From positions 3,826,007 to 3,890,006 of the forward strand of contig OZ242167.1 of assembly GCA_965205295.1 (NCBI GenBank): a stretch of 64,000 nucleotides of DNA, written 5' to 3'. Shown in pieces: positions 1 to 64,000 of this stretch (positions are counted from its first letter, which is position 1; each line of letters opens with the position of its first letter). The notes below the pieces were generated by a model. It made no database searches. It was given only the letters and a program-made list of their open reading frames with translations, and was not told the origin of the DNA. This stretch comes from Candidatus Multivorans sp. GTDB taxonomy: Bacteria > Acidobacteriota > Thermoanaerobaculia > Multivoradales > Multivoraceae. The position numbers and the translations under genes were made by a program.

Positions 1-761
1 GCCTGCTCAACGAGCGGCGGCACTGGACCCATCCGGTGATCCACGAGACCCTGGTCGACCTGCTGATGATCCAGCAGCACATACACAAGGGCGTATTCGC
101 GGCCATGGACGGGACCTTTGCCGGGGACGGACCGGGCCCGCGCTGCATGATCCCCCGAATCGGCAACGTGATCCTGGCCAGTGCCGATCAGGTGGCGATC
201 GACGCGGTGGCGGCGAAGCTGATGGGCTTCGATCCGCTCTCGATCCGGTACATCCGGCTGGCCCACGATCTCGGTCTGGGCTGCGGCGATCCGCGCGACA
301 TCGAAGTCGTCGGCGATCCCGAGGTCGCCGGCAGGAGTTGGGGATTCGTGGGACCCTTCAAGGAGATGACCTTTGCCGCGAGGATGCAGCACAAGATCTA
401 CTGGGGGCCGCTGCGGTGGCCGGTCGAGTGGTCGTTGCGCACCTTTCTCGCGCCATGGGCCTATCTGGCGAGCGTCCTCTACCACGACTCGTTTTGGTAT
501 CCGTACAAGGCGAAGCGGCAGATGGCCGAGGCTCTGGCCAGTCCCTGGGGCCGTCTGTTCGCCGGCTGGGAGAAGGCGAAGGCCGATTCGCGTGGCTATG
601 CCGAGACCTCCGATCAGCCGCCCCCTCTGCTCCGAACCGGCTGGCGAGCCTTCGTGACCTCGCTCGGCATCCTCTGGACATGCCTGCGCGAAGCTCCTGA
701 GTTGGCGGTGCGCCTGACCAGGCGCTCGGGCGCAACCGGCGTTCACGGTTCGGGTTCCTGA
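1..761 (+). CDS. DUF362 domain protein (5'-partial; continues upstream of the window)
   Basis: The ORF is open to the window edge in frame 3. The motif NVILASADQVAIDAVAAKLMGFDP is typical of DUF362-family proteins. The track ORF 36..761 is the internal GTG portion. Confidence 0.6.
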   Translation, partial: LLNERRHWTHPVIHETLVDLLMIQQHIHKGVFAAMDGTFAGDGPGPRCMIPRIGNVILASADQVAIDAVAAKLMGFDPLSIRYIRLAHDLGLGCGDPRDIEVVGDPEVAGRSWGFVGPFKEMTFAARMQHKIYWGPLRWPVEWSLRTFLAPWAYLASVLYHDSFWYPYKAKRQMAEALASPWGRLFAGWEKAKADSRGYAETSDQPPPLLRTGWRAFVTSLGILWTCLREAPELAVRLTRRSGATGVHGSGS

Positions 762-817
762 GCCGGCACGACCAGAATCCGATCGCCGGGCGGCCATGGC
801 GGGAAGCCGGCGCCGCG

Positions 818-2977
818 TTGGTTGTTGCGTCCGCTCTGGCGGTGATGGTCTTTCGAGCCGGGACCTTTCATCACGGCGCCGAGGCGACCTCTCAGGTAGC
901 GGCTGCGGTTCTCCTCCTGGCGTTTGCGTGGGTGGGACGCACAGCGTTCCGTGACCCCTTGGCGCTTGCAACGGTGCGGGCGCGTTGGTGGCCGGCGCTG
1001 CCGGCGGCGCTCTGGCTCTCGGTCGCGGCAAGCTGGCTCCTGTCTCCGGTCGGGCGCGCCGGGGAGTCGATCGTCATCTTCCTCTTGCCCGCGGCTTGGG
1101 CGGCGGCGGGAATGGGCCGCCTGCTCGGTCGGCCGGCGGCGCGGCGAGGGGCTCTTGCCGGCTGTGCGGCCGTAGCCGTGGCGGCGTCGATCTGGGCCCT
1201 GATCCAGCAACCGCTGCACGAACAGGGCCGGGCCGCGCTGCCGATCGGCCATCACAACCAGTTGGCGCTGGTGCTGGTTGCACTGCTGCCGCTGGCGGTG
1301 CTCGGCGCCTGGCGTTTACCGTTGCCGGGCGGCTCGCGTGCGCGCTGGGCCGCGGCCGCGATCGTGGGTTCGATCCTCATCTGGACACTGAGCGCCACGG
1401 GCGCCATGTCGGGCCTGCTGGCGCTGGCGCTTCAGGTCGGCGCGGCAGCGGCATGGACCCTGTGGCTGACGGGCGCTCGGAGGTGGCTGGTCCGGAGCAG
1501 TGCCCTCCTGGTCCTCGTCGCCGCGCTGACGCTGACCGCGAGCTGGGCGGGTGCGCGGCTTGAAGTGCCCGGCCCGGTCCAGCGCCTGGTGGCGGTGCTG
1601 CGGTTCGAAGACCCGTCGCTGCTGTCGCGCCGAACGTATGCTGCCGCGGCGAAGGCCGGCTTTGCCGAACGGCCGATCCTGGGCTGGGGTCCCGGCGCGT
1701 CGAGCTGGACGCTCGCCCGCCACTGGCGGCCGGCGCCCGGCGTTCATCCTCCCGGCGAGGTGATCACCGATACCCACAGTCTTCTGGCGCAGGCGCCTTA
1801 CGAACTGGGAGCGATCGGTTCGCTGTTGCTGCTCGCCGTGATCGTGCGCTACGGCCAGCGACGGCTGGTCGAACTCGTCCGGTCGCCGGCGCCTCGTGGG
1901 GATCCGGCCGCTGTTGATCCGCCCGGGGGCCGCTTGGGGAGGGAGGCCCGGTCCGAGGACCTGGTCGACGATCCGAAGCTCCTGGCGGCGGCGGTGCTCG
2001 GTCTGCTGGGTACGGGAGTCTGTCTGATGTTCGGGGTCTTCGCAGGTGTTGTGGCGGTGCCCGCCGCGTTGATCTTGAACCTGGGGTTGGCCGCGGCGGC
2101 GCGCGGTGCGGGGACCGGTGCAGAGGCCTTGCCCACGAGCTGGCCGTGGCCGCGGGCTCGGGTTGTCGTGGTCCTGTGGCTGGCCGCCGCGTTGGCCTGG
2201 TCACTTGAGCGGGCCTGGGCGTCGAGGGCGTACGAACGCGCGTTCGGGGTCACTGCCGCCGAGACCGCGCACGGCGACCCGTCGGAGGAAGCGATCGTCC
2301 ATCTTCGGGCGGCAGTGGCAGCGGATCCGCGTTTCCCGCTCTACCACGTACGCCTGGATCCCTTGGCAGCGGCCAGGGCCGCTGACGGGCTTGCGCCGCT
2401 CTGGTTGCTGGCCGGCACAGTGGAGGGCGAGGACACGGAGCAGCGACGCGAGGCCCTGGAGCGGGCCTGCGACCTCGATCCGCTGTCGGCGCTTGCGCCC
2501 TTCGAGCTGATGCGTCTTGAACGCGACGCGGGCGCCGCGGCGGGGGATCCGCGGGTGGCCGAGCGGGCGGCGCGGGCGATCCTCGCCGAGCCGCTGCTTC
2601 TGGCGGCGGTCGCGTTCGAGGGAGACCCCGATCTGCGTGCAGAGGTCCAGCGCGGGATCCGGACCTGGCCGGGCCTGCCGCCGGGCTGGCCCGAGTCGTT
2701 CGAGGAGTTGTGGCTGGGGTTGGACTGGTCGAACGGAGCTGAGGGTCCGCCCCGTGACGTGCTCTCCATCGACGCCGACGGTCGGGCAGCGGTCTCCTTC
2801 AGCCTGTTCGCCTTCCGTCGTCCGCCGTGGCCGCTCTCGATCGGCGCCGTGCCGCTCCGCAGCCACCGCCTCGAAGCGATCGCCGCCCACGACCTGCCGG
2901 CCGCGACCAGGTTGCCGCAGACGGCCCCGGATTCGTTCTGGATCCGAGGCTGCGGCTTAGGGGGCAAGGGGGGCTGA
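818..2977 (+). CDS. O-antigen ligase (Wzy_C)-like polytopic membrane protein with C-terminal TPR-like repeats
   Basis: The 719-aa ORF is highly hydrophobic over its N-terminal ~450 aa, with a LPIGHHNQLALVLVALLPLAV-type segment. Its C-terminal ~200 aa are soluble and Ala/Asp/Pro-rich and repeat-like. Confidence 0.55.
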   Translation: MVVASALAVMVFRAGTFHHGAEATSQVAAAVLLLAFAWVGRTAFRDPLALATVRARWWPALPAALWLSVAASWLLSPVGRAGESIVIFLLPAAWAAAGMGRLLGRPAARRGALAGCAAVAVAASIWALIQQPLHEQGRAALPIGHHNQLALVLVALLPLAVLGAWRLPLPGGSRARWAAAAIVGSILIWTLSATGAMSGLLALALQVGAAAAWTLWLTGARRWLVRSSALLVLVAALTLTASWAGARLEVPGPVQRLVAVLRFEDPSLLSRRTYAAAAKAGFAERPILGWGPGASSWTLARHWRPAPGVHPPGEVITDTHSLLAQAPYELGAIGSLLLLAVIVRYGQRRLVELVRSPAPRGDPAAVDPPGGRLGREARSEDLVDDPKLLAAAVLGLLGTGVCLMFGVFAGVVAVPAALILNLGLAAAARGAGTGAEALPTSWPWPRARVVVVLWLAAALAWSLERAWASRAYERAFGVTAAETAHGDPSEEAIVHLRAAVAADPRFPLYHVRLDPLAAARAADGLAPLWLLAGTVEGEDTEQRREALERACDLDPLSALAPFELMRLERDAGAAAGDPRVAERAARAILAEPLLLAAVAFEGDPDLRAEVQRGIRTWPGLPPGWPESFEELWLGLDWSNGAEGPPRDVLSIDADGRAAVSFSLFAFRRPPWPLSIGAVPLRSHRLEAIAAHDLPAATRLPQTAPDSFWIRGCGLGGKGG

Positions 2978-2985
2978 CCCGGCTC

Positions 2986-3636
2986 TCAGGCGGCCCCGGT
3001 GGCCCTGGTGTCGGTCGCGACGACGCGGTTGCGGCCGGCTCCCTTCGCCGCGTACATGGCGTCGTCAGCTTGGCGGAGCAGGCGCGTGGCGCTTTCCTCG
3101 CAGTCGCCCCGGGTGACGGTGCCGGGGAGGCGGAGCAGGCTGGCGGCGCCGATGGAGCAGGTGAGGCTGACCGGGGGTCGAGAGTCGGCGCCGGGGCCGC
3201 TGGAGAACAGGGTCGACGCCACATCGGTCCGTAGGCGCTCGGCTCGCCCGAACGCCTGGTCGATGTCGGTTCCCGGCAGGACCAGCACGAATTCGTCGCC
3301 GCCGTAGCGCGCGGCGAAGCCGCCGGCGTCGTTGGTGGCGGCCTGGAGGAGCGTAGCGACCTGACGCAGGACGTGGCTACCGGCCTGGTGACCGTGCCGG
3401 TCATTGACCCGCTTGAAATAGTCCAGGTCGAGGAACAGCAGGCCGAGAGCCTCGCCTCGCCGCTGGGCATCGTCGATTGCCGCGGAGAGAGCGTCGTGGA
3501 GAGCGCGGCCGTCGAGGAGACCGGTCAGACTGTCCCGTCCGTGCGCCGACCCCTCGCGGCGAGCAACGACGACTCTGCGTATCGCGGCGGCTGCCTGAGC
3601 CGCCAGCGTTCGGGCTGCCCTGCTACGCGGCGGCAT
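2986..3636 (-). CDS. GGDEF-domain diguanylate cyclase (short N-terminus, no obvious sensor domain)
   Basis: Motifs DSLTGLLDGRAL, FKRVNDRHGH and RYGGDEFVLVLPG are seen in the translation. The gene is convergent with the upstream ligase-like gene with an 8-nt gap. Confidence 0.8.
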   Translation of the reverse strand: MPPRSRAARTLAAQAAAAIRRVVVARREGSAHGRDSLTGLLDGRALHDALSAAIDDAQRRGEALGLLFLDLDYFKRVNDRHGHQAGSHVLRQVATLLQAATNDAGGFAARYGGDEFVLVLPGTDIDQAFGRAERLRTDVASTLFSSGPGADSRPPVSLTCSIGAASLLRLPGTVTRGDCEESATRLLRQADDAMYAAKGAGRNRVVATDTRATGAA

Positions 3637-3938
3637 CGGTCAGCCGCTCCAGGCGGGCGCGGTCCCCGTCCGCGATCTCGAGCGCCGCCGCGTCGTTGGG
3701 CGAGAGGGCCAGCGCCTCCGCAAGGGCCTTCCGCCGCCACTTCGGATCGCGGTAGATCGTGTTCGAGGTGAACGACCGGCGCTCACCGGCCGAGAGGACG
3801 AGCGGGAACGTTTCGCTGGTGATCTCCCATGGAGGGGATTCCGACGACGGGGTGTGGGACTCGTTTCCTGGGCTCATGCCGGCTCCTGAACTGCGGTTTG
3901 GACGCCTCGAACGGCGCGCGGGTGTTGGCAATGAGCTT

Positions 3939-4790
3939 ATGCCGTCCGTGTTCCTGGGCTTGGGGCTGTTACCGTGCGGTCCGGTGACTCCGCCGCGCAA
4001 GGGCGTTCCCCCGCTTCAGAAGTCCCTGGGCCAGCACCATCTCCGGCATCCCGGGTCCGCGGCGCCGGCCGTCGACTTTCTGGGCGTTGCCGGTCGCAGC
4101 GTAGTCGAGATCGGCCCCGGCGGCGGTGTGCTCACCCGACTGCTGCTGGAACGCGGTGCGAGCCGCGTGATCGCCTGCGAACTCGACCTCCTGTGGACGA
4201 TGGAGCTGCGTCGCCGGATCGCGGATCCGCGCTTGGTCCTGGTCGCGGGCGACGGCTGCGATCTTCGCTACGACCGAGCGCCGGCCACGACCCGGATCGC
4301 GGGCAACCTGCCGTACAACGTGGCGACCCGGATCGTTCTTGCCGTCCTCGAGCGGGCGCCGGTTGGCGCCCGTGCCGCCTTCCTGGTGCAGCGTGAGGTC
4401 GCGGACCGGCTGACCGCGGAACCGGGCGAGTCCGCGTACGGAGGACTGAGCGTCCTGGTCGCTGCCCGGGCGGCGGCGCGCCGGCTGTCGGTGGTTCTGC
4501 CCGGCAGTTTCGTGCCGCCGCCGGCCGTAGCGAGCGCGTTCGTGGGGCTGGAGCGCGTCGCTCCGCCGGTCGACGAGACGGAGTGGTCCGCCTTTGCCGG
4601 CTTCGTGCGCACCGCTTTCAGCCAGCGCCGCAAGACGCTGCTCAACAACTTCCGGCCGACCGCGGGTCGTGCTGCCGCCGAAGCGGCGTTCGCGGCGCTG
4701 GACCTGCCGCGCAAGGTGCGGGCGGAGAGGCTTGGGGCGCCTGAGTTCGTTGCCCTGTTCCGCGAGATGAAGCGCCACTACAACATATAG
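3939..4790 (+). CDS. rsmA: 16S rRNA (adenine1518/1519-N6)-dimethyltransferase RsmA/KsgA
   Basis: LGQHHL (the FGQNFL equivalent) and GNLPYNV motifs are present, together with an E/DLD SAM-binding region. The track ORF begins at 3759, but the KsgA-homologous part begins near 3980, so the start is uncertain (3939 ATG or ~3981 GTG). Confidence 0.8.
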   Translation: MPSVFLGLGLLPCGPVTPPRKGVPPLQKSLGQHHLRHPGSAAPAVDFLGVAGRSVVEIGPGGGVLTRLLLERGASRVIACELDLLWTMELRRRIADPRLVLVAGDGCDLRYDRAPATTRIAGNLPYNVATRIVLAVLERAPVGARAAFLVQREVADRLTAEPGESAYGGLSVLVAARAAARRLSVVLPGSFVPPPAVASAFVGLERVAPPVDETEWSAFAGFVRTAFSQRRKTLLNNFRPTAGRAAAEAAFAALDLPRKVRAERLGAPEFVALFREMKRHYNI

Positions 4791-4848
4791 CCATATCCGA
4801 CTTGATGGGCTACAATCGTGTGCCCGTGCATGTTCCCGCCATGGCTGG

Positions 4849-7224
4849 TTGTCGAGGGCGCCGGTGATCCGCTCGGACGATGGCGCCCGCCGGTTCGGTC
4901 TGGGCGGACTGCCGGCGGGTAAGAGCGTCGAACTGATCGGCCTCCTCCTGCTCGCCCTGGGCGCACTGCTGCTGCTCAGCCTGCTGAGTTACCACCCGAG
5001 CGACCCCAGTTTCTTGCGGAGCGGCGCGAACTCCGGCGAGACGGAGAACCTGATCGGTCCGGTCGGCGCCCAGGTCGCGGCCGCCGGCTACGGGGTTCTG
5101 GGGCTTGCTGTCGTGGCGGTGGCGTTGGCGGTTGTCGGCTTGGGCTACCGGCTCGTGCGTGCGCGCGGCAGGTTTCCTTCGATTCTGCAGACCGCCGGCA
5201 TTGCCGTCGCGCTGATCGCCTTGCCGATCATGATCGATCTCGCTGTCGAGGAAGTGCAGATCCGCGGCGAGCCCCTGGTTGCCGGCGGTCTCGTGGGGTC
5301 AACGATCTCCGATGGCATTCAAAGCCAACTGGGAGTCATCGGCGCCGCGGTCATCGCCCTGTTCGGGCTCGTGTTCGGCATCGCGCTGACCATGCGAGGC
5401 AGCCTTGAGGAGTGGCTGGCCGCGGCTCTGGGCCGGCTCAAGGAACTGGTCGTTCTTCTCAGGGGGAGACTGAGGCGCGGGCCGAAGACCGCCAGGGCGA
5501 AGAAGGCCGGCCGGCGCGAAAGGGCGGTCACGGCCGCGTCTGCCGCCGACTCAACGCTTCAGGAACTCACCCTCCGCAAGGCGCCTCCGGAGAAGATGGT
5601 CGAGGTCGCCCGACCGAACCCCGCACGGTCGGAGGAGTCGGCTCTCCCCATGGCGGCGCCGAAGGTGAATCCGCCTGCATCCTTGGTGGCCAAGCCGAGC
5701 AACGGCACGGGCGCACAGACGGCCGACAGCCCCGAGCTGCCGCCGATCGATCTGCTGTACTGCGAGGAAGTCAACTCGGAAGTCGACGAGGATGGGGTCC
5801 GTGAGCTTGGCGAGCTGATCTGTGCCCGCTGTGCGGAGTTCGGTGTCGAGGGGACGGTCGAGGGGATCAGCCCCGGACCGGTGATCACCGTCTTCGAGTT
5901 CCAGCCGGCGCCGGGCGTCAAGGTCGCCCAGATCGTCAACCTGCAGGACGACCTGGCGCTCGCCTTGAAGGCGGAAGCGATCCGGATCGATCGCATGCAG
6001 GGCCGCTCCACGCTCGGCATCGAAGTGCCGAATACGCGGCGAACGGTCATTCCACTGGGTCGCCTGCTGGACGCTCCCGAGTTCCGGGCGAGTACGTCGC
6101 CCCTGACCATGGCGTTGGGGCGGACGCTGCGCGGCGAGCCGTACTACGCCGATCTGACGAAGATGCCGCACCTGCTGGTTGCGGGCGCCACCGGCGCCGG
6201 CAAGAGCGTCGGCCTGCAGGGGATGCTGACTTCGATCCTGTACAAGGCGCGAAGCGATGAGGTCCAGTTCATCCTGATCGATCCGAAGCGGATCGAACTG
6301 GGGGTCTACGCGGACATTCCGCACCTCAAGACCGCGGTCGTGGTGGAGCCGAAGCAGGCTGCGAACGCTCTTCGCTGGGCGGTATCGGAGATGGAGCGCC
6401 GCTACCGGCTGCTGGCCGAGGTGCACGTCCGATCGATCGCCTTCTACAACCAGGCGATCGCGGATCCGGAGGTGGCCCGGCGCCTGCGGCTCCGGGACGA
6501 AGAGGCCGACGAAGGGGTGGCGCCGCGCGACTTCGAACCTCTCCCGTACTACGTGATCGTGATCGACGAGCTGGCCGACCTGATGATGGTGGCTTCGTCC
6601 GAGGTCGAGACGTCGATCGCCCGGCTCGCGCAGATGGCCCGGGCCGTTGGCATCCATCTGATCGTTGCCACCCAGCGCCCGTCGGTCGACGTGCTGACCG
6701 GCACGATCAAGGCGAACTTCCCGTGCCGGATCTCGTACGCGGCCGCCACGCGACACGACTCGCGCACGATCCTCGATCAGATCGGAGCCGAGAAGCTGCT
6801 GGGCAAGGGCGACATGCTGTTCATGCCGCCCGGCAGCGGCCGCACGATCCGCCTGCACGGCGCCTACGTCACCGAGCAGGAGACGGCCGCGCTGGTTCGC
6901 TGGCTCAAGCGCCAGGGCCAGCCGAACCTGGATCCGGCGGTGCTGGAACCGCCGCCGGAAGATCGGGCGGCTGCTGGAGGCGAGCACGGAGGCGGAGACG
7001 CGCTCTACGATGAGGCCGCGCGCCTGGTGGTCTCGGAACGGATGGGATCGGCGAGTTTCCTTCAGCGTCGCATGAGGGTCGGCTTCTCCCGCGCCTCCCG
7101 CCTGGTCGACCTGATGGAGCAGGACGGAATCCTGGGGCCGGCCCAGGGCAGCAAGCCGCGCGACGTCCTGGTGCCGCCTGACTTCTTCGAAGAGATCGAG
7201 CAGTCCCAGATCGCGTTCGAGTAG
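4849..7224 (+). CDS. ftsK: DNA translocase FtsK/SpoIIIE
   Basis: The N-terminus is polytopic (LLSLLSYHPSDPSF). A long Pro/Ala linker follows. Walker A is GATGAGKSVGLQ, and a C-terminal gamma winged-helix is present (ASFLQRRMRVGFSRASRLVDLMEQDGILGP). Confidence 0.93.
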   Translation: MSRAPVIRSDDGARRFGLGGLPAGKSVELIGLLLLALGALLLLSLLSYHPSDPSFLRSGANSGETENLIGPVGAQVAAAGYGVLGLAVVAVALAVVGLGYRLVRARGRFPSILQTAGIAVALIALPIMIDLAVEEVQIRGEPLVAGGLVGSTISDGIQSQLGVIGAAVIALFGLVFGIALTMRGSLEEWLAAALGRLKELVVLLRGRLRRGPKTARAKKAGRRERAVTAASAADSTLQELTLRKAPPEKMVEVARPNPARSEESALPMAAPKVNPPASLVAKPSNGTGAQTADSPELPPIDLLYCEEVNSEVDEDGVRELGELICARCAEFGVEGTVEGISPGPVITVFEFQPAPGVKVAQIVNLQDDLALALKAEAIRIDRMQGRSTLGIEVPNTRRTVIPLGRLLDAPEFRASTSPLTMALGRTLRGEPYYADLTKMPHLLVAGATGAGKSVGLQGMLTSILYKARSDEVQFILIDPKRIELGVYADIPHLKTAVVVEPKQAANALRWAVSEMERRYRLLAEVHVRSIAFYNQAIADPEVARRLRLRDEEADEGVAPRDFEPLPYYVIVIDELADLMMVASSEVETSIARLAQMARAVGIHLIVATQRPSVDVLTGTIKANFPCRISYAAATRHDSRTILDQIGAEKLLGKGDMLFMPPGSGRTIRLHGAYVTEQETAALVRWLKRQGQPNLDPAVLEPPPEDRAAAGGEHGGGDALYDEAARLVVSERMGSASFLQRRMRVGFSRASRLVDLMEQDGILGPAQGSKPRDVLVPPDFFEEIEQSQIAFE

Positions 7225-7392
7225 GAGGCTGTGCCGAAGAACGCTACGGAGTGAGTTCTGCAGGCACGGCCTGCTACTGAGGTGGGGGATGGGGCCAGGC
7301 ACCGAGTCTGCGAGGGGCTTGGCGGCGGTAGCGGCGCTGTCCGCCGGGGACGGGGCGCCTTGGTCGACGGGTCGCGTAGTCTCCCGGGCATC

Positions 7393-8391
7393 GTGTCCGC
7401 GCCGCGAAGACTCAACCGGATCGCCTTCTTCGGCACGCCCGACTTCGCGGTCCCGGCACTAGGCGCCCTGGAGGAGGCTGGCCGGCGGCCGGTACTCGTT
7501 GTCAGCCAGCCGGCGCGGCGGGCGGGTCGCGGCGGCCGTCTGGCCCAACCGCCCGTGGCTCGCTGGGCGCTCGACCGGGGCGTCGACCTGCTGCAGCCGA
7601 CGGGCGTGCGCGGCGCCGACTTCCTCGGCCGGCTGCGCTCCCTGGCGCTCGACCTTGCCGTGGTTGCGGCGTACGGTCGCATCTTCCCGCGCGCCCTGCT
7701 CGAACTGCCGGCGGGCGGCTGTGTGAACATTCATGCGTCGCTGTTGCCCGCCTATCGCGGTGCGTCACCGATTCAGGCCGCGATAGGGGGCGGAGAGCGG
7801 AACACCGGTGTGACGACGATGGTCATGGAGGAAGGACTCGACAGCGGACCGATCCTGCTTCAGGAAGAGGCGCCGATCGGCGTGGACGAGACCGCCGGCG
7901 AGTTGTCACCGCGGCTGGCCGCGATCGGCGGCCGACTTCTCGTCCGCACGCTTGAGGCGTTGGAGGCCGGGGCCGTCGAGCCGCGGCCGCAGTGCGACGC
8001 GGCGGCGACCTATGCCCCGATGCTGCGCCCTTTGGACGGCATCGTGGACTGGCGCCGGGAGTCGAGACAGATCGCCTGGCGGGTGCGCGCCTACGAGCCG
8101 TGGCCGGGGTCGCGGAGCTGGCTTCGCGGCGAGGCGGTACGGATCGTCACGTCGAGGCCGCTGGCATCGTGTGCCCAGCTCGATGGCCAGGCCGACCTGG
8201 ATCGACCTGGCGCCTTCCTCGGCTGCCGGAGAGTCGAGGGAGTCGGACGGGCGCCGGTGGTCCGGTGCGGCGGATCGTCGGCGCTGGCGCTTTGCCGGGT
8301 GCAGCGGCCCGGCGGCCGGCAGATCAGCGGCCTCGATCTGGCAAACGGGCTGCGGCTCGCCGTGGGCGAACGCTTCGGAACGGCGGCATGA
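7393..8391 (+). CDS. fmt: methionyl-tRNA formyltransferase
   Basis: Motifs IAFFGTPDFAVPAL and HASLLPAYRGASPIQAAI are present, followed by a C-terminal Fmt domain. The start was chosen at the GTG just before the LNRIAFFG segment. The stop overlaps the rsmB ATG as ATGA. Confidence 0.88.
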   Translation: MSAPRRLNRIAFFGTPDFAVPALGALEEAGRRPVLVVSQPARRAGRGGRLAQPPVARWALDRGVDLLQPTGVRGADFLGRLRSLALDLAVVAAYGRIFPRALLELPAGGCVNIHASLLPAYRGASPIQAAIGGGERNTGVTTMVMEEGLDSGPILLQEEAPIGVDETAGELSPRLAAIGGRLLVRTLEALEAGAVEPRPQCDAAATYAPMLRPLDGIVDWRRESRQIAWRVRAYEPWPGSRSWLRGEAVRIVTSRPLASCAQLDGQADLDRPGAFLGCRRVEGVGRAPVVRCGGSSALALCRVQRPGGRQISGLDLANGLRLAVGERFGTAA

Positions 8392-9787
8392 CTCGTCGGC
8401 GGGCCATCCGGAACCTGGAATCCCGCGGCGGCTGGCGCCGGCGGGACACGGCGATGACGGCCCACGCCAAGGTCCGCGAATCGGCGGCCTTCGTGCTCGA
8501 GCGGACTCTGGATTCGAAGGCGCCGGTGTCGACGTTTCTCAAAGGCGCGCTCGAACGCTGCGACTCCCGCGACCACGGGTTGCTGCGCGAGCTGGTGCTT
8601 GGGACGCTGCGTTGGTTGCGCTTCATCGACCACGTCCTGGTTGCCGCCTCGCAGCGGCCGCTGGACCGCATTCAGCGCGCCCTGCTGGCGCCGCTGCGGA
8701 TCGGCGCCTATCAGCTCTTCTTTCTCGACCGCATACCGGCCCACGCGGCGGTCAACGAGGCGGTCGAGCAGGCCGGAAGCCGCACCCACGCGGGCGGCGC
8801 CAGCTTCGTCAACGGCGTGCTGCGACGGATTGCCCGCTCGCCACGCCGCGACGACTGGCTGGGCGATATTGCGGACCGGACGGCGCGGCTGGGAATCCGC
8901 TACTCCCATCCCGATCTGCTGGTCGAGCGTTGGCTGAGCACCTACGGCGAGGAGCGAACAATCGCCCTGCTTGGCGCGAACAACCGTCCCAAGCCACTGC
9001 ACCTGCTGGCATTCCGGGATCGAGGGGGCCGCGCCCCGCTGGCGGAGCAGTTGATCGATGAGGATGTCGGGGTCGAGCCGTCGGTCCTGGCGCCCCACTG
9101 CGTCACGGTCCGGTGGGGAATCCGTTGACTTCGGACGCCTACCGGCGGGGCGGCTTCTACGTGCAGGACGAGGCAAGTCAGTTGGCCGCGATCGTGCCGC
9201 CGCCCGCGCCCGGCGAGAGTGTGTTGGACGTGGCCGCGGCGCCGGGGGGCAAGACGTTCGCGCTGCTGGCCGAGCAGCCGGACCTTCGCAGCATCGCCGC
9301 TGACCAGTCCCTGCGGCGCCTGGTCACCATGAGCCGGAATTCCGCGCGCCTTAGGCTTCGGCCCCGGCTTCTCGCGGCGGACGGTGTTGCCCTCCCCTTC
9401 GGGCCCGTCTTCGACCGGGTCGTGGTCGACTTGCCGTGCAGCGGAACCGGCACGTTGCGCAAGCACCCCGAACTGAAGTGGCGGATCAGCGCCGGTGAGA
9501 TCGAGCGGCTCGCGGCGGAGGGTCTGGCCATGGTGCGGGGCGCGTCCGAATGCGTGCGCCCGGGGGGCCTGCTCGTGGTCATCACCTGTTCGATCGAGCC
9601 GGACGAGAACGAGGCCGTGACCGCGGCGTTCCTGGAGTCCCGCACCGACTTTCGCCGGCGGGATCTCGCGGGCGATCTTCGCCGGCCCGAGGTGGAGCAC
9701 GTCGTTGGGCTCGGTGTCTGGCGTCTCCTGCCGGCCGACGATCATGACGGCTTCACGGTGCAGGTGCTCGAGCGGACCTCCGACTGA
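8388..9787 (+). pseudogene. rsmB: 16S rRNA m5C967 methyltransferase RsmB/Sun, split by a 1-bp frameshift in a GGGG run at 9115-9118
   Basis: The NusB-like N-terminal domain (8388..9128, frame 0) ends ...VTVRWGIR*. The methyltransferase domain (FYVQDEASQ, DVAAAPGGKT, DLPCSGTGT) continues in frame +2 from 9113. Inserting one G in GGGG restores ...VTVRWGNPLTSDAYRRGGFYVQDEAS. Confidence 0.8.
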
Positions 9788-9886
9788 AGTCGACCGGCCA
9801 GGTTTTCTTGAGTCCTGGCCCGAGCACGGAGGCGGCGTCCTGTTCCGCGCAGCGAGACGGAATGCAGCCGTAAGTCCAAGTCGGCG

Positions 9887-9916
9887 TTGACAAAGAGACC
9901 TGTTCTAGCCTAGATT
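9887..9916 (+). promoter_or_regulatory. putative sigma70-type promoter of hup (TTGACA-17 nt-CTAGAT/TAGATT) in a locally AT-richer 300-bp intergenic region
   Basis: TTGACA lies at 9887-9892 and the -10-like hexamer at 9910-9916. An AAGGAG RBS sits ~10 nt before the hup ATG. Confidence 0.4.
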
Positions 9917-10086
9917 TGTCGGGTGTTCTGGAGTTTGAAGAAAAGTTCCCGAGCATACTGGAAGACGAGTCCGAATGCCAGATGCCAAGTGCCGGCCAAT
10001 TCAGGCGTCGTGCCGCGGCTGGCGCTGGAAGACGGTTGACGGGCCGATCCACAGTTCACACCAAAGACTCTAAGGAGTACAACTAG

Positions 10087-10362
10087 ATGGCCGGAAAGGC
10101 AGACATCGTAGAAGCCGTAGCCGATGGCGCGGGTCTAAGCAAGAAGCAGGCGGCGGATGCCGTCCAGTCCCTCATCGACAGCATCTCCAGCCACCTGCAG
10201 AACGATGATCGTGTGCAACTGCCCGGCCTCGGCAGTTTCTCGGTTTCGCACCGCGCCGGCCGCACGGGCCGCAACCCGAAGACCGGCGAGTCGATCGAGA
10301 TTGCCGCGAGCAACGGCGTTCGCTTCAAGGTCAGCCGTCCGCTCAAGGACGCCCTCAACTAG
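10087..10362 (+). CDS. hup: DNA-binding protein HU (HU/IHF family)
   Basis: The 91-aa product contains GLGSFSVSHRAGRTGRNPKTGESIEI, the beta-arm signature. A strong RBS is present. Confidence 0.93.
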   Translation: MAGKADIVEAVADGAGLSKKQAADAVQSLIDSISSHLQNDDRVQLPGLGSFSVSHRAGRTGRNPKTGESIEIAASNGVRFKVSRPLKDALN

Positions 10363-10369
10363 CGCTACC

Positions 10370-10401
10370 GGAGCCTCCGCGCTCGTCAGGGAGGCTGCTC
10401 C
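10370..10401 (+). terminator. GC-rich hairpin downstream of hup (possible intrinsic terminator, no U-tract)
   Basis: GGAGCCTCC-(11 nt)-GGAGGCT pairs as a 7-8 bp GC stem. In high-GC genomes terminators often lack the T-run. Confidence 0.25.
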
Positions 10402-10516
10402 GCAGGACCGTATCGTCCTGTGGCGCAGCCTCCAGGTGCGTGGTGGGAGCGGAAGCGCGCTCACGTGGTTGCGCGGCGGCGCTTGATGCCGGCCTGAGGT
10501 CGGCGCGCCCGGCTTC

Positions 10517-11200
10517 TCAGCGCACCAGACGGTAGAGGCCTGCGAGGCGCGCGGGCTTGACGCCGGCTGCGAAGAGCAGCCAGATCAGCCAATTCGTCGC
10601 CACCGTTCGAACGACACCACGTTCGATGAATCGGCGTGACGAGGTGGTAGCGCGCCGGGAGATGATCGAGATCGATCCTTGCCGGCGGAGTCGCCGGATG
10701 AAGTCCAGGTCTTCGAGGATCGGGAGGTCGGAGAAGCCGCCGCAGCCGGCGTAGGCCGCCGCGGTGGCGAATTGCGCCTGGTCGCCCAGCGGCATACGCA
10801 GCCGGTTTGTCCGGAGATCGACCAGGCGGCGGCCCAGGCGCAGGAGTGGCGGCGCCGCTTCGAAGTCGACCAGGAAACCGCCGCCGACGGCCTTGCGGTT
10901 GACCGCTTGCTCTATCGCGGGTCGAGCCGAGACGGGGAGGCGTGTATCGGCGTGGAGGAACAGCAGCACGTCGGCGCCGGCGTCGAGCGCCAGGGCAGCG
11001 CCGGTGCGCAGTTGCAGACCGCGCCCCGGTCGCGGGGCGGTCGCTACCGTGGCGCCGGCTCGCCGCGCCAGTTCGACGGTGCGATCCCGGCTGCCTCCGT
11101 CGACGACGATCAGATCGTCGCAGTGGTTGCGGGCGGCGGCGACCGCCGCCTGCACCGCGCCCTCTTCCTCGAGCACCGGCATGACGATGGCGAGGCGCAT
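10517..11200 (-). CDS. family 2 glycosyltransferase (TIGR04283-like)
   Basis: The conserved N-terminus MRLAIVMPVLEEE and the DGGSRDRT motif are present. The longer track ORF (to 11467) overlaps moaC on the other strand. The start was set at ATG 11200 (cat at 11198-11200). Confidence 0.75.
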   Translation of the reverse strand: MRLAIVMPVLEEEGAVQAAVAAARNHCDDLIVVDGGSRDRTVELARRAGATVATAPRPGRGLQLRTGAALALDAGADVLLFLHADTRLPVSARPAIEQAVNRKAVGGGFLVDFEAAPPLLRLGRRLVDLRTNRLRMPLGDQAQFATAAAYAGCGGFSDLPILEDLDFIRRLRRQGSISIISRRATTSSRRFIERGVVRTVATNWLIWLLFAAGVKPARLAGLYRLVR

Positions 11201-11258
11201 CGTGCGGTAGGTTAGCCGCCTGTGCGGTTCGCCCTTTGTCGCGTCCCGCATCGCCGGT

Positions 11259-11735
11259 ATGGGCGCCGACTCCTCTTTCAGCCACCTCGACCGTCGCGGG
11301 CGCGCGGCCATGGTCGATGTCTCGGCCAAGGACGTGACCCGTCGGGTGGCCGAGGCTTCATGCCGGGTGCTGCTGTCCGGCGATACGGTCGATCGGTTGG
11401 AGAGGCTGCCCAAGGGCGACGCCCTCACGGTGGCGCGAGTGGCGGGCGTGCAGGCTGCAAAGAGCACGGCTACCTGGGTGCCGCTCGCTCATCCACTGGC
11501 GCTCGACCAGGTGGAAGTGGAGATCGAACCCGGCGAGGGAGGCGTGACGATTCGCAGCCGGGTGGTGGTCACCGCGCGCACCGGCGCCGAGATGGAGGCT
11601 CTGACCGCGTGCGCGGCGGCATCGCTCGCGCTCTACGACATGGTCAAGTCGGTCGAACGCGGCGCCGTGATCACCGATCTGCTGCTGGAGGCGAAGAGCG
11701 GCGGTCGAAGCGGCGAGTACCGCCGCGGCCGCTAG
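11259..11735 (+). CDS. moaC: cyclic pyranopterin monophosphate synthase MoaC
   Basis: The 158-aa product carries MVDVSAKDVTRRVA, GDALTVARVAGVQAAK and ALTACAAASLALYDM, a strong MoaC family pattern. Confidence 0.9.
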   Translation: MGADSSFSHLDRRGRAAMVDVSAKDVTRRVAEASCRVLLSGDTVDRLERLPKGDALTVARVAGVQAAKSTATWVPLAHPLALDQVEVEIEPGEGGVTIRSRVVVTARTGAEMEALTACAAASLALYDMVKSVERGAVITDLLLEAKSGGRSGEYRRGR

Positions 11736-11741
11736 CAGCCC

Positions 11742-12926
11742 GTGGCGGTCCGTTCCGGCCTCGACCGACTGCTGGACGACGCCAAGCGTCTGAAGGGCCG
11801 TCGCTACGCGCTTCTGTGCCACCAGGCGTCGCTGAGTCGCGGCGGCGTCCACGCCCACCTGGCTTTGGCAGCGGCGCAGCCGGCGGCGGCTCTGTTGGGT
11901 CCGGAGCACGGCTTCTACGGCGTCGAGCAGGACATGGTCGCCTCGCGCGACAAGAGGGATCCGTGGACGGGCTCGCCGGTGGTCTCCCTCTACGGCGACG
12001 ATGCCGCCAGTCTGCGCCCCCAACCCGGCGTTTTCGATGGCTGCGACCTGCTGGTGATCGATCTCCAGGATGTGGGCGCGCGCTACTACACCTTCGCCGC
12101 CACCGCCGTGTGGGCGGCCGAGGCCGCGCTCGCGGCGGACTGTGAGGTCTGGATCCTCGACCGGCCGAACCCCCTGGGCGGCCGGGAAGTGGAGGGCAAC
12201 CTGCTGGACCTCGACTTCGCCTCCTTCGTGGGCGCCTTTCGCATGCCGCAGCGGCACGGGTTGACGCTGGCGGAGATCGTCCTCCTGGAGGCGCGGCGCC
12301 GCCATTGGGACACCGCTTCGCTCGCCGTCTTCGAGGTCCAGGGTTGGCGGCGCGAGCAGACCTGGCAGGACATGGGCTGGCCGTGGACGGCGCCATCGCC
12401 GAACATGCCGACGCCGGACACCGCCGCCATCTACCCGGGCCTGTGCCTGTTCGAAGCGACGACCGTGTCCGAGGGTCGCGGCACGACGCGGCCGTTTCAG
12501 CTTCTCGGGACGCCCGGCGCCGACGCGCCCGCCCTCGCCGGTCGCTGCCTGGCGCGCCTTGGCGCCGCCGGACTGACCGGTGTCTCGGTCGTCCCCGCCA
12601 TGTTCAGACCTCAGTTTCAGAAGCACGCAGGGGCGGTCTGTGCCGGTGTGGAACTCCGCGTCCTGGACGTCGGGGCCCTTCAGCCGGTACGCCTCGGATT
12701 CGAGTTGCTGCTTGCCTTTCGCGATGTCCTGGGGCCGGCCTTCGACTGGCGCGCCGAACCCTACGAGTTCGTGTCCGACACGCCGGCGGTCGACCTGCTC
12801 GCCGGTACCGATCGCTTCCGGCTCGGCCTCGATTCGCCGGACGCGCTCGAACGCTGGTACGCGACCTGGCGCGACGACGAAGACGAGTTCCGCGCCGAGC
12901 GCGAATCGGTCTTGCTGTACTCCTGA
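11742..12926 (+). CDS. DUF1343 family protein (NamZ/YbbC-like exo-beta-N-acetylmuramidase family)
   Basis: LLVIDLQDVGARYYTF and ILDRPNPLGG motifs are characteristic of DUF1343. Confidence 0.7.
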   Translation: MAVRSGLDRLLDDAKRLKGRRYALLCHQASLSRGGVHAHLALAAAQPAAALLGPEHGFYGVEQDMVASRDKRDPWTGSPVVSLYGDDAASLRPQPGVFDGCDLLVIDLQDVGARYYTFAATAVWAAEAALAADCEVWILDRPNPLGGREVEGNLLDLDFASFVGAFRMPQRHGLTLAEIVLLEARRRHWDTASLAVFEVQGWRREQTWQDMGWPWTAPSPNMPTPDTAAIYPGLCLFEATTVSEGRGTTRPFQLLGTPGADAPALAGRCLARLGAAGLTGVSVVPAMFRPQFQKHAGAVCAGVELRVLDVGALQPVRLGFELLLAFRDVLGPAFDWRAEPYEFVSDTPAVDLLAGTDRFRLGLDSPDALERWYATWRDDEDEFRAERESVLLYS

Positions 12927-13023
12927 AGCGCTGCAACAATCCGCCGGCGGCAGGTCGCTTCCGGTCCGGCCGTCACTTAGCCCAGTCCAGCCGACCCGAG
13001 CCTGAACCCCGCCCCGAACCCGA

Positions 13024-14610
13024 ATGGACGTGCAGCCGATGCCGCGGATCCTGATTGCCGATTCCCTGGCGCCGGCAGGCGTCGAGTTGCTGCGCGAGAG
13101 CGCGGAAGTGGACGAGCTTCGAGACGAGGATCGTCCACGGCTCGCCTCGTTGATCGCGAACTACGACGCGGTCATCGTGCGCAGCGGAACCCAGATCACC
13201 CGCGAGGTTCTGGAGGGCGGCGACCGTCTCAAGGTGGTGGGCCGTGCCGGGGTGGGCGTCGACAACATCGACATAGCAGCCGCTACGCAGCGCGGCGTGC
13301 TGGTGATCAACGCGCCGACCGCCAACTCGCTTTCGGCCACCGAGCACACATTCGCCCTGCTGCTGGCGCTGGCGCGGCGGATTCCGTCGGCCGACGCGTC
13401 GCTCAAGGCGAAGCGCTGGGACCGCAAGAGCCACGTGGGCAGCGAGCTGCAGGGGAAGGCGCTCGGCGTGATCGGCTTCGGTCAGATCGGTCGGCGGGTG
13501 GCCACCCGGGCCCGGGCCTTCGAGATGGAAGTGCTCGCCTACGACCCCTTCCTGCAGGCGGAGGTTGCGCGGCGACTCGATGTCGAGCCGGTGGCTCTGC
13601 GTGATCTGCTCGCCCGGTCCGACTTCATCACCTTCCACACGCCGCTTACGGATCAGACCAGGAACATGCTCGACGAATCGCGCATTGCCCTGATGAAGGA
13701 CGGCGCGGCCGTGATCAACGTCGGGCGCGGCGGAGTGGTCGACGGCGAGGCGCTGCTCGCGGCGCTCGAGTCCGGCAAGCTCGCCGGCGCGGGTCTGGAC
13801 GTGTTCCCGGAGGAACCGCCGTCGGACTACCGGCTCGCTGCCCACCCGAACGTGGTGGCGACGCCCCACATCGGCGCCCAGACGACCGAGGCGCAGGAGC
13901 GCATCGCCACCGAGACGGCCCGCATGGTGCTCGCCGCGCTTCGTGGCTCGCTCGCGGTGTCGGCGGTGAATCTGCCGTTCCGATCCTCGGGTTCTCGCGG
14001 CGAACCGTTCCTGCGGTTGGGCGAGCAACTCGGCCGGCTGGCCGCGGTTGCGCTCGGCGGCAGCCTGCAGCGTATCCAGGTGGACCTGTGGGGCATCGAC
14101 GACGATTTGAGGAAATCGGCTGCGGTGGCCGCGCTCAAGGGCGCACTGACGCCGTCCTGCGGCGAGGCGGTGAACTACGTGAATGCCGAGCGCACGGCTG
14201 CCGACCGCCGCATCGAACTCGTGCAGGCCACCCACAGCGACCAGGCCACGTACGCTCACCTGGTGCGGGTCGAGGCCAGGAACGCCGAAGGGGGCAGCAT
14301 TCAGGTCGCCGGAACCGTCTACCGCCGGGGGGACCTGCGGGTCGTCTCGTTCGCGGGCTTCCGGTTGGAGTTCAAACCCCAGGGCCTTCTGCTCATCATC
14401 CGCAACGAAGATGTCCCCGGGTTCGTGGGCCGGCTCGGCACGCTGCTCGGCGACGACGGCATCAACATCGCCGACATCCACCTGGCCCGTGAACCGGGCG
14501 CCCACGCCCTGGCCGTCCTGCGTCTCGACGAGGCCCCGAACGAGGCGTGCATGGCCGCGCTGCTGGCCCTGGACGAATCGATCTCGGTCGACCTCGTCGA
14601 CCTTTCGTAG
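13024..14610 (+). CDS. serA: D-3-phosphoglycerate dehydrogenase with C-terminal ACT domain
   Basis: An NAD-binding GFGQIGRRVA motif, the 2-hydroxyacid DH catalytic region and a C-terminal ACT (LLIIRNEDVPGFVGRLGTLLGDDGINIA) are present. The alternative ATG at 13039 (MPRILIAD) is the more typical start. Confidence 0.9.
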   Translation: MDVQPMPRILIADSLAPAGVELLRESAEVDELRDEDRPRLASLIANYDAVIVRSGTQITREVLEGGDRLKVVGRAGVGVDNIDIAAATQRGVLVINAPTANSLSATEHTFALLLALARRIPSADASLKAKRWDRKSHVGSELQGKALGVIGFGQIGRRVATRARAFEMEVLAYDPFLQAEVARRLDVEPVALRDLLARSDFITFHTPLTDQTRNMLDESRIALMKDGAAVINVGRGGVVDGEALLAALESGKLAGAGLDVFPEEPPSDYRLAAHPNVVATPHIGAQTTEAQERIATETARMVLAALRGSLAVSAVNLPFRSSGSRGEPFLRLGEQLGRLAAVALGGSLQRIQVDLWGIDDDLRKSAAVAALKGALTPSCGEAVNYVNAERTAADRRIELVQATHSDQATYAHLVRVEARNAEGGSIQVAGTVYRRGDLRVVSFAGFRLEFKPQGLLLIIRNEDVPGFVGRLGTLLGDDGINIADIHLAREPGAHALAVLRLDEAPNEACMAALLALDESISVDLVDLS

Positions 14611-14636
14611 TCGGAGCCGGGCACGGGTGGCGGTGG

Positions 14637-14827
14637 GGCGCACCCGCCGGCTGGGGGCTCAGGGGGGTCCACCTCCAGGTGGCGTGAGCGCTCTCTGAGT
14701 TCTGGAGGGGGTGGCGCTCACTCCACTCCGCTCGCTTCGGTACGTTGTCGGTTTCTGTGAGGATCCGGGGCGTCGCTCGCTCCGAGGCACCTGGAGGTTG
14801 ACCCCCCTGAGCCCCTGGCGCCGGCTG
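14637..14827. repeat. MITE-like ~190-bp element, copy A, with ~28-bp terminal inverted repeats (GGGGCTCAGGGGGGTCCACCTCCAGGTG ... CACCTGGAGGTTGACCCCCCTGAGCCCC)
   Basis: The reverse complement of 14637-14827 matches 17150-17340 almost base for base, including flanks. Internal palindromes are present (GTGAGCGC...GCGCTCAC). The copy sits 27 nt after the serA stop, upstream of purB. Confidence 0.85.
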
Positions 14828-14889
14828 AGACGCGTGTTTGCCGGCTAAACCTCAGCGCCGTCAACAACTTGCGCTGGTAGACTTCGCCC

Positions 14890-16320
14890 ATGGCCGCAGC
14901 GAGGGAAGCACCGCAGAATCCGCTTCACGAGCGTTACGCGAGCGCGGAGATGGCGCGGCTGTTTTCGGGCCGGCACCGCTTCCGGACCTGGCGTCGGATG
15001 TGGATCTGTCTGGCCGAAAACCAGGCGGCGCTGGGGCTGCCAATCAGCGAGCGACAGCTCGCCGCGCTGCGCGAGCATGCGGACGATCTCGACCTGGAGC
15101 GGGTGGCACAGCTCGAACGCGAAACGCGCCACGATGTGGTGGCCCACCTGCGACACTTCGCCGAAGTCAGCGGCGACGCCGGCAGCATTCTTCACCTGGG
15201 CGCGACGTCCGCGTTCATCACCGACAACACGGACGTGCTGATCATCCGGGAGGCCCTCGACCTGGTCGCGGGCAGGCTGACGGCCACAGCCGCCGAGCTG
15301 GCCAGCTTCGCCCGCAGGGAGCGCGCAACGACCGCGCTCGCCTACACCCACTTCCAGTCGGCCCAGTTGACGACACTGGGCAAGCGCGCCTGCCTCTGGC
15401 TGCAGGACTTCCTCACCGACCTCGAAGAAGTGGCCAATCGCCGCGACCGGCTGCGCTGCCGTGGCGCCAAGGGCACCACCGGCACGCAGGCCTCCTTCCT
15501 GACCCTGTTCGGCGGCGACCACGGCAAGGTCCGCGAACTCGACGCCCGGGTGTCCACGGCGCTGGGCTTCGACTCGAGTTGGCGGATCACCGGCCAGACC
15601 TACCCGCGCAAGCAGGACAGTCAGGTCCTGCACGCACTGTCCGGAGCCGCGGAGAGTTGCCACAAGTTCGGCAGCGACCTGCGGCTGCTGCAGGGCGTTG
15701 GCGAACTGTCCGAGCCCTTCGACGAGAACCAGGTCGGTTCCTCGGCGATGGCCTACAAGCGCAACCCGGTGCGGGCCGAGCGCATGTGCTCGTTGTCGCG
15801 GCGGATCATGACCGACTCCCTGCACGGCGCCCTGAATGCAGGCACGCAGTGGCTGGAGCGCAGTCTCGACGACTCGGCGAACCGACGCCTGGTGCTGACC
15901 GACTGTTTCCTGACCGTCGATGCCGTGCTGCTTCTGGCCGCGAACATTGCCCAGGGCCTGTGGGTGAACGAAGCTGCAACCGCCGCCCGAGTGAGGCGCG
16001 AACTTCCGTTCATGGCCACCGAGACCTTCCTGATGGAGGCGTCGCTGCGCGGCGGCGACCGTCAGGAACTGCACGAGCGCATTCGCCAGCACAGTCTCGA
16101 GGCCTACGCGCGGGTCTCCGCGGGGGAGCCGAATCCGCTGATCGACCTGATCGCGGCCGATCCGTCGTTCGGGCTCGGCCGGGACGAGCTCGAATCCCTG
16201 GTCGACGCGGATTCCTTTACGGGGCGCTCTGCCCAGCAAGTCGACGATTTCCTGGCTGAGGCTGTCGAACCGGCGCTGGAACGGCACCGCGCCGCGGCGG
16301 TCGAGGCGCCGAGGGTGTGA
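14890..16320 (+). CDS. purB: adenylosuccinate lyase
   Basis: The 476-aa product has fumarate-lyase family motifs (GATSAFITDN, TGQTYPRKQD, SSAMAYKRNP). Confidence 0.92.
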   Translation: MAAAREAPQNPLHERYASAEMARLFSGRHRFRTWRRMWICLAENQAALGLPISERQLAALREHADDLDLERVAQLERETRHDVVAHLRHFAEVSGDAGSILHLGATSAFITDNTDVLIIREALDLVAGRLTATAAELASFARRERATTALAYTHFQSAQLTTLGKRACLWLQDFLTDLEEVANRRDRLRCRGAKGTTGTQASFLTLFGGDHGKVRELDARVSTALGFDSSWRITGQTYPRKQDSQVLHALSGAAESCHKFGSDLRLLQGVGELSEPFDENQVGSSAMAYKRNPVRAERMCSLSRRIMTDSLHGALNAGTQWLERSLDDSANRRLVLTDCFLTVDAVLLLAANIAQGLWVNEAATAARVRRELPFMATETFLMEASLRGGDRQELHERIRQHSLEAYARVSAGEPNPLIDLIAADPSFGLGRDELESLVDADSFTGRSAQQVDDFLAEAVEPALERHRAAAVEAPRV

Positions 16321-17042
16321 GCCGGACACGGTCACTGGCCGCACTGGTTGGCGTCCTGTTCTCGGTCGGCTGCGCTTCGACCTCGGCTCTCGAAACCCCT
16401 CGCCGCGGGACCACCCAGGAAGGACTCGCGTCCTGGTACGGCGCGCAGTTCAACGGCCGAGCCACCGCCAGCGGCGAGGTCTACGACATGAACCGAATCT
16501 CCGCGGCCCACAAGCAACTGCCCTTCGGCACCGTCGTCGAAGTCGAGAACAGGGACAACGGCCGCAAACTGCGGCTCCCGATCAACGACCGCGGCCCGTT
16601 CATCAAGGGCCGGATCATCGATCTTTCACTGGGTGCCGCGCGGCAACTCGACATGTTCGGCGCTGGGCTCGCCAGGGTGCGAATTCGCGTCGTGCAGATG
16701 GCGCCCGAAGGCCGCAACCTGCCGATCTCCTACCCGGCGAACGGACGTCCCCCGAAGAACTCTCGTGCCGAGGCCGCGCGCAAGGCGGCGCCCAAAGCCT
16801 CATCACCGGCTCGCCGAAACGAGCGCTCCGGCTTCACGATCCAGGCCGGCGCGTTCAGGGAACGCAGCGGGGCCGTCGATCTGGCCCGTCGCCTCCGCCG
16901 CGATCTCCGCCTGGACAAGGTCAGGATCCGCGAGGAAGCTGGCTGGTACCGCGTTCAGATCGACCGCCGGCGCCAGAAGGCCGCCGACCTCGTACGACAG
17001 AAACTGGAGAAAGCCGGTATCGCCGCGATCGTTCTACGCTGA
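16317..17042 (+). CDS. rlpA: septal ring lytic transglycosylase RlpA-family lipoprotein with C-terminal SPOR domain
   Basis: A lipobox FSVGC is followed by a DPBB domain (GLASWYGAQFNGRATASGEVYDMNRISAAHKQLPFGT) and a SPOR-like C-terminus. The GTGA start overlaps the purB stop. Confidence 0.85.
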   Translation: MSRTRSLAALVGVLFSVGCASTSALETPRRGTTQEGLASWYGAQFNGRATASGEVYDMNRISAAHKQLPFGTVVEVENRDNGRKLRLPINDRGPFIKGRIIDLSLGAARQLDMFGAGLARVRIRVVQMAPEGRNLPISYPANGRPPKNSRAEAARKAAPKASSPARRNERSGFTIQAGAFRERSGAVDLARRLRRDLRLDKVRIREEAGWYRVQIDRRRQKAADLVRQKLEKAGIAAIVLR

Positions 17043-17149
17043 TTGCGGGGCTCACCCGCCTGGTCCTCTTGGAAGACCAAAGAGTGTCGGCAGGTTCAGT
17101 TCCGCCACGGTTCCCGACCGCCCGGCCGCCGGTTCTTCGACGACGTCCA

Positions 17150-17340
17150 GCCGGCGCCAGGGGCATGGGGGGGTCAACCTCCAGGTGCCTCGGAGCGAGC
17201 GACGCCCCGGATCCTCACAGAAACCGACAACGTACCGAAGCGAGCGGAGTGGAGTGAGCGCCACCCCCTCCAGAACTCAGAGAGCGCTCACGCCACCTGG
17301 AGGTTGACCCCCCCATGCCCCCAGCCGGCGGGTGCGCAGC
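17150..17340. repeat. MITE-like ~190-bp element, copy B (inverted relative to copy A)
   Basis: This copy is near-identical to the reverse complement of 14637-14827. It fills the space between convergent rlpA (stop 17042) and argF (stop 17343-17345) exactly, and may act as a bidirectional terminator. Confidence 0.85.
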
Positions 17341-17342
17341 AG

Positions 17343-18263
17343 CTACGCGCGGTCGAGGAGGCGCAGCATGACGGCCTTCTGGGTGTGCATGCGGTTCTCG
17401 GCCTGGTCGAAGACGCGGCTCCGGGGGCCGTCCACGACCGAGGCGGTGACCTCCTCGCCCCGGTGGCACGGCAGGCAGTGGAGGTAGATCGCGTGATCGG
17501 CCGCCCGGGACATCAGGTCGTCGTCGACGGTGTAGCCCTCGAAGTCGGCGAGCCGTTGCTTTCGCTCCTCCTCCTGGCCCATCGAGGTCCAGACGTCGCT
17601 GTAAACGGCGTCCGTGCCGGCGGCGGCGGCCTGCGGGTCGGCGCCGGTTTCGATCCCGGCGCCGGTATCGGCGGCGAGTTCGCGTGCGAGGTCGAGGTAC
17701 TTGTCCGCGACTTCGTAGCCCGGAGGCGAGGCGATGGAGAAGTCGAGACCGGCGCGGGCGCAGGCGATCATCAGGGAGTGCGCGACGTTGTTGCCGTCGC
17801 CGATGTAGGCGATCCTTCGACCACGCAGTTCGCCGAACTCCTGGCGGACGGTCATCAGGTCGGCGAGCGCCTGACAGGGGTGCAGTTCGTCGGTCAGCCC
17901 GTTGATCACGGGCACGTTGGCGTGTTCGGCCATCTCCACCACGGTGCTGTGCTCGAAGGTGCGGAGCATCAGGAGGTCCACGTATCGCGACAGGACGCGG
18001 GCGGTGTCCGCGATCGTCTCCCCGCGGCCGATCTGCAGGTCGCGGTTGGAGAGGAAGATCGCCTGGCCTCCGAGTTGCGCCATCCCGGCCTCGAAGCTGA
18101 CCCGGGTTCGAGTGGACGCCATCTCGAAGTAGAGACCGATCGACTTGCCCCTGAGCGTGTCGCGATGTGACTGGGGCCTGGATTCGAGTTGCAATGCCAG
18201 CTCGAGAATCGACTCGAGTTGACCGTCTTCGAGGTCGGCGATCGAGATCAGGTGTTCGGGCAT
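17343..18263 (-). CDS. argF: ornithine carbamoyltransferase
   Basis: STRTRVSFE, HPCQALADLMT, DVWTSMGQE and HCLPCHRGEEV motifs indicate OTC rather than ATCase. The start was set at ATG 18263 (cat 18261-18263), preceded by a GGAGGGAGG RBS. The track ORF extends spuriously to 18743. Confidence 0.9.
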   Translation of the reverse strand: MPEHLISIADLEDGQLESILELALQLESRPQSHRDTLRGKSIGLYFEMASTRTRVSFEAGMAQLGGQAIFLSNRDLQIGRGETIADTARVLSRYVDLLMLRTFEHSTVVEMAEHANVPVINGLTDELHPCQALADLMTVRQEFGELRGRRIAYIGDGNNVAHSLMIACARAGLDFSIASPPGYEVADKYLDLARELAADTGAGIETGADPQAAAAGTDAVYSDVWTSMGQEEERKQRLADFEGYTVDDDLMSRAADHAIYLHCLPCHRGEEVTASVVDGPRSRVFDQAENRMHTQKAVMLRLLDRA

Positions 18264-18369
18264 GTGAGGCCTCCCTCCGTTGGGCCGGATCGTATGGGGC
18301 GGGCTACACTGCCTGTCCCTTGGCTCTCTCTCGGGGCGAATAATACACCACTCTGGCGCACGATTATTC

Positions 18370-18969
18370 ATGACGAGTTCCAGGCGCCGACAGGTGAGCG
18401 GCGGAAACGGCAACGAGCGACCGTGGGTGCTGGTCACCGGGAACGCCAACAAGCGGCGAGAGGCGGAACGGATCGTCGGCCACCGGCTGGAGACGGTGGA
18501 GATCGACCTGCCGGAGATCCAGTCGGGCGACCTGATCGAGGTGCTGCGGTTCAAGGCCGAGTCCGCCTGGCAGCGGCTCGAGCGGCCGGTTGTCGTCGAG
18601 GAGACCGGTCTGGAACTGGCCTGCATGAACGGCTTTCCAGGTCCGCTGGTGAAGTGGATGCTGGAGGCGGTCGGCGACGAAGGCATTGCGCAGATCGCGA
18701 TTCGCGCCGGCGACCCGGGCGTCGTGGCCCGGTGCGCCCTCATGCTCCTGGACGGTGAGCGGGAGGTGATCGCCGAGGGCTCGACCGCCGGCAGGCTGGT
18801 GCTGCCGCCGCGAGGCGTGGGTGGCTTCGGCTGGGATCCGGTGTTCGAGCCCGACGGACTCGAGCGGACCTACGCCGAACTCGGCGCCGAGGTCAAGGAC
18901 CGGATCGGCCACCGCGGCCGCGCCTGGCGCGAGTTCCTGCGGGCGCTCGGTACCGATCCGCGGCTCTAA
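18370..18969 (+). CDS. rdgB: non-canonical purine NTP pyrophosphatase (RdgB/Ham1/ITPase family)
   Basis: Motifs LVTGNANKRRE, ETGLELACMNGFPGPLVKW and FGWDPVFEP are present. The gene is divergent from argF, with a ~107-bp shared region. Confidence 0.85.
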   Translation: MTSSRRRQVSGGNGNERPWVLVTGNANKRREAERIVGHRLETVEIDLPEIQSGDLIEVLRFKAESAWQRLERPVVVEETGLELACMNGFPGPLVKWMLEAVGDEGIAQIAIRAGDPGVVARCALMLLDGEREVIAEGSTAGRLVLPPRGVGGFGWDPVFEPDGLERTYAELGAEVKDRIGHRGRAWREFLRALGTDPRL

Positions 18970-19571
18970 GGGAGCTGGGCCTGCCGCCTCAAGGCTGAAA
19001 GGACAGTCTCGACCTGGGCCCGCAACTGGTCCAGGCCGCCGTCGTTCTCGATCACATGGTCGGCCGCGGCGCGGCGGTCCTCGGTGCGGGCCTGGGCTTC
19101 CATGCGCGCTTGTGCCTGGTCTCGGTCGAGGCCCCGCTTGACCGCGCGGTCGAGGCGGACTTCGCTTGGCGCTTCGACGGTGATCACGGCGTCGTATCGT
19201 CCACGACCGCCGGTCTCGGCCAGTAGCGGGACCTCGAAGACGACGACCGAGCCGTCGCCGGCGGACTCGAGGATCTGCAGGTAGCGGCGTCCGACCAACG
19301 GATGGATGGCCTGCTCCAGGCGCTTGCGGCTCGCCGCGTCGGCGAACACTGAACGTCCCAGTGCCTCCTTGTCGACCGAGCCGTCCGCCTTCAGCATCTC
19401 GGCGCCGAAGAGGTCGGCGACGGCCTGTGCGCCCGGCTCGCCCGGCCGGTACATGTCGGCGACGAGGGCGTCGGCGTCCGTGACGATGCAACCCATTCCG
19501 GCGAGCATGCCGCCCACCGTCGACTTGCCGCTGGCGATTCCGCCGGTGAGTCCGACCCGTAGAGCAGTCAT
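18966..19571 (-). CDS. coaE: dephospho-CoA kinase
   Basis: The N-terminus is MTALRVGLTGGIASGKST (P-loop). The start was set at ATG 19571. The 3' end overlaps the rdgB stop by 4 nt, convergent. Confidence 0.88.
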   Translation of the reverse strand: MTALRVGLTGGIASGKSTVGGMLAGMGCIVTDADALVADMYRPGEPGAQAVADLFGAEMLKADGSVDKEALGRSVFADAASRKRLEQAIHPLVGRRYLQILESAGDGSVVVFEVPLLAETGGRGRYDAVITVEAPSEVRLDRAVKRGLDRDQAQARMEAQARTEDRRAAADHVIENDGGLDQLRAQVETVLSALRRQAQLP

Positions 19572-19622
19572 CGTGGCGGTGAGAATATGCCGCCCCGCCC
19601 GTCCACGGGACCATCGTTCGTC

Positions 19623-19651
19623 TTGACAAGCCCCGGCTGGGACTCTACGAT
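19623..19651 (+). promoter_or_regulatory. sigma70-like promoter (TTGACA-17-TACGAT) plus ~120-nt structured leader of the rplM-rpsI operon
   Basis: A perfect -35 and a 4/6 -10 lie at canonical spacing in the divergent region between coaE and rplM. A GC-rich leader (19652-19770) is a possible L13 autoregulatory structure. Confidence 0.45.
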
Positions 19652-19770
19652 CCCCGTTCCTCTGCGCGAGGAGGTTCGGTAGGAGTATGCCCACTCCTCC
19701 GCCAGTCTGTGCGCAACGGAGTGCCGGCATTCCGGCAGGTAAGGGCCAGCCGGCCGGGGTAGAAACACGA

Positions 19771-20244
19771 ATGACTGCAATAGCCAGAGCAAGGACGCCC
19801 AACCCGACCTACAGCCCCAAGCTGGGGGAGATCGAGCGTCGTTGGTACGTGGTCGACGCGGAGGGCGCGACGCTTGGACGTCTGGCCACGCGACTGGCGC
19901 GCATCCTGACCGGCAAGGACAAGCCCACCTACGCTCGCCACATCGATGTCGGCGATTTCGTGGTGGTGGTCAACGCCGAAAAGGCGGTTCTCACCGGCGG
20001 CAAAGACGACAAGAAGATCTACTACCGACACAGCGGACAGCCCGGCAAGCTCAAGTCGGAGACGGCGGGCCGCCTGCGTGGCCGCCGGCCGATCAGGCTC
20101 GTCGAGTTGGCGGTGCGGGGCATGTTGCCCAAGAACCGCCTGGGTCGCCGGCAACTGCGGAAGCTCAAGGTCTATGCCGGCGCGGAACATCCGCACGAGG
20201 CGCAGCAGCCGGAGCCGATCGTGATCGAAGGGAGCCCGAGTTGA
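19771..20244 (+). CDS. rplM: 50S ribosomal protein L13
   Basis: [25 protein letters not shown] is an L13 signature. The start was set at ATG 19771. Confidence 0.93.
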
Positions 20245-20630
20245 CGGAAGCGAGTTACGGGACCGGCCGCCGCAAGACGGCCACGGCGCGCGTGTTCCTG
20301 CGTGCCGGTAGTGGCAAGATGACGGTCAACGGCATGGGGATGGACGACTATTTCAACAGCGAAGTGTTGAAGATGGTCGTCCACCAGCCTCTGCAGGTGG
20401 TCGAGAAGGAAGGCGAGGTCGACATGTGGGCCACCGTCTGCGGAGGCGGCAGTTCCGGCCAGGCCGGCGCCATTCGGCACGGCCTCTCGCGTGCGTTGGT
20501 GCACTTCGAGCCGACCTTCCGCGAGCCGCTCAAGGCGGCCGGGTTCATGACCCGGGATCCACGGCGCAAGGAACGTAAGAAGTACGGTCAAAAGGGTGCG
20601 CGTGCGCGCTTCCAGTTCAGCAAGCGATAG
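20241..20630 (+). CDS. rpsI: 30S ribosomal protein S9
   Basis: The [14 protein letters not shown] motif and a C-terminal [22 protein letters not shown] are present. The TTG start overlaps the rplM stop (TTGA). Confidence 0.9.
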
Positions 20631-20658
20631 CGGGGAGAGGTTCTTGGCTCACGTCACG

Positions 20659-21483
20659 ATGAAGGAGATGCTGGAGGCGGGTGTCCACTTCGGCCATCAG
20701 ACCAGACGCTGGAATCCGAAGATGCGCGGTTACATCTTCGGCCGCCGTAACGGCATCTACATCATCGATATTCAGCAGACCCTGCTGCGTTTCCGCGAGG
20801 CGGCGGACTATGTCGAGCACATGGCTCGAATGGGCCGCCGGCTGCTGTTCGTCGGCACCAAGCGTCAGGCGCAGCAGGCGATCGAGGAAGAGGCGCGGCG
20901 CTGCGGCCAGTTCTACGTCACCCATCGCTGGCTTGGCGGTACGTTGACGAATTTCGTCACCATCCGGGCCTCGGTCGAGCGCCTCCATGACACGGAGAAG
21001 AAGCTCGCCGACGAGGAAAGCCTGCTGACCAAGAAGGAACTTCTACGCCTGAACCGTGAGCGGGAAAAGATGGTCCGCAACCTCGACGGGATCCGCAATA
21101 TGGAGCGCCTTCCAGACGCGCTGTTCGTCGTTGATCCGCGGCGCGAGCACATTGCGATCGCGGAGGCGAACAAGTTGAACATCCCGGTGGTGGCCATCGT
21201 CGACACGAACTGCGACCCGGAACTCGTGGATCACGTGATTCCCGGCAACGATGACGCGATACGGACGATCCGGTTGTTTGCCGGCCGCATTGCCGACTCC
21301 TACATCGAGGGTGCTGCCGCCTGGAGCAAGGGCGACGAGGCGGAGGCAGAACCCGCGGCAGCCGTCGGGGCTGACGGCGAAGCCCCGGGGCCGGCCGAAA
21401 CCCCGGACTCGGAAGGGCAGGCCGAGCCCGCCGAGACGGCAGCCGATGTGGCGGAACCTGCTGCGGCCAGCGGCAGCGCGTAA
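20659..21483 (+). CDS. rpsB: 30S ribosomal protein S2 with acidic Ala/Pro/Glu-rich C-terminal extension
   Basis: [22 protein letters not shown] is the S2 signature. The start was chosen at ATG 20659 (RBS GGGGAGAGG at 20631-20639). Confidence 0.92.
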
Positions 21484-21591
21484 GCCGGCCGGCAGTCTCG
21501 TGGTGAGGCGCCGACGGTTCTTCGTCCGGCGAGCGAGATTCAGTGAAGTTCCAGTCAGGGGCGGGTCAAGCCCCGTAGGGAGAAGGAAGCG

Positions 21592-22236
21592 ATGAGCAAA
21601 GCAGTGACAGCCGCCATGGTCAAGGAGCTCCGCGAGCGGACGGGCGCGGGCATGATGGACTGCAAGAAGGCCCTGGTCGAGACCGGCGGTGACGTGGAAG
21701 CCGCGCTCGACACGCTGCGCAAGAAGGGGTTGGCCTCCGCCGTCAAGAAGGCCGGCCGCGCCACCAGCGACGGTCTCGTGGTTTCCTACATCCACGCCGG
21801 GGGCAAGATCGGCGTGTTGCTCGAGATCAACTGCGAGACGGACTTCGTGGCTCGCACGGACGACTTCCAGCAGTTGGCGCACGATCTTTCGCTTCACGTG
21901 GCCGCCAGCCAGCCCCGTTTCGTCGGTCGCGACGAGGTGACCGCGGACGTCCTCGAGCGGGAGAAGAGGATTCACCGCGAGCAGGCGCTCGAGTCGGGCA
22001 AGCCGGAACACATCGTCGAACGCATCGTCGAGGGCCGGTTGTCGAAGTTCTACGCCGAGAACTGCCTCCTGGAGCAGCCGTTCGTCAAGGACGGGGACCA
22101 GAAGGTCGAGGACGTCCTCAAGGCCGCGATCGCCAAGCTGGGCGAGAACATGCGCATCTGCCGTTTCGCCAGGTTCCAGCTTGGCGGCGATTCGACCTTG
22201 GCGGCAGCGGTCCCTCCGGCTTCCGATCCGTCCTGA
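21592..22236 (+). CDS. tsf: elongation factor Ts
   Basis: The N-terminal UBA-like [20 protein letters not shown] segment and [17 protein letters not shown] are present. The RBS is GGGAGAAGGAAG. Confidence 0.93.
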
Positions 22237-22243
22237 TCGCCGG

Positions 22244-22972
22244 ATGACTGCAGCCGCTGCGCCCGAGCCGGCCTACCGCCGCATCCTGCTCAAGCTGTCG
22301 GGCGAAGCGCTGATGGGCGACAAGCCCTTCGGCATCGACGAGGTCGTCGTCGCCGGAATCGCCGCTCAGATTCGGGACGTCTTCCAGCTCGGCGTGGAGA
22401 TCGGCATCGTGGTCGGGGGCGGCAACGTGATCCGCGGCCTGGCTGCGAGCCATCGCGGCGTCGAGCGGGCGACTGGCGACTACATGGGCATGCTGGCGAC
22501 CGTGATCAACAGCCTGGCAATGCAGGACGCGCTGGAAAAGACCGGCGTTCCGACCCGGGTGCAGACGGCGCTGGAGATGCGCAGCGTGGCCGAGCCGTTC
22601 ATTCGCCGTCGGGCGATCCGGCACCTGGAGAAGGGGCGGGTCGTGATTTTCGGCGCCGGTACCGGGAACCCCTACCTGACGACGGACACCGCCGCCGCAC
22701 TCCGCGCGAATGAAGTCCAGGCCGAGATCCTGCTCAAGGCAACTCAGGTCGACGGCGTCTACAGCGCCGATCCGCGCCGGGATGCCGGGGCGGAGCGCCT
22801 GCCCGAAGTGACCTATCAGGAGGTCCTGGAGCGCAACCTGGGCATCATGGACGCGGCCGCGATCAGCCTGTGCCGGGAGAACGACCTGCCGATCGCGGTG
22901 TTCGACCTCGGTGTCGAGGGCAACATCCGGCGGGTGGTTCTGGGCGAGAAGGTCGGTTCCCTGGTCACCTGA
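22244..22972 (+). CDS. pyrH: uridylate kinase
   Basis: [23 protein letters not shown] and [22 protein letters not shown] motifs are present. The start was set at ATG 22244. Confidence 0.93.
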
Positions 22973-23052
22973 GTCGTTCAGCGTCGAGCCGGCGCCCCGG
23001 CGCGGCGGTAGAGCAGTAGAGTTGCGGTCTGCACACGGAGGCAGAGGGTCAT

Positions 23053-23607
23053 ATGCAAGAACTGTTCTTGGAGATGGAGCTCAGGATGAGGGAGGGCGTC
23101 GACCACCTTCACCAGGAGCTGAAGACACTACGGACCGGTCGGGCGTCAACGGCGCTGCTCGATGGGGTGACGGTCGAGTACTACGGCACGCCGACGCCAC
23201 TCAATCAGCTCGCGAGCCTGTCCGTCGCCGACGCCACCCTGCTGGTGGCGCAGCCGTTCGATCCGACCCAGATCGCCGCGATCGAGCGCGCGATCCTGGT
23301 TGCCGACCTGGGGCTGAATCCCTCCAACGACGGCAGGATCGTCCGTATCCCGGTGCCTCCTCTCACCGAGGAGCGTCGCAAGGAGATGGTGAAGCGCGCC
23401 CACGAGATCGCTGAGCGGTTCCGCAATACCGTACGCGGCGTGCGGCGCGAGGGCAACGATCGCCTGAAGCAGATGGAGAAGGCCAAGGAGATCTCGCAGG
23501 ACGACGAACGCCGGGGGTTCGACGAGATGCAGAGGCTCCATGACCACTACATCGGCCTGGTGAACCAGGCGTTGGCGAACAAGGAGAAGGACATCCTCGA
23601 GGTCTAG
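23053..23607 (+). CDS. frr: ribosome recycling factor
   Basis: The 184-aa product carries LRTGRASTALLDGVTVEYYG and VRIPVPPLTEERRKE. Confidence 0.93.
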   Translation: MQELFLEMELRMREGVDHLHQELKTLRTGRASTALLDGVTVEYYGTPTPLNQLASLSVADATLLVAQPFDPTQIAAIERAILVADLGLNPSNDGRIVRIPVPPLTEERRKEMVKRAHEIAERFRNTVRGVRREGNDRLKQMEKAKEISQDDERRGFDEMQRLHDHYIGLVNQALANKEKDILEV

Positions 23608-23623
23608 GACCTCGAGCCCTGCT

Positions 23624-24817
23624 TTGACCGTCCACGCAATTGTCCCGGCCGCCGGAAGGGGCAGGCGGTTCGGCGGCGACCGGCCGAAACAGTTCTCCCT
23701 GCTCCTGGACCGCCCGGTACTGGCCTGGACCGTCGAGCGGCTTGTGGCCGTCCCCGTCATCGACCGGGTGGTCGTCGCGGCGCCGCCGGGGAGCGCCAAG
23801 GAGACGCTGGAGATGCTGGCAGAGGAAGTTGGACCGCGGCCCGGAGTGGAGGTCACCACGGTGGACGGCGGCCGGCGCCGCCAGGATTCCGTCGCGGCCG
23901 CGCTCGCGGCGACCGTCGCGGATCCCTCGGACTGGGTTGCGGTTCACGACGGCGCCCGCCCCTGCCTGAGCCCGGTGGACCTCGAAGCCGTCGTTCGGAC
24001 AGCGGCCGAGGAAGGCAGGGCCGGAGCGGTCCTTGGACGCCCGGTGAGCGACACCCTGAAGACGGTGAGGAGCGGTCGACTCGGCGCGACGGTCGATCGG
24101 GCGGGTCTGTTTCGGGCCGAGACGCCCCAGGTCTTTCGGGCTGGGGAACTTGCGGCTGCGCTCGATCGGGCGGCCGCGGGGGACATCGAGGTGAGCGACG
24201 AGAGCAGCCTGTTCGAGCCGGGTTCGATCGGTGCTGTGGTGGCGTCCCACCCGAACCCGAAGCTCACCGATCCGTCCGACCGCGCCGCGATCGAAGCGCT
24301 GCTGCGACCGCGGCAAGGGGCGCGAGCGGTCGTCGATACCGCGGTCGGCCAGGGCTACGACGTGCACCGGCTAGTCGCTGGGCGGCCCCTGATCCTCGGC
24401 GGCCAGAGGATTCCGCACGAGGCCGGCCTGGACGGTCACAGCGATGCCGATGTGGTGCTCCATGCAATCGGCGACGCCCTGCTCGGCGCCGCCGGACTCG
24501 GTGACCTGGGTGTCCACTTTCCCCCGTCGGACGACGCCTGGCGCGGGGCCGACAGCTCGGACCTGCTCCGGCGGATCGTCGACCTGGTCCGGGAGAAGGG
24601 GTTCGAGGCGCGGAACTGCGACGTGACGCTGATCGCCGAGCGGCCGTCCATGGCGCAGTACCGCGCGGCGATCGAGGACCATGTCGCGCGCCTGCTCGGA
24701 CTCGACCCCGGGCGAATGAACTTCAAGGCCACGACCCATGAAGGGCTGGGGCCCCTCGGTCGAAGTGAGGGCATGGCGGCCGAGGCCGTCGTGCTGATCG
24801 AGCGGTGGCGCACGTGA
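23624..24817 (+). CDS. ispDF: bifunctional 2-C-methyl-D-erythritol 4-phosphate cytidylyltransferase / MEcDP synthase (IspD-IspF fusion)
   Basis: The N-terminal IspD motif is AIVPAAGRGRRFGGDRPKQF. The C-terminal IspF motifs are GQGYDVHRL and HSDADVVLHAIGDALLGAAGLGDLG. Confidence 0.9.
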   Translation: MTVHAIVPAAGRGRRFGGDRPKQFSLLLDRPVLAWTVERLVAVPVIDRVVVAAPPGSAKETLEMLAEEVGPRPGVEVTTVDGGRRRQDSVAAALAATVADPSDWVAVHDGARPCLSPVDLEAVVRTAAEEGRAGAVLGRPVSDTLKTVRSGRLGATVDRAGLFRAETPQVFRAGELAAALDRAAAGDIEVSDESSLFEPGSIGAVVASHPNPKLTDPSDRAAIEALLRPRQGARAVVDTAVGQGYDVHRLVAGRPLILGGQRIPHEAGLDGHSDADVVLHAIGDALLGAAGLGDLGVHFPPSDDAWRGADSSDLLRRIVDLVREKGFEARNCDVTLIAERPSMAQYRAAIEDHVARLLGLDPGRMNFKATTHEGLGPLGRSEGMAAEAVVLIERWRT

Positions 24818-25605
24818 GCAGACAGGGAGATCGCCGGGGTAGTCCGGAGCGAGCCCCTGACGCGGATTGGCGGCTCGGCTTCCAGCCGGTCCGGGAGATC
24901 CTCCGCAGCCAGCCGCACGAAGTCGCCGAAGTCGTCATCTCGAGGGCGGCGGGGGAGCGCCGGCGGATGATCGAGAGCCTGTGCATCAGACACCGTGTGC
25001 CGGTTCGGAGCGTGGCCGCCGCCGAACTGCGGGCCCGGCTCGAAGCGGCGGGACTCGACCACGCGGCGGCGCGGGGTTTCGCGGCGGTCCTGGTGCCCCG
25101 AAGGCGCGGTGGATCGCCGGTTGCTGCTGCCGACCCGCAACTCCTGGTGCTGGTCGAGGACGTGCAGGATCCACGGAACCTGGGCGCATTGCTGCGGGTG
25201 TGCGAGGCGGCTGGGGTTGGCCGCGTTCTGATCCGTGACCGCGGCGCGGCGCCGCTCTCCGCCGCGGTCGCTGGAACCGCCGCGGGCGCGGTCGATTGGC
25301 TCGAAGTCGAGCGGATTGTGAACAGCGGCCAGGAGATCGAGCGCCTCAAGTCCGACGGTTTCTGGGTCTACGGCGCCGACGCCACAGGTCAGGCGCCGTG
25401 GACGGTCGACCTGAGCGGCCCGATGGTGCTTTGCATCGGCGGCGAGGAGCGCGGTCTGCGCCACCGCACGAAGAGACTCTGCGACGGGCTTCTCGGCCTG
25501 CCGATGCGGGGCCGCGTCGAATCCCTCAACCTGTCCACCGCGGCCGCAGCGTTGCTCTACGAAGCGGTGCGCCAGCGTCTTGTCAGGCCGGAGGGGCTGG
25601 CATAG
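24805..25605 (+). CDS. rlmB: SpoU/TrmH-family RNA 2'-O-methyltransferase (RlmB-like)
   Basis: SpoU motifs are LVLVEDVQDPRNLGALLRVCEAAGV, VLCIGGEERGL and ESLNLSTAAAALLYE. The GTG start overlaps the ispDF 3' end by 13 nt. Confidence 0.85.
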   Translation: MAHVSRQGDRRGSPERAPDADWRLGFQPVREILRSQPHEVAEVVISRAAGERRRMIESLCIRHRVPVRSVAAAELRARLEAAGLDHAAARGFAAVLVPRRRGGSPVAAADPQLLVLVEDVQDPRNLGALLRVCEAAGVGRVLIRDRGAAPLSAAVAGTAAGAVDWLEVERIVNSGQEIERLKSDGFWVYGADATGQAPWTVDLSGPMVLCIGGEERGLRHRTKRLCDGLLGLPMRGRVESLNLSTAAAALLYEAVRQRLVRPEGLA

Positions 25606-25657
25606 ACTCCGGCGTCGCCGTGGCGCTGCCATGGTGCCTCAGTGCTTCGTAGCGAGG

Positions 25658-25733
25658 GCCGGCATAGCTCAGTTGGTAGAGCAACTGCCTTGTAAGCAGT
25701 AGGTCCTCGGTTCGAATCCGGGTGCCGGCTCCA
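25658..25733 (+). tRNA. tRNA-Thr (anticodon TGT)
   Basis: The cloverleaf was folded by hand. The acceptor is GCCGGCA/TGCCGGC, the D arm AGCTCAGTTGGTAGAGC, the anticodon stem ACTGC/GCAGT with loop CTTGTAA, the T arm CTCGGTTCGAATCCGGG, and the 3' end is CCA-encoded. Confidence 0.9.
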
Positions 25734-25747
25734 CGGAGGAAGTTGCC

Positions 25748-25834
25748 GGAGGTGTGGCCGAGCGGTTAAAGGCAACAGACTGTAAATCTGTCGGGCAAAG
25801 CCCTACGGTGGTTCGAATCCATCCGCCTCCACCA
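25748..25834 (+). tRNA. tRNA-Tyr (anticodon GTA), class II with long variable arm
   Basis: The acceptor is GGAGGTG/CGCCTCC, the anticodon loop CTGTAAA, the variable arm CGGGCAAAGCCCTA and the T arm GGTTCGAATCC. The 3' end is CCA-encoded. Confidence 0.9.
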
Positions 25835-25854
25835 CTTCTTCCTTTTGCGGGCGT

Positions 25855-25929
25855 GCGGGAGTAACTCAGGGGTAGAGTCACAGCCTTCCAAGCTGTTGGT
25901 CGCGGGTTCGAATCCCGTCTCCCGCTCCA
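25855..25929 (+). tRNA. tRNA-Gly (anticodon TCC)
   Basis: The acceptor is GCGGGAG/CTCCCGC, the anticodon stem ACAGC/GCTGT with loop CTTCCAA, and the T arm GCGGGTTCGAATCCCGT. The 3' end is CCA-encoded. Confidence 0.9.
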
Positions 25930-26190
25930 CGCCGCGCGGAGCGCCGGCGTGCAGCGTGAGACGGGATTCGGCGTTCGGCGCGCATTTCGCGCGCTCCGCG
26001 CGCGAAGAAGCGCGTCTCGGCTAGCAAATCCCGTCTGGCTCCATGCCGCGCGGAGCGCCGGCGTGCAGCGTGAGACGGGATTCGGCGTTCGGCGCGCGTT
26101 TCGCACGCTTCGGGATTCGGCGTTCGGCGCGCGTTTCGCACGCGCGCGAAGAAGCGCGTCTCGGCCAGCAAATCCCGTCTCCCGCAAGCG
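25909..26190. repeat. tandem ~115-bp direct repeats (2 units + partial third), each ending in a copy of the tRNA-Gly 3' terminus (AATCCCGTCTCCCGC)
   Basis: The unit at 25926-26040 recurs at 26041-26184, with a 32-bp internal duplication in unit 2 and ~95% identity. The tRNA-Gly T-arm/acceptor 15-mer occurs at 25911-25925, 26027-26041 (variant) and 26171-26185. Each unit also contains its inverted complement GAGACGGGATT. Confidence 0.85.
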
Positions 26191-26297
26191 GTCACCGGCC
26201 TGCGGCCGGCGGCTATCTTCTTGTGCCGCCTACGGCGGCAACGTTTGCAGTAGAGAGTGCCGCCAGGGCACCGCTTGGCGGCCAGTCGTGTGCGAGG

Positions 26298-27386
26298 ATG
26301 TTGTGGATGGCAACTGGAAATCTCCCGGGCAGTCTTGTCACCCTCGCCTCGCTTCTTGCCGTCGCGACGCCGATCTCCGCCCTGGCGGGCCTTGATGCGC
26401 GACAATCCTCCACCGAGGTGTACCAATACGACGACAATGAGTTCGAGAGCTACATCCACCTTCGGGACACTGCGACTGGACGTCTGCCCTTCCAGACGGA
26501 GTTCGCCCAGCGGTTCGTGCTGCCCGCAGAAGGGGCATTCCAGTACGTGGAGGTATGCGTCAGGAAGCCTCAGGTCGTCAGTGGCCCTTCGGCTGACGTT
26601 CTGGTCTACATCGTGGAGTTCTGGTCCGACGCCGGAAACGTGCCTCGAGAAGCCTTCTACGCCATCCTCAACTTCTCTGTTGGGGTAGCGCCAGGCTACC
26701 GCACCTGCCATAGGTTGAACTACATTGAGGAGGTGACACTGGACGCGGGCCCGGTATGGGTCAGCGTTCGCTGGGGTGACGACCCGGAAGACCCCAACAG
26801 CCTTCAGGACTTGGCGGTTGACGAGGACGGTTCGGGTGGACGGCGCGCGTTTCGGGTTATCCACGAAGACGGAGAGGCCTGGCAAGCTTGGCAGGAAGAT
26901 ACGGATCCGCGTGTCTACGCCATTCGCCTGGCGGTCGACCACTCCGAGTCGAATCCCGAGCCCGATCCCGAGCCCGACCCCGATCCGACTCCCGATCCCT
27001 TGCCTGATCCCCCTCAGGGGCCCGGCTACACCGACTGCGTCCCCGAGACGAGGCCGCTCGTCTTCGATGGCGGCTACAGCGTTCGCATGTGCTACGAGAC
27101 GCCGGCCGGCGAAGTCGGCGAGGCCAAGGCGGGCATCTGGGCCTCCGGCGAATCGGGCCTGCTCTGGTTCTTCAGCCGTGACAACGCGGAAGTGTTGATC
27201 AAGGTTCTGAACGGCTGTTTCTACAACAACCGCCGCTGGCTCTACGTGGCGCCGGTGACCGACGTCGCCTTCAATCTCTATGTGACCGACACGGAAGGAC
27301 GCACCTGGTCACACCACAACCGGCAGGGAGAGACGGCATCCACCAGGCGTGACAACGAGGCGTTTCCGTGCGGCGACCAGAAGTAG
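26298..27386 (+). CDS. secreted hypothetical protein with Pro/Asp/Glu linker (PEPDPEPDPDPTPDPLPDPP); no recognisable family
   Basis: A signal peptide MLWMATGNLPGSLVTLASLLAVATPISALAG is followed by two ~150-aa halves separated by a PEPD low-complexity linker. Local GC is lower than in the surrounding core. Confidence 0.6.
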   Translation: MLWMATGNLPGSLVTLASLLAVATPISALAGLDARQSSTEVYQYDDNEFESYIHLRDTATGRLPFQTEFAQRFVLPAEGAFQYVEVCVRKPQVVSGPSADVLVYIVEFWSDAGNVPREAFYAILNFSVGVAPGYRTCHRLNYIEEVTLDAGPVWVSVRWGDDPEDPNSLQDLAVDEDGSGGRRAFRVIHEDGEAWQAWQEDTDPRVYAIRLAVDHSESNPEPDPEPDPDPTPDPLPDPPQGPGYTDCVPETRPLVFDGGYSVRMCYETPAGEVGEAKAGIWASGESGLLWFFSRDNAEVLIKVLNGCFYNNRRWLYVAPVTDVAFNLYVTDTEGRTWSHHNRQGETASTRRDNEAFPCGDQK

Positions 27387-27401
27387 ACTGGCGGCGACCC
27401 C

Positions 27402-27875
27402 CTACTCCTCCGCCGCCACTACCGCCGTAGCTTCCACCTCGATCAACAGCGACGGGTACACCAGTCCCGTGACGCCGACCCAGGTCGCGGCGCGCGGCGG
27501 GTCGAGTCGCAGCACCTTGGCCTGGGCACGGCCTACGGTCTGCACCTTCTCCGGGTCGATGTCCTTGATGTAGACGTTCGTCTTCACGATGTCCTCGGCG
27601 CTTGCGCCGGCCTGCTCCAGGCGCTTGACGACGTTGGTGAAGGCGATCTCGGCCTGCTCAGCGAGAGTGGCCGCGGGCGCTTCGGCGCCGTCGGCCCAGC
27701 CGATCTGGCCCGAGATGAGGATCGTGGTGACGCCGCCCGCGGTCGTTTTGGCGATGTGGGAGAAGCCCTGCTGCGAGCCGAGGAATTCGGTTTTCAATTC
27801 TTGTGCCTCCGTGCTGCCGGTCGCGACGAGGAGCACACCGACGAAGAAGGCCAGGTGATGGGGTTGTCTCTTCAT
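27402..27875 (-). CDS. secreted RidA/YjgF/TdcF-family (Rid) protein
   Basis: A signal peptide MKRQPHHLAFFVGVLLVATGSTEA is followed by a Rid-fold with conserved GQIGWADG and TNVYIKDIDPEK. The start was set at ATG 27875 with an AGGAGA RBS. Confidence 0.75.
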   Translation of the reverse strand: MKRQPHHLAFFVGVLLVATGSTEAQELKTEFLGSQQGFSHIAKTTAGGVTTILISGQIGWADGAEAPAATLAEQAEIAFTNVVKRLEQAGASAEDIVKTNVYIKDIDPEKVQTVGRAQAKVLRLDPPRAATWVGVTGLVYPSLLIEVEATAVVAAEE

Positions 27876-28043
27876 TGCGGTCTCCTGAGGCGTACGGTGC
27901 CGGCTGTTGAAAGTAGGCGCCGAGTGTAGGGGATGCGGAAGGTAGCGCCAACCTGGCCGTCCTGGCCTGGGAGCTTTCGCCGCAGGCTTGCTACGCTGCG
28001 TCCCGCGGCGCAAGCTCCCAGGCTGATTCTGGAGGTTTCAGAG

Positions 28044-29072
28044 ATGAGATTGAACCGTTTCCTTCCGGCCGGGGCGGCGCTATGCGCCCTGCTCTTGCCC
28101 TTCCTGCACGGGCCGGCATTCAGCAGCGACGCACAGTGGGTGACCTACCCCGGGGGCGACGGTCCCGGCGCCGGCCGCAAGGTCGTCCTGATCGCAGGCG
28201 ACGAGGAGTACCGCTCGGAGGAGGCGATGCCGATGCTCGGCAAGCTGCTCTCGGTGCGGCACGGCTTCGAATGCGTGGTGATGTTCTCGATCGACGCCGA
28301 AACCGGGGCGATCGATCCCGAGGAGCAGACGAACATCCCGGGTCTCGAAGCGCTCGACGACGCCGACCTGATGGTGATCGCGACCCGTTTCCGGGAGCTG
28401 CCCGACGCGCAGATGAAGCACATCGTCGACTACGTCGAATCGGGGCGGCCGATCGTCGGATTGCGGACGGCTACGCACGCCTTCTCCTACCAACGCAACC
28501 CTGACAGCCCGTACGCGCACTGGAGCTTCCGCAGCGAGACCTGGCCGGGCGGGTTCGGCCAGCAGGTGCTCGGCGACACGTGGATCAACCACCACGGCCA
28601 CCACGGCCGCGAGAGCACGCGCGGCGTCGTTGCACCCGGCGCCGCCGGCCATCCCATCCTGCGCGGAGTGACCGACGTCTGGGGCCCGACGGACGTCTAC
28701 GGCGTAAAGAACCTGGGCGACGCCGCCGACGTGCTGCTGCTCGGGGCGGTGCTGGCCGGGATGTCCCCGAGCGACCCGCCGGTCGAGGGACGGAAGAACG
28801 ACCCCATGGCGCCGCTGGCCTGGACCCGTTCGTACACGGGCGCCGGCGGCAAGGCCGCGCGGGTGTTCACGACCACGATGGGCGCCTCGACGGACTTCGA
28901 GAGCGAGGGGCTACGGCGCCTGGTCGTGAATGCCGTGTATTGGGGGCTCGGGATGGAGGACCGGATCCCGGAGCAGAGCGACGTGCGGATCGTGGGTGAG
29001 TACGAGCCGACCGGCTTCGGCTTCGGCAGCCACGCCGGCGGCGTCATGCCGTCGGTTCACGCGTTGCCGTAG
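28044..29072 (+). CDS. ThuA-like (trehalose-utilisation/class-I glutamine-amidotransferase-like fold) secreted protein
   Basis: A signal peptide MRLNRFLPAGAALCALLLPF is present. A ThuA-like KVVLIAGDEEYRSEE ... GRPIVGLRTATHAF ... GDTWINHHGHH arrangement follows. Confidence 0.55.
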   Translation: MRLNRFLPAGAALCALLLPFLHGPAFSSDAQWVTYPGGDGPGAGRKVVLIAGDEEYRSEEAMPMLGKLLSVRHGFECVVMFSIDAETGAIDPEEQTNIPGLEALDDADLMVIATRFRELPDAQMKHIVDYVESGRPIVGLRTATHAFSYQRNPDSPYAHWSFRSETWPGGFGQQVLGDTWINHHGHHGRESTRGVVAPGAAGHPILRGVTDVWGPTDVYGVKNLGDAADVLLLGAVLAGMSPSDPPVEGRKNDPMAPLAWTRSYTGAGGKAARVFTTTMGASTDFESEGLRRLVVNAVYWGLGMEDRIPEQSDVRIVGEYEPTGFGFGSHAGGVMPSVHALP

Positions 29073-31257
29073 GCGCCTGCCCGACGAGGTACCTGTACAG
29101 CTTGAGCATCAGCTTCGGCTCGTTCTCCTCCAACCAGCGCGCCGCTTCCGGCGTGAGCATCGAGGCTTGGCAAGGCTCGGTGGCGCGAACCTCGAATCGC
29201 GCGCTTCGACCACCGGGGCCGTCGCGGGGCCCGATGACGTCACCTGGACGGCGCTCCGCCACACGGGTTCCCGAAGCCCCGAAGAGGGCGACGCGGCCGA
29301 TGGTCAACAGCAGCATGCCCCTGGTTTTCTCGCCGTATGAGGCGATCGTTTCGCCGGCTCGATACTCGATCGGCTCCAACCAGGGCTCGAGTTCGGATAC
29401 GAGATCCTCGAACAGGATCTGCCGGTCCAGGTACGTCGTCAGGTCGTCGGCAACCCGCTCGAGAAGCTGCGAATCGACCCCTGCCGCATCGTCGCCTGAG
29501 ACTCGCGTGTGTGCCGCCAGGACCAGGTTCTCGCAGCGCTCCAAGGCTCCGTCCGCGTCGCGGGCCAGCAGTAGCCGGTCGTAGACGGAGGAGGGGAGAT
29601 TCCGTCGCAGTCCAAAGTCGAACTCCTTCGGCGTGCCGGTCAAGGCGATGTGCGAACCGTTGCTCTCGGCGGCGAGGATGAACCTGCTGAGGGCGTTCAC
29701 CGCGGAGACATCGCAGCCGGTTACGGCGCCAAAGTCGAGCAGGATGCAGACCGGCTTCGGGTCGGCGCTCAGTGACTGCTTCAGGCGGTCGGCAAGCGCG
29801 TGGGCGGTTCCGAAGAAGATGTACCCGCGCAGCTTGTAGACCTGTACGCGTTCGCCCTGTACGCGGAGAACGGCTCGCTCGGGAATCGGCCGGATCCGGT
29901 TGCTCCTGTGCTCACGTGCGGTGAACCGGGACTCGACCGGATCCACAGCCGCCAGTCGGGTCAGCAGGAAGATGACCAGGACCAGCGCGCCCACACCCAC
30001 CCCGACAAGGAACCCGAAGAACAGGATCGTCAGGAAGATCAGCAGGACGATCGCGAACTCCGGCCAGGCCAGGTTGCGGCGGACCCTCACCAGCCAGGCC
30101 TCCAGCAGGGTGGCTCCGGTGAACAGCAACACGCCGCCGACCAGCGGCGCCGGCACCAGGCGGATCACGGCATTGCCGGAGATCGCCACGATCGCGACGA
30201 AGAGGGCGACAAAGATGCCGGCAAGGCGGGTATCGGCCCCGAACATCAGGTTGCGCAATGAGGGAGACACGGTGAGGCATCCCGGCGGCGCGCCTCCGGC
30301 GCCGGCGGCCATGGACGCCAGACCCACCACCTTGAACTCTCGGTTCCAATCGAGTTCCAGGTTGCCGGCCAACTCGAAGGCTCCCAGGTAGATCACCAGG
30401 CAGAGAAAGGTCAGCAGCACCAGGGCCAGGAGGCTCGGAACCTGCGTGACGACAGCGGACCAGTCCACCTGGCCGAGGACCGCAGGATCGAACAGGGGCC
30501 AGAAGCCGCCCGCCGCTGATTCGGACATGCCGGCGAGTAGCAGGCCGGCCGTTTCCGCTTCGGCTATGGAGATGTCGAGAAGGGCGAGCGTCAGATAGAA
30601 GAGCGCCGTCGCCGCGGCGAAGCTCCCCGGCAGGATCAGGAGACTCTTGAACCGTCTCGTTGCCAGGAAGATGCCGAGCCCGTAGGCGATGCCGAGGCCC
30701 CAGTTGGCTACCGCGAGGGGCTCGAGAACGGACTCCGGGTTCAGAGAGTCCAGCGTCACCCCCATCGACCTGAACGCGATCTTGAAGCAGAGCGCTCCGA
30801 TGCCAGCCACGAATCCGCAGGCGAGAGGATAGGGAACGAACCGGATGAGGTTTGCGAGGCGGAACGAGCCGAGCAACATGGCGCACAGACCTGTGGCCAG
30901 GGAACCGATCGCGATGATCGCGATCATCGTTGCGAACAGGACGTCGCCCTGAAGCGTCAACGCCGCGCCGATCCCGGCTACGACGATCAACAGTGCCGGC
31001 GGGGAGGTCCCGACCGCGCCGCGGAAGCCGCTGCCTAGAGCGATGAACAAGCAGACGACGGCGTTGCCCAGCAGCACGATGCGGGTGCCCTGGACTGAGT
31101 AGGGCGCCAGAGCGCCGGCGAACACGACGCTCGCGAGGGCTACCTTGCTGACGACCTGGTTCGATCCGGCGATCAGGCCGAGAACCAATGCCGCCCAGGT
31201 CTTTCTGGATGTCGCCGTGCCGTACAGGCTCGATGCGACTTCCCCAAGGGGCTTCAT
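29044..31257 (-). CDS. SulP-family anion transporter with C-terminal STAS and cyclic-nucleotide-binding-like domains
   Basis: The ~480-aa polytopic core has SulP-like helices. A STAS domain (VYKLRGYIFFGTAHALADRL...CILLDFGAVTGCD) and a C-terminal cNMP-like beta-roll (EYRAGETIASYGEKTRGMLLLTIGRV) follow. Confidence 0.75.
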   Translation of the reverse strand: MKPLGEVASSLYGTATSRKTWAALVLGLIAGSNQVVSKVALASVVFAGALAPYSVQGTRIVLLGNAVVCLFIALGSGFRGAVGTSPPALLIVVAGIGAALTLQGDVLFATMIAIIAIGSLATGLCAMLLGSFRLANLIRFVPYPLACGFVAGIGALCFKIAFRSMGVTLDSLNPESVLEPLAVANWGLGIAYGLGIFLATRRFKSLLILPGSFAAATALFYLTLALLDISIAEAETAGLLLAGMSESAAGGFWPLFDPAVLGQVDWSAVVTQVPSLLALVLLTFLCLVIYLGAFELAGNLELDWNREFKVVGLASMAAGAGGAPPGCLTVSPSLRNLMFGADTRLAGIFVALFVAIVAISGNAVIRLVPAPLVGGVLLFTGATLLEAWLVRVRRNLAWPEFAIVLLIFLTILFFGFLVGVGVGALVLVIFLLTRLAAVDPVESRFTAREHRSNRIRPIPERAVLRVQGERVQVYKLRGYIFFGTAHALADRLKQSLSADPKPVCILLDFGAVTGCDVSAVNALSRFILAAESNGSHIALTGTPKEFDFGLRRNLPSSVYDRLLLARDADGALERCENLVLAAHTRVSGDDAAGVDSQLLERVADDLTTYLDRQILFEDLVSELEPWLEPIEYRAGETIASYGEKTRGMLLLTIGRVALFGASGTRVAERRPGDVIGPRDGPGGRSARFEVRATEPCQASMLTPEAARWLEENEPKLMLKLYRYLVGQAPTATREPTA

Positions 31258-31310
31258 TTACGTCCTCACGGGTCTAAGGGGTTTCGGGGCGACATGCAAG
31301 GTAGACCTCA

Positions 31311-32939
31311 CTAGCGGCTCTGCTGGTTTGGCATTGCCACGAACGCAGTTCGTTCCAGCTCGGTTGATAGATCGTAGAGCAGTTCTCTGCGCCACCACGG
31401 CCCGCCCGCCCCAGGTTCACTGAACTTGTAGTCGTAGAGCCGCAGGCGCAGGTAGTTGGGCGGTTCGGCCTGCCGGCTTGCCGGGCCGAGCAACCGCAGC
31501 ACCGCGGGCTCGCCCTCGAACAGCCGGGTTACGAAGGGGCCCAACCAGTCGGCGCGCTGCGGATCGAGCGCCGCGAACCACATCTGCCAGTCGAGCCGGG
31601 GCATGTGGGGCTGGGCGGCGCGGGGCGGACGATCGACAGGCCCGGGCTTGAAGCGGAAGGCCAGCTCGCTCCAGATCACGCCGTCGGCGCTCGTCTCGAC
31701 CACGATCTCGGGGCGCGAGGTCGTCATCGCGCGGAACAGGCCGTAGCCGTTGATGGAGCGGAACGGCGCGATGGCTCGCAGCAGAGGCGCCGCCGGATCG
31801 ACGAGCACCCGGTCGACGAGGTCGGCCGCGGCGGCCGCCCGTGGGGGAGTGTCCGGTCCGCGCGGCAAAGAGCGGGTGAGTTCGCGGCTGGCGACCAGGA
31901 AGCTCAGGCAGAGGATCGCGGCCGCTCCTGCCCAGCGGATCCGTTGGGAGGCGACCGTTGGGAGGCTGCCGGCGCCGGGAGCGGGCGCGGGTTGGCTGGA
32001 CCCGTTCGCCTGGCCCCCGCCGCGACCGGCTATCCAGCCGAACCCGCCGGTGTCGAGCCACGACAGGCAGAGCACCGCGCTCAGCAGGTTGAAGAAGCCG
32101 TAGTTGCCGGTGGCGGCAATCAGAACTTGAAACGCCAGCAGCATTCCCATGCCGGTGCGACGCAGACGCCGAGAGAAGACAAGCCACGGCGCCGCCAGCT
32201 CGACCGCGAACATGATCAGCACCGAGAGCCGATGGAACCAGTCCGGGAGGTGGTGCGCGTACCAGCTCGCCGTGACCGGGAGCGGCTGGCTGAAGTAGTG
32301 GACATCGAGTGCGGTCAGTTGCCACCACGTCGAGTCGAGACTGAGCAGCTTGACCGCGCCCGAGAGGAACATCAGCTTGACCACCAGCAGCCGGAACAGC
32401 CACAGGCCCGGCCGGCCGGCCGCGGCGTCCGGGGTGCCGCCGAACGCCGCTCGGACGCGCGCCGCCAAGGTGTCGGGCCGCGGCCCTGAACCGGTCGGCC
32501 AGCCGAGGGGGGCCAGCACGACGGCGCAAACCGTCGCCTCGAGCAGCAGCGTGTCCCACTGGAAGGCGAGGAAGGTCTGCCCGCCCCAGACCAGGGACAG
32601 GTAGCAGAGCCAGAGAGCGCCGAAGACGGGGCCGGTCACCATGCCGGCGAGTGCCAGCAGCGAGAGGACGACGCCGGCCGCGCAGAGGACGTGCAGCGCC
32701 GTGTCGCTGGAAGAGAACCAGAGCAATGACGGCGCCTTCGCCAGGCGTTCCAGGGTGCCCGGGCCGAGCACCCGTTCGAGGTAGGCGAAGAACTCCCCGG
32801 CCGGCAGGATGCCGCGCGATCCGATCAGACCGTCGATCTGCACCCAGAGGGAGACGAAGGCGACCAGGTGGACTGCGCCCAGCAGCCGCAGCAGGATTCG
32901 AGCACGAGGCACGACCCCTATCCTGACGGAGGCTGGCAT
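31311..32939 (-). CDS. HTTM / lipase-maturation-factor (LMF)-like integral membrane protein
   Basis: The ~540-aa polytopic protein has the FQWDTLLLE motif typical of LMF/HTTM-domain proteins. The start is uncertain; M70 of the track ORF was chosen. Confidence 0.4.
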   Translation of the reverse strand: MPASVRIGVVPRARILLRLLGAVHLVAFVSLWVQIDGLIGSRGILPAGEFFAYLERVLGPGTLERLAKAPSLLWFSSSDTALHVLCAAGVVLSLLALAGMVTGPVFGALWLCYLSLVWGGQTFLAFQWDTLLLEATVCAVVLAPLGWPTGSGPRPDTLAARVRAAFGGTPDAAAGRPGLWLFRLLVVKLMFLSGAVKLLSLDSTWWQLTALDVHYFSQPLPVTASWYAHHLPDWFHRLSVLIMFAVELAAPWLVFSRRLRRTGMGMLLAFQVLIAATGNYGFFNLLSAVLCLSWLDTGGFGWIAGRGGGQANGSSQPAPAPGAGSLPTVASQRIRWAGAAAILCLSFLVASRELTRSLPRGPDTPPRAAAAADLVDRVLVDPAAPLLRAIAPFRSINGYGLFRAMTTSRPEIVVETSADGVIWSELAFRFKPGPVDRPPRAAQPHMPRLDWQMWFAALDPQRADWLGPFVTRLFEGEPAVLRLLGPASRQAEPPNYLRLRLYDYKFSEPGAGGPWWRRELLYDLSTELERTAFVAMPNQQSR

Positions 32940-32991
32940 ACTGCGGCGCCCAGCGGCGGAAGAGGAACCAACAGAGGGCATCGAAGTGGAA

Positions 32992-34140
32992 ATGGAGACC
33001 TTCGAACTGGAGCGGCAGCAGTCGCTCTGGGAACACCGGGTTGACGTGAACCTGAGCGAGAGCGGCGTCGAGCCGTTGTCGCTCGACGGCCTGGCGGAGA
33101 TGGGGCTCGACCTGGACTGGCTCCGCGCGCTGCCGCTCGAGTACATCCAGTCGAATGGGACTCCCGAGTTGCGGTCGCAGCTTGCCGCTCAGTACGCGGG
33201 AGCATCGAGCGAGCACCTGCTGGTGACCAACGGCTCGTCCGAGGCGAACTACGTGACCGTGCAGGTATTGATCGAGCCCGGTGACGAAGTCGTGGCGATC
33301 GTGCCCAACTACCTGCAGGTGGCGTTGGCGGCGCGGGGCCTGGGCGCGGTGGTGCGCGACGTGCCGCTGCTGCCCGGCGAAGATGAGTCGAGTTGGTCCC
33401 TCGACTGGGAGACCTTCGAGGCCGCCGTCTGCGAACGGACGAAGCTCATTTACCTGAGCCATCCGAACAACCCGACCGGCCACGTGTTCACGCCCGCCGA
33501 ACTCGATGCGGTAGCGGCGGCGGCGGAACGGGTCGGCGCGTGGGTTCTGAGCGACGAGGTCTACCGCGGCGCCGTGCACGATCTGGCGCCGGGCGAGGAG
33601 GCGCCGGGCATGTGGGGTCGCGGCGAGCGGGTGATCGCCGTCTCGGGTCTGTCCAAGGCGTACGGCCTGCCGGGGGCCCGGCTCGGCTGGATGGTGGGTC
33701 CGCCCGAGTTCGTGGAGCGTTGCTGGGCGCGGCGCGACTACACGACGATCGCTCCTGGCGCGCTCTCCGACGCGATCGCCCGCTTCGCCACGGAGCCGTC
33801 CAACCAGGAACGGCTGGTCGAGCGCGCGCGGCGGATGATGCGCGTCAACCGGGAGACGTTCCGCGACTGGGCCGGGCGGCAGAACGGCGCGCTCGTCTAT
33901 CGGGAACCGCGTGCCGGCGCCTACGCCTTCGTCCCGTTCCGTGAGAACGGCCGCCTGGCCGACTGTGCGGCCTTCGCCGAGAGGCTGCGCCGGAACCGCA
34001 GCGTGCTGCTGGTCGCGGGGCGCTGGGCCGGCATGCCGGGCTATCTGCGCTTCGGGCTGGGCCCGCCGCCTGTGACCTTCGCGGAAGGTCTTCGCCGGGT
34101 GGGACTGGAGATCGAAGCTGGGGCTGGAGCCGGATCGTGA
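32992..34140 (+). CDS. PLP-dependent aminotransferase, class I/II
   Basis: HLLVTNGSSEAN is present, along with the PLP-lysine motif SGLSKAYGLPGARLGW and a C-terminal small domain. Confidence 0.8.
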   Translation: METFELERQQSLWEHRVDVNLSESGVEPLSLDGLAEMGLDLDWLRALPLEYIQSNGTPELRSQLAAQYAGASSEHLLVTNGSSEANYVTVQVLIEPGDEVVAIVPNYLQVALAARGLGAVVRDVPLLPGEDESSWSLDWETFEAAVCERTKLIYLSHPNNPTGHVFTPAELDAVAAAAERVGAWVLSDEVYRGAVHDLAPGEEAPGMWGRGERVIAVSGLSKAYGLPGARLGWMVGPPEFVERCWARRDYTTIAPGALSDAIARFATEPSNQERLVERARRMMRVNRETFRDWAGRQNGALVYREPRAGAYAFVPFRENGRLADCAAFAERLRRNRSVLLVAGRWAGMPGYLRFGLGPPPVTFAEGLRRVGLEIEAGAGAGS

Positions 34141-35036
34141 GCAGCGCCCGCCTCCGGCGCGCCGTCCACTTCGTTCCCGGCGGCAACGAGCGGATGCTCG
34201 CCAAGTCCCTGGGGCTCGAGGCGGACACGCTGATCCTCGACCTCGAGGACGCGGTGACGCCGGACCGGAAGGTGGACGTGCGCCGTGAGGTGGCCGGGTG
34301 GCTCAAGGCAACCGACTTCGGCGGCAAGGAGCGCGCGGTGCGGGTCAACGACCTGATGACGCCCTGGGGCCGCGAGGACTACGAGGTCACGATGGAGCAT
34401 CCGCCTGACGCCTACGTGGTGCCCAAGGTCAGCGGCGTCGACGACGTGCTGCGGGTGGACCGGCTGGTGGCGCAACTGGAGTTGGCCCATGGGCACGACC
34501 TGGGCGGCATCGCCCTCATCCTGATCGCGACCGAGACCGCCGGCGGGGCGCTCAACCTCGCGCACCTGACGGCGACCACGCGGGTGTCGGCGTTGACCTG
34601 GGGCGCGGAGGACCTGTCGGTATCGATCGGCGCCAGTCGCCGCCGCGACGAGCGCGGCGAGTACCTCGACGTGTTCCGCTACTGCCGTTCCATGACCCTG
34701 CTCGCGGCGCGCGCCGGCGGCGCCCAGCCGATCGACAGCGTCTTCACCGACATCGGCGACCTGGACGCTCTACGCCAGGACTGCCAGCGGGCGGCCTGGA
34801 TGGGCTTCGAGGGCAAGATGACGATCCACCCGAACCAGATCCCGATCGTCAACGAGGTGTTCACGCCGAGCGAGGCGGAGATCGCTTCCGCCGCCGCCCT
34901 GGTTGCCGCCTTCGCCGAGAACCAGGCCCAGGGCCGCATGGCCTTCCGCCACGAAGGCCAGATGGTCGACGCACCCCACCTGCACCGGGCTGAACGGGTG
35001 CTCGACCGGGCTCGGCAGGCCGGGGCGGTCGAGTAG
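34137..35036 (+). CDS. HpcH/HpaI aldolase / citrate lyase beta-subunit (CitE)-like protein
   Basis: LDLEDAV, VRVN and LIATETAGGALN motifs are present. The GTGA start overlaps the aminotransferase stop. Confidence 0.8.
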   Translation: MSSARLRRAVHFVPGGNERMLAKSLGLEADTLILDLEDAVTPDRKVDVRREVAGWLKATDFGGKERAVRVNDLMTPWGREDYEVTMEHPPDAYVVPKVSGVDDVLRVDRLVAQLELAHGHDLGGIALILIATETAGGALNLAHLTATTRVSALTWGAEDLSVSIGASRRRDERGEYLDVFRYCRSMTLLAARAGGAQPIDSVFTDIGDLDALRQDCQRAAWMGFEGKMTIHPNQIPIVNEVFTPSEAEIASAAALVAAFAENQAQGRMAFRHEGQMVDAPHLHRAERVLDRARQAGAVE

Positions 35037-35067
35037 GGCTGCCGCGCAGGCCCACGTCGGGCTGGCG

Positions 35068-35135
35068 TCGTCGGGCGTCGCTCGTTCGGAGGCACCTGGG
35101 AGCTGACCCCTCCCAACCCCGACTGGGCTGGAGGT
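35068..35135. repeat. solo degenerate terminal fragment of the 190-bp MITE-like element
   Basis: GGGCGTCGCTCGTTCGGAGGCACCTGGGAGCTGACCCCTCCC aligns to the right arm and TIR of copy A (GGGGCGTCGCTCGCTCCGAGGCACCTGGAGGTTGACCCCCCT). It lies just after the citE-like gene. Confidence 0.6.
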
Positions 35136-35183
35136 CGTTGCCGAGAGGGCTGACGCACGAGGCAAGGCACCGACCGCTTTCAG

Positions 35184-37064
35184 ATGGCGGCCGGCTGGAC
35201 ACCTTCGGTGAGCCGCGTCAAAGTCCATGGCTTGGACGGGAGACCCCAGGTGAAGCGGCGGGCATTCGCGGTGACGTTGCCGGTCGCTGGCTTCCTGCTC
35301 GTGGCATGCGGCCCGGCTCCGTTGCCGGTCGAGGTGGTCGATCTCGTCTCGGAGTTCCGTTACGCCGAGGTCGAAGGGGAACGGTCGCTGATCGACCTGG
35401 GAACCCCCTCAGCGGCCGCCGCTCGGGTCGGTGGTTGGTCATGGAACGAAACGGATCCGGCTGGCGCCACGTTCGCGTGGGCGGTCGGGCCGCGTTCGGA
35501 GGTCGGGGTGTTTCTGGCATGGGCGCGGGATCTGGAGGTCCGCATGCGGTGCCGGGCGTACCGCCATCCGGGGGCGCCGGCGCAGGTCCTCGGCGTTTTC
35601 TGGGACGACGTGGAGGTCGCGTCCCTGGAGCTCGAGGCCGGCTTCATGGAGCACAGCTTCGTCGTGTCAGCGGACCGGGCGACTCCCGGCAGTCACCGGC
35701 TTTCCTTCGTGCCGGCGTACTTGGGGCGGCCGGAAGGGACGAGAGAAGCGGGCCAGGCGCCGAAGCACCCCAGAAAACTCTCCTTCGCGTGCGACTGGAT
35801 TGCTCTGGGGGACGGGCCCGATGCTGGTAAGGCGCGCGGGGAGGGCGAAACGCTCTGGATCCCGGCGGCCAGCGAGGTTTCCTTCTTCCTGGAACCGGAG
35901 CAGGACCTCGAGTTGCGGTGGGAGGGCATCGCGCCGCGGGGTGTCGGCGGCTTGGACGTGGTGTGGGAGGTCGAGGGCGCGGTACCAGTTACCGACTTCG
36001 TCACCGAGGAGTCCGCTCCGACATTGCGTCTGCCCCTGCCGCCGTTGGGAGAACAGGCGGCGGGCGCGGCCGACGACGACTGGCTGGCACCCGTGCGACC
36101 GGCGCGGCTGACGCTGCGCGCTGCGGGCGGAGCAGCCGCTTCAGGTGGTGAAGAAGTTGGCGTTGTTCTGCGTCGGCCTCGGCTGACCGCGGATGAGCGC
36201 GGGTTGCCGCTGCCGGATCGCGCCCCGGAGCGGCGGTCGTTCGACGCGGCGGCGGCTTTGGAGCCGTCTTCTCTCGTCGGTGAACGACGGTCCGAGTCCA
36301 TCCTGCTCTGGATCGTCGACACATTGCGGGTCGACCGGCTCGGCTTCTACGGCCACGAGCGGCCTGTGTCGCCGAACTTCGACGCCCTGGCGGCGCGGTC
36401 CACGGTGTTCGAACGGGCGATCGCCCAGTCGTCGTGGACCCGGCCGACCGTCGCCACTCTGCTCACGGGCGTGGGGCCCGAGCGCCACGGCATCCGGGAG
36501 CTGAGCCACGGCCTGGAGGAGTCGTTCGCCACCCTGCCGGAGCGGCTGAAGGAGCTGGGCTATGCCACCGCGGGCTTCTCGGCGAACGCGAACGTGACCG
36601 GCGATACCGGGTTCGGGCAGGGGTTCGACCGCTTCGAGTACGGGGAGGGCGATGCCGACGAACTTGCCCGCCGGGCGCTTGCCTGGCTGGACGAGCTGGC
36701 GCCTCCGCTTGACGGCAAAGCCGAAGACATCGACCTCCCGGCCCGGCAAGTGTTCGCCGATCGTCTTCTCCTCTCGACGATGGACACGTTCCGGCGGCCC
36801 GCCGCGTCCCTGGTTCGCGGCCGCTACAAGTTGATCGAGCCGCGCCGCCCCGGGCAAGCGCCGAGCCGGCAACTGTTCGACTGGCTGGACGACCCGGAAG
36901 AGCGGCGCGACCTGGCCGCCGAACGGCCGATCCTGGCGGGTCGTCTGGCCCGGCTGCTGCGTGAACAGTTGGAACTCTCAGGACAGGGCGGTGTGGAGGC
37001 GGTCGAGGTCGAGGTGGACGACGAAACCCGCCGTCGACTCCAGGCCCTCGGCTACATCGAGTAG
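35184..37064 (+). CDS. lipoprotein with C-terminal sulfatase-like (alkaline-phosphatase superfamily) hydrolase/transferase domain
   Basis: A lipobox LLVAC is present. The C-terminal ~280 aa begin ILLWIVDTLRVDRLGFYG ... SSWTRPTVATLLTG, a sulfatase N-terminal-type metal-binding region. The N-terminal ~300 aa are uncharacterised. Confidence 0.6.
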   Translation: MAAGWTPSVSRVKVHGLDGRPQVKRRAFAVTLPVAGFLLVACGPAPLPVEVVDLVSEFRYAEVEGERSLIDLGTPSAAAARVGGWSWNETDPAGATFAWAVGPRSEVGVFLAWARDLEVRMRCRAYRHPGAPAQVLGVFWDDVEVASLELEAGFMEHSFVVSADRATPGSHRLSFVPAYLGRPEGTREAGQAPKHPRKLSFACDWIALGDGPDAGKARGEGETLWIPAASEVSFFLEPEQDLELRWEGIAPRGVGGLDVVWEVEGAVPVTDFVTEESAPTLRLPLPPLGEQAAGAADDDWLAPVRPARLTLRAAGGAAASGGEEVGVVLRRPRLTADERGLPLPDRAPERRSFDAAAALEPSSLVGERRSESILLWIVDTLRVDRLGFYGHERPVSPNFDALAARSTVFERAIAQSSWTRPTVATLLTGVGPERHGIRELSHGLEESFATLPERLKELGYATAGFSANANVTGDTGFGQGFDRFEYGEGDADELARRALAWLDELAPPLDGKAEDIDLPARQVFADRLLLSTMDTFRRPAASLVRGRYKLIEPRRPGQAPSRQLFDWLDDPEERRDLAAERPILAGRLARLLREQLELSGQGGVEAVEVEVDDETRRRLQALGYIE

Positions 37065-37093
37065 CGGCAGGTTGCGCTAGGCTTCGTCCTCGC

Positions 37094-37858
37094 ATGAGCA
37101 AGCTCTTCCGTCGCACCGGCGCCGCGTTGGCGGTCGCTTCTCTCCTCTTTGCCGCCGGCGCGGCGGCCCAGGGGGACGACCCGCCGATCGACGTTCTGAT
37201 GCTCGCCACCGACGATGCGATGCGGGGCGACTCCAGCGAGAGCCGGATCACGATGCGGATCAAGACCGAGCGTTGGCAGCGGGAGTTGCGGCTCCACGTC
37301 ATCTCGGAGGGCAGCGAGAAGTCGCTGGTGCGGATCGAAGCGCCGGCCAAGGAGCGCGGCACGGCAACGCTCAAGGTCGAGCAGAGCATCTGGAACTACC
37401 TGCCGAACGTCGACCGGACGATCAAGGTGCCGGCGTCGATGATGCAGGCGGCGTGGATGGGCAGCCACTTCACGAACGACGACCTGGTGCATGAGTCTCG
37501 CTACAGCGAGGACTTCGAGTGCGCCTACCGGGAGCGGCCGGCGGACGAGTCGGGCCATTGGGTGGTGCGCTGCGTGCCGCTACCGGATGCTCCGGTCGTG
37601 TGGGGCGCGATCGACGCCCGGTTTCGGGCGCGGGATTTTCTGCTCGACCAGGCCGAGTACTTCGACGAGCGTGAACGGTTGGTGCGCACGATCCTCTACG
37701 AGGACTTCGGTCCGCTGGGCGGCAGGACGCTGCCGCGTCGGATGCGGGTGATACCGGCGGACGATCCCGACGAGTTCACCGAAATCGTCTACGAGGAGCA
37801 CGAGTTCAACATCGATCTGCCGCCGGGTACGTTCTCGCTGCAGTCGTTACGGCGGTGA
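37094..37858 (+). CDS. outer-membrane lipoprotein-sorting (LolA-like) family periplasmic protein
   Basis: A signal peptide is followed by a LolA-like beta-barrel family pattern. It is the first gene of a 5-gene same-strand cassette with two FtsX permeases, an ABC ATPase and an OMP. Confidence 0.6.
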   Translation: MSKLFRRTGAALAVASLLFAAGAAAQGDDPPIDVLMLATDDAMRGDSSESRITMRIKTERWQRELRLHVISEGSEKSLVRIEAPAKERGTATLKVEQSIWNYLPNVDRTIKVPASMMQAAWMGSHFTNDDLVHESRYSEDFECAYRERPADESGHWVVRCVPLPDAPVVWGAIDARFRARDFLLDQAEYFDERERLVRTILYEDFGPLGGRTLPRRMRVIPADDPDEFTEIVYEEHEFNIDLPPGTFSLQSLRR

Positions 37859-37880
37859 CTTCAGCACGAGGCGCGGCGGG

Positions 37881-39107
37881 ATGAAGATACTCCGCATGGC
37901 CTGGCGCAACCTGTGGCGCAACGGTCGCCGCACGCTGGTTACGGTCGGCGCGATGACGCTGGCCCTGTGGGCGATGGTGGTCTACACCTCGCTCATGGAG
38001 GGGATGCTCGGCAGCATGGAGAGCACCCTGCTCGATGTGGAGTTGGGCGAGATCCAGATTCACGCGGCGGGCTACCGGGAACGGCCGTCGATCTGGGACC
38101 GGATCGAAGATCCGGACGCACTCCTAGAGGCCCTGGAAGAGACCGGGCTGCGGTCGAGCGCGCGTCTTCTCGGCGGCGCGCTGGTCGCTTCAGGCGACGC
38201 GTCGACCGGAGCGCTGCTCAAGGGTCTGCAGCCGGAGCGCGACGCGTTGGTCAGCGATGTCTACCTGCGGCTCGACCGGGGCGAATGGCTCGACTCGTCC
38301 GATCCCGAAGGCGTCGTGCTGGGGTACAGACTGGCGCGGACGCTGGCGGTGGAGCCCGGCGACGAACTGATAGCACTCAGCCAGGCGACCGACGGCAGCA
38401 TGGCGAACGACCTGTTCCGGATCCGCGGCGTACTCCAGAGCCTGAGTGAGGAGACGGACCGGGCGACGGTGTTCCTGGTCGAGGATCAATTCCGGAGTTT
38501 CTTCGCCCTGGAGGACGGGGCGCACCAGGTCATCGTCCGCAGCGGGGAGGGTCAGGATCTGGCCGCGGCGGCAGGCGTCGTCGCCGATGCCGCGGCCATC
38601 AGTTCCCCCGGGGCCGAGGTGCGGAGTTGGCGCGAACTCCTGCCGGGCCTGGCCAACATCTTCGACTCGGCTCAAGCCGCCGTCCAGGTCGTGGCGTTCA
38701 TCGTCTACGTGGTGATCGCGATCCTGATCCTGAACGCGATGCTGATGGCGGTCTTCGAGCGGATCCGGGAGTTCGGCGTGCTCAAGGCGATCGGGGTGTC
38801 CCCGGGGAAGGTTCTAGCGCTCATCCTGGTCGAGGGCGCCTTGCAGACTGCCCTGGCGATCGCGGTGGGATTGACGGCGAGTCTGCCGGCACTCTGGTTC
38901 GTGGTCGAGCGGGGGATCGATGTCGGGACCTTGGGCGGAACCGCGTTGATGGGCGTCTCGATGGATCAGATCTGGACCGGCGCGGTCAGTCCGGCCACGA
39001 TCGCGGGGCCGGTTGCGATCCTGGTGTTCATCGTCGGGCTGGCGGTGATGTTCCCGGCGATCAAGGCGGCGCGGATCAGCCCGATCGAGGCGATCCACCA
39101 CCAGTAG
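37881..39107 (+). CDS. ABC transporter permease, FtsX/MacB/LolC family
   Basis: An N-terminal TM (WRNLWRNGRRTLVTVGAMTLAL) and a periplasmic domain are followed by a C-terminal 3-TM FtsX bundle. Confidence 0.8.
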   Translation: MKILRMAWRNLWRNGRRTLVTVGAMTLALWAMVVYTSLMEGMLGSMESTLLDVELGEIQIHAAGYRERPSIWDRIEDPDALLEALEETGLRSSARLLGGALVASGDASTGALLKGLQPERDALVSDVYLRLDRGEWLDSSDPEGVVLGYRLARTLAVEPGDELIALSQATDGSMANDLFRIRGVLQSLSEETDRATVFLVEDQFRSFFALEDGAHQVIVRSGEGQDLAAAAGVVADAAAISSPGAEVRSWRELLPGLANIFDSAQAAVQVVAFIVYVVIAILILNAMLMAVFERIREFGVLKAIGVSPGKVLALILVEGALQTALAIAVGLTASLPALWFVVERGIDVGTLGGTALMGVSMDQIWTGAVSPATIAGPVAILVFIVGLAVMFPAIKAARISPIEAIHHQ

Positions 39108-39147
39108 ATGCGGTGGGGAACGTGAGAAGGGAAGGAAGGGGGAGAAC

Positions 39148-40395
39148 GTGAGCGGACCCAATGTGACGGCACTGGCCTGGCGCAACCTGTGGCGCAACCG
39201 CCGGCGAACGCTGCTGACGATGGGCTCCATCGTCTTCGGCGTCTTTCTGGCGGTCGTCTTCACCGCCATGCAGGATCGCAACTGGAAGGACATGATCGAC
39301 CTCGCCGCCAGGCTCGGAGGCGGTCATGTCAGCCTGCAGCATCCGGAGTACCTCGACAAGCCGACGCTGACGCGCACCGTCGTACGCGGCGAAGAGATCG
39401 AGGCGGCGCTCGAAGGCGAGCGCCGCCGGGTCGCGCGTACGGTGGACCGGGTGATCGGACCGACGATGCTGGCGACGGCGGGCGAGAACTTCAGCGCCGC
39501 CTTCATTGCCTTCGATCCGGGCGTGGAGGACGAGACGACCCTGTCGATCCTGGAAGCGCTCGACGAGGGAGCGGCCCTCGAGCCCGGCGACACCGGCGGC
39601 GTGATCCTCGGTCACCGTCTTGCCAGCAATCTGGGGATGGAACTCGGCGACAAGGTGGTCTACACCCTGACCGACAGGAACGGGGAGATCGTGAGCGGCC
39701 TGGCGAGGCTGCGGGGAACGTTGCGGACCAACGCCCCGACCGTCGACGGCGGGTTCTGCCTGCTGCCGCTCGACACGGTGCGCGGGCTGCTCGGCTACGG
39801 CGACAACGAGGCCACCATGGTCGCCGTGTTCCTGCACGATCAGCGACAGAGCGGGCGGGTCGCGGAGGAGCTGGGCCGCGAGCTCGATGAAGTGGCGGCA
39901 GCCGTACCCTGGAACACGAGTCAGCCGCAACTGGCCGCGTTCATCGCGCTCAAGGTCGGCGGCGCCGTGTTCATGGAGATCCTGATCGCCGTCCTGGTGG
40001 CGGCGGGGATCTTCAACACTCTGTTCGTCAGCGTGATGGAGCGGCTGCGCGAGTTCGGCATCATGCTGGCGATCGGCTGGAGCCCGGGCCGGCTGTTCCG
40101 CCTGGTCATGATGGAGAGCGTCTGGCTCGCAGCGCTCGGTCTCGTCGGCGCCTTCCTGATCACGGCTGGGCCGTATCTCTACCTTTCGTCGACGGGCCTC
40201 GACCTGACCGCGGTCTACGGCGGCACGGTCGAGATTGCCGGCGTCGGTCTCGATCCGGTGCTCAAGGTCGGCATCTTCCCGCGCAATGCGGTGATGATCG
40301 GCCTGTTCGCGGTCGGGGCCACCCTGGCATCGGGCATCTATCCGGCCTGGCGCGCGGGCCGGGTGGAACCGGTCGAAACGATCAAGGTGGTGTGA
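39148..40395 (+). CDS. ABC transporter permease, FtsX/MacB/LolE family (second paralog)
   Basis: The architecture matches the previous gene (WRNLWRNRRRTLLTMGSIVFGV). Confidence 0.8.
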   Translation: MSGPNVTALAWRNLWRNRRRTLLTMGSIVFGVFLAVVFTAMQDRNWKDMIDLAARLGGGHVSLQHPEYLDKPTLTRTVVRGEEIEAALEGERRRVARTVDRVIGPTMLATAGENFSAAFIAFDPGVEDETTLSILEALDEGAALEPGDTGGVILGHRLASNLGMELGDKVVYTLTDRNGEIVSGLARLRGTLRTNAPTVDGGFCLLPLDTVRGLLGYGDNEATMVAVFLHDQRQSGRVAEELGRELDEVAAAVPWNTSQPQLAAFIALKVGGAVFMEILIAVLVAAGIFNTLFVSVMERLREFGIMLAIGWSPGRLFRLVMMESVWLAALGLVGAFLITAGPYLYLSSTGLDLTAVYGGTVEIAGVGLDPVLKVGIFPRNAVMIGLFAVGATLASGIYPAWRAGRVEPVETIKVV

Positions 40396-40396
40396 A

Positions 40397-41104
40397 GTGG
40401 GCGGCGATCCGATCATCTCTCTGCGCGACGTGACCAAGGTCTACCGGCAGGGCAGCGTGGACATCCACGCCCTTCGTGGCGTCTCCCTGGAAATCGAACC
40501 CGGCGAGTTCACCGCCATCTGCGGTCCCTCCGGCTCCGGCAAGACGACGAGCCTGAACCTGATCGGTGCGCTGGACTCCACGACCTCGGGTTCGATCTCG
40601 CTCGAGGGGCAGGAACTGGGCAGCCTGAACAAGAAGCAGTTGAGCGCCCTGCGCCGCGACCGGATCGGCTTCGTGTTCCAGGCCTACAACCTGATGCCGG
40701 TGCTCACGGCGTACGAGAACGCGGAGATGGTGCTTTGGGTCCAGGGCGTCGACGCGGCCACCCGTCGCGAACGGGTGATGGACCTGCTCGAACAGGTTGG
40801 GCTGAAGGGCATGGAGGATCGGCGGCCCTCCGAACTGTCGGGCGGGCAGCAGCAGCGGGTCGCGATCGCCCGCGCCATCGCCAGCAACCCGGCGGTGGTG
40901 CTCGCCGACGAGCCGACCGCGAACGTCGACTCGGAGACCGCGGAGACCCTTCTGGGCTTGATGGAGACGCTCAACCGGGAGCAGGGCGTGACCTTCCTGT
41001 TCTCGACCCACGATCCGCAAGTGATGGAACGGGCGCGCCGCGTGGTGCGCCTGGTCGATGGCAGCGTCGCGAGCGACGAACGCCGCCAGGAGCCTGCGTC
41101 GTAA
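40397..41104 (+). CDS. ABC transporter ATP-binding protein (LolD/MacB-type)
   Basis: Walker A is GPSGSGKTT, the signature LSGGQQQRVAIARA, Walker B VVLADEPT and H-loop STHD. The GTG start overlaps the permease stop. Confidence 0.88.
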   Translation: MGGDPIISLRDVTKVYRQGSVDIHALRGVSLEIEPGEFTAICGPSGSGKTTSLNLIGALDSTTSGSISLEGQELGSLNKKQLSALRRDRIGFVFQAYNLMPVLTAYENAEMVLWVQGVDAATRRERVMDLLEQVGLKGMEDRRPSELSGGQQQRVAIARAIASNPAVVLADEPTANVDSETAETLLGLMETLNREQGVTFLFSTHDPQVMERARRVVRLVDGSVASDERRQEPAS

Positions 41105-41199
41105 GACGCAGCGAAGCAAGTTCTGCGACGCGGGGTGCTGGTGAGGTGGGGGCTGGGGCCAAACAGGGAGTCTGCGACGGGTTTGGCGGCTCTGACGGG

Positions 41200-42474
41200 T
41201 TGCCCTGGCTGGCCAGCTCGGTAGCCGCGGTGCTGCTCGCGGTACTGGTAGCGGCCACGGCGGCGCCGTCGGCAGCGCAGACCGTGGTGGGCGGCGACGT
41301 GCGAATCTTTGCCTTCCAGGTCCTGGAAGAGATCGAGATCGGTGGGGACGGGGATGCTGCCGCCGAAGACGCCGGGTTGGGCGGCGCCGGCGGGGTGGAA
41401 CTCGGGATCTTCCGGCTCAAGCTCGATTCCCGCTGGCAAATGGGATCCCGAGACAGCTTCCGCCTCGAGGTGCACGGCGTGGCGCAGGCCGTGTCGCCAC
41501 CTGGCAGCGGCGCCGTCACGTCGGTGGCGACCGGCGCCACGCGGCGCTTCTTCGACCTGGAGTCCGACTCCTTTGGCCGCGGCGATGTGGCCGGCGCCGC
41601 CGAGATCGACCGCTTCAACCTGCGCTGGGACCGGCCCGGCTTCCGGATGGTCTTCGGCCGCCAGGCGATCACCTGGGGAGTGAACTACTTCTGGCCGGTG
41701 CTCGACCTGTTCGCCCCGTTCGCTCCGCAGCGCATCGATCGTGACTACAAGCCCGGAGTCGACGCGCTGCGGTTCACCGTGCCGATAGGCGACTTCTCCG
41801 AGGTCGAGGTCATCGCGGCCAGCCAGGGCGCGCGGACTCCCGACGACCTGAGCTTCGCCTCCCTGGGCCGCTTCCACAGCGAACTCGGCGAGGGCGATTC
41901 GAGCCTCGACTTCGGCTACATGGTCGGCGGCTTCCACCGCGACCTGGTCCTCGGCGGCTTCTTTTCGGCCGATGTCTGCGGCACCGGCCTGCGCGGCGAA
42001 GTCGCCTGGACCAGTCCGGGCTGCGACCCCCGGAGCGCTCACCCGGCGTTCGGCTGCGGCGACTTCTGGCGCTTCACGGTGGGCGTCGATCGCCTGCTGA
42101 CGCCGACCGTGACCCTGATCGCCGAGGCGAGCTGGAACGGCTTCGGCGCCGGCGACCCCGCGGACTACGCGCGGCTTGCCGGCGCCGACCGCGTAAGCCG
42201 TGGCGAGGTCGTTTCGCTCGGGCGCCGTTACGCCGGTCTCTCTCTGGGATGGCAGGCCCACCCGCTGCTGACCGTCAGCGGCGCCGTGCTCTTCAACCGT
42301 GGCGATTCCTCGGCGCTGTTTCAGCCCGGCATCGCCTGGTCCGTGTCCGACCACGTGGCGGTCAACGGGGGCCTGCTCCTGTCGACCGGCCGCGGCATCC
42401 GGGACGGCGTGCTGGGCAGCGAATACGGGGCGGTGCCGGTGGTGGCCTGGTCGTCCCTGACCGCCTACTTCTAG
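41200..42474 (+). CDS. putative outer-membrane beta-barrel protein (C-terminal Phe)
   Basis: A signal peptide (LPWLASSVAAVLLAVLVAATAAPSAAQ) is present. Alternating amphipathic beta-strand patterns are seen, and the C-terminus ends ...SLTAYF. The start is uncertain (TTG 41200 or GTG ~41140); the track ORF at 40735 overlaps the ATPase. Confidence 0.5.
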   Translation: MPWLASSVAAVLLAVLVAATAAPSAAQTVVGGDVRIFAFQVLEEIEIGGDGDAAAEDAGLGGAGGVELGIFRLKLDSRWQMGSRDSFRLEVHGVAQAVSPPGSGAVTSVATGATRRFFDLESDSFGRGDVAGAAEIDRFNLRWDRPGFRMVFGRQAITWGVNYFWPVLDLFAPFAPQRIDRDYKPGVDALRFTVPIGDFSEVEVIAASQGARTPDDLSFASLGRFHSELGEGDSSLDFGYMVGGFHRDLVLGGFFSADVCGTGLRGEVAWTSPGCDPRSAHPAFGCGDFWRFTVGVDRLLTPTVTLIAEASWNGFGAGDPADYARLAGADRVSRGEVVSLGRRYAGLSLGWQAHPLLTVSGAVLFNRGDSSALFQPGIAWSVSDHVAVNGGLLLSTGRGIRDGVLGSEYGAVPVVAWSSLTAYF

Positions 42475-42499
42475 AGCTCGGCGCTGCCCATCTTTACCA

Positions 42500-42560
42500 G
42501 TTGTTCACCTGCCGTGGGGTACGCTCCGCCAGCCTAAACAACTGTTCGACTACACGAGAT
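42500..42560 (+). promoter_or_regulatory. putative Pho-box-like operator upstream of pstS (inverted repeat ACCAGTTGTTCACC ... AAACAACTGTTCGAC)
   Basis: CAGTTGTT and AACAACTG are reverse complements, 25 nt apart. Each lies next to a GTTCACC/GTTCGAC half-site resembling actinobacterial PHO boxes. Location is the pstS 5' region. Confidence 0.3.
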
Positions 42561-43451
42561 TTGGCGCCTGTGAAGACCGCGAAAGTCACCTCCAGCGCAT
42601 GCTGTCTGGTCCTTGCGGCCCTGGTTGTTGCCTGCGGCGGCAGTTCCCGCAACGTGATCCAGAACAAGGGTTCGGACACCCTGGTCAACGTCGCCCAGGC
42701 GTGGGCCGAGAACTACGCGGCCGTGGTTCCGGGCACGGCCGTTGCGGTGACCGGCGGCGGCTCGGGCACGGGCATTTCGGCGATGATCAACGGCACCGTC
42801 GATATCGCGAACTCCAGCCGGCGCATGAAGGACTCCGAGATCGAGCTGGCGCGCGGAAATGGCAACGAACCGATCGAGTTCGTCGTCGGCTTCGACGCGG
42901 TGGCGGTGTTCGTCCATCCCGACAACCCGCTCGGCGAGGTCTCGCTGGAGCAGTTGGCCGAGCTCTACGGTGAGGGCGGCGGGTTCGAGACGTGGAGCCA
43001 GCTCGGCGTCGAGGTGCCGGGCTGCAGCAGCGACGAGATCGTCCGGGTCAGCCGTCAGAACAACTCCGGCACCTACGTCTACTTCCGTGAGGCGGTGCTC
43101 GGCGACCGGCGCGACTTCAAGCTCGGTTCGCGTGACATGCACGGCTCCAAGGACGTGGTCGACCTGGTCGAGAACACGCCCTGCGCGATCGGCTACAGCG
43201 GCCTCGCCTACGCGACGGACCACATCAAGATGCCCTGCGTCAAGACGGGCGAGGACGGCGATTGCGTGTCTCCTTCGGTCGAGACCGCGATCGACCGGTC
43301 CTACCCGATCGCCCGCCCCCTGTTCATGTACACCGCCGGCGAGCCCGAGGGCGCCATCCGCGACTACATGGACTGGGTGCTGAGCGACGAGGGCCAGTGC
43401 ATCATCTACGAGAAGGGCTACGCGCCGCGCGACGGCGTGAACTGTCCCTGA
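42561..43451 (+). CDS. pstS: phosphate ABC transporter substrate-binding lipoprotein PstS
   Basis: A lipobox LVVACGG is present. PstS-family motifs are TGGGSGTGISAMINGTVDIANSSR and GYSGLAY. The start is TTG 42561 or GTG 42570. Confidence 0.85.
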   Translation: MAPVKTAKVTSSACCLVLAALVVACGGSSRNVIQNKGSDTLVNVAQAWAENYAAVVPGTAVAVTGGGSGTGISAMINGTVDIANSSRRMKDSEIELARGNGNEPIEFVVGFDAVAVFVHPDNPLGEVSLEQLAELYGEGGGFETWSQLGVEVPGCSSDEIVRVSRQNNSGTYVYFREAVLGDRRDFKLGSRDMHGSKDVVDLVENTPCAIGYSGLAYATDHIKMPCVKTGEDGDCVSPSVETAIDRSYPIARPLFMYTAGEPEGAIRDYMDWVLSDEGQCIIYEKGYAPRDGVNCP

Positions 43452-43526
43452 ACCAGAGCTTCCAAGCACCAGAACTCCAGCATGACGCGGCGTCCGCAGT
43501 TTCTTGGCGGCTGGTTTGGCTGAGCT

Positions 43527-44525
43527 ATGAGCTTGCGCGGCAGGAGAATTGGCGTACCCCATACGCCACGGCGCAAGCTGCCGGCGCACGCGGCCGACCG
43601 GCGCGATTTCGCCTGGTGGATCGACCGGGCGGTGCAGGTCCTCGTCTTTGCGGGCGGCCTGTCGGCGATCGTCTTCATCGTCGGCATCTTCCTCTTCATC
43701 ACGCGGGAGGGCGCCGGCTTCGTTTTCGATCGCTTCGAGTTCCGCGAGTTCTTCTTCTCGCCGCGCTGGACGCCGACCTCGAACCACAACGCGACCTACG
43801 GCGCGCTGGCCCTGATCGCGGGCACGGCCTCGGTGACCGGGCTCGCAATGGTCGTGTCGGTGCCCTTCTCGCTCGGCGCCGCGATCTACATCGGGGAGTT
43901 CGCCACCGGCCGCACCCGGGAGACGTTGAAGGTGCTGGTGGAGCTCCTGGCCGCGATCCCGTCCGTGGTCTGGGGGTTTATCGGCCTCTCGATCATGAAC
44001 CCGTTGATCATCCAGATCTTCGACGTGCCGGTGGGCCTCAACGTACTGAACTCCGGGATCATCCTGGGTCTGATGGCGGCGCCGATCATGACCACGATCG
44101 CCGAGGACGCGCTCAAGGCGGTGCCCGACGGCTACCGGGAGGCCGCCGAGGCGATGGGCGCCACGCGCTGGCAGGTGACCTTCAAGGTCGTGCTGCCGGC
44201 CGCCCGCAACGGTCTGGTGGCGGCCACGCTGCTCGGTGTCGGGCGCGGCTTCGGCGAGACGATGGCGGTGCTCATGGCGAGCGGCCACTCGATCAACCTG
44301 CCGACCAGCCCCTTCGACTCGGTGCGGGCGCTGACCGCGACCATTGCCGCCGAACTCGGCGAGACGGCGGCCGGTTCCGACCACTACCAGGCGCTGTTCA
44401 CGCTCGGCATCTTCCTGTTCAGCGTGACCTTCGCCATCAACTTCGCGGCCGATGTCTTCGTTCGCGGCGGCCGGCGCAAGCACCGCCGCCGGGGCCGCCG
44501 CCCGGCCGCTTCGGCGAACCCGTAG
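43527..44525 (+). CDS. pstC: phosphate ABC transporter permease PstC
   Basis: A polytopic protein with the EAA-loop region AEAMGATRWQVTFKVVLPAA. Confidence 0.88.
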   Translation: MSLRGRRIGVPHTPRRKLPAHAADRRDFAWWIDRAVQVLVFAGGLSAIVFIVGIFLFITREGAGFVFDRFEFREFFFSPRWTPTSNHNATYGALALIAGTASVTGLAMVVSVPFSLGAAIYIGEFATGRTRETLKVLVELLAAIPSVVWGFIGLSIMNPLIIQIFDVPVGLNVLNSGIILGLMAAPIMTTIAEDALKAVPDGYREAAEAMGATRWQVTFKVVLPAARNGLVAATLLGVGRGFGETMAVLMASGHSINLPTSPFDSVRALTATIAAELGETAAGSDHYQALFTLGIFLFSVTFAINFAADVFVRGGRRKHRRRGRRPAASANP

Positions 44526-44543
44526 GGACGGAGGAGGAAACGC

Positions 44544-45413
44544 GTGTTCGAGGCGACCGAGCGCAACCGGCGCAACCGGAAGGTGGAGAGTCTGTTCCGA
44601 CTCCTCTTCCTGTGGATGACCTGCATGTTGATCGTGCCGGTCGCCCTCATCCTCGGCGTGCTGATCTACAAGGGCGGTCCGGCGATCTCCTGGGAGTTCC
44701 TGTTCACGTCGCCAACGAATGGGATGAAGGCGGGCGGCATCCTGCCCGCTCTGCTGGGCACCGTGTGGCTGGTGGTCGTGGCTCTGCTCGCCTCGGTGCC
44801 GGTCGGCGTGGGGGCGGCGCTCTACCTGAGCGAGTATGCACCGGACAATCGGCTCACCCGGGCCATCAACCTCGCGATCATCAACCTGGCCGGCGTGCCT
44901 TCGATCGTCCATGCGCTGTTCGGCTTGGGCGCCTTCGTCCTCTTCTTCCGCTTGGGCACCAGCATCCTGGCTGCCAGCCTGACCCTGGCGGTGATGACCC
45001 TGCCGGTGGTCATCGTCGCCACCAGGGAGTCGCTCCGGACCGTGCCGCTCGCCTTCCGCGAGGCATGCTGGAACATGGGCGCGACGCGCTGGCAGACGAT
45101 CCGCAAGGTCGTGCTGCCCAACTCGGTCAGCGGCATCCTCACCGGCGTCATTCTCGAGGTCTCCCGTACCGCCGGCGAGACCGCGCCGATCATGTTCACC
45201 GGCGCCGTGTTCTTCCTCCCGTTCCTGCCGCAGGGGGTGCTCGACGAGACGATGGCGATGTCGCTCCACCTGTTCGTCATCTCGACCCAGGTGCCGGAGG
45301 TGCCTGAGCACCTGCCCTTCGGCGTCGCGCTGGTGCTGATCTCCATGGTGCTGGCGATGAACGGGCTCTCCATCGCCTTCCGGGTCTATCTGCGGGGCCG
45401 CAAGAAGTGGTGA
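44544..45413 (+). CDS. pstA: phosphate ABC transporter permease PstA
   Basis: A polytopic protein with CWNMGATRWQTIRKVVLPNSVSGILTG. Confidence 0.88.
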   Translation: MFEATERNRRNRKVESLFRLLFLWMTCMLIVPVALILGVLIYKGGPAISWEFLFTSPTNGMKAGGILPALLGTVWLVVVALLASVPVGVGAALYLSEYAPDNRLTRAINLAIINLAGVPSIVHALFGLGAFVLFFRLGTSILAASLTLAVMTLPVVIVATRESLRTVPLAFREACWNMGATRWQTIRKVVLPNSVSGILTGVILEVSRTAGETAPIMFTGAVFFLPFLPQGVLDETMAMSLHLFVISTQVPEVPEHLPFGVALVLISMVLAMNGLSIAFRVYLRGRKKW

Positions 45414-46195
45414 GCGCTCCCGCGCCGGCGATCGCCGACTCCGACTTCGCGATCGACGTCGTCGACCTGGCGATTCGTTACCAGGGAAAGTTGGCGCTCT
45501 CGGGCGTCACGCTCCGGGTGCCAAGGAACGAGATCTTCGGCGTTATCGGGCCGGCGAACAGCGGCAAGACGTCCTTCCTGCGCGCCATCAACCGGATGGA
45601 CCTGATGACGGCGGGGATGACGGTCGAGGGCGCGGTGCGTGTCGAGGGCCGGGACGTCCGCAGTTGGCGCAATCCCTATGCCCTGCGACAGCGAATCGGC
45701 GTGGTGTTCCCGCTGCCTGTGGGCCTGCCGATGACCATCTACGAGAACGTCGCGCTGTCGTCCCGGCTGCGCGGCACGCGAAGGAAGGCCGACCTGGACG
45801 TGATCGTCGAACGCTGCCTGCGGCGGGCCGCGCTCTGGGACGAGGTGAAGGACCGGCTCGATTCCCTGGGCAGCCTGCTGTCGGGCGGCCAGCAGCAGCG
45901 GCTGACGATCGCGCGCGCGCTGTCCCAGGATCCGTCGATCCTGCTGCTCGACGAGTTCTCGATCGCGGTCGACCCCGTGACCACGATGCGGATCGAGGAG
46001 GTGCTGGCGGAGCTCAAGTCCGAGATGACGATCGTGCTGGTCACGAACCTCGTCCAGCAGGCGCGGCGGTTGGCTTCGCAGACCGCCTTCTTCCTCACCG
46101 GCGAGCTGGTCGAGGTGACCGAGACGGAGGCGATGTTCGAGGGCGGCGCCCAGGATCCGCGGACCACTGCCTACGTCGAGGGGAAGTTCGGATGA
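45407..46195 (+). CDS. pstB: phosphate ABC transporter ATP-binding protein PstB paralog 1 (H-loop His replaced: TNLVQQA)
   Basis: Walker A is GPANSGKTS, the signature LSGGQQQRL and Walker B LLLDEF. The canonical PstB THNMQQA H-loop reads VTNLVQQA. The GTG start overlaps the pstA stop. Confidence 0.85.
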   Translation: MVSAPAPAIADSDFAIDVVDLAIRYQGKLALSGVTLRVPRNEIFGVIGPANSGKTSFLRAINRMDLMTAGMTVEGAVRVEGRDVRSWRNPYALRQRIGVVFPLPVGLPMTIYENVALSSRLRGTRRKADLDVIVERCLRRAALWDEVKDRLDSLGSLLSGGQQQRLTIARALSQDPSILLLDEFSIAVDPVTTMRIEEVLAELKSEMTIVLVTNLVQQARRLASQTAFFLTGELVEVTETEAMFEGGAQDPRTTAYVEGKFG

Positions 46196-47007
46196 CCGAG
46201 GCAACTCCCGCGACGGGAGCGATGCCCGCGGCCGCCGATCCGGCCGCGGCGATCCTGATCGAGAAGCTGAACCTCTGGTACGGCGACTTCCAGGCCCTGT
46301 TCGACGTCGACCTGAACGTGAAGGCGGGCGCGATCACCTCCCTGATCGGCCCCTCCGGATGCGGCAAGACGACCTTGCTGCGCTCGGTCAACCGGATCAA
46401 CGAACGCCTTCCGTACGTGCGCACGTCGGGCCGCATCCGGCTGTGGGGCCTGGATGTCTACGCCCCGGCGGTCGAGCTGGCTCAGCTCCGCAAGCAGATC
46501 GGCATGGTCTTCCAGCGTCCGAACCCGTTGCCGCTGTCGGTGCGGGACAACGTGCTGTTCGGGACTCGAGTCCACCGCCCGAACGAGCGCCCGCCGACCA
46601 GGGTCGAAGGCGATCGGATCGTCGAAGAGGCGCTGCGCGAGGTTCTGCTCTGGGACGAGCTGAAGGACTCGCTCGACCGGCGCGGCACAGAACTCTCGCT
46701 CGAGCAGCAGCAGAAGCTGTGCATCGCGCGTCTGCTGCCGGTCAAGCCGAAGCTCCTGCTGATGGACGAACCCTGCTCGGCGCTCGACCCCGCCGGCACG
46801 GAGGCGGTCGAGGAGCTGATCTGGAGGCTGCGCGGCGAGTACACGATTCTGATCGTTACCCACAACATGGCGCAGGCCCGGCGCGCGAGCGAGGAGTGCG
46901 TGTTCATGCTGCTCGGCGAGATGGTCGAGCACAGCGACACGGCGTCGATGTTCCTCAACCCGGCAAACAGCCAGACTGCGGCCTACATCGAGGGTCGGTA
47001 CGGGTAG
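46192..47007 (+). CDS. pstB: phosphate ABC transporter ATP-binding protein PstB paralog 2 (canonical H-loop THNMAQA)
   Basis: Walker A is GPSGCGKTT, the signature LSLEQQQKL, Walker B LLLMDEP and H-loop VTHNMAQA. The ATGA start overlaps the pstB1 stop. Confidence 0.88.
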   Translation: MTEATPATGAMPAAADPAAAILIEKLNLWYGDFQALFDVDLNVKAGAITSLIGPSGCGKTTLLRSVNRINERLPYVRTSGRIRLWGLDVYAPAVELAQLRKQIGMVFQRPNPLPLSVRDNVLFGTRVHRPNERPPTRVEGDRIVEEALREVLLWDELKDSLDRRGTELSLEQQQKLCIARLLPVKPKLLLMDEPCSALDPAGTEAVEELIWRLRGEYTILIVTHNMAQARRASEECVFMLLGEMVEHSDTASMFLNPANSQTAAYIEGRYG

Positions 47008-47074
47008 CTGGCGGCGTGCCCAGCGTTCCGCGCGACGAAACGGGACCTGACGAAGCCATTTCCACAGGGATCCG

Positions 47075-47533
47075 TCAGCAGTTTCTCCCCCGGAATTCTC
47101 CCGCGGCCTCCGCGCTCCGTACCCATGCCGCGACATCGTCAATCAAGTGCACGAATCTGCGTTTCCCCGGCCCGCGCAGCGCGCATTCCCATACCGTCAG
47201 GCAACGCCATCCCGCCACGCGCAGCGCATTCCGAACCTCTGCGTCACGTTCTTGGTTGCGCCGGATCTTGCCGTCCCAGAAGTCCGTTCTGGTGGCCGGA
47301 CGCTGGAATAGCGGACAATCGTGCCCGTGCCAGAAGCACCCGTGAACCAAGACGGCGGCACGGAACCGTGGCAGTACGATATCCGGCTTGCCGGGCAGCT
47401 CCGCCACATGGGTGCGATACCTGAATCCGCGCGCATGGAGCGCTTTCCGGACCGCCATTTCCGGTGCCGTGTTCTTGCTTCGCACCGAGGCCATAAGGCG
47501 GCTTCGCGAACGCCGGTCCAGGCTGTCGGCCAC
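47075..47533 (-). CDS. vsr: very-short-patch-repair endonuclease Vsr
   Basis: The 152-aa product has FVHGCFWHGHDC and TDFWDGKIRRN(QE)RD motifs. It is the last gene of the minus-strand array dcm-X-Y-vsr. GTG start. Confidence 0.88.
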   Translation of the reverse strand: MADSLDRRSRSRLMASVRSKNTAPEMAVRKALHARGFRYRTHVAELPGKPDIVLPRFRAAVLVHGCFWHGHDCPLFQRPATRTDFWDGKIRRNQERDAEVRNALRVAGWRCLTVWECALRGPGKRRFVHLIDDVAAWVRSAEAAGEFRGRNC

Positions 47534-47568
47534 GAAGCGCTCCTCCTTGCTGGGAAGGTTCCTGGGCC

Positions 47569-48588
47569 CTAAAGACGAATGTCCGGCTGGCCTTGACGTG
47601 CGTAGAACGAGGAAAACCTGGAGATGATGTCTTTGATGAAACTCGGAGCGATGCGCACGTTCAAGGACTGAAAGCTCCTTTCAAACCCCTCCCACGGTGC
47701 CGTCTCGAGCCGTCGAAAATCTACGAAGCCGGCCGCTATGCCACCAGACTGCGGCAACCAGTGGAAGTAGTTGGAGTCGTTGTTCTTCCTCAACCGCTTC
47801 TGGCGCTTGCGGTCCGCTCCTACTCTCTCGAACAGGGCTTCCTCAGGCACGACTTCCGCCACCACCACGATGTCAGTCTTGGGCTTTCCGCTGGGTCGAA
47901 TCACTAGGTCGCATGCGGGCGTCATCACCACGTGAGAAGTCTCTCCATCCGTCCGCCGAACAAGGGTCCCCGTCTGCAGCGAGTCCTTAAGTGGCGGGGC
48001 CAGGTACACTTCCTCGGCGTAGCAAGGCGTTTCATCCGCCTCCAACTCCGCCGCCAAGTGGCCCAGGGTGTAGCGCAACAGCGCCTTCTTGGTCCGCTCC
48101 TTATCCTCTCGCCCATAGTCCACCCACATGTCGATCGTCGGAAGCAGGTTCGCTAGGAAGACTCCGTTCAGTCGTTCCTCCAACAGCCCCCGGCCGCCCA
48201 TGATCTCGGTCAGGCCGACGTCGAAAATCTCCCAGAGGCGGTCCAAGATCTCGTCGAACCCATGTTTACCCTTGGTGTAGACACCGACGACGGGCGGCTC
48301 ATCTACCGCGTCGGCGGGCGTTCCTGTCAGGACCGCGACCGGAACGCGGAAGTGGCTCTTGAGCTCTTCAATGACCTCTCCACCGTCGGAGGTGTCCCTG
48401 CCTAGGTTCAGGTCGACGATAGCTGCGTCAATCGACCCGTCCAGACTGCTCTTCGCATCGGCCAAGGTTGTCTGAACACGCATCTCTATCTGCCGGCCGT
48501 GCTCTTCGACGTAGTCCTTGAGAACCTCTCGGTATTCATCCACCAAGCTGGGCTCGTCCTCCACCAACAGCAGTTCAAGCGCACTCAC
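47569..48588 (-). CDS. response-regulator receiver (REC) domain protein with ~220-aa C-terminal domain of unknown function (candidate effector)
   Basis: The REC landmarks are LLLVEDE (acidic pocket), AAIVDLNLG (phospho-acceptor Asp), VAVLTG (Thr) and YTKGKH (Lys). The C-terminal half (…PACDLVIRPSGKPKTDIVVVAEVVPEE…NYFHWLP…) matches no family recognisable by eye. The GTG start with a GGAGAA RBS overlaps the upstream kinase stop (GTGA). Confidence 0.75.
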   Translation of the reverse strand: MSALELLLVEDEPSLVDEYREVLKDYVEEHGRQIEMRVQTTLADAKSSLDGSIDAAIVDLNLGRDTSDGGEVIEELKSHFRVPVAVLTGTPADAVDEPPVVGVYTKGKHGFDEILDRLWEIFDVGLTEIMGGRGLLEERLNGVFLANLLPTIDMWVDYGREDKERTKKALLRYTLGHLAAELEADETPCYAEEVYLAPPLKDSLQTGTLVRRTDGETSHVVMTPACDLVIRPSGKPKTDIVVVAEVVPEEALFERVGADRKRQKRLRKNNDSNYFHWLPQSGGIAAGFVDFRRLETAPWEGFERSFQSLNVRIAPSFIKDIISRFSSFYARQGQPDIRL

Positions 48589-50756
48589 GCCGGTTCTCCA
48601 TCTTCTGCACCGCCGGTGTCGACGGGCTGAAGCCGGAACCACGCGCCACCTTCGTGCTCCATGGCCTTTAGTTCCAGGCCGTTTCTAGTCGCTGCTTCCC
48701 CGGCAATCGCGAGTCCCAGCCCCATGCCGTCCGGCTTCGTCGAGAACTGCGGCTCGAAGACCACTCCGCTCACGATGTGTTCAGGTTCGATTCCAGGACC
48801 CGTGTCAGTGTAGTCAACGTGCAGCAACCTCTCGTCGTCGGTCGAGATCGCTATCTCTATGCGCTTTTCGGCAGCCTTGGTTGTGTGTAGCCAGTAGAGG
48901 CTGTTGTCGATCAGGTTCGTGAAGATCGCTTGAATGTCCTGCCGCCAGCATGGGTACTTGACCGATCTATCGCCGACAATGCGGCAAGTCACACCCGCTC
49001 GGTCCAATTCTCCAGAAAACGTATCCTGAGCGCGCCGGATGACCCTGAGCAACACTTCCGACTTCCTGCGGGAACGACGTTGCGCCGCCAACGGATCAAG
49101 CCGGCCGAACAGCGTTACCAAGTCGCTCGCGTTCTCCGCTATGCCCGTTGCCCCATCCACTATCTTCGGCACTAGGATCGGGTCGCGCGTCTTCTCGAAG
49201 CGAGTGGCGTGTTTCCGGAGGAGCGGGAATTGGTTGCGGAAGTAGCTCAACGGCCGGCGGCCCTCGTGGAGCACGACGTTGATGATCTTGCCCAGTGTCG
49301 CCTGGCCTTGGTACACCGCAATCGCGTCGCGCAATCGCCTGACAGTCTCGCTTCGCTGCTGCTCTTCGGACTCGATCAGGGCGATCACTTCGGCAGCGGT
49401 CGTGTCGCTCACCCGGGCTCCGCGTAGCGTAGACCGGACTTCGCGCTTCAGAGCATCGAAGGAGTAGAGCCTCTCCAGTTGGCGCTCGACTTTGAACGTC
49501 TTCCTGCCCAAGCCGGCGCGCTGCCGGTACAAGTAGCGTTTCTCCTCCAGCCTGGCGATCACTTTCGTGGTGATGTCCTTCAGCCGGCCGAAGGCCTCGT
49601 TATCGATGAGTCCGTCCCTCGCGCTCTTCTCGATAAGCTGCGATTGTTCTTCCGACTGGATCTGGACGTAGCCGATGACTTGGTTGTTGCCGATGCGAAA
49701 GGCGGGCCTCTGCACGCGCTGCTCGTTGAGTTTGAGCCAGTCGAACTCGGGATCGCCCAGCGGGCGCAGGCGGAATCCGTTCCTGTACACGCCGATACCG
49801 TTGTATTTGTTCAATAGTTGTCGTGTTTGAAGCCTGCCTAAGTAGTTCCCGAGGGCGTCCTTCAACCCACGGCGAATGAGCTGGTCCACCGAGGCTGGAT
49901 CCCGGTCGTAAACCCGAATATCGATCTCAAGCTCCCCGCACCCGGAAGGCCCTTCTAAGTCAATGAGGATCTCTTCGTCCACCGCGTTTCGCGACTTTTG
50001 CTGAGAGTACACGACGGACCCAGTTCCGTCGGCCCCTATCTTGCCCGCGATCCGATAGTCGAAGTGTTCAACGAGCGGAAAGGGTTCCACCTGAGCGTTC
50101 ATATCGTGCACGCCAGGCAGGTCGGAGATGCGGAGAACTACGTCAAAGGGCTGCTCGGTCGCCATTGTCAAAAAGGGAGACATCAGCTTCCTGAGCTCGA
50201 ACTGCAGCTTGTTGAACTGTGAGTCGCTCCAAGGCGGAAGGCTCTTCTCGTCGACGGCCATGGTCAGCGTCGTTCCTGCCTCCTGCTCGACTGACTCCGT
50301 CTCGATCAGGATCTCCACGTCCTCCAGATACTCGGCGCGCTCGAAATCGGCCCATTGGAGGTAGAGGGTGGTCTTCTCTCCAGAGGCCGTCGTTGTCTCT
50401 AGGAGAAGGTCCTTGCCAAGGATCGAGGCTGCGTAGCGGCCGATTCCCTTCCGGCCCTGCATGGTCCTGCCAGCCGGGCTGTGGCCGTCCCGGTGATCTT
50501 TGTCCGGTGTTGACGGGACCATCCACTTGTTGATGACCGTGTCGCGCGTCATGCCGTGGCCGTGGTCGGCGAACTTGATCTGAAACTCGCCATTGCCGGT
50601 CCGCTCGAACGCGATTACCGCGTCCGGCGAGTCTGCGTCGTAGGCGTTCTTGACGAGCTCGATGACCGCCGCATGCGGATCCTGGACCAAGTCGCGTCCG
50701 ATCGTCAGGATGTGCCGTCCGGCGGGCCGGATCCTGTATGAGCCAGACTTAGGCAT
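48585..50756 (-). CDS. fusion protein: N-terminal Bergerat-fold GHKL ATPase (MutL/MORC-like) + C-terminal histidine-kinase core (H-box, N/G1/G2 boxes)
   Basis: The N-terminal motifs are ELVKNAYDA (motif I), DHGHGM (motif II) and GRKGIGRYAA (GxxGxG). The C-terminal H-box is VLHEGRRPLSYF. About 110 aa later come the N-box NLIDNSLYW, G1 DTGPGI and G2 GMGLGL. The ATG at 50756-50754 overlaps the last codons of dcm. Confidence 0.75.
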   Translation of the reverse strand: MPKSGSYRIRPAGRHILTIGRDLVQDPHAAVIELVKNAYDADSPDAVIAFERTGNGEFQIKFADHGHGMTRDTVINKWMVPSTPDKDHRDGHSPAGRTMQGRKGIGRYAASILGKDLLLETTTASGEKTTLYLQWADFERAEYLEDVEILIETESVEQEAGTTLTMAVDEKSLPPWSDSQFNKLQFELRKLMSPFLTMATEQPFDVVLRISDLPGVHDMNAQVEPFPLVEHFDYRIAGKIGADGTGSVVYSQQKSRNAVDEEILIDLEGPSGCGELEIDIRVYDRDPASVDQLIRRGLKDALGNYLGRLQTRQLLNKYNGIGVYRNGFRLRPLGDPEFDWLKLNEQRVQRPAFRIGNNQVIGYVQIQSEEQSQLIEKSARDGLIDNEAFGRLKDITTKVIARLEEKRYLYRQRAGLGRKTFKVERQLERLYSFDALKREVRSTLRGARVSDTTAAEVIALIESEEQQRSETVRRLRDAIAVYQGQATLGKIINVVLHEGRRPLSYFRNQFPLLRKHATRFEKTRDPILVPKIVDGATGIAENASDLVTLFGRLDPLAAQRRSRRKSEVLLRVIRRAQDTFSGELDRAGVTCRIVGDRSVKYPCWRQDIQAIFTNLIDNSLYWLHTTKAAEKRIEIAISTDDERLLHVDYTDTGPGIEPEHIVSGVVFEPQFSTKPDGMGLGLAIAGEAATRNGLELKAMEHEGGAWFRLQPVDTGGAEDGEPA

Positions 50757-52011
50757 GCCAATCCTCTCGGATCCGGGCCGCGATCCCGCGGGACAAGAGC
50801 ACGGGGACTGCGTTGCCGATCTGGCGAAACGCGTGTGTCCGTGACGGCCGCAGCCCGACGCCTTCGAAGTAGTAGTCGTCGGGAAAGGTCTGCAGCCGCG
50901 CCGCCTCCCGCGGCGTGATGGACCGGTTCTGTTCAATGTCGGGGTGAATGTAGTAGTGACCATCCTTGCAGATGTGGGCGACCACGGTGTGCGCGAACGG
51001 CAAGTTTCCCGCCACGACCTTGAACCTGTCCATGAACGCGGCCTTGTTCCGGTGGGTCTTGAGGTGCGGCGGCAATGTGCTGTATCGCAGCCTGGATCGC
51101 CGTTCGTTCCACTCCGTCACCGCTATACGGTAAATCTCGAGATCCCGCTCCGTATGAGGGCGCGCCTGATGCCAAGTCAACGGCAGCGAGCCGCTGACAC
51201 CCGCCTCGACTTGCCACGTGCTCTTGCACGGCAGGCGATGGCACGGCGCGACATCGCCTTCTCCGGCACTAAGCGGGGGCAGGCCCCCGAAGGCCTCGCT
51301 CACGGTGACATCCGGCGCCCACCGCCTCGGCTCAGGGTAGACAGCCGTGCTGCCTTCGCAATGCCCGACCAAGACCACACGTCTCCTGTTCTGCAGCACT
51401 CCGTAGTCCTTCGCGCTCAGGATGCGAAAGCGAGTGTCGTAGCCTAGCTTGCTGAACAAGCGCCGCATGGCGTCCAAGTAACTCGCCCCGTCGCGGTCCT
51501 TGGCCGAAAGAAGCCCAAGGACGTTCTCGAACACGAACACCTTGGGGCGGTACTTCTCCAAGAACTTCGCATAGCACTTGTAAAGGTGATTTCGGTTGTC
51601 CGCCACCATGCCCTTGGGGTCGCGAGAGCGACCGACGATGGAGTAGGCTTGGCAGGGAGGGCCGCCGATGAGCAGGTCCAGTTCGTGCCCGTCCAACCGG
51701 GAGTCGATCTCGCCGTAGATCCGCCGCAAAGTGTCTGGCCGTATCTCCTCGTTGATGACAGAGCGCACAACCTGTTGCGGCACTGCCGCGTACAGCATGT
51801 CCCGGTCGATACTGCCTGCTAGGTAGTCCGCGTACACGTCCTCACGACCGGCTGCTACGAGCCAGTGATAGGCCATTCGGGTACGCAGGGTGTTGCATGC
51901 CGCCGCATCCGTCTCGACATGCGCGATGGGCTGGTAGCCCTCCTGTATGAAACCTTCCGAGAGTCCGCCGCCGCCAGCAAAAAGGTCGACGAAACTCAAT
52001 CGATTACGCAT
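50749..52011 (-). CDS. dcm: DNA (cytosine-5)-methyltransferase (Dcm-like)
   Basis: The C5-MTase motifs are I FVDLFAGGGG, IV GGPPCQAYS, VI ENV and X QIGNAVPV. The start was set at ATG 52011 (MRNRLSFVDLFAGGGG) with an AAGGAA RBS. The track TTG start is at 52041. Confidence 0.88.
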   Translation of the reverse strand: MRNRLSFVDLFAGGGGLSEGFIQEGYQPIAHVETDAAACNTLRTRMAYHWLVAAGREDVYADYLAGSIDRDMLYAAVPQQVVRSVINEEIRPDTLRRIYGEIDSRLDGHELDLLIGGPPCQAYSIVGRSRDPKGMVADNRNHLYKCYAKFLEKYRPKVFVFENVLGLLSAKDRDGASYLDAMRRLFSKLGYDTRFRILSAKDYGVLQNRRRVVLVGHCEGSTAVYPEPRRWAPDVTVSEAFGGLPPLSAGEGDVAPCHRLPCKSTWQVEAGVSGSLPLTWHQARPHTERDLEIYRIAVTEWNERRSRLRYSTLPPHLKTHRNKAAFMDRFKVVAGNLPFAHTVVAHICKDGHYYIHPDIEQNRSITPREAARLQTFPDDYYFEGVGLRPSRTHAFRQIGNAVPVLLSRGIAARIREDWHA

Positions 52012-52198
52012 TCCGGCTGGTTCCTTTGTTCGCACGCTCAAACTCCGCCGATTGTAGACGAGCCAGCGTGACGGCCGATCCTAGCAGGTCACGGGCGCGT
52101 CTCCAGTCATCGAGTCGCTTGCCGCGCTCGTCGCTGGAGGGAAAACTAGGGGATCTTTTCAAAACAAAGGCTCCCGACGGCAATTGCGAGAGGCTCCC

Positions 52199-55100
52199 TT
52201 ACGCCGGTCGTGTTGGTTTGCCGCCGTGGACCGTTGGTTCCGCGCACCACTGGCGACGGAGCAGGTCCAGTGGATCGAGCAGTTCGTTCGGCAGGCCAAG
52301 CACGTCGATCAACACTGCCCGGTCAAGCGCGATGCGGTTCTCGTCGCGGTAGGCCTCGTTGGCGGGCAGGAACGCGGCTTGGCGGAACCCCTCCAGCAAG
52401 CTGGCCGCCTGGGTGATCTGCTTCTCGTCCAGCGCCCGCGGGTCGAGTACGGGGAGTCGAGGAAGCCTGCTGATCGTCAGTATGACACGGCCCTGCTGCT
52501 GCCGGCTCCCGTGCCACCAGAAGGTCATCATGCCCAAGGTGGTGTTTGCCCACAGCAGCACGGCGGACGACCAAGCCTCGTCTTCCAGCTTGAAGTTGGG
52601 CCAAGCCCTGCCGCCCAGCGTCTTGCGCCGCGTCACGCAGGCGGCGAGGGGCTGCGAGTTCAGTTGGAAGTCGAGGCTGAAGTGGAGTCGACTCGCGGTC
52701 CGCCGCCAGGTTCGTGCGGCCCGGTCTGCACAGTTCGGCCGTGGCTGCCCGAAGGAATCCGGCTCGATCTCCAGATGCCGTTCCCGCGCCGCATCATGGC
52801 TCCATAGCGCCGGATAGGTCGGCACTCGACCTTCTTCCCAGGGACGAATGTCGAACGGACCGCGCGGCGGCTTGTCCTCTCCGGGAGGAGTGCCGTTGAT
52901 GTCCCTGTGAACCAGGCCGCGACTGCCGATGGAACCCAGTGGCGCGACCGGGGTCCGGTGTTCCTGCGAGAGCCGGGGCAGGACAAGCCTTCCGTCGTCA
53001 AGAGCTAGCATCGTCCGAGCGAGACCTGGTTCGACGATCGATGCTGCGCCCCCGTTGGTCAGGCCGGTGCGCACGAAAGTGCCGCTCGTCTGGCAGGGCG
53101 TGAGCTCGATCAAGCCCGTGCCTCCGGGGAGATCGCGTATTCGGCGAGCTACGCTGACGGCCTCCAGAACCGTCCGCGGCCGCTTCCGCAGGCTGGCGAA
53201 CAGGGTTTCCGGACCTTGGAGGGGGATTCTCGCTACAGAGCCGAGAGCCTTGGTGCCGACGAGGAGCACCTCAGCCATGCCCGTGTCAGCGGAGAAAGCG
53301 CGGTCGGTCGTCCCCGTAGCGGCGATGGAGACAACGGTCAGATCGCTGAAGAACCCGGCGAGGAGACGACGCGCGGCGTTCCAGGATTCCCCCTGGACAA
53401 ACGAGGCGGGCAGCACAAGGGCCAGGATGCCGCCTGGGCGCAGCTTCAGGTGGGCTAGGTCGACGAAGTTCGACGCCAAGCCGGCGTTGCCGTGCCCGGC
53501 GGAAATCTCCAGCCCGGCTCTCAGTTCCTTCAAACGCCGTGACATCACCCGCTGCTCTTCGGCGCTGGTCGCGAAGCCCGCGAAGGACGGGACAGGAACA
53601 TCCGTGGACTCGTGGTTTGTTGGCCGCGTGAAAGGCGGGTTCATGATGACGAGATCGAAGCTCTCGTTCGGCACCTCCACGATCTTCGGGTCTACGGTCG
53701 ATGCGCCGCCGTGAAGCTCGACGACTCCGGTGTCGAATAGAGGCAGCACACGCTCGTCCGCCAGCAGGTCCAGCGAGCCGATGGCATGCCGACCGCCGCC
53801 TTGCTCTGCTTCGCCGTAGGGCATGGTGTAGATGCGCGTTCGTTTGAAAGGTTGCTGCGGATGGGCGCTGGAGAGAATCGCTGCCGTCAGGTGCGTCGCT
53901 GCCGGCATGATGTCGGCGCCGGTCAACACCTGCTCCATCATCTCGTGGTGGAGCTTCCGGTCGTCGCGTCCGGCCCGCCGCAGCCTTGCGCCCACCCGGT
54001 GCTGGACCGCCGACAACAGGGCGCCGGTGCCGCATGCGAAGTCGGCGATTCGCAGGCGCGCTACCGCTGCTTCGTCGGCCCAGTCGACGTTGAGTCTGGC
54101 GGCCGCCAGTTCGGCAAGCAGGTGAGCGCTGGCTGGGAGCGTGTAGAAGGTGGCCAGGAACTTCCGGTCGCTGATCAGGCGCTGGAACAGAATGCCCGAC
54201 AGATCCTGGATCGTGGTGGCGCCGAGACCCGCGAGTTGAGACGCAGCGTCGATCAGTCTGCCAAGGCACTGCTCAGTCTCACGCTCCGGGATCACCCTCA
54301 GCACGTCGTAGGCGATCTCGAAGATCGGCCAGTAGTCGATGTCGAGCACCTGCTCCCAGGCCCGCAGAACGCGCCTCTTCGAGGTGTTCCCGTGCTTGCT
54401 GCTCAGAGCACTCAAGTCAGGGATGTCCTGGACTCCCGCTATGGCGGACTGAAACAGCAGCGCGTCGAGCAGGATTGCCATCGCCATGCGGGTGGTCTGC
54501 TCGCAGTCTTCCTGGTGTAGAGCGCTTGCAATCCGGCGCAGAACCTCCGGACTGCGGTCGGGTGCCGATCGTCGAAGCCGCTCCGCAGTGGTTCGGACCG
54601 CCCGTTCGAGCAGTTCCAGCCCCTCAGCAATTCGCTGTTCCGAGAGGGACACCTGTTCGACGCAGTCGGCAAGTTCGTCGATTCCGCCTTCAAGCCAATC
54701 GCTTCCGGGCCAGCGTTGAACCGCGCGGCCTTCAAGGGGCGAGCCGGAGAAGGTGCACCATCGGAAACGCCCAGACAGGATGCCGGGACCAAGGTCGCCG
54801 CCGCCTTCGCCCAGATGACCGGGGATGCGCACCGCTAAAACCGCCTCAAGGAGGTCGCCCGTGTCGTGCAACACGCGGCCCAGTCGATTCTTCGCGTCGT
54901 CTTCAACGGTGCGCGCTGGCTCGTACTCGGTCTCCAGGACGACCGGCATGCCGGCTGGGGGCCGCACGACAATGTCCGGTTGGGCACCCGCGTACTCCCT
55001 GATCACTCCCGTTTCTTCGGCCGCTATCCTCCACGAGTCAGGGAGTTTCCGGCTGAGTACGGTAGCCAGGGCGTTGTTGAACGCGGTCTCGACGGTGCGG

Positions 55101-55237
55101 GGCACGGATGCCCGATCATACGGGGTACATCCAACGGTCCGCGCATGTGGGCCCGACAGGAGGGGCTTTGTGGACCAATGGAGCCCGTACCCGATCAGTC
55201 GCGGCCCTGTGAGCATGGAGCGGCTCGGCTGTGCCAT
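52199..55237 (-). CDS. large N6-adenine DNA methyltransferase-domain protein (Type IIG/IIL or BREX-PglX-like; possible N-terminal PD-ExK-like nuclease)
   Basis: The ~1010-aa product has motif I IADFACGTGALL and motif IV VIMNPPF about 115 aa later. The N-terminal ~280 aa contain QPDIVV...VLETEYE. A long C-terminal region is TRD-like. The start was set at ATG 55237, 35 bp from the divergent ATPase gene. Confidence 0.65.
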   Translation of the reverse strand: MAQPSRSMLTGPRLIGYGLHWSTKPLLSGPHARTVGCTPYDRASVPRTVETAFNNALATVLSRKLPDSWRIAAEETGVIREYAGAQPDIVVRPPAGMPVVLETEYEPARTVEDDAKNRLGRVLHDTGDLLEAVLAVRIPGHLGEGGGDLGPGILSGRFRWCTFSGSPLEGRAVQRWPGSDWLEGGIDELADCVEQVSLSEQRIAEGLELLERAVRTTAERLRRSAPDRSPEVLRRIASALHQEDCEQTTRMAMAILLDALLFQSAIAGVQDIPDLSALSSKHGNTSKRRVLRAWEQVLDIDYWPIFEIAYDVLRVIPERETEQCLGRLIDAASQLAGLGATTIQDLSGILFQRLISDRKFLATFYTLPASAHLLAELAAARLNVDWADEAAVARLRIADFACGTGALLSAVQHRVGARLRRAGRDDRKLHHEMMEQVLTGADIMPAATHLTAAILSSAHPQQPFKRTRIYTMPYGEAEQGGGRHAIGSLDLLADERVLPLFDTGVVELHGGASTVDPKIVEVPNESFDLVIMNPPFTRPTNHESTDVPVPSFAGFATSAEEQRVMSRRLKELRAGLEISAGHGNAGLASNFVDLAHLKLRPGGILALVLPASFVQGESWNAARRLLAGFFSDLTVVSIAATGTTDRAFSADTGMAEVLLVGTKALGSVARIPLQGPETLFASLRKRPRTVLEAVSVARRIRDLPGGTGLIELTPCQTSGTFVRTGLTNGGAASIVEPGLARTMLALDDGRLVLPRLSQEHRTPVAPLGSIGSRGLVHRDINGTPPGEDKPPRGPFDIRPWEEGRVPTYPALWSHDAARERHLEIEPDSFGQPRPNCADRAARTWRRTASRLHFSLDFQLNSQPLAACVTRRKTLGGRAWPNFKLEDEAWSSAVLLWANTTLGMMTFWWHGSRQQQGRVILTISRLPRLPVLDPRALDEKQITQAASLLEGFRQAAFLPANEAYRDENRIALDRAVLIDVLGLPNELLDPLDLLRRQWCAEPTVHGGKPTRPA

Positions 55238-55272
55238 GATGCCGTCATATTTCCCGGAACAATGACGGCGAC

Positions 55273-56433
55273 ATGTACAACGAACCCTATCCCCGACTCT
55301 CCCGCCTTCCGGGTCGGAGCTTCTTCCTGCTCGGCGTCCGAGGGGTCGGCAAGAGCACTTGGGCCCGGCAGAACCTCGGCGACGCTCACCGGGTTGACCT
55401 GCTAGACGAAGCGCGCTTTCACGACTACTTGGTCGATCCGGCGTTGTTCGCGGCGGAACTGCGGTCGGTTCCACCCGGAGGCTGGGTGGTGGTCGACGAG
55501 ATTCAGCGCCTGCCGAACCTGCTGAACGAGGTTCATCGGTTCATCGAAGGGCATCGGCTCCGCTTTGCACTCCTCGGGTCCAGCGCCCGAAAGCTGAAGG
55601 CGGCTGGAGTCAACCTGCTGGCGGGGCGAGCGCTGCGCCGGATGATGCACCCTCTGACGCCGGCGGAACTCGGCCGCGAGTTCGACTTCGAGGCCACACT
55701 TCGATGGGGAACCATTCCACTCGTTTGGACCGCCGAGGACCGGCGCGCGACGCTCGAGAGCTATGTGCAGCTCTACCTCCGTGAGGAGATCCGGGCCGAG
55801 GCACTGGTGCGGAATCTGGCCGGCTTCGCCCGTTTCCTGCAGGTTGCCGCTCTCTGTCATGGAGCCACCGTCAACGTGTCGGGCATCGCGCGCGAGTGCG
55901 GCGTCGCCCGAACCACCGTGCAGGGATACCTGGACATCCTGGAAGACACCCTGCTGGCGTACAGGCTGCCAGCCTTCGAAGCGAAGCTGCGCGTGCGCGA
56001 GCGCCGTCACCCGAAGCTCTACTGGGTCGACCCGGGGCTCGTTCGGGCGACGAAGCGGCTTTTCGGTCAGGTCGCGCCCGAGGAGCGCGGAACGCTCCTC
56101 GAGGGATGGGTGCTGCACCTGCTCCGAGCGCACGGGGAGGAGACCGACCTGTACGAGGCGGTCCACTACTGGAGCCCGCACTCCGCGGCCCACACTGAGG
56201 TGGACTTCCTCCTGCGCCGTGGCCGCGAGTTACTGGCGATCGAAGTGAAGTCCCAGGCCAGGTACCACACGGGTCTGCTCCGCGGCTTGCGCGCGGTGGC
56301 CGAACTGGCCGGCATGAGCCGGAGGATCCTCCTGTACGGCGGCAGGCGATCGTTTCGCACCGAAGACGGTATTGAAGTTTGGACGTTCGACGATCTGCAC
56401 CAGGCATTGGCGGAGGATGCGCTCTGGCCGTGA
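55273..56433 (+). CDS. AAA-family ATPase with C-terminal DUF4143 (AAA_14/DUF4143 family)
   Basis: Walker A is LLGVRGVGKST and Walker B VVVDEIQ. The C-terminal DUF4143-like region is RRHPKLYWVDPGL. Confidence 0.75.
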   Translation: MYNEPYPRLSRLPGRSFFLLGVRGVGKSTWARQNLGDAHRVDLLDEARFHDYLVDPALFAAELRSVPPGGWVVVDEIQRLPNLLNEVHRFIEGHRLRFALLGSSARKLKAAGVNLLAGRALRRMMHPLTPAELGREFDFEATLRWGTIPLVWTAEDRRATLESYVQLYLREEIRAEALVRNLAGFARFLQVAALCHGATVNVSGIARECGVARTTVQGYLDILEDTLLAYRLPAFEAKLRVRERRHPKLYWVDPGLVRATKRLFGQVAPEERGTLLEGWVLHLLRAHGEETDLYEAVHYWSPHSAAHTEVDFLLRRGRELLAIEVKSQARYHTGLLRGLRAVAELAGMSRRILLYGGRRSFRTEDGIEVWTFDDLHQALAEDALWP

Positions 56434-56541
56434 TGGGGTCAGTCGGCCTGGACCGCTTGCAGCCTCGGCCAGGCCGCGGCTCGGCTCGCTGTGGCATCAT
56501 CGACCGCTGTTCCGGAATACGCGTCGAATGGGAGGCAAGGT

Positions 56542-57747
56542 ATGGGCAGGTACGGTCTGACGGACGAAGTGATCGGCCTGCGCGAGCAGATGCGCGCGTT
56601 CATCGACGGAAAGGTGATTCCGGCCGAGCCGGACCTGGAGTCGGAAGAGGACCGCGCCCGCGGCCGGATGGCCGAACTCAAGACGTTGGCCAAGCAGCGG
56701 GGGTTGTGGGCGCTTGGGCACCCGGCGGAGATCGGCGGCGGGGGGCTGCCGCTCATGTCCTTCGTCTACCTGAACGAGATCATCGGCCGCTCCCACTACG
56801 GCCAGGTTGCGGTTGGCTCGGCGTCGATGCAGGACTCGATCATGCTCCACCTGTACGCCAACGAGGAGCAGAAGGAGCGCTGGCTCAAGCCCCTCGTGGC
56901 GGGCGAGATCTACCCCTCGGTCGGTCTCACGGAGCCCGAGGTGGCCGGCTCCGATCCGACCCTGATGCAGACCCGGGCGGTGCTCGACGGCGACGACTGG
57001 GTGATCAACGGCCACAAGTGGTTCACCAGCGGCGCCAGCCGGGCCGCGTTCACGACCTGCTTCGCGCTCACCGAGCCGGAAGCCCAGGGCCACCGCAAGT
57101 TCTCCTCGATCATCGTGCCGACGGACACGCCGGGCTATGAGATCGTGCGCGCGGTGCCGACGATGGGCACCACCGCCGGCCAGCACTGCGAGGTGCGCTA
57201 CAACGACGTCCGGGTGCCGAAGGACAACCTTCTCGGCGGCCGCGGCGAGGGCTTCGTCATCGCCCAGCAGCGCCTTGGGCCCGGTCGCATCTTCCACTGC
57301 ATGCGGTGGCTGGGGCAGGCCCAGCGCGCCTTCGAGTTGATGTGCGAGCGTGCCAAGACCCGGTGGGCGCACGGCTCCTACCTGTCCGAGAAGGGCGAGA
57401 TCCAGCGCTACATCGCCGAGTCGGCGGCCGAGATCCAGGCTGCGCGGCTGATGACCCTGGACGCCGCCGAGGCGATGGACCGCGGCGGCCGGGCGCGGGT
57501 GGAGATCTCCCTGATCAAGTTCTGGGGCGCGCGGATGCTCCACAACGTGATCGACCGGGCGATCCAGGTCCACGGAGCGCTCGGCGTGACCGGCGACACG
57601 CCGCTTGAGAAGATGTACCGCGAGGCGCGTTACGCGCGCCTCTACGACGGCCCGGACGAGGTCCACCGCATGGTCGTGGCGCGGCGCATCCTGCGCGATC
57701 CACAGGGCCGGGTGCCCTGGGGCACGTTGGGCGGTGGAGAAAGCTAG
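56542..57747 (+). CDS. acyl-CoA dehydrogenase
   Basis: LTEPEVAGSDPTLMQTRA and a FAD/substrate-binding region are present, with a C-terminal QVHGALGVTGDTPLEKMYREAR. The RBS is GGAGG. Confidence 0.88.
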   Translation: MGRYGLTDEVIGLREQMRAFIDGKVIPAEPDLESEEDRARGRMAELKTLAKQRGLWALGHPAEIGGGGLPLMSFVYLNEIIGRSHYGQVAVGSASMQDSIMLHLYANEEQKERWLKPLVAGEIYPSVGLTEPEVAGSDPTLMQTRAVLDGDDWVINGHKWFTSGASRAAFTTCFALTEPEAQGHRKFSSIIVPTDTPGYEIVRAVPTMGTTAGQHCEVRYNDVRVPKDNLLGGRGEGFVIAQQRLGPGRIFHCMRWLGQAQRAFELMCERAKTRWAHGSYLSEKGEIQRYIAESAAEIQAARLMTLDAAEAMDRGGRARVEISLIKFWGARMLHNVIDRAIQVHGALGVTGDTPLEKMYREARYARLYDGPDEVHRMVVARRILRDPQGRVPWGTLGGGES

Positions 57748-59128
57748 CCGCCGGAGCGAGGGCTTTAGGGACCGCCTGATCCTCGGGTCGGTGGTTGCGG
57801 CTCTCCTCAGTGTCGCCGCGGTGAATCCTCCCGCGGCTGCCCAGTTCCGCGCGGGCGCCGCCGCGGTCGAGATCACGCCGCCGGTCGGATCGCTGCTCTA
57901 CGGGTACGGCGTCCGCGGCGCGAACCGCTCCGAAGGCGTTCACGATCCGCTCTATGCGCGGGCGCTGGTGCTCGAGGCGGGCGGCGAGACGGTCGCGCTG
58001 GTCACGCTGGACCTCGGATCGATCAAGAAGGCGAACACGGTCGTGGTCCGGCGAGAGGTCGAAGCCGCGGCCGGGTTCGACCACGTTCTGCTGAGCGCGT
58101 CGCACACCCACTCGGCGCCGAGCTTCGAAGCGGACTTTCCGAGCGCGGAGCAGCCGTGGATTGCGGAGCTGGAACGGAAGATCGTCGCCGCGGTCGTCGA
58201 GGCCCATGCCGGGCTGCGGCCGGCGCGGGTCGCGGTGGGTTGGGGCGCGGCGAGCGAGGGCTTCAACCGGCGCCGCGTGCTGCCCGACGGCAGCGTGGAG
58301 ATGTTCTGGCGCAACCGCGAACGGCTGCCGACCGGGCCGGTCGACGACTCGGTGGCGGTGCTGGCCGTCGACGACGCCGGGGGCGGCGCGATCGCGACGG
58401 TGGTCAACTTCGCGGTCCATCCCGTCATCCTGGGGCCTGAGAACATGCTCGTTTCCGCCGACTACCCGGGAGCGATGGCGGCCCTGGTCGAGGCACGGGG
58501 AGGCGGCGTGCCGATGTTCCTGCAGGGCGCACCGGGCGACATCAACCCGTTCTGGGACAAGACCCCGCCCGAGGAAGGCGGCTTCGAACAGGTGCTCATG
58601 GCCGGCGAACGGCTCGGACACGAGGTGCTCCGCATTCGCACCGATCTTGTGGCCGCGGGCGCCTTCCACGACCCGGAGACTCTCTCGGTGCGGCGGCATG
58701 TGGTGCCGCTTGAAGCGCGCTGGGACCTGGAGTCGCCGGAGGTGCGGGAGGCGTTTCGCCGCCGCGGCCAGGAGGCGACCCTCGAGCGTTTCCGGGTGCG
58801 CTTCCCGCTCGAACGCGAAGCCGAGGTGAACACGGTGGTCCTCGGCAACCGCCGCGAGAGCCAGATCGCGCTCGCCAGCTTCCCGGGTGAGTTCTTCGTC
58901 GAGCACCAGTTGCGCCTGCGCGCGGCGAGCCAGATTCCCCACACTCTGTTCGCCGGCTACACGAACGGAGAGCTGGCCTACTTCCCGACCATCGCCGCCG
59001 CCGCCCAGGGCGGCTATGGTGGCCGGGAAGCGACGATCGTCGAGGTCGGCGCCGGCGAGAAGCTGGTCGACCTCGCCCTGGTCTCGATTCTCGAACAGGC
59101 AGGTTGGCTGCACACGGCGCCGCCGTAG
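57734..59128 (+). CDS. neutral/alkaline ceramidase-family hydrolase (secreted)
   Basis: A signal peptide is present. VEITPPVGSLLYGYG and SASHTHSAPS (the HxHSGP-like motif) are seen, with a C-terminal tail domain. The GTG start overlaps the ACAD stop. Confidence 0.7.
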   Translation: MEKASRRSEGFRDRLILGSVVAALLSVAAVNPPAAAQFRAGAAAVEITPPVGSLLYGYGVRGANRSEGVHDPLYARALVLEAGGETVALVTLDLGSIKKANTVVVRREVEAAAGFDHVLLSASHTHSAPSFEADFPSAEQPWIAELERKIVAAVVEAHAGLRPARVAVGWGAASEGFNRRRVLPDGSVEMFWRNRERLPTGPVDDSVAVLAVDDAGGGAIATVVNFAVHPVILGPENMLVSADYPGAMAALVEARGGGVPMFLQGAPGDINPFWDKTPPEEGGFEQVLMAGERLGHEVLRIRTDLVAAGAFHDPETLSVRRHVVPLEARWDLESPEVREAFRRRGQEATLERFRVRFPLEREAEVNTVVLGNRRESQIALASFPGEFFVEHQLRLRAASQIPHTLFAGYTNGELAYFPTIAAAAQGGYGGREATIVEVGAGEKLVDLALVSILEQAGWLHTAPP

Positions 59129-59170
59129 GCGGCGGCCAGGCACTACACGGCGCCGCCGTAGGCGGCGGCC
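59109..59170. repeat. tandem 32-bp direct repeat (CACGGCGCCGCCGTAGGCGGCGGCC x2), each unit an internal palindrome
   Basis: The units lie at 59109-59136 and 59141-59168 and span the ceramidase stop. GCCGCC-GTAG-GGCGGC hairpins are present, so this is a possible terminator. Confidence 0.5.
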
Positions 59171-59208
59171 CGTCGCCTCGAACTCAAACCCCGCAAGGAG
59201 GCTTCTTC

Positions 59209-61173
59209 ATGGCATTCGATACGTGTACCCCGGTTCTTCCGGTCGCTTGGCGCCGGCTGCACCCCGCGCTCTCGGCAGCAGCTCTCACCGCGGCCTTCCT
59301 CGGCTGCGCCGCCGGCGACGAACAGGCCGCACGGCAACCGGCGGTCTACAGCGCCGCCGCCTTCCACAACACGACCTCCTACAGCGGGGCGTCGTTTTCG
59401 ACCGACGAAAGCCGCTTGCTCGTGTCGAGCGACGTGAGCGGAGTCTGGGGCGTCTACGGCATGCCGGTCTCCGGCGGCGACCCCGAGCCGCTGACCGACA
59501 GCGCGGGCCCGGTGTTCGCGCAGGGCTACTTCCCGGGCGACGACCGGTTCCTGTACACGGGCGATCAGGGCGGCAACGAGTTGAACCACCTGTACGTTGG
59601 TTCGGACGGCGCCGGGGACGTTCCCGAGGGCGCCGTCGACCTCACGCCGGGGGAGAACGTGCGCGCCTCCTTTGCCGGTTGGGCGAGTGACGGCGAGGCC
59701 TTCTTCGTGCGGACGAACGAGCGCACGCCCTTCGCCATGGATCTCTACCGCTACGAGGCGCCGCCTATCGGAACCTGGGAGTTCGAGCGCGAGCTCGTGT
59801 TCGAGAACGACGGCACGTTCGACCTCGGCGACGTCAGCGACGACGGCCGCTGGCTGGCCCTGGACCGCGTGAACAGCAACGACGACAGCGACGTCTACGC
59901 CTACGATCTCGAGGCCGGCCGCCTGGTGCACGCTTCCTCGCACGAGGGCGACGTCGAGCACTCCTCGGGCGGCTTCACGCCGGACAGCGCGCAGCTCTAC
60001 TACGGGACGAACGAGCACGGCGAGTACGCCCAGGTGTGGTCCTACGACCTCGAGACCGGCACGCGCGAGTTGGTGCTGGCGGCCGACTGGGACGTCTTCG
60101 GCATCTCCTTTTCCGAGACCGGCCGCTACCGCGTCTCGGCGATCAACGAGGATGGGGCCACAGCGGTGGAGGTGCTCGACACCGAGACCGGCGCTCCGCT
60201 CGAACTTCCCGATCTGCCCGCCGGCGACGTGGCGGGCGTCCGTTTCTCGGCCAGCGATCGCCTGATGGCCTTCTACCTGAGCAGCGACCGGGCGCCTTCG
60301 GACCTCTACGTCTACGACCTGGAGCAGGGCGGTGAGGCGGTTCGCCTGACCCGGAGTCTGAACCCCGAGATCGATGTCGACGATCTGGTGACGACCGAGG
60401 TCGTCCGCTACCCGAGCTTCGACGGTCTGGAGATTCCGGCCATCCTGTGGCGGCCGCACGGGGCGTCGGCGGAGAATCCGGCGCCCGCGATGGTCTGGGT
60501 CCACGGCGGACCGGGCGGCCAGACCCGCCGTAGCTACCGTGCCGAGATCCAGCACCTGGTGAACCAGGGCTACGTCGTCCTCGGCGTGAACAACCGCGGT
60601 TCGTCCGGCTACGGCAAGACCTTCTTCCACATGGACGACAAGAAGCACGGCGAGGTCGACCTGCAGGACTGCGTGTGGGCGCGCACCTGGCTCGAGTCCC
60701 AGGAGTTCGTCGACGGTTCGCGCGTCGGCATCATCGGCGGCAGCTACGGCGGTTACATGGTGGCGGCCGCGCTGGCGTTCGAGCCGGAAGTGTTTGACGT
60801 GGGCATCGACATCTTCGGGGTCACGAACTGGATCCGGACCCTGGAGAGCACGCCGCCGTGGTGGCAGGCCCAGAAGGTGGCGCTGCTCGGGGAGCTGGGC
60901 GACCCGGCCACCGAGCGCGAGCGTCTGCACCGCATCTCGCCGCTGTTTCACGCCTCGAACATCGTCCGGCCGCTGCTCGTTGTCCAGGGCGCCAACGATC
61001 CCCGCGTGCTCCAGGTCGAGAGCGACGAACTGGTCGAGGCGGTGCGGGCGAACGGCGTGCCGGTCGAGTACGTCCTGTTCCCGGACGAGGGCCACGGCTT
61101 CCGCAACCGGGTGAACCGGATCGAGGCGTCGGAGCGCTACGCGGCGTTTCTGGCGCAGCACCTCGGCGAGTGA
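59209..61173 (+). CDS. S9 prolyl-oligopeptidase-family serine peptidase lipoprotein with N-terminal beta-propeller
   Basis: A lipobox FLGC is present. The propeller repeats and the catalytic GGSYGG, the D of QGANDPRV and H of DEGHGF are seen. The RBS is AAGGAGG. Confidence 0.85.
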
Positions 61174-61180
61174 GGAGCCG

Positions 61181-62350
61181 CTAGAAGTCGACGTGCAGCA
61201 GCAGTCCCACGTGTTCGACCGATCCGGCTCCGGCCGGGTCGGTCGACACATAGTTCAGGAGCGCCCGCAAGTCGCTGCGCAGGGTCCAGTTGAGAGCCAG
61301 GGAGAGACTCTGCTGGCTGGCGCTGGGAGCAAAGCCGCCGCTCAGATCGATGTGATCCCAGCGCGCGGCGACTTCCCACGCGCCCTTGCCTTCGGGCAGG
61401 GGTGCGTTCGGCTTCAACCGGGTGAAGGTGCGGGAGCTCCGACTGTAGGGCTTCCTCTCGCCGGTGAGGAGCCAGCCCGCTTCGATGTACCGGCCCTCGA
61501 ACCGGGCGCTCCGACCATCCGGGGAAGCAACCGGCAGCAGGTCCAGTTGGGCCGACAACGCTTCGGCCTGCAGCCAGAAGGAACCCCGCGCGAGCGCGAA
61601 CTCGAGGCCCAGCAGCCGCATGCCGTCGGCCGGCACCCATCCGGTGTCGACGTGGCGCGGCGCGAGTCGTACGCCGGCGCGCCCGCGCAGGCGGACCGCG
61701 TCCGCGGTGGGCTGGCGGTGCGAGACGCCCAGGCCGAGGTGGAGCAGGGGATCGCTTCCTTCGTCTCCGTCGAGGGCCAGACCGGTGAGGCGGCCGGTCA
61801 GGCTCCAGTCCGACCCGGGGCGCATGTCGTAGCCGTCGCTGTCGCGGAAGGCGCCGACGGCCCAGGCGACGCGGTCGCCGGAGAGCCGGTCGTGGATCAT
61901 GAAGCCGAGGTTGCGCCCCGGCGCCAGGGCGGTGGCCGCGGCCGGACGCGCGATGAACGAGTGATAGTTGGACGATTGGAGGATGGAGAGGCTGAACGGC
62001 TCCTTGAAGTGCCCCGCGCGGAAGGTGGCTGCGCCACCATCGGGCGCTGCCTCGATGAAGACGTCCGTGGGCACGATGTCTCCGCTCGCGATGTCGTGCT
62101 CGATCTTGAACGTGAAGCGGTCGAGGAACTCGCCGTTCAGGACCAGGCGGGCGCGTCGCCAGTCGATGCCGTCCTCGAACTCGAACCGGTCGGCCAGCAC
62201 CGGGTCGGGAGAGGAGGTGCTGGCCTCGACGTGGAGCCGCCCACCGACGCTGACCGTGAACTGATTTGTGGCGTCCGCGTTGTTCTGAGCAGCCGCGGCG
62301 GCGGCGATGGGAATCAACGCAGCCGTAGCCAGGAAACGGAGCACTCGCAC
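61181..62350 (-). CDS. phosphate-selective porin O/P (OprO/OprP)-family outer-membrane protein
   Basis: A signal peptide MRVLRFLATAALIPIAAAAAAQ is present. The beta-barrel pattern has the C-terminal ...LLLHVDF, and the gene is adjacent to phoB-phoR. Confidence 0.65.
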   Translation of the reverse strand: MRVLRFLATAALIPIAAAAAAQNNADATNQFTVSVGGRLHVEASTSSPDPVLADRFEFEDGIDWRRARLVLNGEFLDRFTFKIEHDIASGDIVPTDVFIEAAPDGGAATFRAGHFKEPFSLSILQSSNYHSFIARPAAATALAPGRNLGFMIHDRLSGDRVAWAVGAFRDSDGYDMRPGSDWSLTGRLTGLALDGDEGSDPLLHLGLGVSHRQPTADAVRLRGRAGVRLAPRHVDTGWVPADGMRLLGLEFALARGSFWLQAEALSAQLDLLPVASPDGRSARFEGRYIEAGWLLTGERKPYSRSSRTFTRLKPNAPLPEGKGAWEVAARWDHIDLSGGFAPSASQQSLSLALNWTLRSDLRALLNYVSTDPAGAGSVEHVGLLLHVDF

Positions 62351-62559
62351 TCGCTGGGTCAGGTTTGGGTCTTGGAGGCGTCGCCGCGAGCAGCCGACCT
62401 GTCCGCTCTTTCGGCCAGCGGGATGCTCTCGTCGCTACAATCTTCGCGGAGGTTGACACGCCGGCGGTTCGGATGTCCACTGCTGGCAGGAAAGCGGCTT
62501 TGTCGACCGTTCACGAAAGGCTGGCCAGGATCTTGCGCGGCAGAACGATCTGACCTGGG

Positions 62560-62625
62560 AACCCGTGTGGCGCGCCCCGCGCCACACGCGAACCACTCCG
62601 TGCGCCCGTCATCGGGCGCACGGAT
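62560..62625. promoter_or_regulatory. two perfect palindromes in the porin/phoB divergent region (CGTGTGGCGCG-ccc-CGCGCCACACG; GTGCGCCCG-tcat-CGGGCGCAC)
   Basis: The palindromes are seen directly at ~62564-62588 and ~62600-62622. They are candidate operator or terminator elements between the divergently transcribed Pho-regulon genes. Confidence 0.4.
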
Positions 62626-62733
62626 GGCACGCGGGCATCTTGCCCGCAGCCGGCGCGCAGGGCCGGCCTTCGGAAGTTCTGCCGCGCCAGCCTTGGGTCA
62701 GGTCAACCGCATGATGGGGGTGCCGGACAATCC

Positions 62734-63429
62734 ATGAGCGCCACGAAGGTCGTCGTCATCGAGGACGAGCCCGACATTCTCGAACTGATCGAGTACAACC
62801 TGCGGCGAGAGGGTTTCGACGTCGCAATGGCGACCAGCGGCCGTGCCGGTCTCGCCGTGATCGGGCGCGAGAAGCCGGACATCGTGCTGCTGGACCTGCT
62901 GCTGCCCGGTCTGGACGGTCTCGATGTCTGCCGGCGTCTGCGCGCGGTGGAGTCGACCCGCGACCTGCCGGTGATCATGGTCACGGCTCGCGGTGAGGAG
63001 ACCGATGTCGTCCTCGGTCTCGGCGTGGGCGCCGACGACTACATCCACAAGCCCTTCAGTCCCCGGGAACTGATCGCCCGCGTCCGGGCGGTCCTGAGGC
63101 GGGGCCCGATGCGGGACCGCGATCCGGAACGTCTTGTCGTTCGGGGGCCGCTTCAGATCGATCCGGTCAAGCACCGGATCAAGGTCGAGGGTCGGCGGCT
63201 GGAGTTCACGCCGACCGAGTTTCGCCTTGTGCACTTCCTGGCCTCGCATCCCGGCCGCGTGTTCACCCGCGGCCAGCTCCTGGACCGGGCGATCGGGGAC
63301 CGAGCAGTGGTGATCGACCGGAACATCGATGTCCACGTGCGGTCGGTGCGCAAGAAGCTCGGGCCGCACCGCGACCTGATCGAGACGGTGCGCGGCATCG
63401 GCTACTGCTTCAGCGAGGAATCTCCATGA
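62734..63429 (+). CDS. phoB: OmpR-family phosphate-regulon response regulator PhoB
   Basis: REC motifs are VVVIEDEP and IVLLDLLLPGLDG. The winged-helix C-terminus is LEFTPTEFRLVHFLASHPGRVFTRGQLLDRA ... VHVRSVRKKL. Confidence 0.88.
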   Translation: MSATKVVVIEDEPDILELIEYNLRREGFDVAMATSGRAGLAVIGREKPDIVLLDLLLPGLDGLDVCRRLRAVESTRDLPVIMVTARGEETDVVLGLGVGADDYIHKPFSPRELIARVRAVLRRGPMRDRDPERLVVRGPLQIDPVKHRIKVEGRRLEFTPTEFRLVHFLASHPGRVFTRGQLLDRAIGDRAVVIDRNIDVHVRSVRKKLGPHRDLIETVRGIGYCFSEESP

Positions 63430-64000
63430 TCCGCTCACCTCTCTTCTGGCGCCTCTTGATGGGCGCGGTCGCTCTGCTGGCTGCGGGTCTTCTGCTTGGC
63501 GGCGGGGTGGCCTCGGGTCGACTCGGCCCGGCCGTCTTCTGGACCCTGGCGCTGCTGGCGGGCGCCTGTGCCGGTATCGGCGCCAACCGGTTGGCGAAGC
63601 GGGCGCGGGATCTGCTGAAGAAGGCCTCTGCGCTCGGAGTGCGCGTGCCGCGGGCCGAGGACGGCCGCGGTGACGAGTTCGCCCGGCTCGAAGCCTGTCT
63701 GGAGGAGAACGAAGCGCAGTTCGGGGATCAGGTCGAGCAGCTCAAGGCGGAGCGCAACCAGTTGACGGCGGTGCTCGGCGGGATGGTCGAAGGGGTGGTG
63801 GCGATCGACCTCGACCGGCAGGTGCTTCACCTGAACGCGGTGGCGGCGAACTGGTTCAGACGCCCGGCGCCGCGGTTGGCGGTCGGACGTCCGATCTACG
63901 AGCTGTCGCGCCAGCCGGAGATCTCGGGCGCCCTGATCGAGGCGATGGAGAAGCGGAGGCAGGTGAGCCGTACGTTCACCCTGGCGGGCTTCACCGGCCA
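63426..64000 (+). CDS. phoR: phosphate-regulon sensor histidine kinase PhoR (3'-partial)
   Basis: The ATGA overlap with phoB is present. Two N-terminal TM segments and a PAS-like region (LTAVLGGMVEGVVAIDLDRQVLHLN) are seen. The ORF is open to the window end. Confidence 0.8.
   Translation, partial: MIRSPLFWRLLMGAVALLAAGLLLGGGVASGRLGPAVFWTLALLAGACAGIGANRLAKRARDLLKKASALGVRVPRAEDGRGDEFARLEACLEENEAQFGDQVEQLKAERNQLTAVLGGMVEGVVAIDLDRQVLHLNAVAANWFRRPAPRLAVGRPIYELSRQPEISGALIEAMEKRRQVSRTFTLAGFTG

Follow-up and report, generated by a model that had tools for sequence, protein, structure and literature searches.

A low-copy, MITE-like inverted repeat pair around purB-rlpA in Candidatus Multivorans and inversion of the genes between its copies

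The serA-argF locus and its repeat pair

The window, that is, the whole 64-kb stretch of Candidatus Multivorans DNA that was analysed, carries the gene pair purB-rlpA between serA and argF. As listed in Table 1, the gene pair is bracketed by two copies of a repeat, the first of which (copy A) begins 27 nt past the serA stop codon. A self-comparison of the window placed the inverted pair at 14638–14827 and 17148–17337, with 190 nt in each copy and 96% complementarity, in agreement with the two inverted 190-bp copies that an earlier note had described from a reading of the sequence. In relatives, the 17-nt repeat GCGCACCCGCCGGTGCN is tandemly repeated at the serA-side site.

Table 1. Features of the purB-rlpA locus and the related fragment downstream (window coordinates)
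Feature	Position	Strand	Details
serA (D-3-phosphoglycerate dehydrogenase), fixed left flank	13024–14610	+	Pfam 2-Hacid_dh_C, PGDH_inter, ACT
GCGCACC, last unit of the 17-nt repeat; shared left flank of the target site	14638–14644	+
Copy A left direct repeat CGCCGGCTG (target-site duplication)	14645–14653	+	Single copy in the L068 empty allele
Copy A core, 165 bp	14654–14818	+	TIR-L 14654–14681, interior 14682–14787, TIR-R 14788–14815, linker TGG
Copy A right direct repeat CGCCGGCTG	14819–14827	+
Invertible segment	14828–17147	+	purB leader, purB, rlpA and a 105-nt spacer; Pfam for genes
purB leader	14828–14889		Conserved block TTGCGCTGGTAGACT right before the ATG
purB	14890–16320	+	Pfam
rlpA	16317–17042	+	Pfam
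Copy B direct repeat, rlpA side (CAGCCGGCG on the + strand)	17148–17156	-	Single in the L079 and L100 empty alleles
Copy B core, 165 bp, inverted relative to copy A	17157–17321	-	TIRs 17160–17187 and 17294–17321
Copy B direct repeat (17322–17330) and GGTGCGC flank (17331–17337)	17322–17337	-	5 nt from the argF stop
argF (ornithine carbamoyltransferase), fixed right flank	17343–18275	-	Pfam OTCace_N, OTCace; start inferred from homologs of 306–310 aa
Degenerate solo R end (~20 nt subterminal sequence and TIR) with flank	35073–35137	+	BLAST, profile search

Each copy may be considered in terms of a non-coding core with terminal inverted repeats (TIRs) of 28 bp (GGGGCTCAGGGGGGTCAACCTCCAGGTG) and a 9-bp direct repeat, CGCCGGCTG, that directly adjoins the core on both sides. 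The TIR length given in the earlier note was correct: the two TIRs match at 27 of 28 positions in copy A and at all 28 in copy B, and they are kept in an alignment of 14 copies. Seven mismatches separate copies A and B, every one of them inside the terminal repeats, and the 106-nt interiors are identical. Both arms of copy B contain CATGG where copy A has CTCAG. The 20-nt TIR core has four matches in the window (0.01 expected by chance). With respect to the stop codon of the upstream gene, serA for copy A and argF for copy B, the two copies have the same orientation. A hidden small ORF was considered and discarded; copies differ by 1-nt indels that disrupt the sole long internal reading frame.

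Copy B had been said to fill exactly the gap between two convergent stop codons, and had been proposed on that basis as a bidirectional terminator. Instead, the rlpA stop codon (17040–17042) lies 105 nt before copy B, and just the argF stop codon (17343–17345) abuts it.

Filled, empty and inverted alleles in relatives

In Ca. Multivorans-like relatives within the Thermoanaerobaculia, this element is found at these two sites. Site B lacks it in L079 and L100, where a single 9-mer stands in the arrangement GACGACGT-CCAGCCGGCG-GGTGCGC and relative to which the window is longer by 174 nt. Site A is empty in L068, with a single CGCCGGCTG. In L098, one site (X) is empty and the other retains an imprecise 14-nt footprint, CCAGGGGCATGGGG. 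The 9-mer, identical at every site, is present twice at filled sites and once at the empty sites of these four genomes, as expected for the target-site duplication of a MITE. The intergenic regions of the outgroups L103 and L105 are 21–96 nt long and contain none of the element motifs. The precise empty alleles, the footprint and the motif-free outgroups therefore identify the element as an insertion.

The relatives also differ in gene order. L036 is arranged as serA, A, purB, rlpA, B, argF and L106 as argF, X, purB, rlpA, Y, serA; the two are 95–98% identical and their alignments change strand inside the repeats. The orientation opposite to that of the window is found in L098, L099, L106, L005, L103 and L105, so that both the window and L100 contrast with L098 and L099. 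A purB tree contains two sister pairs of opposite orientation, L036/L106 (100% bootstrap) and L079/L099 (73%), and at least three flips are counted in the clade. In L100 the arms are chimeric, the left one with CTCAG and the right one with CATGG, as expected from exchange between copies. The earlier idea that purB-rlpA might be flipped by the pair is thus borne out by close relatives of both orientations with breakpoints at the copies.

Inverted copies 2.3 kb apart would be substrates for homologous recombination, presumably of the RecA type, which would have flipped purB-rlpA several times in this clade. A precedent comes from Neisseria gonorrhoeae, for which Correia elements (CREE) have been proposed to mediate inversions (PMC3454330). 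In either orientation, purB-rlpA is read in the same direction as the gene upstream of it, be it serA or argF, and a conserved promoter-like block moves with purB. Since co-directionality is kept and the block travels with the gene, the flips are probably tolerated and near-neutral. The locus is a well-documented, ordinary repeat-driven rearrangement. As with inversions between inverted IS or rRNA copies, there are inverted homologous flanks, both isomers occur in relatives and the junctions fall within the repeats; unlike those inversions, the repeats are only 190–350 bp long and the segment spans only 2.3 kb with two housekeeping genes.

Copy number and comparison with known repeats

A third end had been reported near 35.1 kb with a length of 55 bp. 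It exists, and is shorter and weaker than described: BLAST aligned 38 nt at 87% identity (35073–35110), and a profile search extended the match to 35137 (E = 5.6e-6). The fragment consists of one TIR and ~20 nt of subterminal sequence, is oriented as copy A, lies 37 nt past the stop codon of a CoA-ester-lyase gene and is flanked by GGGCTGG repeats; the relative L108 is without it. At another unrelated locus, L015, the same TIRs are found at 6394–6419 and 7357–7382 around ~990 bp, with similar flanks. This cargo contains a small Cys/Gly-rich ORF and no transposase, and may represent later insertions into a short element.

The description of the element as multicopy did not hold. The window has two copies and one relic, complete related chromosomes have one or two copies, and no such chromosome has more than two TIR-bearing places. 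In four complete related chromosomes, the exact 18-nt TIR core is confined to one 8-kb block per chromosome, which is solely this locus or L015, and a metagenome scan returned just two contigs, both syntenic. The many dispersed copies of a typical MITE were not found in these searches, though diverged copies may lie elsewhere in the genomes. The 95 TIR-core hits in GTDB representatives, the two metagenome contigs, viral contigs, plasmids and phages yielded no TIR-bounded transposase or parent IS, and no relatives of the element were identified in Rfam or in plasmid, phage and viral collections.

The anatomy that had been called MITE-like is otherwise present in full: the element is small (165-bp core, below ~500 bp) and non-coding, has 28-bp TIRs and a 9-bp duplication at its flanks, occurs as filled and empty alleles, and is also represented by a solo end. 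The favored interpretation, to which a probability of roughly 60% is given, is that of a low-copy, non-autonomous, MITE-like TIR element that inserted at one target motif and whose paired copies recombine to flip purB-rlpA. Insertion, probably by transposition, would have taken place in the motif (GCGCACC)CGCCGGCTG(GACGTCGTCGA) just downstream of the serA and argF stop codons in the Ca. Multivorans-like lineage of the Thermoanaerobaculia (Acidobacteriota), with duplication of the 9 bp of CGCCGGCTG. Deletions between the 9-bp repeats would remove copies, and copies have also received foreign DNA; in both L005 and L086, the element is interrupted at CTCACTCC.

Among known systems, the CREE/NEMIS repeats of Neisseria provide the closest likeness in form, being non-coding, ~100–160 bp in length, bounded by TIRs of ~24–26 bp, able to form long hairpins, intergenic, gene-adjacent and polymorphic for insertion between strains (PMC3454330, PMC2649163, PMC2229807). 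CREE differ in having hundreds of copies, a TA duplication, and promoter and IHF motifs, whereas the present element has one or two copies per genome, a 9-bp duplication of fixed sequence, no detected promoter- or IHF-like motif and an unrelated sequence. Other bacterial MITEs (ERIC, RUP, RPE) are likewise small, with TIRs, a target-site duplication, no ORF and a stable stem-loop in the transcript (PMC2229807, Table 1). Most of these occur as many dispersed copies, make short TA-type duplications and often have a known parent IS, in contrast to the very low copy number, sequence-specific target and lack of an identified parent IS here.

The term REP-like, also used in the earlier note, does not fit in size, copy number or flanking duplication. 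REP/BIME/REPIN sequences are similarly extragenic, palindromic and near gene 3' ends, and the neighboring 17-nt GCGCACC...GGTGC hairpin repeats are REP-like in look. However, REPs are 20–40-nt units with tens to hundreds of copies, no target duplication and a RAYT transposase, none of which is true of the 165-bp element. Mobile insertion cassettes (MICs) are derived from IS231. The L015 variant resembles them in having TIRs around a ~990 bp cargo without a transposase; no link of L015 to IS231 or the IS4 family emerged, and its cargo is possibly made of later insertions.

No paper on repeats in Ca. Multivorans or the Thermoanaerobaculia was present among the top full-text matches of a literature search. 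The element adds a small mobile element to this class of Acidobacteriota, which is known almost only from metagenome-assembled genomes (MAGs). The alleles form a clean natural series, made up of the ancestral state, the insertion, the two inversion isomers, losses that are precise or leave a footprint, and later insertions into copies, and show a 190-bp inverted pair reshuffling housekeeping genes across short evolutionary distances. In MAGs, such pairs can produce mis-assembly, mis-binning and apparent synteny breaks.

Fold, conservation and other explanations

Each copy has a predicted folding energy of -122.6 kcal/mol, and both strands are far more stable than shuffled sequence (z = -6.65, and z = -5.98 for the opposite strand), as the proposed hairpin would have it. 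Between genomes, the element is 88–96% identical, compared to 65–75% at four-fold degenerate sites of purB and 65–81% in other spacers. As a decaying neutral relic should not look 88–96% identical, this conservation argues against one, and either constraint or gene flow in recent times may lie behind it. Of the features of the element, only this excess over the neutral level could point to something less ordinary.

With these properties in mind, the element might be a selected structured module, possibly a domesticated MITE, composed of a ~40-bp GC-rich stem and the 106-nt interior within the serA and argF 3' UTRs. An effect of the hairpin at the RNA level would then be plausible, and it could serve as a 3' exonuclease block, an RNase III substrate, a U-independent terminator or an insulator between converging or tandem genes. 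Bacterial MITE transcripts that regulate adjacent mRNAs offer a precedent (PMC2229807, PMC2649163). The very stable hairpin on both strands, an orientation relative to the upstream stop codon that is fixed at all four sites, variability confined to the apical loop and conservation far above that of the purB four-fold sites and adjacent spacers are each consistent with selection. However, one or both copies are missing in L079, L100, L068 and L098, and the outgroups are wholly without the element. There is no terminator or promoter consensus in 14400–17600, and no T-run follows either copy as it would in an intrinsic (Rho-independent) terminator. At the gathering threshold, Rfam returned three tRNAs in the window and nothing at the element; at E <= 10, the sole match was a chance plant miRNA hairpin.

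Covariation was considered in support of an RNA structure and set aside. Three compensated pairs favor a maintained stem, but all come from copy B of the window, uncompensated stem mismatches are about equally frequent, and the mismatched chimeric arms of L100 indicate that pairing is not strictly kept. Since 94% of the columns in the alignment of copies are identical, covariation is uninformative. Selection for such a structure is considered possible and, on balance, unlikely.

All occupied sites share the same 9-mer, the same flanks and one target motif. As a result, the apparent target-site duplication could be a recombination core or a repeat inside a larger duplicated unit. The latter would apply if an intergenic block comprising the flanks, the hairpin and a downstream module had undergone a local inverted segmental duplication, with no transposition; on this view, the empty sites would have arisen secondarily, when the hairpin promoted deletions between the 9-bp repeats. 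The earlier statement that the repeats do not fit a local duplication was too strong, as sites A and B do share flanking sequence outside the element: 7 nt (GCGCACC) and the 9-mer on one side and, among relatives, from 11 nt (GACGTCGTCGA) to >100 nt on the other. The inverted homology reaches ~165 nt farther in L036 and L106, and a neighboring 165-nt module is likewise present or absent between GTCGTCGA repeats. Full-length copies are also restricted to this locus. Against this explanation, the same TIR and subterminal sequence is found at the two unrelated loci, L015 and 35.07 kb in the window; plain duplication would not be expected to yield perfect 28-bp TIRs around a non-palindromic interior; and insertion accounts at least equally well for precise loss at four independent sites, each with exactly one 9-mer. 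A local duplication is thus regarded as quite unlikely.

Were the 9-mer instead a recombination core, the element might be a maintained, site-specific hairpin cassette and no decaying transposon. Its 9-bp repeats would serve a recombinase, of the host or acting in trans, as crossover cores in place of DDE-type target duplications, and purifying selection would act on its sequence as an RNA or DNA module at the 3' ends of amino-acid biosynthesis genes. The flip of purB-rlpA between serA and argF control could then be a used switch; this is viewed as very doubtful. A programmed switch of the Hin/Fim type, in which a dedicated invertase toggles the coupling of purB-rlpA to serA or argF, is highly improbable: flips recur in the clade and both orientations are co-directional with an upstream amino-acid biosynthesis gene, but neither the window nor the syntenic neighborhood of 10+ loci contains an adjacent recombinase gene, the L036/L106 crossover lies in extended homology and not at a fixed core, the orientation in the repeat-less outgroups is simply the ancestral order, and inverted repeats of 190–350 bp are enough for ordinary homologous recombination.

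Two further candidates were rejected. On account of the shared interruption point in L005 and L086, the element interior was considered as a possible attachment site for an island with a tyrosine integrase. However, the junction cuts off the 5' end of the integrase gene, and its full-length homologs (88–89% identity) occupy other loci where neither the element nor a tRNA lies close by. An extra copy of the target motif at 45455 falls within the coding sequence of pstB and is put down to chance.

Inverted repeat pair and its gene neighbours

The purB-rlpA segment is bracketed by two inverted arms of 190 nt which are 96% complementary and separated by 2320 nt, bearing out the inverted pair reported in the earlier note. 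A repeat search of the window also placed internal 28-nt inverted repeats within each copy. When copy A was extracted and compared directly with the reverse complement of copy B, seven positions differed, every one of them in the terminal repeats, and the 106-nt interiors were identical. In the orientation of copy A, the extracted sequence reads GCGCACC, CGCCGGCTG, a left terminal inverted repeat (TIR-L) of 28 bp, the interior, a right repeat (TIR-R) of 28 bp, TGG and CGCCGGCTG. From this layout, the core measures 165 bp and lies between 9-bp direct repeats. A 20-nt TIR core is found at four places in the window (0.01 expected). For each copy, folding predicts a long hairpin, at -122.6 kcal/mol (z = -6.65 against shuffled controls; other strand, z = -5.98). 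The third, degenerate end near 35.1 kb is real but modest, with 38 nt matching at 87% by BLAST; a profile made from ten copies finds it with E = 5.6e-6 and has no further match in the window.

Features of the window and of related loci (L-numbers) compared with it
Feature	Locus	Position	Strand	Remark
serA	window	13024-14610	+	flanking gene
copy A	window	14638-14827		purB side
purB upstream block	window	14846-14889		conserved GCTAAACCTCAGCG...TTGCGCTGGTAGACT, ending 9 nt before purB ATG
purB	window	14890-16320	+	flanking gene
rlpA	window	16317-17042	+	DPBB and SPOR domains
copy B	window	17148-17337		rlpA side
argF	window	17343 to about 18275	-	flanking gene
three adjacent tRNA genes	window	25658-25926	+	sole Rfam matches at gathering threshold in window
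degenerate solo end (relic)	window	35073-35137
hairpin cluster	window	62561-62690		e.g. GTGTGGCGCG...CGCGCCACAC, CCGTGCGCCCG...CGGGCGCACGG
second module	L036	2069-2235
second module	L106	3344-3510, 5770-5936
tandem repeats	L036	1795-1870
tandem repeats	L106	3100-3150
tandem repeats	L068	7570-7620
element split by foreign block	L005	217-3873
element split by foreign block	L086	5262-8000
split rlpA-side copy	L099	7702-13382		decayed R part 7702-7805, L part 13334-13382
TIR-bounded cassette	L015	6394-7382		ORF at about 6700-7095
empty purB-side site	L098	about 5418-5443
rlpA-side footprint	L098	7747-7760		14 nt
stretch similar to hairpin cluster	L098	5340-5415
third gene arrangement	L104	2823-6736

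Copy A begins 27 nt downstream of the serA stop codon. Copy B had been described as exactly filling the gap between two convergent stop codons; this fails, since only the argF stop (17343-17345) is adjacent, at 5 nt, and the rlpA stop (17040-17042) is 105 nt away. The same element end faces the upstream gene in both copies, a rule also kept by the relic and by an element at an unrelated locus (L015). The mechanical argF reading frame (17343-18743) encodes 466 aa. Its homologs have 306-310 aa, so the true start probably lies near 18275, and the upstream 150 codons would be a spurious high-GC open frame.

The block with TTGCGCTGGTAGACT immediately upstream of the purB ATG is conserved and travels with the segment; it is present in outgroups too, with recognisable variants of TTGCGCTGGTAGACT even in the repeat-free ones. 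Also upstream of purB, TGGTAGACT resembles an extended -10 element, and if it is one, the purB mRNA would have a very short leader or be leaderless.

Insertion sites and distribution

Comparison of orthologous sites indicates that the element is probably an insertion, polymorphic from locus to locus. Copy B is absent from L079 and L100, which read ...GACGACGT CCAGCCGGCG GGTGCGC... with one 9-mer, the window being longer by 174 nt. Copy A is absent from L068, where there is likewise one 9-mer. At L098 the purB-side site is empty, and the rlpA side carries the footprint CCAGGGGCATGGGG, an imprecise deletion. In L103 and L105, which are more distantly related, the intergenic regions are compact (21-96 nt) and neither the element nor its flank motifs were found in them; the repeat-free state is thus ancestral. 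These TIRs also turn up at two unrelated loci. One is the window relic, which is missing from the close relative L108; the other is L015, where the TIRs, with similar flanks, enclose about 990 bp including a small ORF. The motif common to all sites is (GC[G/A]CACC)CGCC(C)GG..CTGG(A...), so that either insertion depends strongly on the target sequence or the unit that is actually repeated exceeds the TIR-bounded core. The inverted homology of L036 and L106 runs about 165 nt past the core.

The extension is a second module of about 165 nt beside the element, itself present or absent between GTCGTCGA direct repeats. It is missing from the window and L079, both of which have a ~230-nt deletion upstream of purB relative to L036. 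Tandem repeats of 16-18 nt (GCGCACCCGCCGGTGCN, 1-4 units) lie downstream of the serA and argF stops, and neighbouring units pair as short GGTGC/GCACC hairpins. The last tandem unit, in variant form, is the 9-mer targeted by the element.

The family is low-copy and restricted to this lineage. A scan of one genome per GTDB species with an 18-nt TIR core returned 95 places with only six real matches, all from Acidobacteriota, class Thermoanaerobaculia, and several labelled Candidatus Multivorans. In metagenomes, a 32-nt end pattern matched two contigs, each of them syntenic, and a search of viral contigs, plasmids and phages gave no match. Ten further syntenic loci were obtained by looking up rlpA homologs. 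The TIR core is confined to a single 8-kb block in each of four complete related chromosomes, and the term multicopy is not upheld.

Inversion of the purB-rlpA segment

Relatives carrying both orientations support the earlier idea that the pair could bring about inversion. The order serA> [A] purB> rlpA> [B] <argF is found in the window, L100, L079, L036, L086, L068 and L096, and the order argF> [X] purB> rlpA> [Y] <serA, with X and Y the purB-side and rlpA-side sites, in L098, L099, L106, L005 and the repeat-free outgroups L103 and L105. L036 and L106 share 95-98% identity over the region, and their alignments switch strand within the repeats; judged by diagnostic substitutions, the crossover falls either at the element's outer edge or in the neighbouring module. 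In a purB neighbour-joining tree, two sister pairs have opposite orientations (L036/L106, bootstrap 100%; L079/L099, 73%), requiring at least three flips. The flips would proceed by homologous recombination between the inverted repeats, which are 190-350 bp long. A recombinase-linked inverton was tested and rejected, as no recombinase gene lies near the locus in any of the loci compared. That the conserved block moves along with purB may account for the tolerance of both orientations.

The arms themselves have been reshuffled between copies. In the window, both arms carry CTCAG in copy A and CATGG in copy B, and L100, the window's closest relative, has a chimeric copy whose left arm carries CTCAG and whose right arm carries CATGG. 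Such reshuffling explains an apparent compensatory triplet without selection on pairing.

A third arrangement occurs in L104, a more distant relative, with CoaE, purB and rlpA, then argF in the convergent direction, and serA elsewhere. The neighbourhood has thus been rearranged outside the repeat-bearing clade as well.

Conservation, classification and foreign cargo

Conservation of the element clearly exceeds that of its surroundings. Its identity is 88-96% in genome comparisons where purB four-fold degenerate sites match at 65-75% and other spacers at 65-81%. Variation falls mostly in one apical loop with two haplotypes that track neither site nor species. Two explanations are open. The copies may be younger than the host split, having arrived by site-specific re-insertion or by recombinational gene flow at the locus. 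Alternatively, purifying selection may act on a useful hairpin module, by analogy with some bacterial MITEs known to affect neighbouring mRNAs (PMC2229807, PMC2649163). One or both copies can be missing, covariation is uninformative and the stem in L100 is mismatched, all of which favour a selfish or neutral reading and are still compatible with function. It is quite improbable that the element is a maintained, site-specific hairpin cassette with the 9-bp repeats as recombination cores.

The element is best filed within a known class of repeats, and the phenomenon is familiar. By anatomy and behaviour, it comes closest to the Correia (CREE) type of bacterial MITE, which is small, intergenic and polymorphic, has TIRs of about 24-26 bp, forms a hairpin and is implicated in inversions (PMC3454330; PMC2229807, Table 1). 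The sequence is unrelated, however, and the element differs in its 9-bp rather than TA duplication, its fixed target motif, its very low copy number and its lack of an identifiable parent IS. REP or REPIN identity, a canonical terminator and an Rfam RNA were tested and rejected; no Rfam family, conserved ORF, sigma-70-like promoter or U-tract terminator was detected at the element. The earlier observation of repeats is largely confirmed. Its interpretation finds partial support: MITE-like anatomy and inversion potential stand, and multicopy status, gap-filling and terminator function are not upheld. The comparative series around the element is unusually complete.

Several copies have acquired foreign DNA. 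In L005 and L086, a foreign block splits the element at an identical internal point, CTCACTCC, found at both junctions as an 8-bp duplication. Since the two belong to separate sub-clades, transfer of the insertion by recombination across the two conserved halves of the element is suggested. The L005 block (about 3.6 kb) holds a 5'-truncated P4-type tyrosine integrase and an IS3-family element. The split copy of L099 encloses about 5.5 kb encoding an ADP-ribosylglycohydrolase, an IS630-like DDE_3 transposase with HTH ORFs and an Exo_endo_phos protein. The TIR-bounded stretch of L015 resembles a mobile insertion cassette; the outer part of its TIRs has co-varied to GGGGTCTGGGGGTC, and its ORF, small, Cys/Gly-rich and with a signal peptide, lies in lower-GC DNA. 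Two pieces of the GC-rich hairpin cluster, which lies upstream of a response-regulator-like gene in the window, recur within this cassette (86-89% identity), and the cluster resembles a second family of small repeats in the lineage.

Follow-up and report, generated by a model that had tools for sequence, protein, structure and literature searches.

A variable site next to pstB2 holds a probably long-lived mosaic of DNA-methylation and defence genes in a 'Candidatus Multivorans'-like genome

In a 'Candidatus Multivorans'-like genome of the Thermoanaerobaculia (Acidobacteriota), a stretch of low GC content separates pstB2 from an acyl-CoA dehydrogenase gene (ACAD), at positions 47008-56490 of the 64,000-nucleotide window, the whole stretch of DNA analysed here (GCA_965205295.1 OZ242167.1:3826007-3890006). 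An initial annotation had taken it for a single island of about 9.4 kb inserted directly after pstB2, which raises the question of whether its genes arrived together and recently. Our analysis revealed that the low-GC stretch is real, but that it is an ordinary mosaic of DNA-methylation and defence genes, long settled at a variable chromosomal spot; judged from how its genes are distributed, it is not one island but three or more modules, each with a history of its own. The features are collected in Table 1; dcm, HK, RR and vsr are together called the cassette.

Table 1. Genes and spacer at the variable site, numbered from the first nucleotide of the window
Feature	Position	Strand	Evidence or remark
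pstB2, second ABC ATPase of the pstSCAB1B2 operon	46192..47007	+	ABC_tran 3e-27; left anchor of the variable site
vsr, very-short-patch T:G mismatch endonuclease	47075..47533	-	Last gene of the cassette
RR, response-regulator-like protein, 339 aa (P0001)	47569..48588	-	N-terminal REC, helical linker, C-terminal domain
HK, soluble histidine-kinase-like protein, 723 aa	48585..50756	-	HATPase_c_3 2e-18; HATPase_c 3e-17
dcm, C5-cytosine DNA methyltransferase, 420 aa	50749..52011	-	First gene of the cassette
Spacer, N6MT stop to dcm start	52012..52198	.	GC 0.60; A/T-rich at ~52140-52170
N6MT, large stand-alone gamma-class N6-adenine MTase-like protein	52199..55216	-	Eco57I PF07669 5e-4; PADLOC
AAA_14 + DUF4143 ATPase, 386 aa, divergent from N6MT	55273..56433	+	PF13173 3e-15; PF13635 2e-33
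ACAD, acyl-CoA dehydrogenase	56491..57747	+	Four Acyl-CoA_dh Pfam domains; right anchor of the variable site

Profiling of base composition confirmed the low GC that had been claimed. Relative to 54 one-kb segments outside 47-56.5 kb (mean GC 0.686, sd 0.020, minimum 0.642), the one-kb segments of 47001-52000 had a GC of 0.599-0.623 (z -3.2 to -4.5) and those of 52001-56000 one of 0.649-0.658 (z -1.5 to -1.9). Tetranucleotide L1 distance in 5-kb segments was also highest at 47001-52000 (0.317, z 13.8; outside mean 0.125, sd 0.014), and all 15 of the 15 lowest-GC 500-nt segments of the window fell inside 47501-52200. The two AT-rich stretches singled out by the initial annotation, 47580-47900 and 52040-52200, had GC values of 0.576 and 0.596, and GC3 was 0.73-0.80 in the six island genes vs 0.75-0.94 elsewhere (Mann-Whitney p 1e-4). 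These GC, tetranucleotide and GC3 profiles show that the deviation is real yet two-tiered, being strong from vsr through dcm and mild over N6MT and DUF4143, so that atypical composition of the island type is clear at 47-52 kb and slight at 52-56.5 kb.

The variable interval does begin directly after pstB2, since homology to every relative breaks off at 47003-47017, no more than 10 bp from the pstB2 stop codon. On the right, homology is regained at 56472-56490 in L006, L007, L009 and L011, and at 55213-55231 in the relatives that keep DUF4143. Both anchors are conserved (pstB2 88-96% identical in L001-L011, ACAD 91-96% in relatives). As had also been noticed earlier, mobility features are missing: the nearest tRNA is 25.9 kb away, bounding repeats are at chance level, and no integrase, transposase or recombinase Pfam domain was found among the island genes. 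The combination of integrase or recombinase, tRNA target and direct repeats that marks a classical integrative island is hence not seen. A tblastn search with an E. coli PhoU query, validated by strong matches in at least 55 loci, detected nothing resembling phoU in the window, nor in the pst loci of L001-L011, the 11 close relatives, one of which has the empty site. In distant dual-pstB operons, phoU does not follow pstB2 but stands between pstS and pstC. The suggestion that the insertion had displaced or replaced phoU is therefore not upheld, and phoU would never have occupied the position after pstB2.

Comparison of relatives revealed at least six fillings between pstB2 and ACAD, including R-M genes, PIN/MazE, DUF4143, DUF3800 and P450s. 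An empty site, which the initial annotation had proposed to look for, was found in L009, with a pstB2-ACAD gap of about 216-250 bp. The site is occupied by DUF4143 and a 175-bp N6MT remnant in L008, by a frameshifted N6MT, PIN and DUF4143 in L010, by DUF3800 and DUF4143 in L004 (the closest relative, which lacks the cassette), and by a P450/SRPBCC cluster in L006, L007, L011 and L001. Conserved flanks with differing, largely defence-related cargo mark it as a variable defence hotspot; it resembles known defence-island hotspots in carrying alternative R-M, toxin-antitoxin and candidate-defence genes in relatives, but differs in the metabolic P450/SRPBCC cluster among the cargo and in the absence of an integrase or recombinase.

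The block is absent from L004, L006, L007, L009 and L011, and vsr-RR-HK-dcm-N6MT was found at the identical pstB2/ACAD site in two diverged pairs of Multivoraceae, L088/L089 and L090/L091. Their island proteins are 72-93% identical to those of the window (vsr 87-93% in L088 and L090), vs 90-93% for the flanks. Synonymous-codon identity among the window, L088 and L090 is 0.56-0.71 for island genes and 0.70-0.79 for flanks, and thus gives no sign of recent transfer. The gene order is common to the window, L081, L088 and L090, and on the L081 contig a 98%-identical island is joined to a different left flank. Presence of the block in the same place in relatives, with uniform composition, had been named beforehand as what would speak against an island; the block was observed there, with the GC dip kept in both pairs (0.58-0.63).

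How, then, did the block come to lie here? Recent insertion of a single foreign island of about 9.4 kb after pstB2, at the expense of phoU, would agree with the atypical composition, the empty site of L009 and the lack of the cassette in L004. It is nevertheless very improbable, as L088/L089 and L090/L091 have the block in that very place, with proteins that differ at 7-28% of their amino acids, the DUF4143 ATPase co-diverges with the flanks, and the phoU search points the same way. Moreover, DUF4143, N6MT and the dcm-HK-RR trio are distributed separately among relatives and other phyla. The recent single-island model is thus largely refuted by the synteny with L088/L090, the mosaic modules and the placement of phoU; what holds of the initial annotation is that these are accessory, compositionally atypical modification and defence genes lacking mobility genes. 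Repeated acquisition of the cassette at the hotspot, by homologous recombination through the pstB2 and DUF4143/ACAD flanks, is a more serious candidate, albeit still an unlikely one. Its presence is patchy relative to flank identity (L004 is closest and lacks it, L088 and L090 are farther and have it), low GC persists, and the L081 contig pairs the island with another left flank; on the other hand, between the window, L088 and L090 the island genes are no more similar than the flanks, the L008 remnants and L010 frameshift indicate decay in place, and a single loss in L004 would be equally parsimonious. Separating vertical inheritance from repeated acquisition takes a species tree. We see only a slight chance that the GC dip stems from gene-specific constraint, or from relaxed codon bias in defence genes that are poorly expressed, rather than from foreign origin: the dip has outlasted a long residence in L088 and L090, and GC3 is lowered in every island gene, the semi-core DUF4143 included, but against this stand the tetranucleotide deviation, the scatter of cassette homologues over phyla and plasmids, and a site that is empty or otherwise filled in relatives.

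We consider it fairly probable that the locus as a whole is a long-lived mosaic accessory hotspot with three functionally independent modules, a TCS mechanism as inferred from domains, and phoU never present. The modules would be 1) the dcm-HK-RR-vsr operon, 2) a solitary N6MT of ~970-1005 aa, and 3) the AAA_14/DUF4143 ATPase, and the block would be older than the split from L088 and L090 and have been lost, eroded or replaced in other relatives. It was also noticed that low GC has persisted over this much divergence, which we counted against this explanation.

The DUF4143 ATPase is assigned by PADLOC to the candidate-defence family PDC-S01 (3e-52) and adjoins ACAD in L004 (97% identity), L008 (84%), L010 (86.5%) and L088 (86%). 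Its synonymous-codon identity with L004 is flank-like (0.92), and on these sequence comparisons it is semi-core in the clade, co-diverging with the flanks.

More than 2500 homologues of N6MT were found; the gene stands alone in unrelated defence islands, and L010 has it but not the cassette. It scored 20.6 bits against Eco57I PF07669, below the gathering score of 25.3, and matched PADLOC MTase_II (5e-13) and mad2 (3e-9). It is 1005 aa long as called in L081, whereas homologues have ~965-972 aa, which suggests a start near 55108. Gamma-class motifs I (D392-A394-C395-G396-T397-G398) and IV (N526-P527-P528-F529) are invariant in one polypeptide, as are residues D392-G398 and N526-F529 at large and an N-terminal P80 D81 ... 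E95 T96 E97, in which no Lys fills the third position of PD-(D/E)xK; the order is thus PD...ETE, FxGxG, NPPF. The protein resembles Type IIG/IIL enzymes (Eco57I, MmeI, BpuSI) and BREX PglX/BrxX in its ~1000 aa, FxGxG followed by NPPF, N-terminal PD-containing motif and occurrence as a solitary gene in defence islands. However, it differs from them in having PD...ExE instead of ExK, in the sub-gathering Eco57I match, in matches to BrxX/PglX in PDB that are only weak (BrxX no better than E 0.05) and in the lack of BREX partner genes beside it. The label 'Type IIG-like' remains plausible, and N6MT may be a single-chain enzyme of the Type IIG/IIL kind.

The most interesting part of the locus is the little-studied trio of methylase, sensor kinase and response regulator. 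With vsr it makes up, as read from gene arrangement, a four-gene operon and strongly low-GC module (47075-52011), in which the kinase gene shares 4 nt with the beginning of RR and 8 nt with the end of dcm. The promoter is presumed to lie in the spacer upstream of dcm, where no sigma-70 consensus was found by a scan that does not cover Acidobacteriota promoters. Dcm (PF00145 DNA_methylase 2e-52, 179 bits; TIGR00675 2e-47; PADLOC DrmMII-type model 1e-156 and MTase_II 5e-96) and Vsr (PF03852 9e-31, 106 bits; PADLOC Vsr 5e-36; TIGR00632 4e-43) are both above curated-family thresholds. The kinase, in which no hydrophobic (transmembrane) segment is visible by inspection, begins with a GHKL ATPase of the MORC/MutL type (HATPase_c_3), which is followed by an uncharacterised middle, a DHp with H-box and a C-terminal HATPase_c. 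Profile searches against PDB related residues 27-96 to MORC3 (7e-6) and MutL, and residues 459-715 to the FixL/HK853 kinase core (2e-15); NF050001, the N-terminus of BbrUII/HgiDII restriction enzymes, matched at 1e-12. H497, E498, R500, P502 and both ATP-binding motif sets are invariant in 9 homologues with identity down to 36%. The canonical phosphorelay residues are present, namely the H-box His and N/G1/F/G2 boxes of the kinase and the acidic pair, phospho-acceptor Asp, Thr and Lys of the REC protein, and they are invariant. The trio is conserved in Gammaproteobacteria, Bryobacterales, other MAGs, and Campylobacter and Enterobacter plasmids, occurs without N6MT in other phyla, and had no consistently linked nuclease gene across the contexts compared.

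The REC domain of RR was matched below threshold (21 bits), and neither an HTH nor another DNA-binding output domain was found in the protein. Its C-terminal domain appears to be toxin-like: an AlphaFold model that draws on 22-31 sequences predicts an SH3-like barrel plus C-terminal helix, as in the MazF/Kid(PemK)/CcdB superfamily, which includes the type III toxins ToxN/AbiQ/CptN. Profile similarity to this superfamily is lacking (hhalign E 0.29; no PemK or CcdB Pfam match in the domain), the position that aligns with MazF's catalytic Arg does not conserve it, no small upstream gene that could encode a cognate antitoxin was seen in any of 9 contexts, and the domain shares its polypeptide with REC and a helical hairpin. 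It has an invariant set of its own, comprising PACDL..R, N269, H276, K319 D320 and YARQGQP.

A TCS-like R-M-associated system was described computationally by Bellieny-Rabelo, Pretorius and Moleleki (2021; Genome Biol Evol 13:evab024; PMC8011034), in the order C5-MTase, HATPase_c_3+HEF_HK+HATPase_c kinase-like protein, Response_reg_2 protein and Vsr. Its gene order and kinase architecture ('group 1') are identical to those found here: HATPase_c_3, a DHp with His-Glu, and HATPase_c in a soluble kinase, with a C5-MTase upstream, a REC-like protein lacking a known output domain downstream, Vsr directly after it and other R-M genes around. The systems differ in that the REC here is nearer canonical PF00072, that Acidobacteriota are not among the published host phyla, and that the C-terminal half of RR was given no fold in that study. 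PF19191 (HEF_HK) and PF19192 (Response_reg_2) had no match at E<=10 among the window proteins and distant homologues, including enterobacterial and Campylobacter ones, with the Pfam copy used; therefore, the cassette may be a sister clade of the published families, or the library may lack these two models. The paraMORC/MORC GHKL ATPases of restriction-modification systems (Iyer, Abhiman and Aravind 2008; PMC2292703) and the BbrUII/HgiDII family (NF050001) likewise share an N-terminal Bergerat-fold ATPase with intact motifs and Dcm/Vsr linkage, but they have a C-terminal nuclease, TIR or partner helicase, whereas the protein here has a class-I histidine-kinase core and a REC partner.

What the pair does may be read in two ways. 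Bellieny-Rabelo et al. speculated that it senses a cellular cue (e.g. NTP level) and regulates the expression or activity of its R-M neighbours. That HK and RR are such a regulator and not an effector is also suggested by the other R-M genes often close by, but seems rather doubtful given the lack of a DNA-binding output domain, the toxin-type predicted fold of the output domain, and R-M neighbours that vary with every context, several contexts consisting of the trio or pair alone. Read from its domains, the cassette most likely works as follows. Dcm would mark host DNA, and the MORC/MutL-type GHKL head of the kinase, related to that of BbrUII/HgiDII, would sense DNA or how it is modified. After autophosphorylation on H497, the kinase would hand its phosphate on to D59 in the REC protein, toggling (on or off) that protein's MazF/Kid/CcdB-fold domain, a putative toxin-type effector in place of a restriction nuclease, while Vsr would repair T:G mismatches arising from 5mC deamination. 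More tentatively, and with less than even chances, dcm, HK and RR might form a self-sufficient methylation-based immunity or addiction module lacking a nuclease, in which the signal runs from the MORC-like head through the phosphorelay to the toxin and the hairpin serves as antitoxin; in the predicted model, this helical hairpin between REC and the toxin-like domain could act as a cis-inhibitor. If so, the module would be a hybrid of R-M and abortive infection, with growth arrest instead of DNA cleavage as its output.

GC content and tetranucleotide usage were profiled across the window, which has an average GC of 67.8%. Outside the interval between pstB2 and the acyl-CoA dehydrogenase (ACAD) gene (47008-56490), 54 one-kb windows had a mean GC of 0.686 (sd 0.020) and a minimum of 0.642, whereas 1-kb windows ranged from 0.599 to 0.623 over 47001-52000 (z -3.2 to -4.5) and from 0.649 to 0.658 over 52001-56000 (z -1.5 to -1.9). 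With 5-kb windows compared with the rest of the window, the tetranucleotide distance peaked at 47001-52000 (0.317 vs 0.125 +/- 0.014, z 13.8) and was back at background by 53-58 kb. All 15 of the lowest-GC 500-nt windows of the 64 kb fell inside 47501-52200, and GC3 of the six island genes was 0.73-0.80, compared with mostly 0.82-0.94 elsewhere (Mann-Whitney p 1e-4). These profiles bear out the visible GC drop claimed in the initial annotation, including the two AT-rich stretches named there (47580-47900, GC 0.576; 52040-52200, GC 0.596). The deviation is two-tiered: strong over the stretch from vsr to dcm, mild in the N6-MTase and DUF4143 genes. The same annotation had seen no tRNA, integrase, transposase or direct repeats bounding the region, and this was confirmed: no tRNA was closer than 25.9 kb, the repeat search gave no pair plausibly bounding it and none beyond chance, and no integrase or transposase domain was found by Pfam in any island gene. 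A tRNA-Thr/Tyr/Gly cluster at 25658-25929 is unrelated to the island.

The coordinates of the island genes were refined via the gene calls of a 98% identical metagenomic contig (L081). Since dcm overlaps the gene of the kinase-like protein (HK) by 8 nt, the latter overlaps that of the REC-domain protein (RR) by 4 nt, and vsr lies only 35 bp further on, these four genes are considered one operon, hereafter the cassette. The left flank consists of pstS-pstC-pstA-pstB1-pstB2, and the right flank of ACAD, a ceramidase-like gene and an S9 peptidase gene. A promoter/terminator scan was uninformative (0 promoters by the sigma-70 consensus, which does not cover Acidobacteriota promoters; terminators below the shuffle mean). 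A long ORF without Pfam match (40735-42474, + strand) lies in the ~1.4 kb (41104-42500) that separate pstS from an ABC ATPase gene; relatives have an unannotated gene of ~410-430 aa at the equivalent spot upstream of pstS.

Genes of the pstB2-ACAD interval (window coordinates)
Feature	Position	Strand	Remarks
vsr	47075-47533	-	Pfam 9e-31
REC-domain protein (RR), 339 aa	47569-48588	-	
Kinase-like protein (HK), 723 aa	48585-50756	-	HATPase_c_3 N-terminal, HATPase_c C-terminal
dcm, 420 aa	50749-52011	-	PF00145, 2e-52
N6-MTase-like protein	52199-55216	-	Start likelier near 55108, from homologues of ~965-972 aa
AAA_14/DUF4143 ATPase	55273-56433	+	PADLOC PDC-S01, 3e-52

A pstB2 scan of the genome collection assigned the window to 'Candidatus Multivoraceae' (Acidobacteriota, class Thermoanaerobaculia), the nearest locus being that of a Ca. 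Multivorans chromosome (L004; 95-97% amino-acid identity). Nucleotide homology to all relatives stops at 47003-47017, no more than 10 bp from the pstB2 stop codon, and restarts at 56472-56490, or at 55213-55231 in the relatives keeping DUF4143. An empty site was found in L009, with a pstB2-ACAD gap of ~216-250 bp containing no gene. The interval holds DUF4143 and a 175-bp N6-MTase remnant (10934-11105) in L008, a low-GC DUF3800 gene and DUF4143 in L004, and a YceI-monooxygenase gene, a frameshifted N6-MTase gene, PIN and DUF4143 in L010; L006, L007 and L011 have cytochrome P450/SRPBCC genes, with PIN/MazE in addition in L007, and L001 has P450/SRPBCC genes 3' of pstB2, its locus ending before ACAD. 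The contents thus change with the genome, which makes the interval a variable hotspot whose cargo is mosaic. As an island it is an ordinary defence/accessory hotspot of an uncultured acidobacterial lineage, in which relatives provide a natural series of empty, full, eroded and replaced states at one site.

An apparent N6-MTase remnant in L004 was rejected, since the match comes from the strand opposite the 5' end of DUF4143, inside an over-long ORF. In L010 (13802-16800), the N6-MTase orthologue is broken into two overlapping ORFs with stop codons in the continuous frame, representing either a decaying gene or a sequencing error of the MAG. L009 has another m5C system ~5 kb further downstream, 3' of the S9 peptidase gene (16038-19824), in which dcm is divided between two ORFs and accompanied by vsr and by the gene of a HATPase_c_3 protein (paraMORC-type, 506 aa) without a kinase core.

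The suggestion that the insertion had displaced phoU is unsupported, because tblastn with an E. coli PhoU query gave no match in the window or in the close relatives' loci (L001-L011), because the phoU homologue of the more distant dual-pstB operons (L012-L080) is situated between pstS and pstC (~6000-7000 in each locus) and not at the operon end, and because the empty site of L009 leaves no room for phoU 3' of pstB2. The probe was validated by strong, consistently placed matches in more than 55 loci.

Protein searches located the same block at the same site in a 4.97-Mb ENA contig (L088/L089) and in JGI metagenomes (L090/L091), in the order pstB2 - vsr - RR - HK - dcm - N6-MTase - PIN/MazE - (DUF4143) - ACAD, with P450 genes in place of DUF4143 before ACAD in L090/L091. 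Between L088/L090 and the window, identities of the island proteins were 87-93% for Vsr, 84-86% for Dcm, 78% for HK, 72-74% for RR and 72-73% for the N6-MTase, compared with 90-93% for the flanking pstA, pstB1, pstB2 and ACAD products and 75-81% for that of the ceramidase-like gene. Synonymous-codon identity was 0.56-0.71 for the island genes versus 0.70-0.79 for the well-conserved flanks, and there is therefore no sign of recent exchange. The cassette may, alternatively, have been acquired repeatedly at the pstB2/ACAD site by recombination via the conserved flanks. As judged from these comparisons, the block appears to be old and to have been lost or eroded in certain lineages, among them the closest of the sample. 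The GC dip is kept in L088 and L090 (0.58-0.63 over dcm to RR; hosts ~0.68), whose cassettes have diverged at least as much as their flanks, yet without visible amelioration; a low-GC defence block can thus stay at one site across ~10% flank divergence. The DUF4143 of L004 is 97% identical to that of the window, with a flank-like synonymous identity of 0.92. The 'island' is composite, and its initial description as a foreign defence island was partly right: the deviation is real, but it reflects neither a single event nor a recent one, as the block is shared by L088-L091 and its modules differ in distribution.

The contig L081 (1-18924; ENA ERZ28669063 ctg48708) corresponds to window 46393-56488, with 98% nucleotide identity over the island and an identical RR (100%). 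To the left of window 46393, inside pstB2, it passes into unrelated DNA with genes for proteins of 543 aa, 185 aa and 1816 aa (FGE-sulfatase/WD40), and its right end is exactly the island/ACAD junction; the contig is a chimera of the assembly, or else the borders of the island have been rearranged at strain level.

The locus belongs to known kinds, namely a defence hotspot and a published TCS-like, R-M-associated system. The architecture of the latter is known computationally from Bellieny-Rabelo et al. 2021 (PMC8011034): a C5-MTase is encoded upstream and often Vsr directly downstream of a soluble protein with HATPase_c_3, a new DHp (HEF_HK) and HATPase_c, and of an adjacent REC-like protein (Response_reg_2) without other known domain; the authors proposed a two-component-like system with its origin in paraMORC ATPases and assigned no function to it. 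The association of paraMORC, Dcm and Vsr has an earlier source in Iyer et al. 2008 (PMC2292703). Our cassette has the same gene order and domain architecture, but the window proteins and distant homologues had no PF19191/PF19192 match in the Pfam library used. No literature on a REC-MazF or anti-phage two-component R-M system was found beyond these two papers, relative to which only the predicted MazF/CcdB-fold output domain of RR would be new.

In HK, the Bergerat motifs of the GHKL head are intact (E33, N37, D40/D42; D64xGxG; G101xKGxGR), and the head matches MORC3 (7e-6), MutL and the BbrUII/HgiDII restriction-enzyme head (1e-12); PADLOC gave only a weak N-terminal REase_II match for HK and had no model for RR. 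The C-terminal 260 residues align to the FixL and HK853 kinase cores (2e-15). The homologues compared, down to one from Campylobacter at 36% identity, all keep the H-box (LHEGRRPL) and the N, G1, F and G2 boxes unchanged; a functional His-Asp relay is therefore a prediction with good support from conservation. For the C-terminal output domain of RR, a MazF/CcdB-like fold is predicted; PD-(D/E)xK identity, the first guess from the sequence, was rejected as unsupported by the fold search. The likeness to a MazF/CcdB effector lies in the predicted fold, and membership of the MazF superfamily is not established, because hhalign of the RR C-terminal profile against E. coli MazF was not significant, the residue aligned with the catalytic Arg of MazF is not a conserved Arg, the family has invariant residues of its own (PACDL..R with C226, D227 and R231; N269, H276, K319-D320, YARQGQP), and no antitoxin gene accompanies the cassette.

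With the predicted fold, a specific mechanism that experiments can address is available for a family labelled just 'hypothetical protein' or 'response regulator'. The following model is the likeliest mechanism, but its probability as a whole is rather low. Dcm would mark self DNA, and the MORC-like head of HK would monitor DNA or the state of its modification; once HK has passed its phosphate to the receiver, the toxin-fold domain would be released or restrained, possibly via the conserved helical hairpin that links it to the receiver, while Vsr would keep down the mutagenic cost of 5mC. A purely regulatory role of the HK-RR pair, as suggested in PMC8011034, is less likely than an effector role of this kind, because RR is without any DNA-binding output.

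The window contains a well-preserved example of a widespread, under-studied system. A word-indexed search gave 540 matches to the RR-like family, and an exhaustive profile search at least 1409 clusters at 50% identity (411 below 1e-30), nearly all unannotated or bearing the two labels just quoted. In every context sampled (gammaproteobacterial MAG L082, MAGs L084-L086, the more distant genome L083 and plasmids L092 and L093), HK and RR are adjacent and a C5-MTase usually precedes the pair, while the other neighbours vary from case to case (XhoI/N4-N6 MTase, ResIII/MTase or none). The dcm-HK-RR trio looks self-sufficient, since no nuclease gene was consistently linked to it across these contexts. 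Homologues of the pair are present on conjugative MOBP/MPF_T Campylobacter plasmids (39 records including L093, Campylobacter armoricus pCA639-1); in pCA639-1, the one Campylobacter plasmid inspected, a DNA cytosine methyltransferase gene is convergent to the pair. On the Enterobacter mori plasmid NZ_CP119171.1 (L092), the pair adjoins an AbiJ-NTD4 gene, and no match to the Enterobacter homologue was obtained when E. coli genomes were searched with blastn. Plasmid copies are labelled just 'sensor histidine kinase' and 'response regulator' or 'hypothetical protein'. The representative search also yielded P0244, a 571-aa protein in which part of a C5-cytosine methylase (Pfam 57-192) is linked to the C-terminal (MazF-fold) domain of RR, REC being absent; it may be a real methylase-effector fusion or a gene-calling artefact.

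In the N6-MTase-like protein, motifs of the FxGxG type (DxACGTG) and NPPF are invariant and follow the gamma-class order; an N-terminal PD...ETE motif is likewise invariant. Homologues of ~965-972 aa number more than 2500, and in unrelated genomes the gene stands alone amid defence genes such as dcm/HaeII, PIN, SIR2, SMC-like ATPase and GmrSD. Matches to curated families were all sub-threshold (Eco57I, 20.6 bits; MAD2, E 0.006; BrxX, E 0.05), and against PDB the single sequence had no match and the profile reached just E~0.05 to BrxX. The earlier label 'Type IIG-like' is fair for the layout (Type IIG/IIL-like), with the nuclease putative. The DUF4143 ATPase, a member of the candidate-defence family PADLOC PDC-S01, is semi-core beside ACAD in the clade. 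Its C-terminal end (56280-56340) has a PD-(D/E)xK-like motif (...EVDFLL...LLAIEVKS...), which suggests a putative ATPase-nuclease fusion.

Follow-up and report, generated by a model that had tools for sequence, protein, structure and literature searches.

A two-component gene pair between dcm and vsr

Within the window, a 64,000-nucleotide stretch of Candidatus Multivorans sp. DNA, ORF analysis confirmed a minus-strand quartet of genes in the order dcm, kinase, receiver-domain (REC) regulator and vsr. The genes, and the domains recognised or predicted in their products, are as follows:

50749..52011, minus strand: dcm, a C5 cytosine DNA methyltransferase of 420 aa (PF00145, 1.6e-52; TIGR00675, 1.6e-47)
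48585..50756, minus strand: GHKL::histidine kinase, soluble, 723 aa (HATPase_c_3 plus HATPase_c; homologues)
50259..50699, minus strand: kinase N-terminal MutL/MORC/Hsp90-type GHKL ATPase domain, aa 20-166 (PF13589, HATPase_c_3, aa 28-148, 1.3e-18)
49389..50258, minus strand: kinase middle region, aa 167-456, strongly conserved, with no family match
49077..49388, minus strand: kinase DHp (dimerisation/phosphoacceptor) domain, aa 457-560 (H-box; alignment to known DHp domains)
48621..48959, minus strand: kinase catalytic ATP-binding (CA) domain, aa 600-712 (PF02518, HATPase_c, aa 607-710, 1.9e-17)
47569..48588, minus strand: response regulator with a predicted toxin-fold output, 339 aa, GTG start (homologues; AF2 model)
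48217..48588, minus strand: receiver (REC) domain, aa 1-124, with phosphoacceptor Asp59 at 48412-48414
48034..48213, minus strand: long helical hairpin linker between receiver and output, aa 126-185 (helices 134-161 and 163-184 in the AF2 model)
47584..48021, minus strand: predicted toxin-like output domain of MazF/Kid/CcdB fold, aa 190-335, including a helical insert (aa 249-267)
47075..47533, minus strand: vsr, a very-short-patch T:G mismatch endonuclease of 152 aa (PF03852, 9.1e-31; TIGR00632, 3.6e-43)

The L001 gene calls, which were made independently, agree with these gene models and back the start of dcm, whose catalytic Cys120 (PPCQ) lies at 51652-51654. The tight packing described in the original prediction holds in every particular: the dcm stop TAA (50751..50749) falls within ATGCCTAA at the kinase start (ATG 50756..50754), an overlap of 8 nt; the kinase stop and the regulator start overlap as GTGA (48588..48585); and the GTG of vsr (47533) is preceded by a 35-nt spacer carrying a GGAGGAG ribosome-binding site. 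GC content is 0.60-0.65 across 47-56 kb, versus about 0.67-0.71 in the adjoining flanks.

The slot between dcm and vsr is indeed occupied by a genuine two-component pair with its catalytic residues intact. This differs from a classical type II restriction-modification (R-M) system in that domain and family profile searches found no recognisable restriction endonuclease gene in the cassette, Vsr being its sole nuclease domain. Among the ORFs of the cassette there was neither a third receiver gene, and hence no DtcB-type buffer, nor an antitoxin gene.

The kinase couples a GHKL ATPase to a histidine-kinase core

The kinase has more than 3000 homologues and, among the matches listed, 120 of 120 carry at least one of the two HATPase Pfam domains, most of them both; it is free of transmembrane segments, as judged by eye from the sequence rather than by a prediction program. 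PDB profile matches to HtpG, MutL and MORC3 cover residues 24-187. In the homologue alignment E33, N37, D64, G66, G68, K103, G104 and G106 are invariant or nearly so, with Q100-G-x-K103-G-x-G106 and D64xG66xG68 conserved, which upholds the MutL/MORC-type N-terminus proposed earlier. Judged by these motifs, the GHKL ATPase is catalytically intact.

This domain also matches the N-terminus of BbrUII/HgiDII restriction enzymes (NF050001 positions 14-164, 1.3e-12), but the match covers the first ~150 kinase residues only and scores 47 bits against a 550-bit cut-off; beyond those residues the protein is a kinase core, with no nuclease. BbrUII/HgiDII-family type II restriction enzymes partner m5C methylases. 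The original prediction had allowed that the pair might be a known restriction-enzyme complex, and no characterised restriction enzyme matches it. It had also expected no PADLOC model, which held for the regulator; the kinase was matched over its N-terminus, and solely by REase_II (type II restriction enzyme).

The middle region contains the invariant blocks NGIGVYRNGFR-RP-GD--FDWL (aa 320-341) and EKSARDG (K377), and no Pfam or PDB sequence match covers aa 167-456. By analogy with the paraMORC proteins (PMC2292703) this region may comprise an S5-like transducer or clamp and, after it, a helical linker. Nothing in the kinase was recognised as a methyl-reader or sequence-recognition domain.

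ThkA, FixL, ZraS and HK853 align through their DHp and CA domains with residues 457-711. The His predicted at 49266-49268 is the phosphoacceptor His497, within an H-box (H497-E498-G499-x-x-P502) that is invariant across 24 diverse kinase homologues, and the CA boxes are likewise invariant or nearly so: N (N614, N618), G1 (D651-x-G653-x-G655), F (F667) and G2 (G677-x-G679-x-G681). The phosphorylatable His and the ATP lid, whose possible absence had been a concern, are thus both present and invariant, and the DHp and CA core is, on this alignment, complete and HisKA-type.

The regulator carries a receiver and a predicted toxin-fold output

Homologues of the regulator number 826 at 90% clustering, with 1430 clusters at 50% identity (E<=1e-3), and the family is about 335-390 aa long. 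The receiver fold is present, with a weak match to PF00072; across homologues D59, T88 and K106 are invariant and E10 and D11 nearly so. By these positions the receiver retains every phospho-acceptor residue, and His-to-Asp phosphotransfer is predicted. In the AF2 model (mean pLDDT 84.5) the receiver is followed by the hairpin linker, with invariant G131, G132, G134, E137, W155 and ALLR 169-172; a structural search with the linker gave no match, and it may act as a lever or cis-inhibitor.

The modelled output is an SH3-like barrel with a C-terminal helix, as is characteristic of the MazF/PemK/CcdB superfamily, and two independent structure-comparison methods found the MazF/CcdB toxin fold in this predicted structure with a clean gap to background. 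We therefore predict that the output domain is a MazF/Kid/CcdB-fold toxin, an assignment made entirely on the predicted structure. The likeness, over residues ~190-335, extends to MazF/Kid/PemK, CcdB and ToxN/AbiQ, which are growth-arrest effectors in addiction and abortive infection. In contrast to such toxins, the barrel is interrupted by the helical insert, and the cassette has no antitoxin gene or RNA, so that control would lie with the covalently attached receiver. Nor is there detectable sequence similarity: the regulator had no Pfam match at E<=10, including PemK_toxin/CcdB-type models; a PDB profile search with the output gave no matches at E<=10; and hhalign of the output against MazF-type toxins was non-significant (P=0.47). 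In that non-significant register the Arg and Thr of MazF (R29 and T52, which we take to be the canonical catalytic residues) face no conserved position of the family; conservation of the MazF catalytic residues is not evident. The invariants of the family itself are E193, C226, D227, H276 and R331, and its most conserved motif is YARQGQP at the extreme C-terminus. In Pfam and profile searches the regulator showed neither a DNA-binding output nor any other output domain of a known regulatory kind.

A candidate receiver-gated toxin module

We propose, with a probability of roughly 0.5, that the cassette is a self-contained, horizontally mobile conflict module, serving phage defence or addiction, whose killing arm is a phosphorylation-gated toxin and not a restriction endonuclease. 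The abortive-infection or defence switch suggested in the original prediction is strengthened by the predicted MazF/CcdB fold of the regulator output. Like MutL, MORC and the paraMORC3-Shedu protein VcSduA, the GHKL module would be a dimerising clamp driven by ATP. It would monitor an infection cue or DNA, the most plausible target being DNA without the Dcm mark. The helical linker would relay the state of the clamp to the DHp domain, where His497 would autophosphorylate and then transfer its phosphate to Asp59. Phosphorylation of the receiver could free or assemble the toxin domain, probably by dimerisation (MazF-type toxins work as dimers), and the toxin domain would then bring about cell arrest, RNA cleavage being the most likely means. 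Dcm would mark self DNA, so that the sensor stays quiet, and the role of Vsr would be limited to repairing the T:G mismatches that arise from 5-methylcytosine deamination. Counting against this reading, the cassette has no buffer or antitoxin gene, which makes it a question how autoimmunity is avoided.

More specifically, and more tentatively, the MORC/MutL-like clamp might read the 5-methylcytosine mark of its partner Dcm and, via a His-Asp phosphorelay, control a receiver-gated MazF-like RNase. Were this true, “restriction” would be achieved by signalling and RNA cleavage with no cutting of DNA, an immune or addiction logic not previously demonstrated.

Alternatively, the pair could be a non-canonical restriction arm whose target is DNA or topoisomerase and not RNA, with the clamp loading on unmethylated DNA and the phosphorylated regulator being a CcdB-like gyrase poison or binder of DNA-associated proteins, or a nuclease on the same barrel. 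The lack of evident MazF catalytic residues would fit, as would the strong conservation of the C-terminal motif, for the gyrase contacts of CcdB are its C-terminal residues; Dcm, Vsr and the MutL-like ATPase are all DNA-acting neighbours, and the kinase N-terminal domain is common to the GHKL-containing BbrUII/HgiDII enzymes. We nevertheless think this unlikely: endoribonucleases make up most of the fold-superfamily members among the structure matches, the regulator has no sequence similarity to CcdB, and known DNase-family nuclease motifs were not found.

The receiver-gated toxin that we favour has parallels in two known kinds of system. Detocs (DtcA/DtcB/DtcC) demonstrates that a kinase can bring about abortive infection together with a regulator whose output is toxic, in a His- and Asp-dependent way (Rousset et al. 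2023, 10.1101/2023.01.24.525353). Both pair a histidine kinase with a regulator whose DNA-binding output has given way to a toxic effector, here a predicted one. However, the window cassette has no DtcB buffer receiver, as the original prediction had said; the sensor of its kinase is a MutL/MORC GHKL ATPase; its effector is predicted to be MazF/CcdB-like, whereas that of Detocs is a PNP ATP nucleosidase; and the pair is linked to Dcm and Vsr.

For the sensor, the parallel is the validated VcSduA system, which establishes that a defence effector can be under the control of a paraMORC GHKL domain (PMC12137116). The paraMORC/MORC proteins described by Iyer, Abhiman & Aravind (2008, PMC2292703) resemble the window kinase in their N-terminal GHKL ATPase with intact motifs and in neighbourhoods rich in cytosine methylases and Vsr, and their ATPase is thought to govern a linked effector. 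Those ATPases carry their effector nuclease as a fusion or have it as a direct partner, whereas the window ATPase is joined to a histidine-kinase core in one protein and is predicted to send a His-Asp signal to a separate protein. The text of that paper contains neither “receiver” nor “two-component”, and “histidine kinase” only where the GHKL acronym is spelt out.

Relation to the HEF_HK/Response_reg_2 modules

The original prediction held that a GHKL::histidine kinase fusion with a cognate REC-effector was undescribed; this has to be withdrawn, as the architecture and its linkage are already in the work of Bellieny-Rabelo, Pretorius & Moleleki (2021, PMC8011034), who reported kinases of HATPase_c_3+DHp+HATPase_c architecture with RR-like partner genes, 91.6% of the kinases being linked to an RR-like gene, with a C5-methylase upstream and Vsr downstream. 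This kind of module was thus first described computationally in 2021, and the window cassette is a widespread candidate module for phage defence or addiction. Common to both are a soluble kinase in which a paraMORC-like HATPase_c_3 at the N-terminus is followed by a HisKA-like DHp and, at the C-terminus, HATPase_c; an RR-like gene immediately 3′ of the kinase; a C5 methyltransferase gene that typically lies upstream and a vsr gene that typically follows immediately downstream; and a patchy, wide phyletic spread, both being known from sequence alone. They differ in that the RR-like query of 2021 has 600 aa and no recognised output, whereas the window regulator has 339 aa, a receiver weakly matching PF00072 and an output predicted to have the MazF/CcdB fold, and in that the H-box of window-type kinases is HEG. 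The models PF19191 (HEF_HK) and PF19192 (Response_reg_2), run without a positive control, had no match to the window proteins at E<=10, and none was found in the Yersinia, Geobacter, Hymenobacter, Campylobacter, Acaryochloris and Bacillus relatives, in 61 representatives, or in the precomputed Pfam annotation of 340 homologues among the matches listed. From the lack of these matches, together with the 600-aa query, we conclude that the window family is a sister variant, by sequence, of the HEF_HK/Response_reg_2 modules and not those families themselves.

The 2021 authors propose a regulatory or epigenetic-sensing role beside R-M systems, under which the pair in the window would be a two-component system tuning a neighbouring R-M or Dcm/Vsr system, with no toxin. 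The conserved linkage to methylase and R-M genes agrees with this, their own reading, but no output of a known regulatory kind, DNA-binding included, was found in the regulator, and the pair also occurs without dcm, amid unrelated defence genes, so that we consider it improbable.

Conservation and linkage across genomes

Linkage was counted over species-level loci, with the loci testable for each gene as denominators. Kinase and regulator are adjacent in every testable locus (79/79), and the gene directly before the kinase, on its strand, is dcm in 55 of 72 (76%), with a median end-to-start distance of 2 nt (tblastn). Directly downstream of the regulator, vsr is found in 37 of 76 testable loci, and it is elsewhere in the locus in 6 more. 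The complete quartet is present, in order, in 32 of 80 loci, and so the possibility that homologous loci never keep the four genes together falls away. The dcm partners always belong to one clade, 55-85% identical, and dcm, kinase and regulator co-diverge (r = 0.88-0.95; for dcm and kinase, r=0.92). Seen in dozens of species from many phyla, the arrangement is far beyond chance.

Adjacent dcm is missing in 17 of the 72 testable loci, which suggests that coupling to methylation is not obligatory; with no methyl-reader domain identified either, the originally predicted phosphorelay coupled to methylation status is reduced to a reading of gene linkage. In loci without dcm the neighbouring genes encode TIR proteins, type I R-M components, AbiEii-like ATPases or N6/N4 methylases; dcm is convergent to the pair on Campylobacter plasmids, and lies ~1.4 kb downstream on a Bacillus plasmid. 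These exceptions, with the incomplete vsr linkage, would suit dcm-vsr and the kinase-regulator pair being independent modules that co-travel in defence islands, their overlaps reflecting compaction and not function, but this is very unlikely given the usual same-strand position of dcm at so short a distance, its single co-diverging clade and the overlapping dcm stop and kinase start codons in the window.

The cassette family spans many bacterial phyla and one archaeon, and is carried only rarely by viral contigs (2 loci).

Organisation of the cassette

We propose, with a probability of about 0.5, that the cassette is an abortive-infection or addiction module, in which a toxin would be gated by a phosphorelay from a MORC-like ATPase-kinase. 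The four-gene cassette of the original prediction was confirmed by gene coordinates, overlaps and profile identities, and by identical gene calls in an independent metagenome contig (L001):

52011..50749, minus: dcm, 420 aa; PF00145 at 1.6e-52 (profile search)
50756..48585, minus: kinase, 723 aa; HATPase_c_3 at residues 28-148, HATPase_c at 607-710
48588..47569, minus: receiver protein (regulator), 339 aa
47533..47075, minus: vsr, 152 aa; PF03852 at 9e-31

The dcm stop is contained in ATGCCTAA, which also holds the kinase ATG; the kinase stop and the regulator GTG jointly form GTGA, and vsr is preceded by a 35-nt spacer with GGAGGAG. Promoter and terminator scans gave no signal over shuffled background.

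The dcm product matches the PADLOC model of the DISARM methylase DrmMII end to end (1.2e-156). Despite this match DISARM was rejected, as no DrmA/B/C-like genes were found among the six genes scanned at 47-56.5 kb; the DrmMII model may in truth represent the Dcm clade linked to this kinase.

A MutL/MORC-type ATPase in the sensor position of a histidine kinase

In NCBIfam comparisons, the kinase aligns at residues ~460-709 with the AtoS, FixL, PhoR and ZraS cores, and at residues 20-166 with the N-terminal part of BbrUII/HgiDII restriction enzymes. Searching with a profile of 24 kinase homologues matched positions 457-711 to the solved DHp+CA structures of ThkA, FixL, ZraS and HK853, and positions 24-187 to those of HtpG, MutL and MORC3. 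Conservation, judged on 24 homologues of 36-82% identity, is invariant or nearly so at the N-terminal GHKL motifs (E33, N37, D64-x-G66-x-G68 and Q100-G-x-K103-G-x-G106), at the H-box (H497-E498-G-x-x-P502) and in the N, G1, F and G2 boxes; the codon proposed beforehand for the phosphorylated His (49268..49266) is exactly that of H497. Kinase and regulator make up a complete predicted phosphorelay pair, with an intact MutL/MORC-type ATPase occupying the usual sensor position. Relatives of the kinase number more than 3000; every one of the 120 matches listed carries at least one GHKL Pfam domain, and most carry both.

With tblastn the kinase was matched in broken or shortened form at two related loci (L019 and L074), where additional sequence precedes the regulator gene; these breaks may represent insertional inactivation, as expected of a costly toxin system.

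The regulator and its predicted toxin-fold output domain

Structure prediction gives the regulator a receiver domain (1-124) followed by a long helical hairpin (126-185); residues ~190-335 form a putative MazF/CcdB-fold domain that contains a helical insert. This predicted structure is the basis of the toxin assignment: a Pfam search of the regulator gave no match at E<=10, a profile search of PDB sequences for a MazF link gave 0 hits, and hhalign against five approximate MazF/Kid sequences was non-significant (P=0.47), with the same strand register. In that non-significant register the regulator family does not conserve the catalytic Arg and Thr of MazF; it keeps instead E193, C226, D227, H276, K319, R331 and Q332, and the Glu/His/Arg set among these might fit metal-independent RNA cleavage. 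The literature covered, which was incomplete, contained no report of a MazF/CcdB fold in the output of a response regulator or in these regulators linked to restriction-modification (R-M). Taken simply as a list of parts, a two-component pair with a toxin-fold effector is, we consider, probably correct.

CcdB matches the output domain nearly as well as MazF, and all cassette neighbours act on DNA; an effector acting on DNA or gyrase in the manner of CcdB is thus conceivable, if unlikely. We think it decidedly improbable that the pair is a two-component system with a purely regulatory or epigenetic role, as was proposed in 2021 for the HEF_HK/Response_reg_2 modules (Bellieny-Rabelo et al., PMC8011034), since a regulatory output domain is absent and the predicted fold is that of a toxin. 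This newly assigned fold replaces the 2021 description, 'function unknown, maybe regulatory', by a testable effector hypothesis.

In one protein (P0247, 571 aa) the N-terminal portion of a C5 methylase is fused to the hairpin and toxin-fold region of the regulator, and both kinase and receiver domain are missing. It was rejected as an alternative architecture, since it probably arose by deletion or from an error in gene calling; a genuine protein of this kind would represent a toxin domain without gating.

Distribution and linkage

The regulator family comprises 826 clusters at 90% identity; at 50% identity there are 1430 (E<=1e-3), and 412 of these reach E<=1e-30. A scan of one genome per species yielded 177 relatives, and the 80 loci fetched came from Acidobacteriota, Proteobacteria, Poribacteria, Chloroflexota, Bacteroidota, Spirochaetota, Desulfobacterota and one Methanoperedenaceae archaeon. 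The neighbourhood conservation that the original prediction asked to be checked was found: the kinase lies directly 5′ of the regulator in 79/79 testable loci, dcm adjoins the kinase upstream in 55/72 (median end-to-start distance 2 nt by tblastn), vsr adjoins the regulator downstream in 37/76 and lies elsewhere in the locus in 6 more, and all four genes stand in the window order in 32/80. From these counts the kinase-regulator pair is the core unit, usually partnered by Dcm and often joined by Vsr as an accessory. Kinase and regulator are obligately paired, and linkage to one Dcm clade is frequent and co-diverging: dcm, kinase and regulator co-vary in their identity to the corresponding proteins of the window (r = 0.88-0.95). 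That the two modules travel together by coincidence is very improbable, given 76% same-strand adjacency, overlapping codons and this co-divergence. The setting of the cassette is one of defence islands and mobile DNA.

In one fetched locus (L083) and some 40 Campylobacter jejuni/coli plasmids, the pair is found with dcm convergent to it and VapD and HicAB alongside. These plasmids are ~51-60 kb and conjugative (MOBP/MPF_T), some copies have a split kinase gene, and they are a convenient cultured source of the pair.

Relation to known systems

The architecture and the defence idea of the original prediction stand, but its claim that the kinase fusion was undescribed does not, the same architecture having been reported in PMC8011034. 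In that study, kinases with HATPase_c_3, HEF_HK and HATPase_c domains were linked to an RR-like gene in 91.6% of cases, C5 methylases lay upstream and Vsr lay immediately downstream in 20 genera; the authors derived HEF_HK kinases from paraMORCs. The models PF19191 and PF19192, which define that family and here lack a positive control (a blastn search for one, with a Yersinia locus against E. coli genomes, found no match), matched neither the window proteins at E<=10, nor relatives from eight genera, nor 61 representatives, nor anything in a homologue search seeded from a Hymenobacter regulator. Because these models go unmatched, and because the RR-like query of 2021 was 600 aa long whereas the regulator here has 339 aa, we file the cassette as a putative sister variant of a computationally described kind, rather than as a member of the Pfam-defined family.

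Nor is the cassette Detocs, since it has no buffer gene, its sensor and effector differ, and its kinase matched in PADLOC only a type II restriction-enzyme model, over the N-terminus, while its regulator matched none. Classical type II R-M is distinguished by its restriction nuclease, of which the cassette has none.

A model of toxin gating by phosphorelay

In the abortive-infection or addiction module that we favour, ATP binding by the GHKL module would lead to its dimerisation and to DNA clamping or scanning, as proposed for MutL, MORCs and paraMORCs (PMC2292703); the same is proposed of the validated paraMORC3-Shedu VcSduA (PMC12137116). The state of this module could be relayed to the DHp domain by the conserved middle region and the helical linker, setting the balance of kinase and phosphatase activity, and phosphotransfer to D59, the receiver phosphoacceptor, could then change the oligomeric state of the receiver, so that the toxin domain is freed or assembled. 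MazF-type toxins act as dimers, and receiver dimerisation is therefore attractive as the switch. The toxin would stop growth, giving abortive infection or post-segregational killing; self DNA would be marked by Dcm methylation, and the resulting T:G mismatches repaired by Vsr. Detocs, a kinase and regulator with toxic output, is a true abortive-infection system dependent on both His and Asp.

The cassette is a widespread candidate conflict system whose overall architecture is already in the literature. Were the model true, it would represent a second class of defensive two-component system, with a mechanism of its own, spanning more than 1400 clusters (50% identity) from many bacterial phyla and one archaeal genome, and including plasmids such as the Campylobacter conjugative plasmids. 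It would link three well-studied modules not previously seen to work together (a MORC/MutL-type ATPase, His-Asp phosphotransfer and a MazF/CcdB-type toxin); offer a tractable bacterial model for the conversion of DNA or epigenetic state into a downstream signal by MORC-like ATPases; and account for many Dcm/Vsr cassettes without a restriction endonuclease.

Genomic surroundings

The cassette lies in a low-GC island (~47000-56500; GC 0.60-0.65 vs ~0.67-0.71 in the adjacent flanks) that adjoins the phosphate-transport operon pstSCAB (42-47 kb). Synteny with a Thermoanaerobaculia MAG chromosome (L002) extends over 41264-55106 at 80% identity, which suggests that the host is acidobacterial and that insertion of the island predates the split of the two lineages. 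Positions 1-10100 of L001 correspond to window 56488-46393, with 98% identity across the island; similarity ends at 46393, within a pstB-like gene, and is followed by unrelated genes (an FGE-sulfatase/WD40 giant protein and a caspase-like peptidase), reflecting either recombination or chimeric assembly. Other features of the window are:

52199-55216, minus: methylase-like protein, 1005 aa (1091 aa if the ORF is read from a GTG further upstream); contains an NPPF N6-methylase motif
55273-56433, plus: AAA_14/DUF4143 ATPase, PADLOC candidate defence family PDC-S01 (2.9e-52)
25658-25929, plus: tRNA-Thr, tRNA-Tyr and tRNA-Gly cluster

The 1005-aa gene immediately precedes dcm and shares its strand, and its product weakly matches Eco57I, MAD2 and type II methylase models. 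It was rejected as a cassette component, co-occurring in about 4/80 species-level loci (L001, L002, L059 and L063 only), and for this reason probably represents an R-M-like enzyme in its own right, of a poorly characterised kind. Also rejected was the DUF4143 ATPase gene, divergently oriented and at the far end of the island, which is present in 1/80 species-level loci plus the near-identical L001. The tRNA cluster lies ~21 kb away from the island and has no relation to the cassette.
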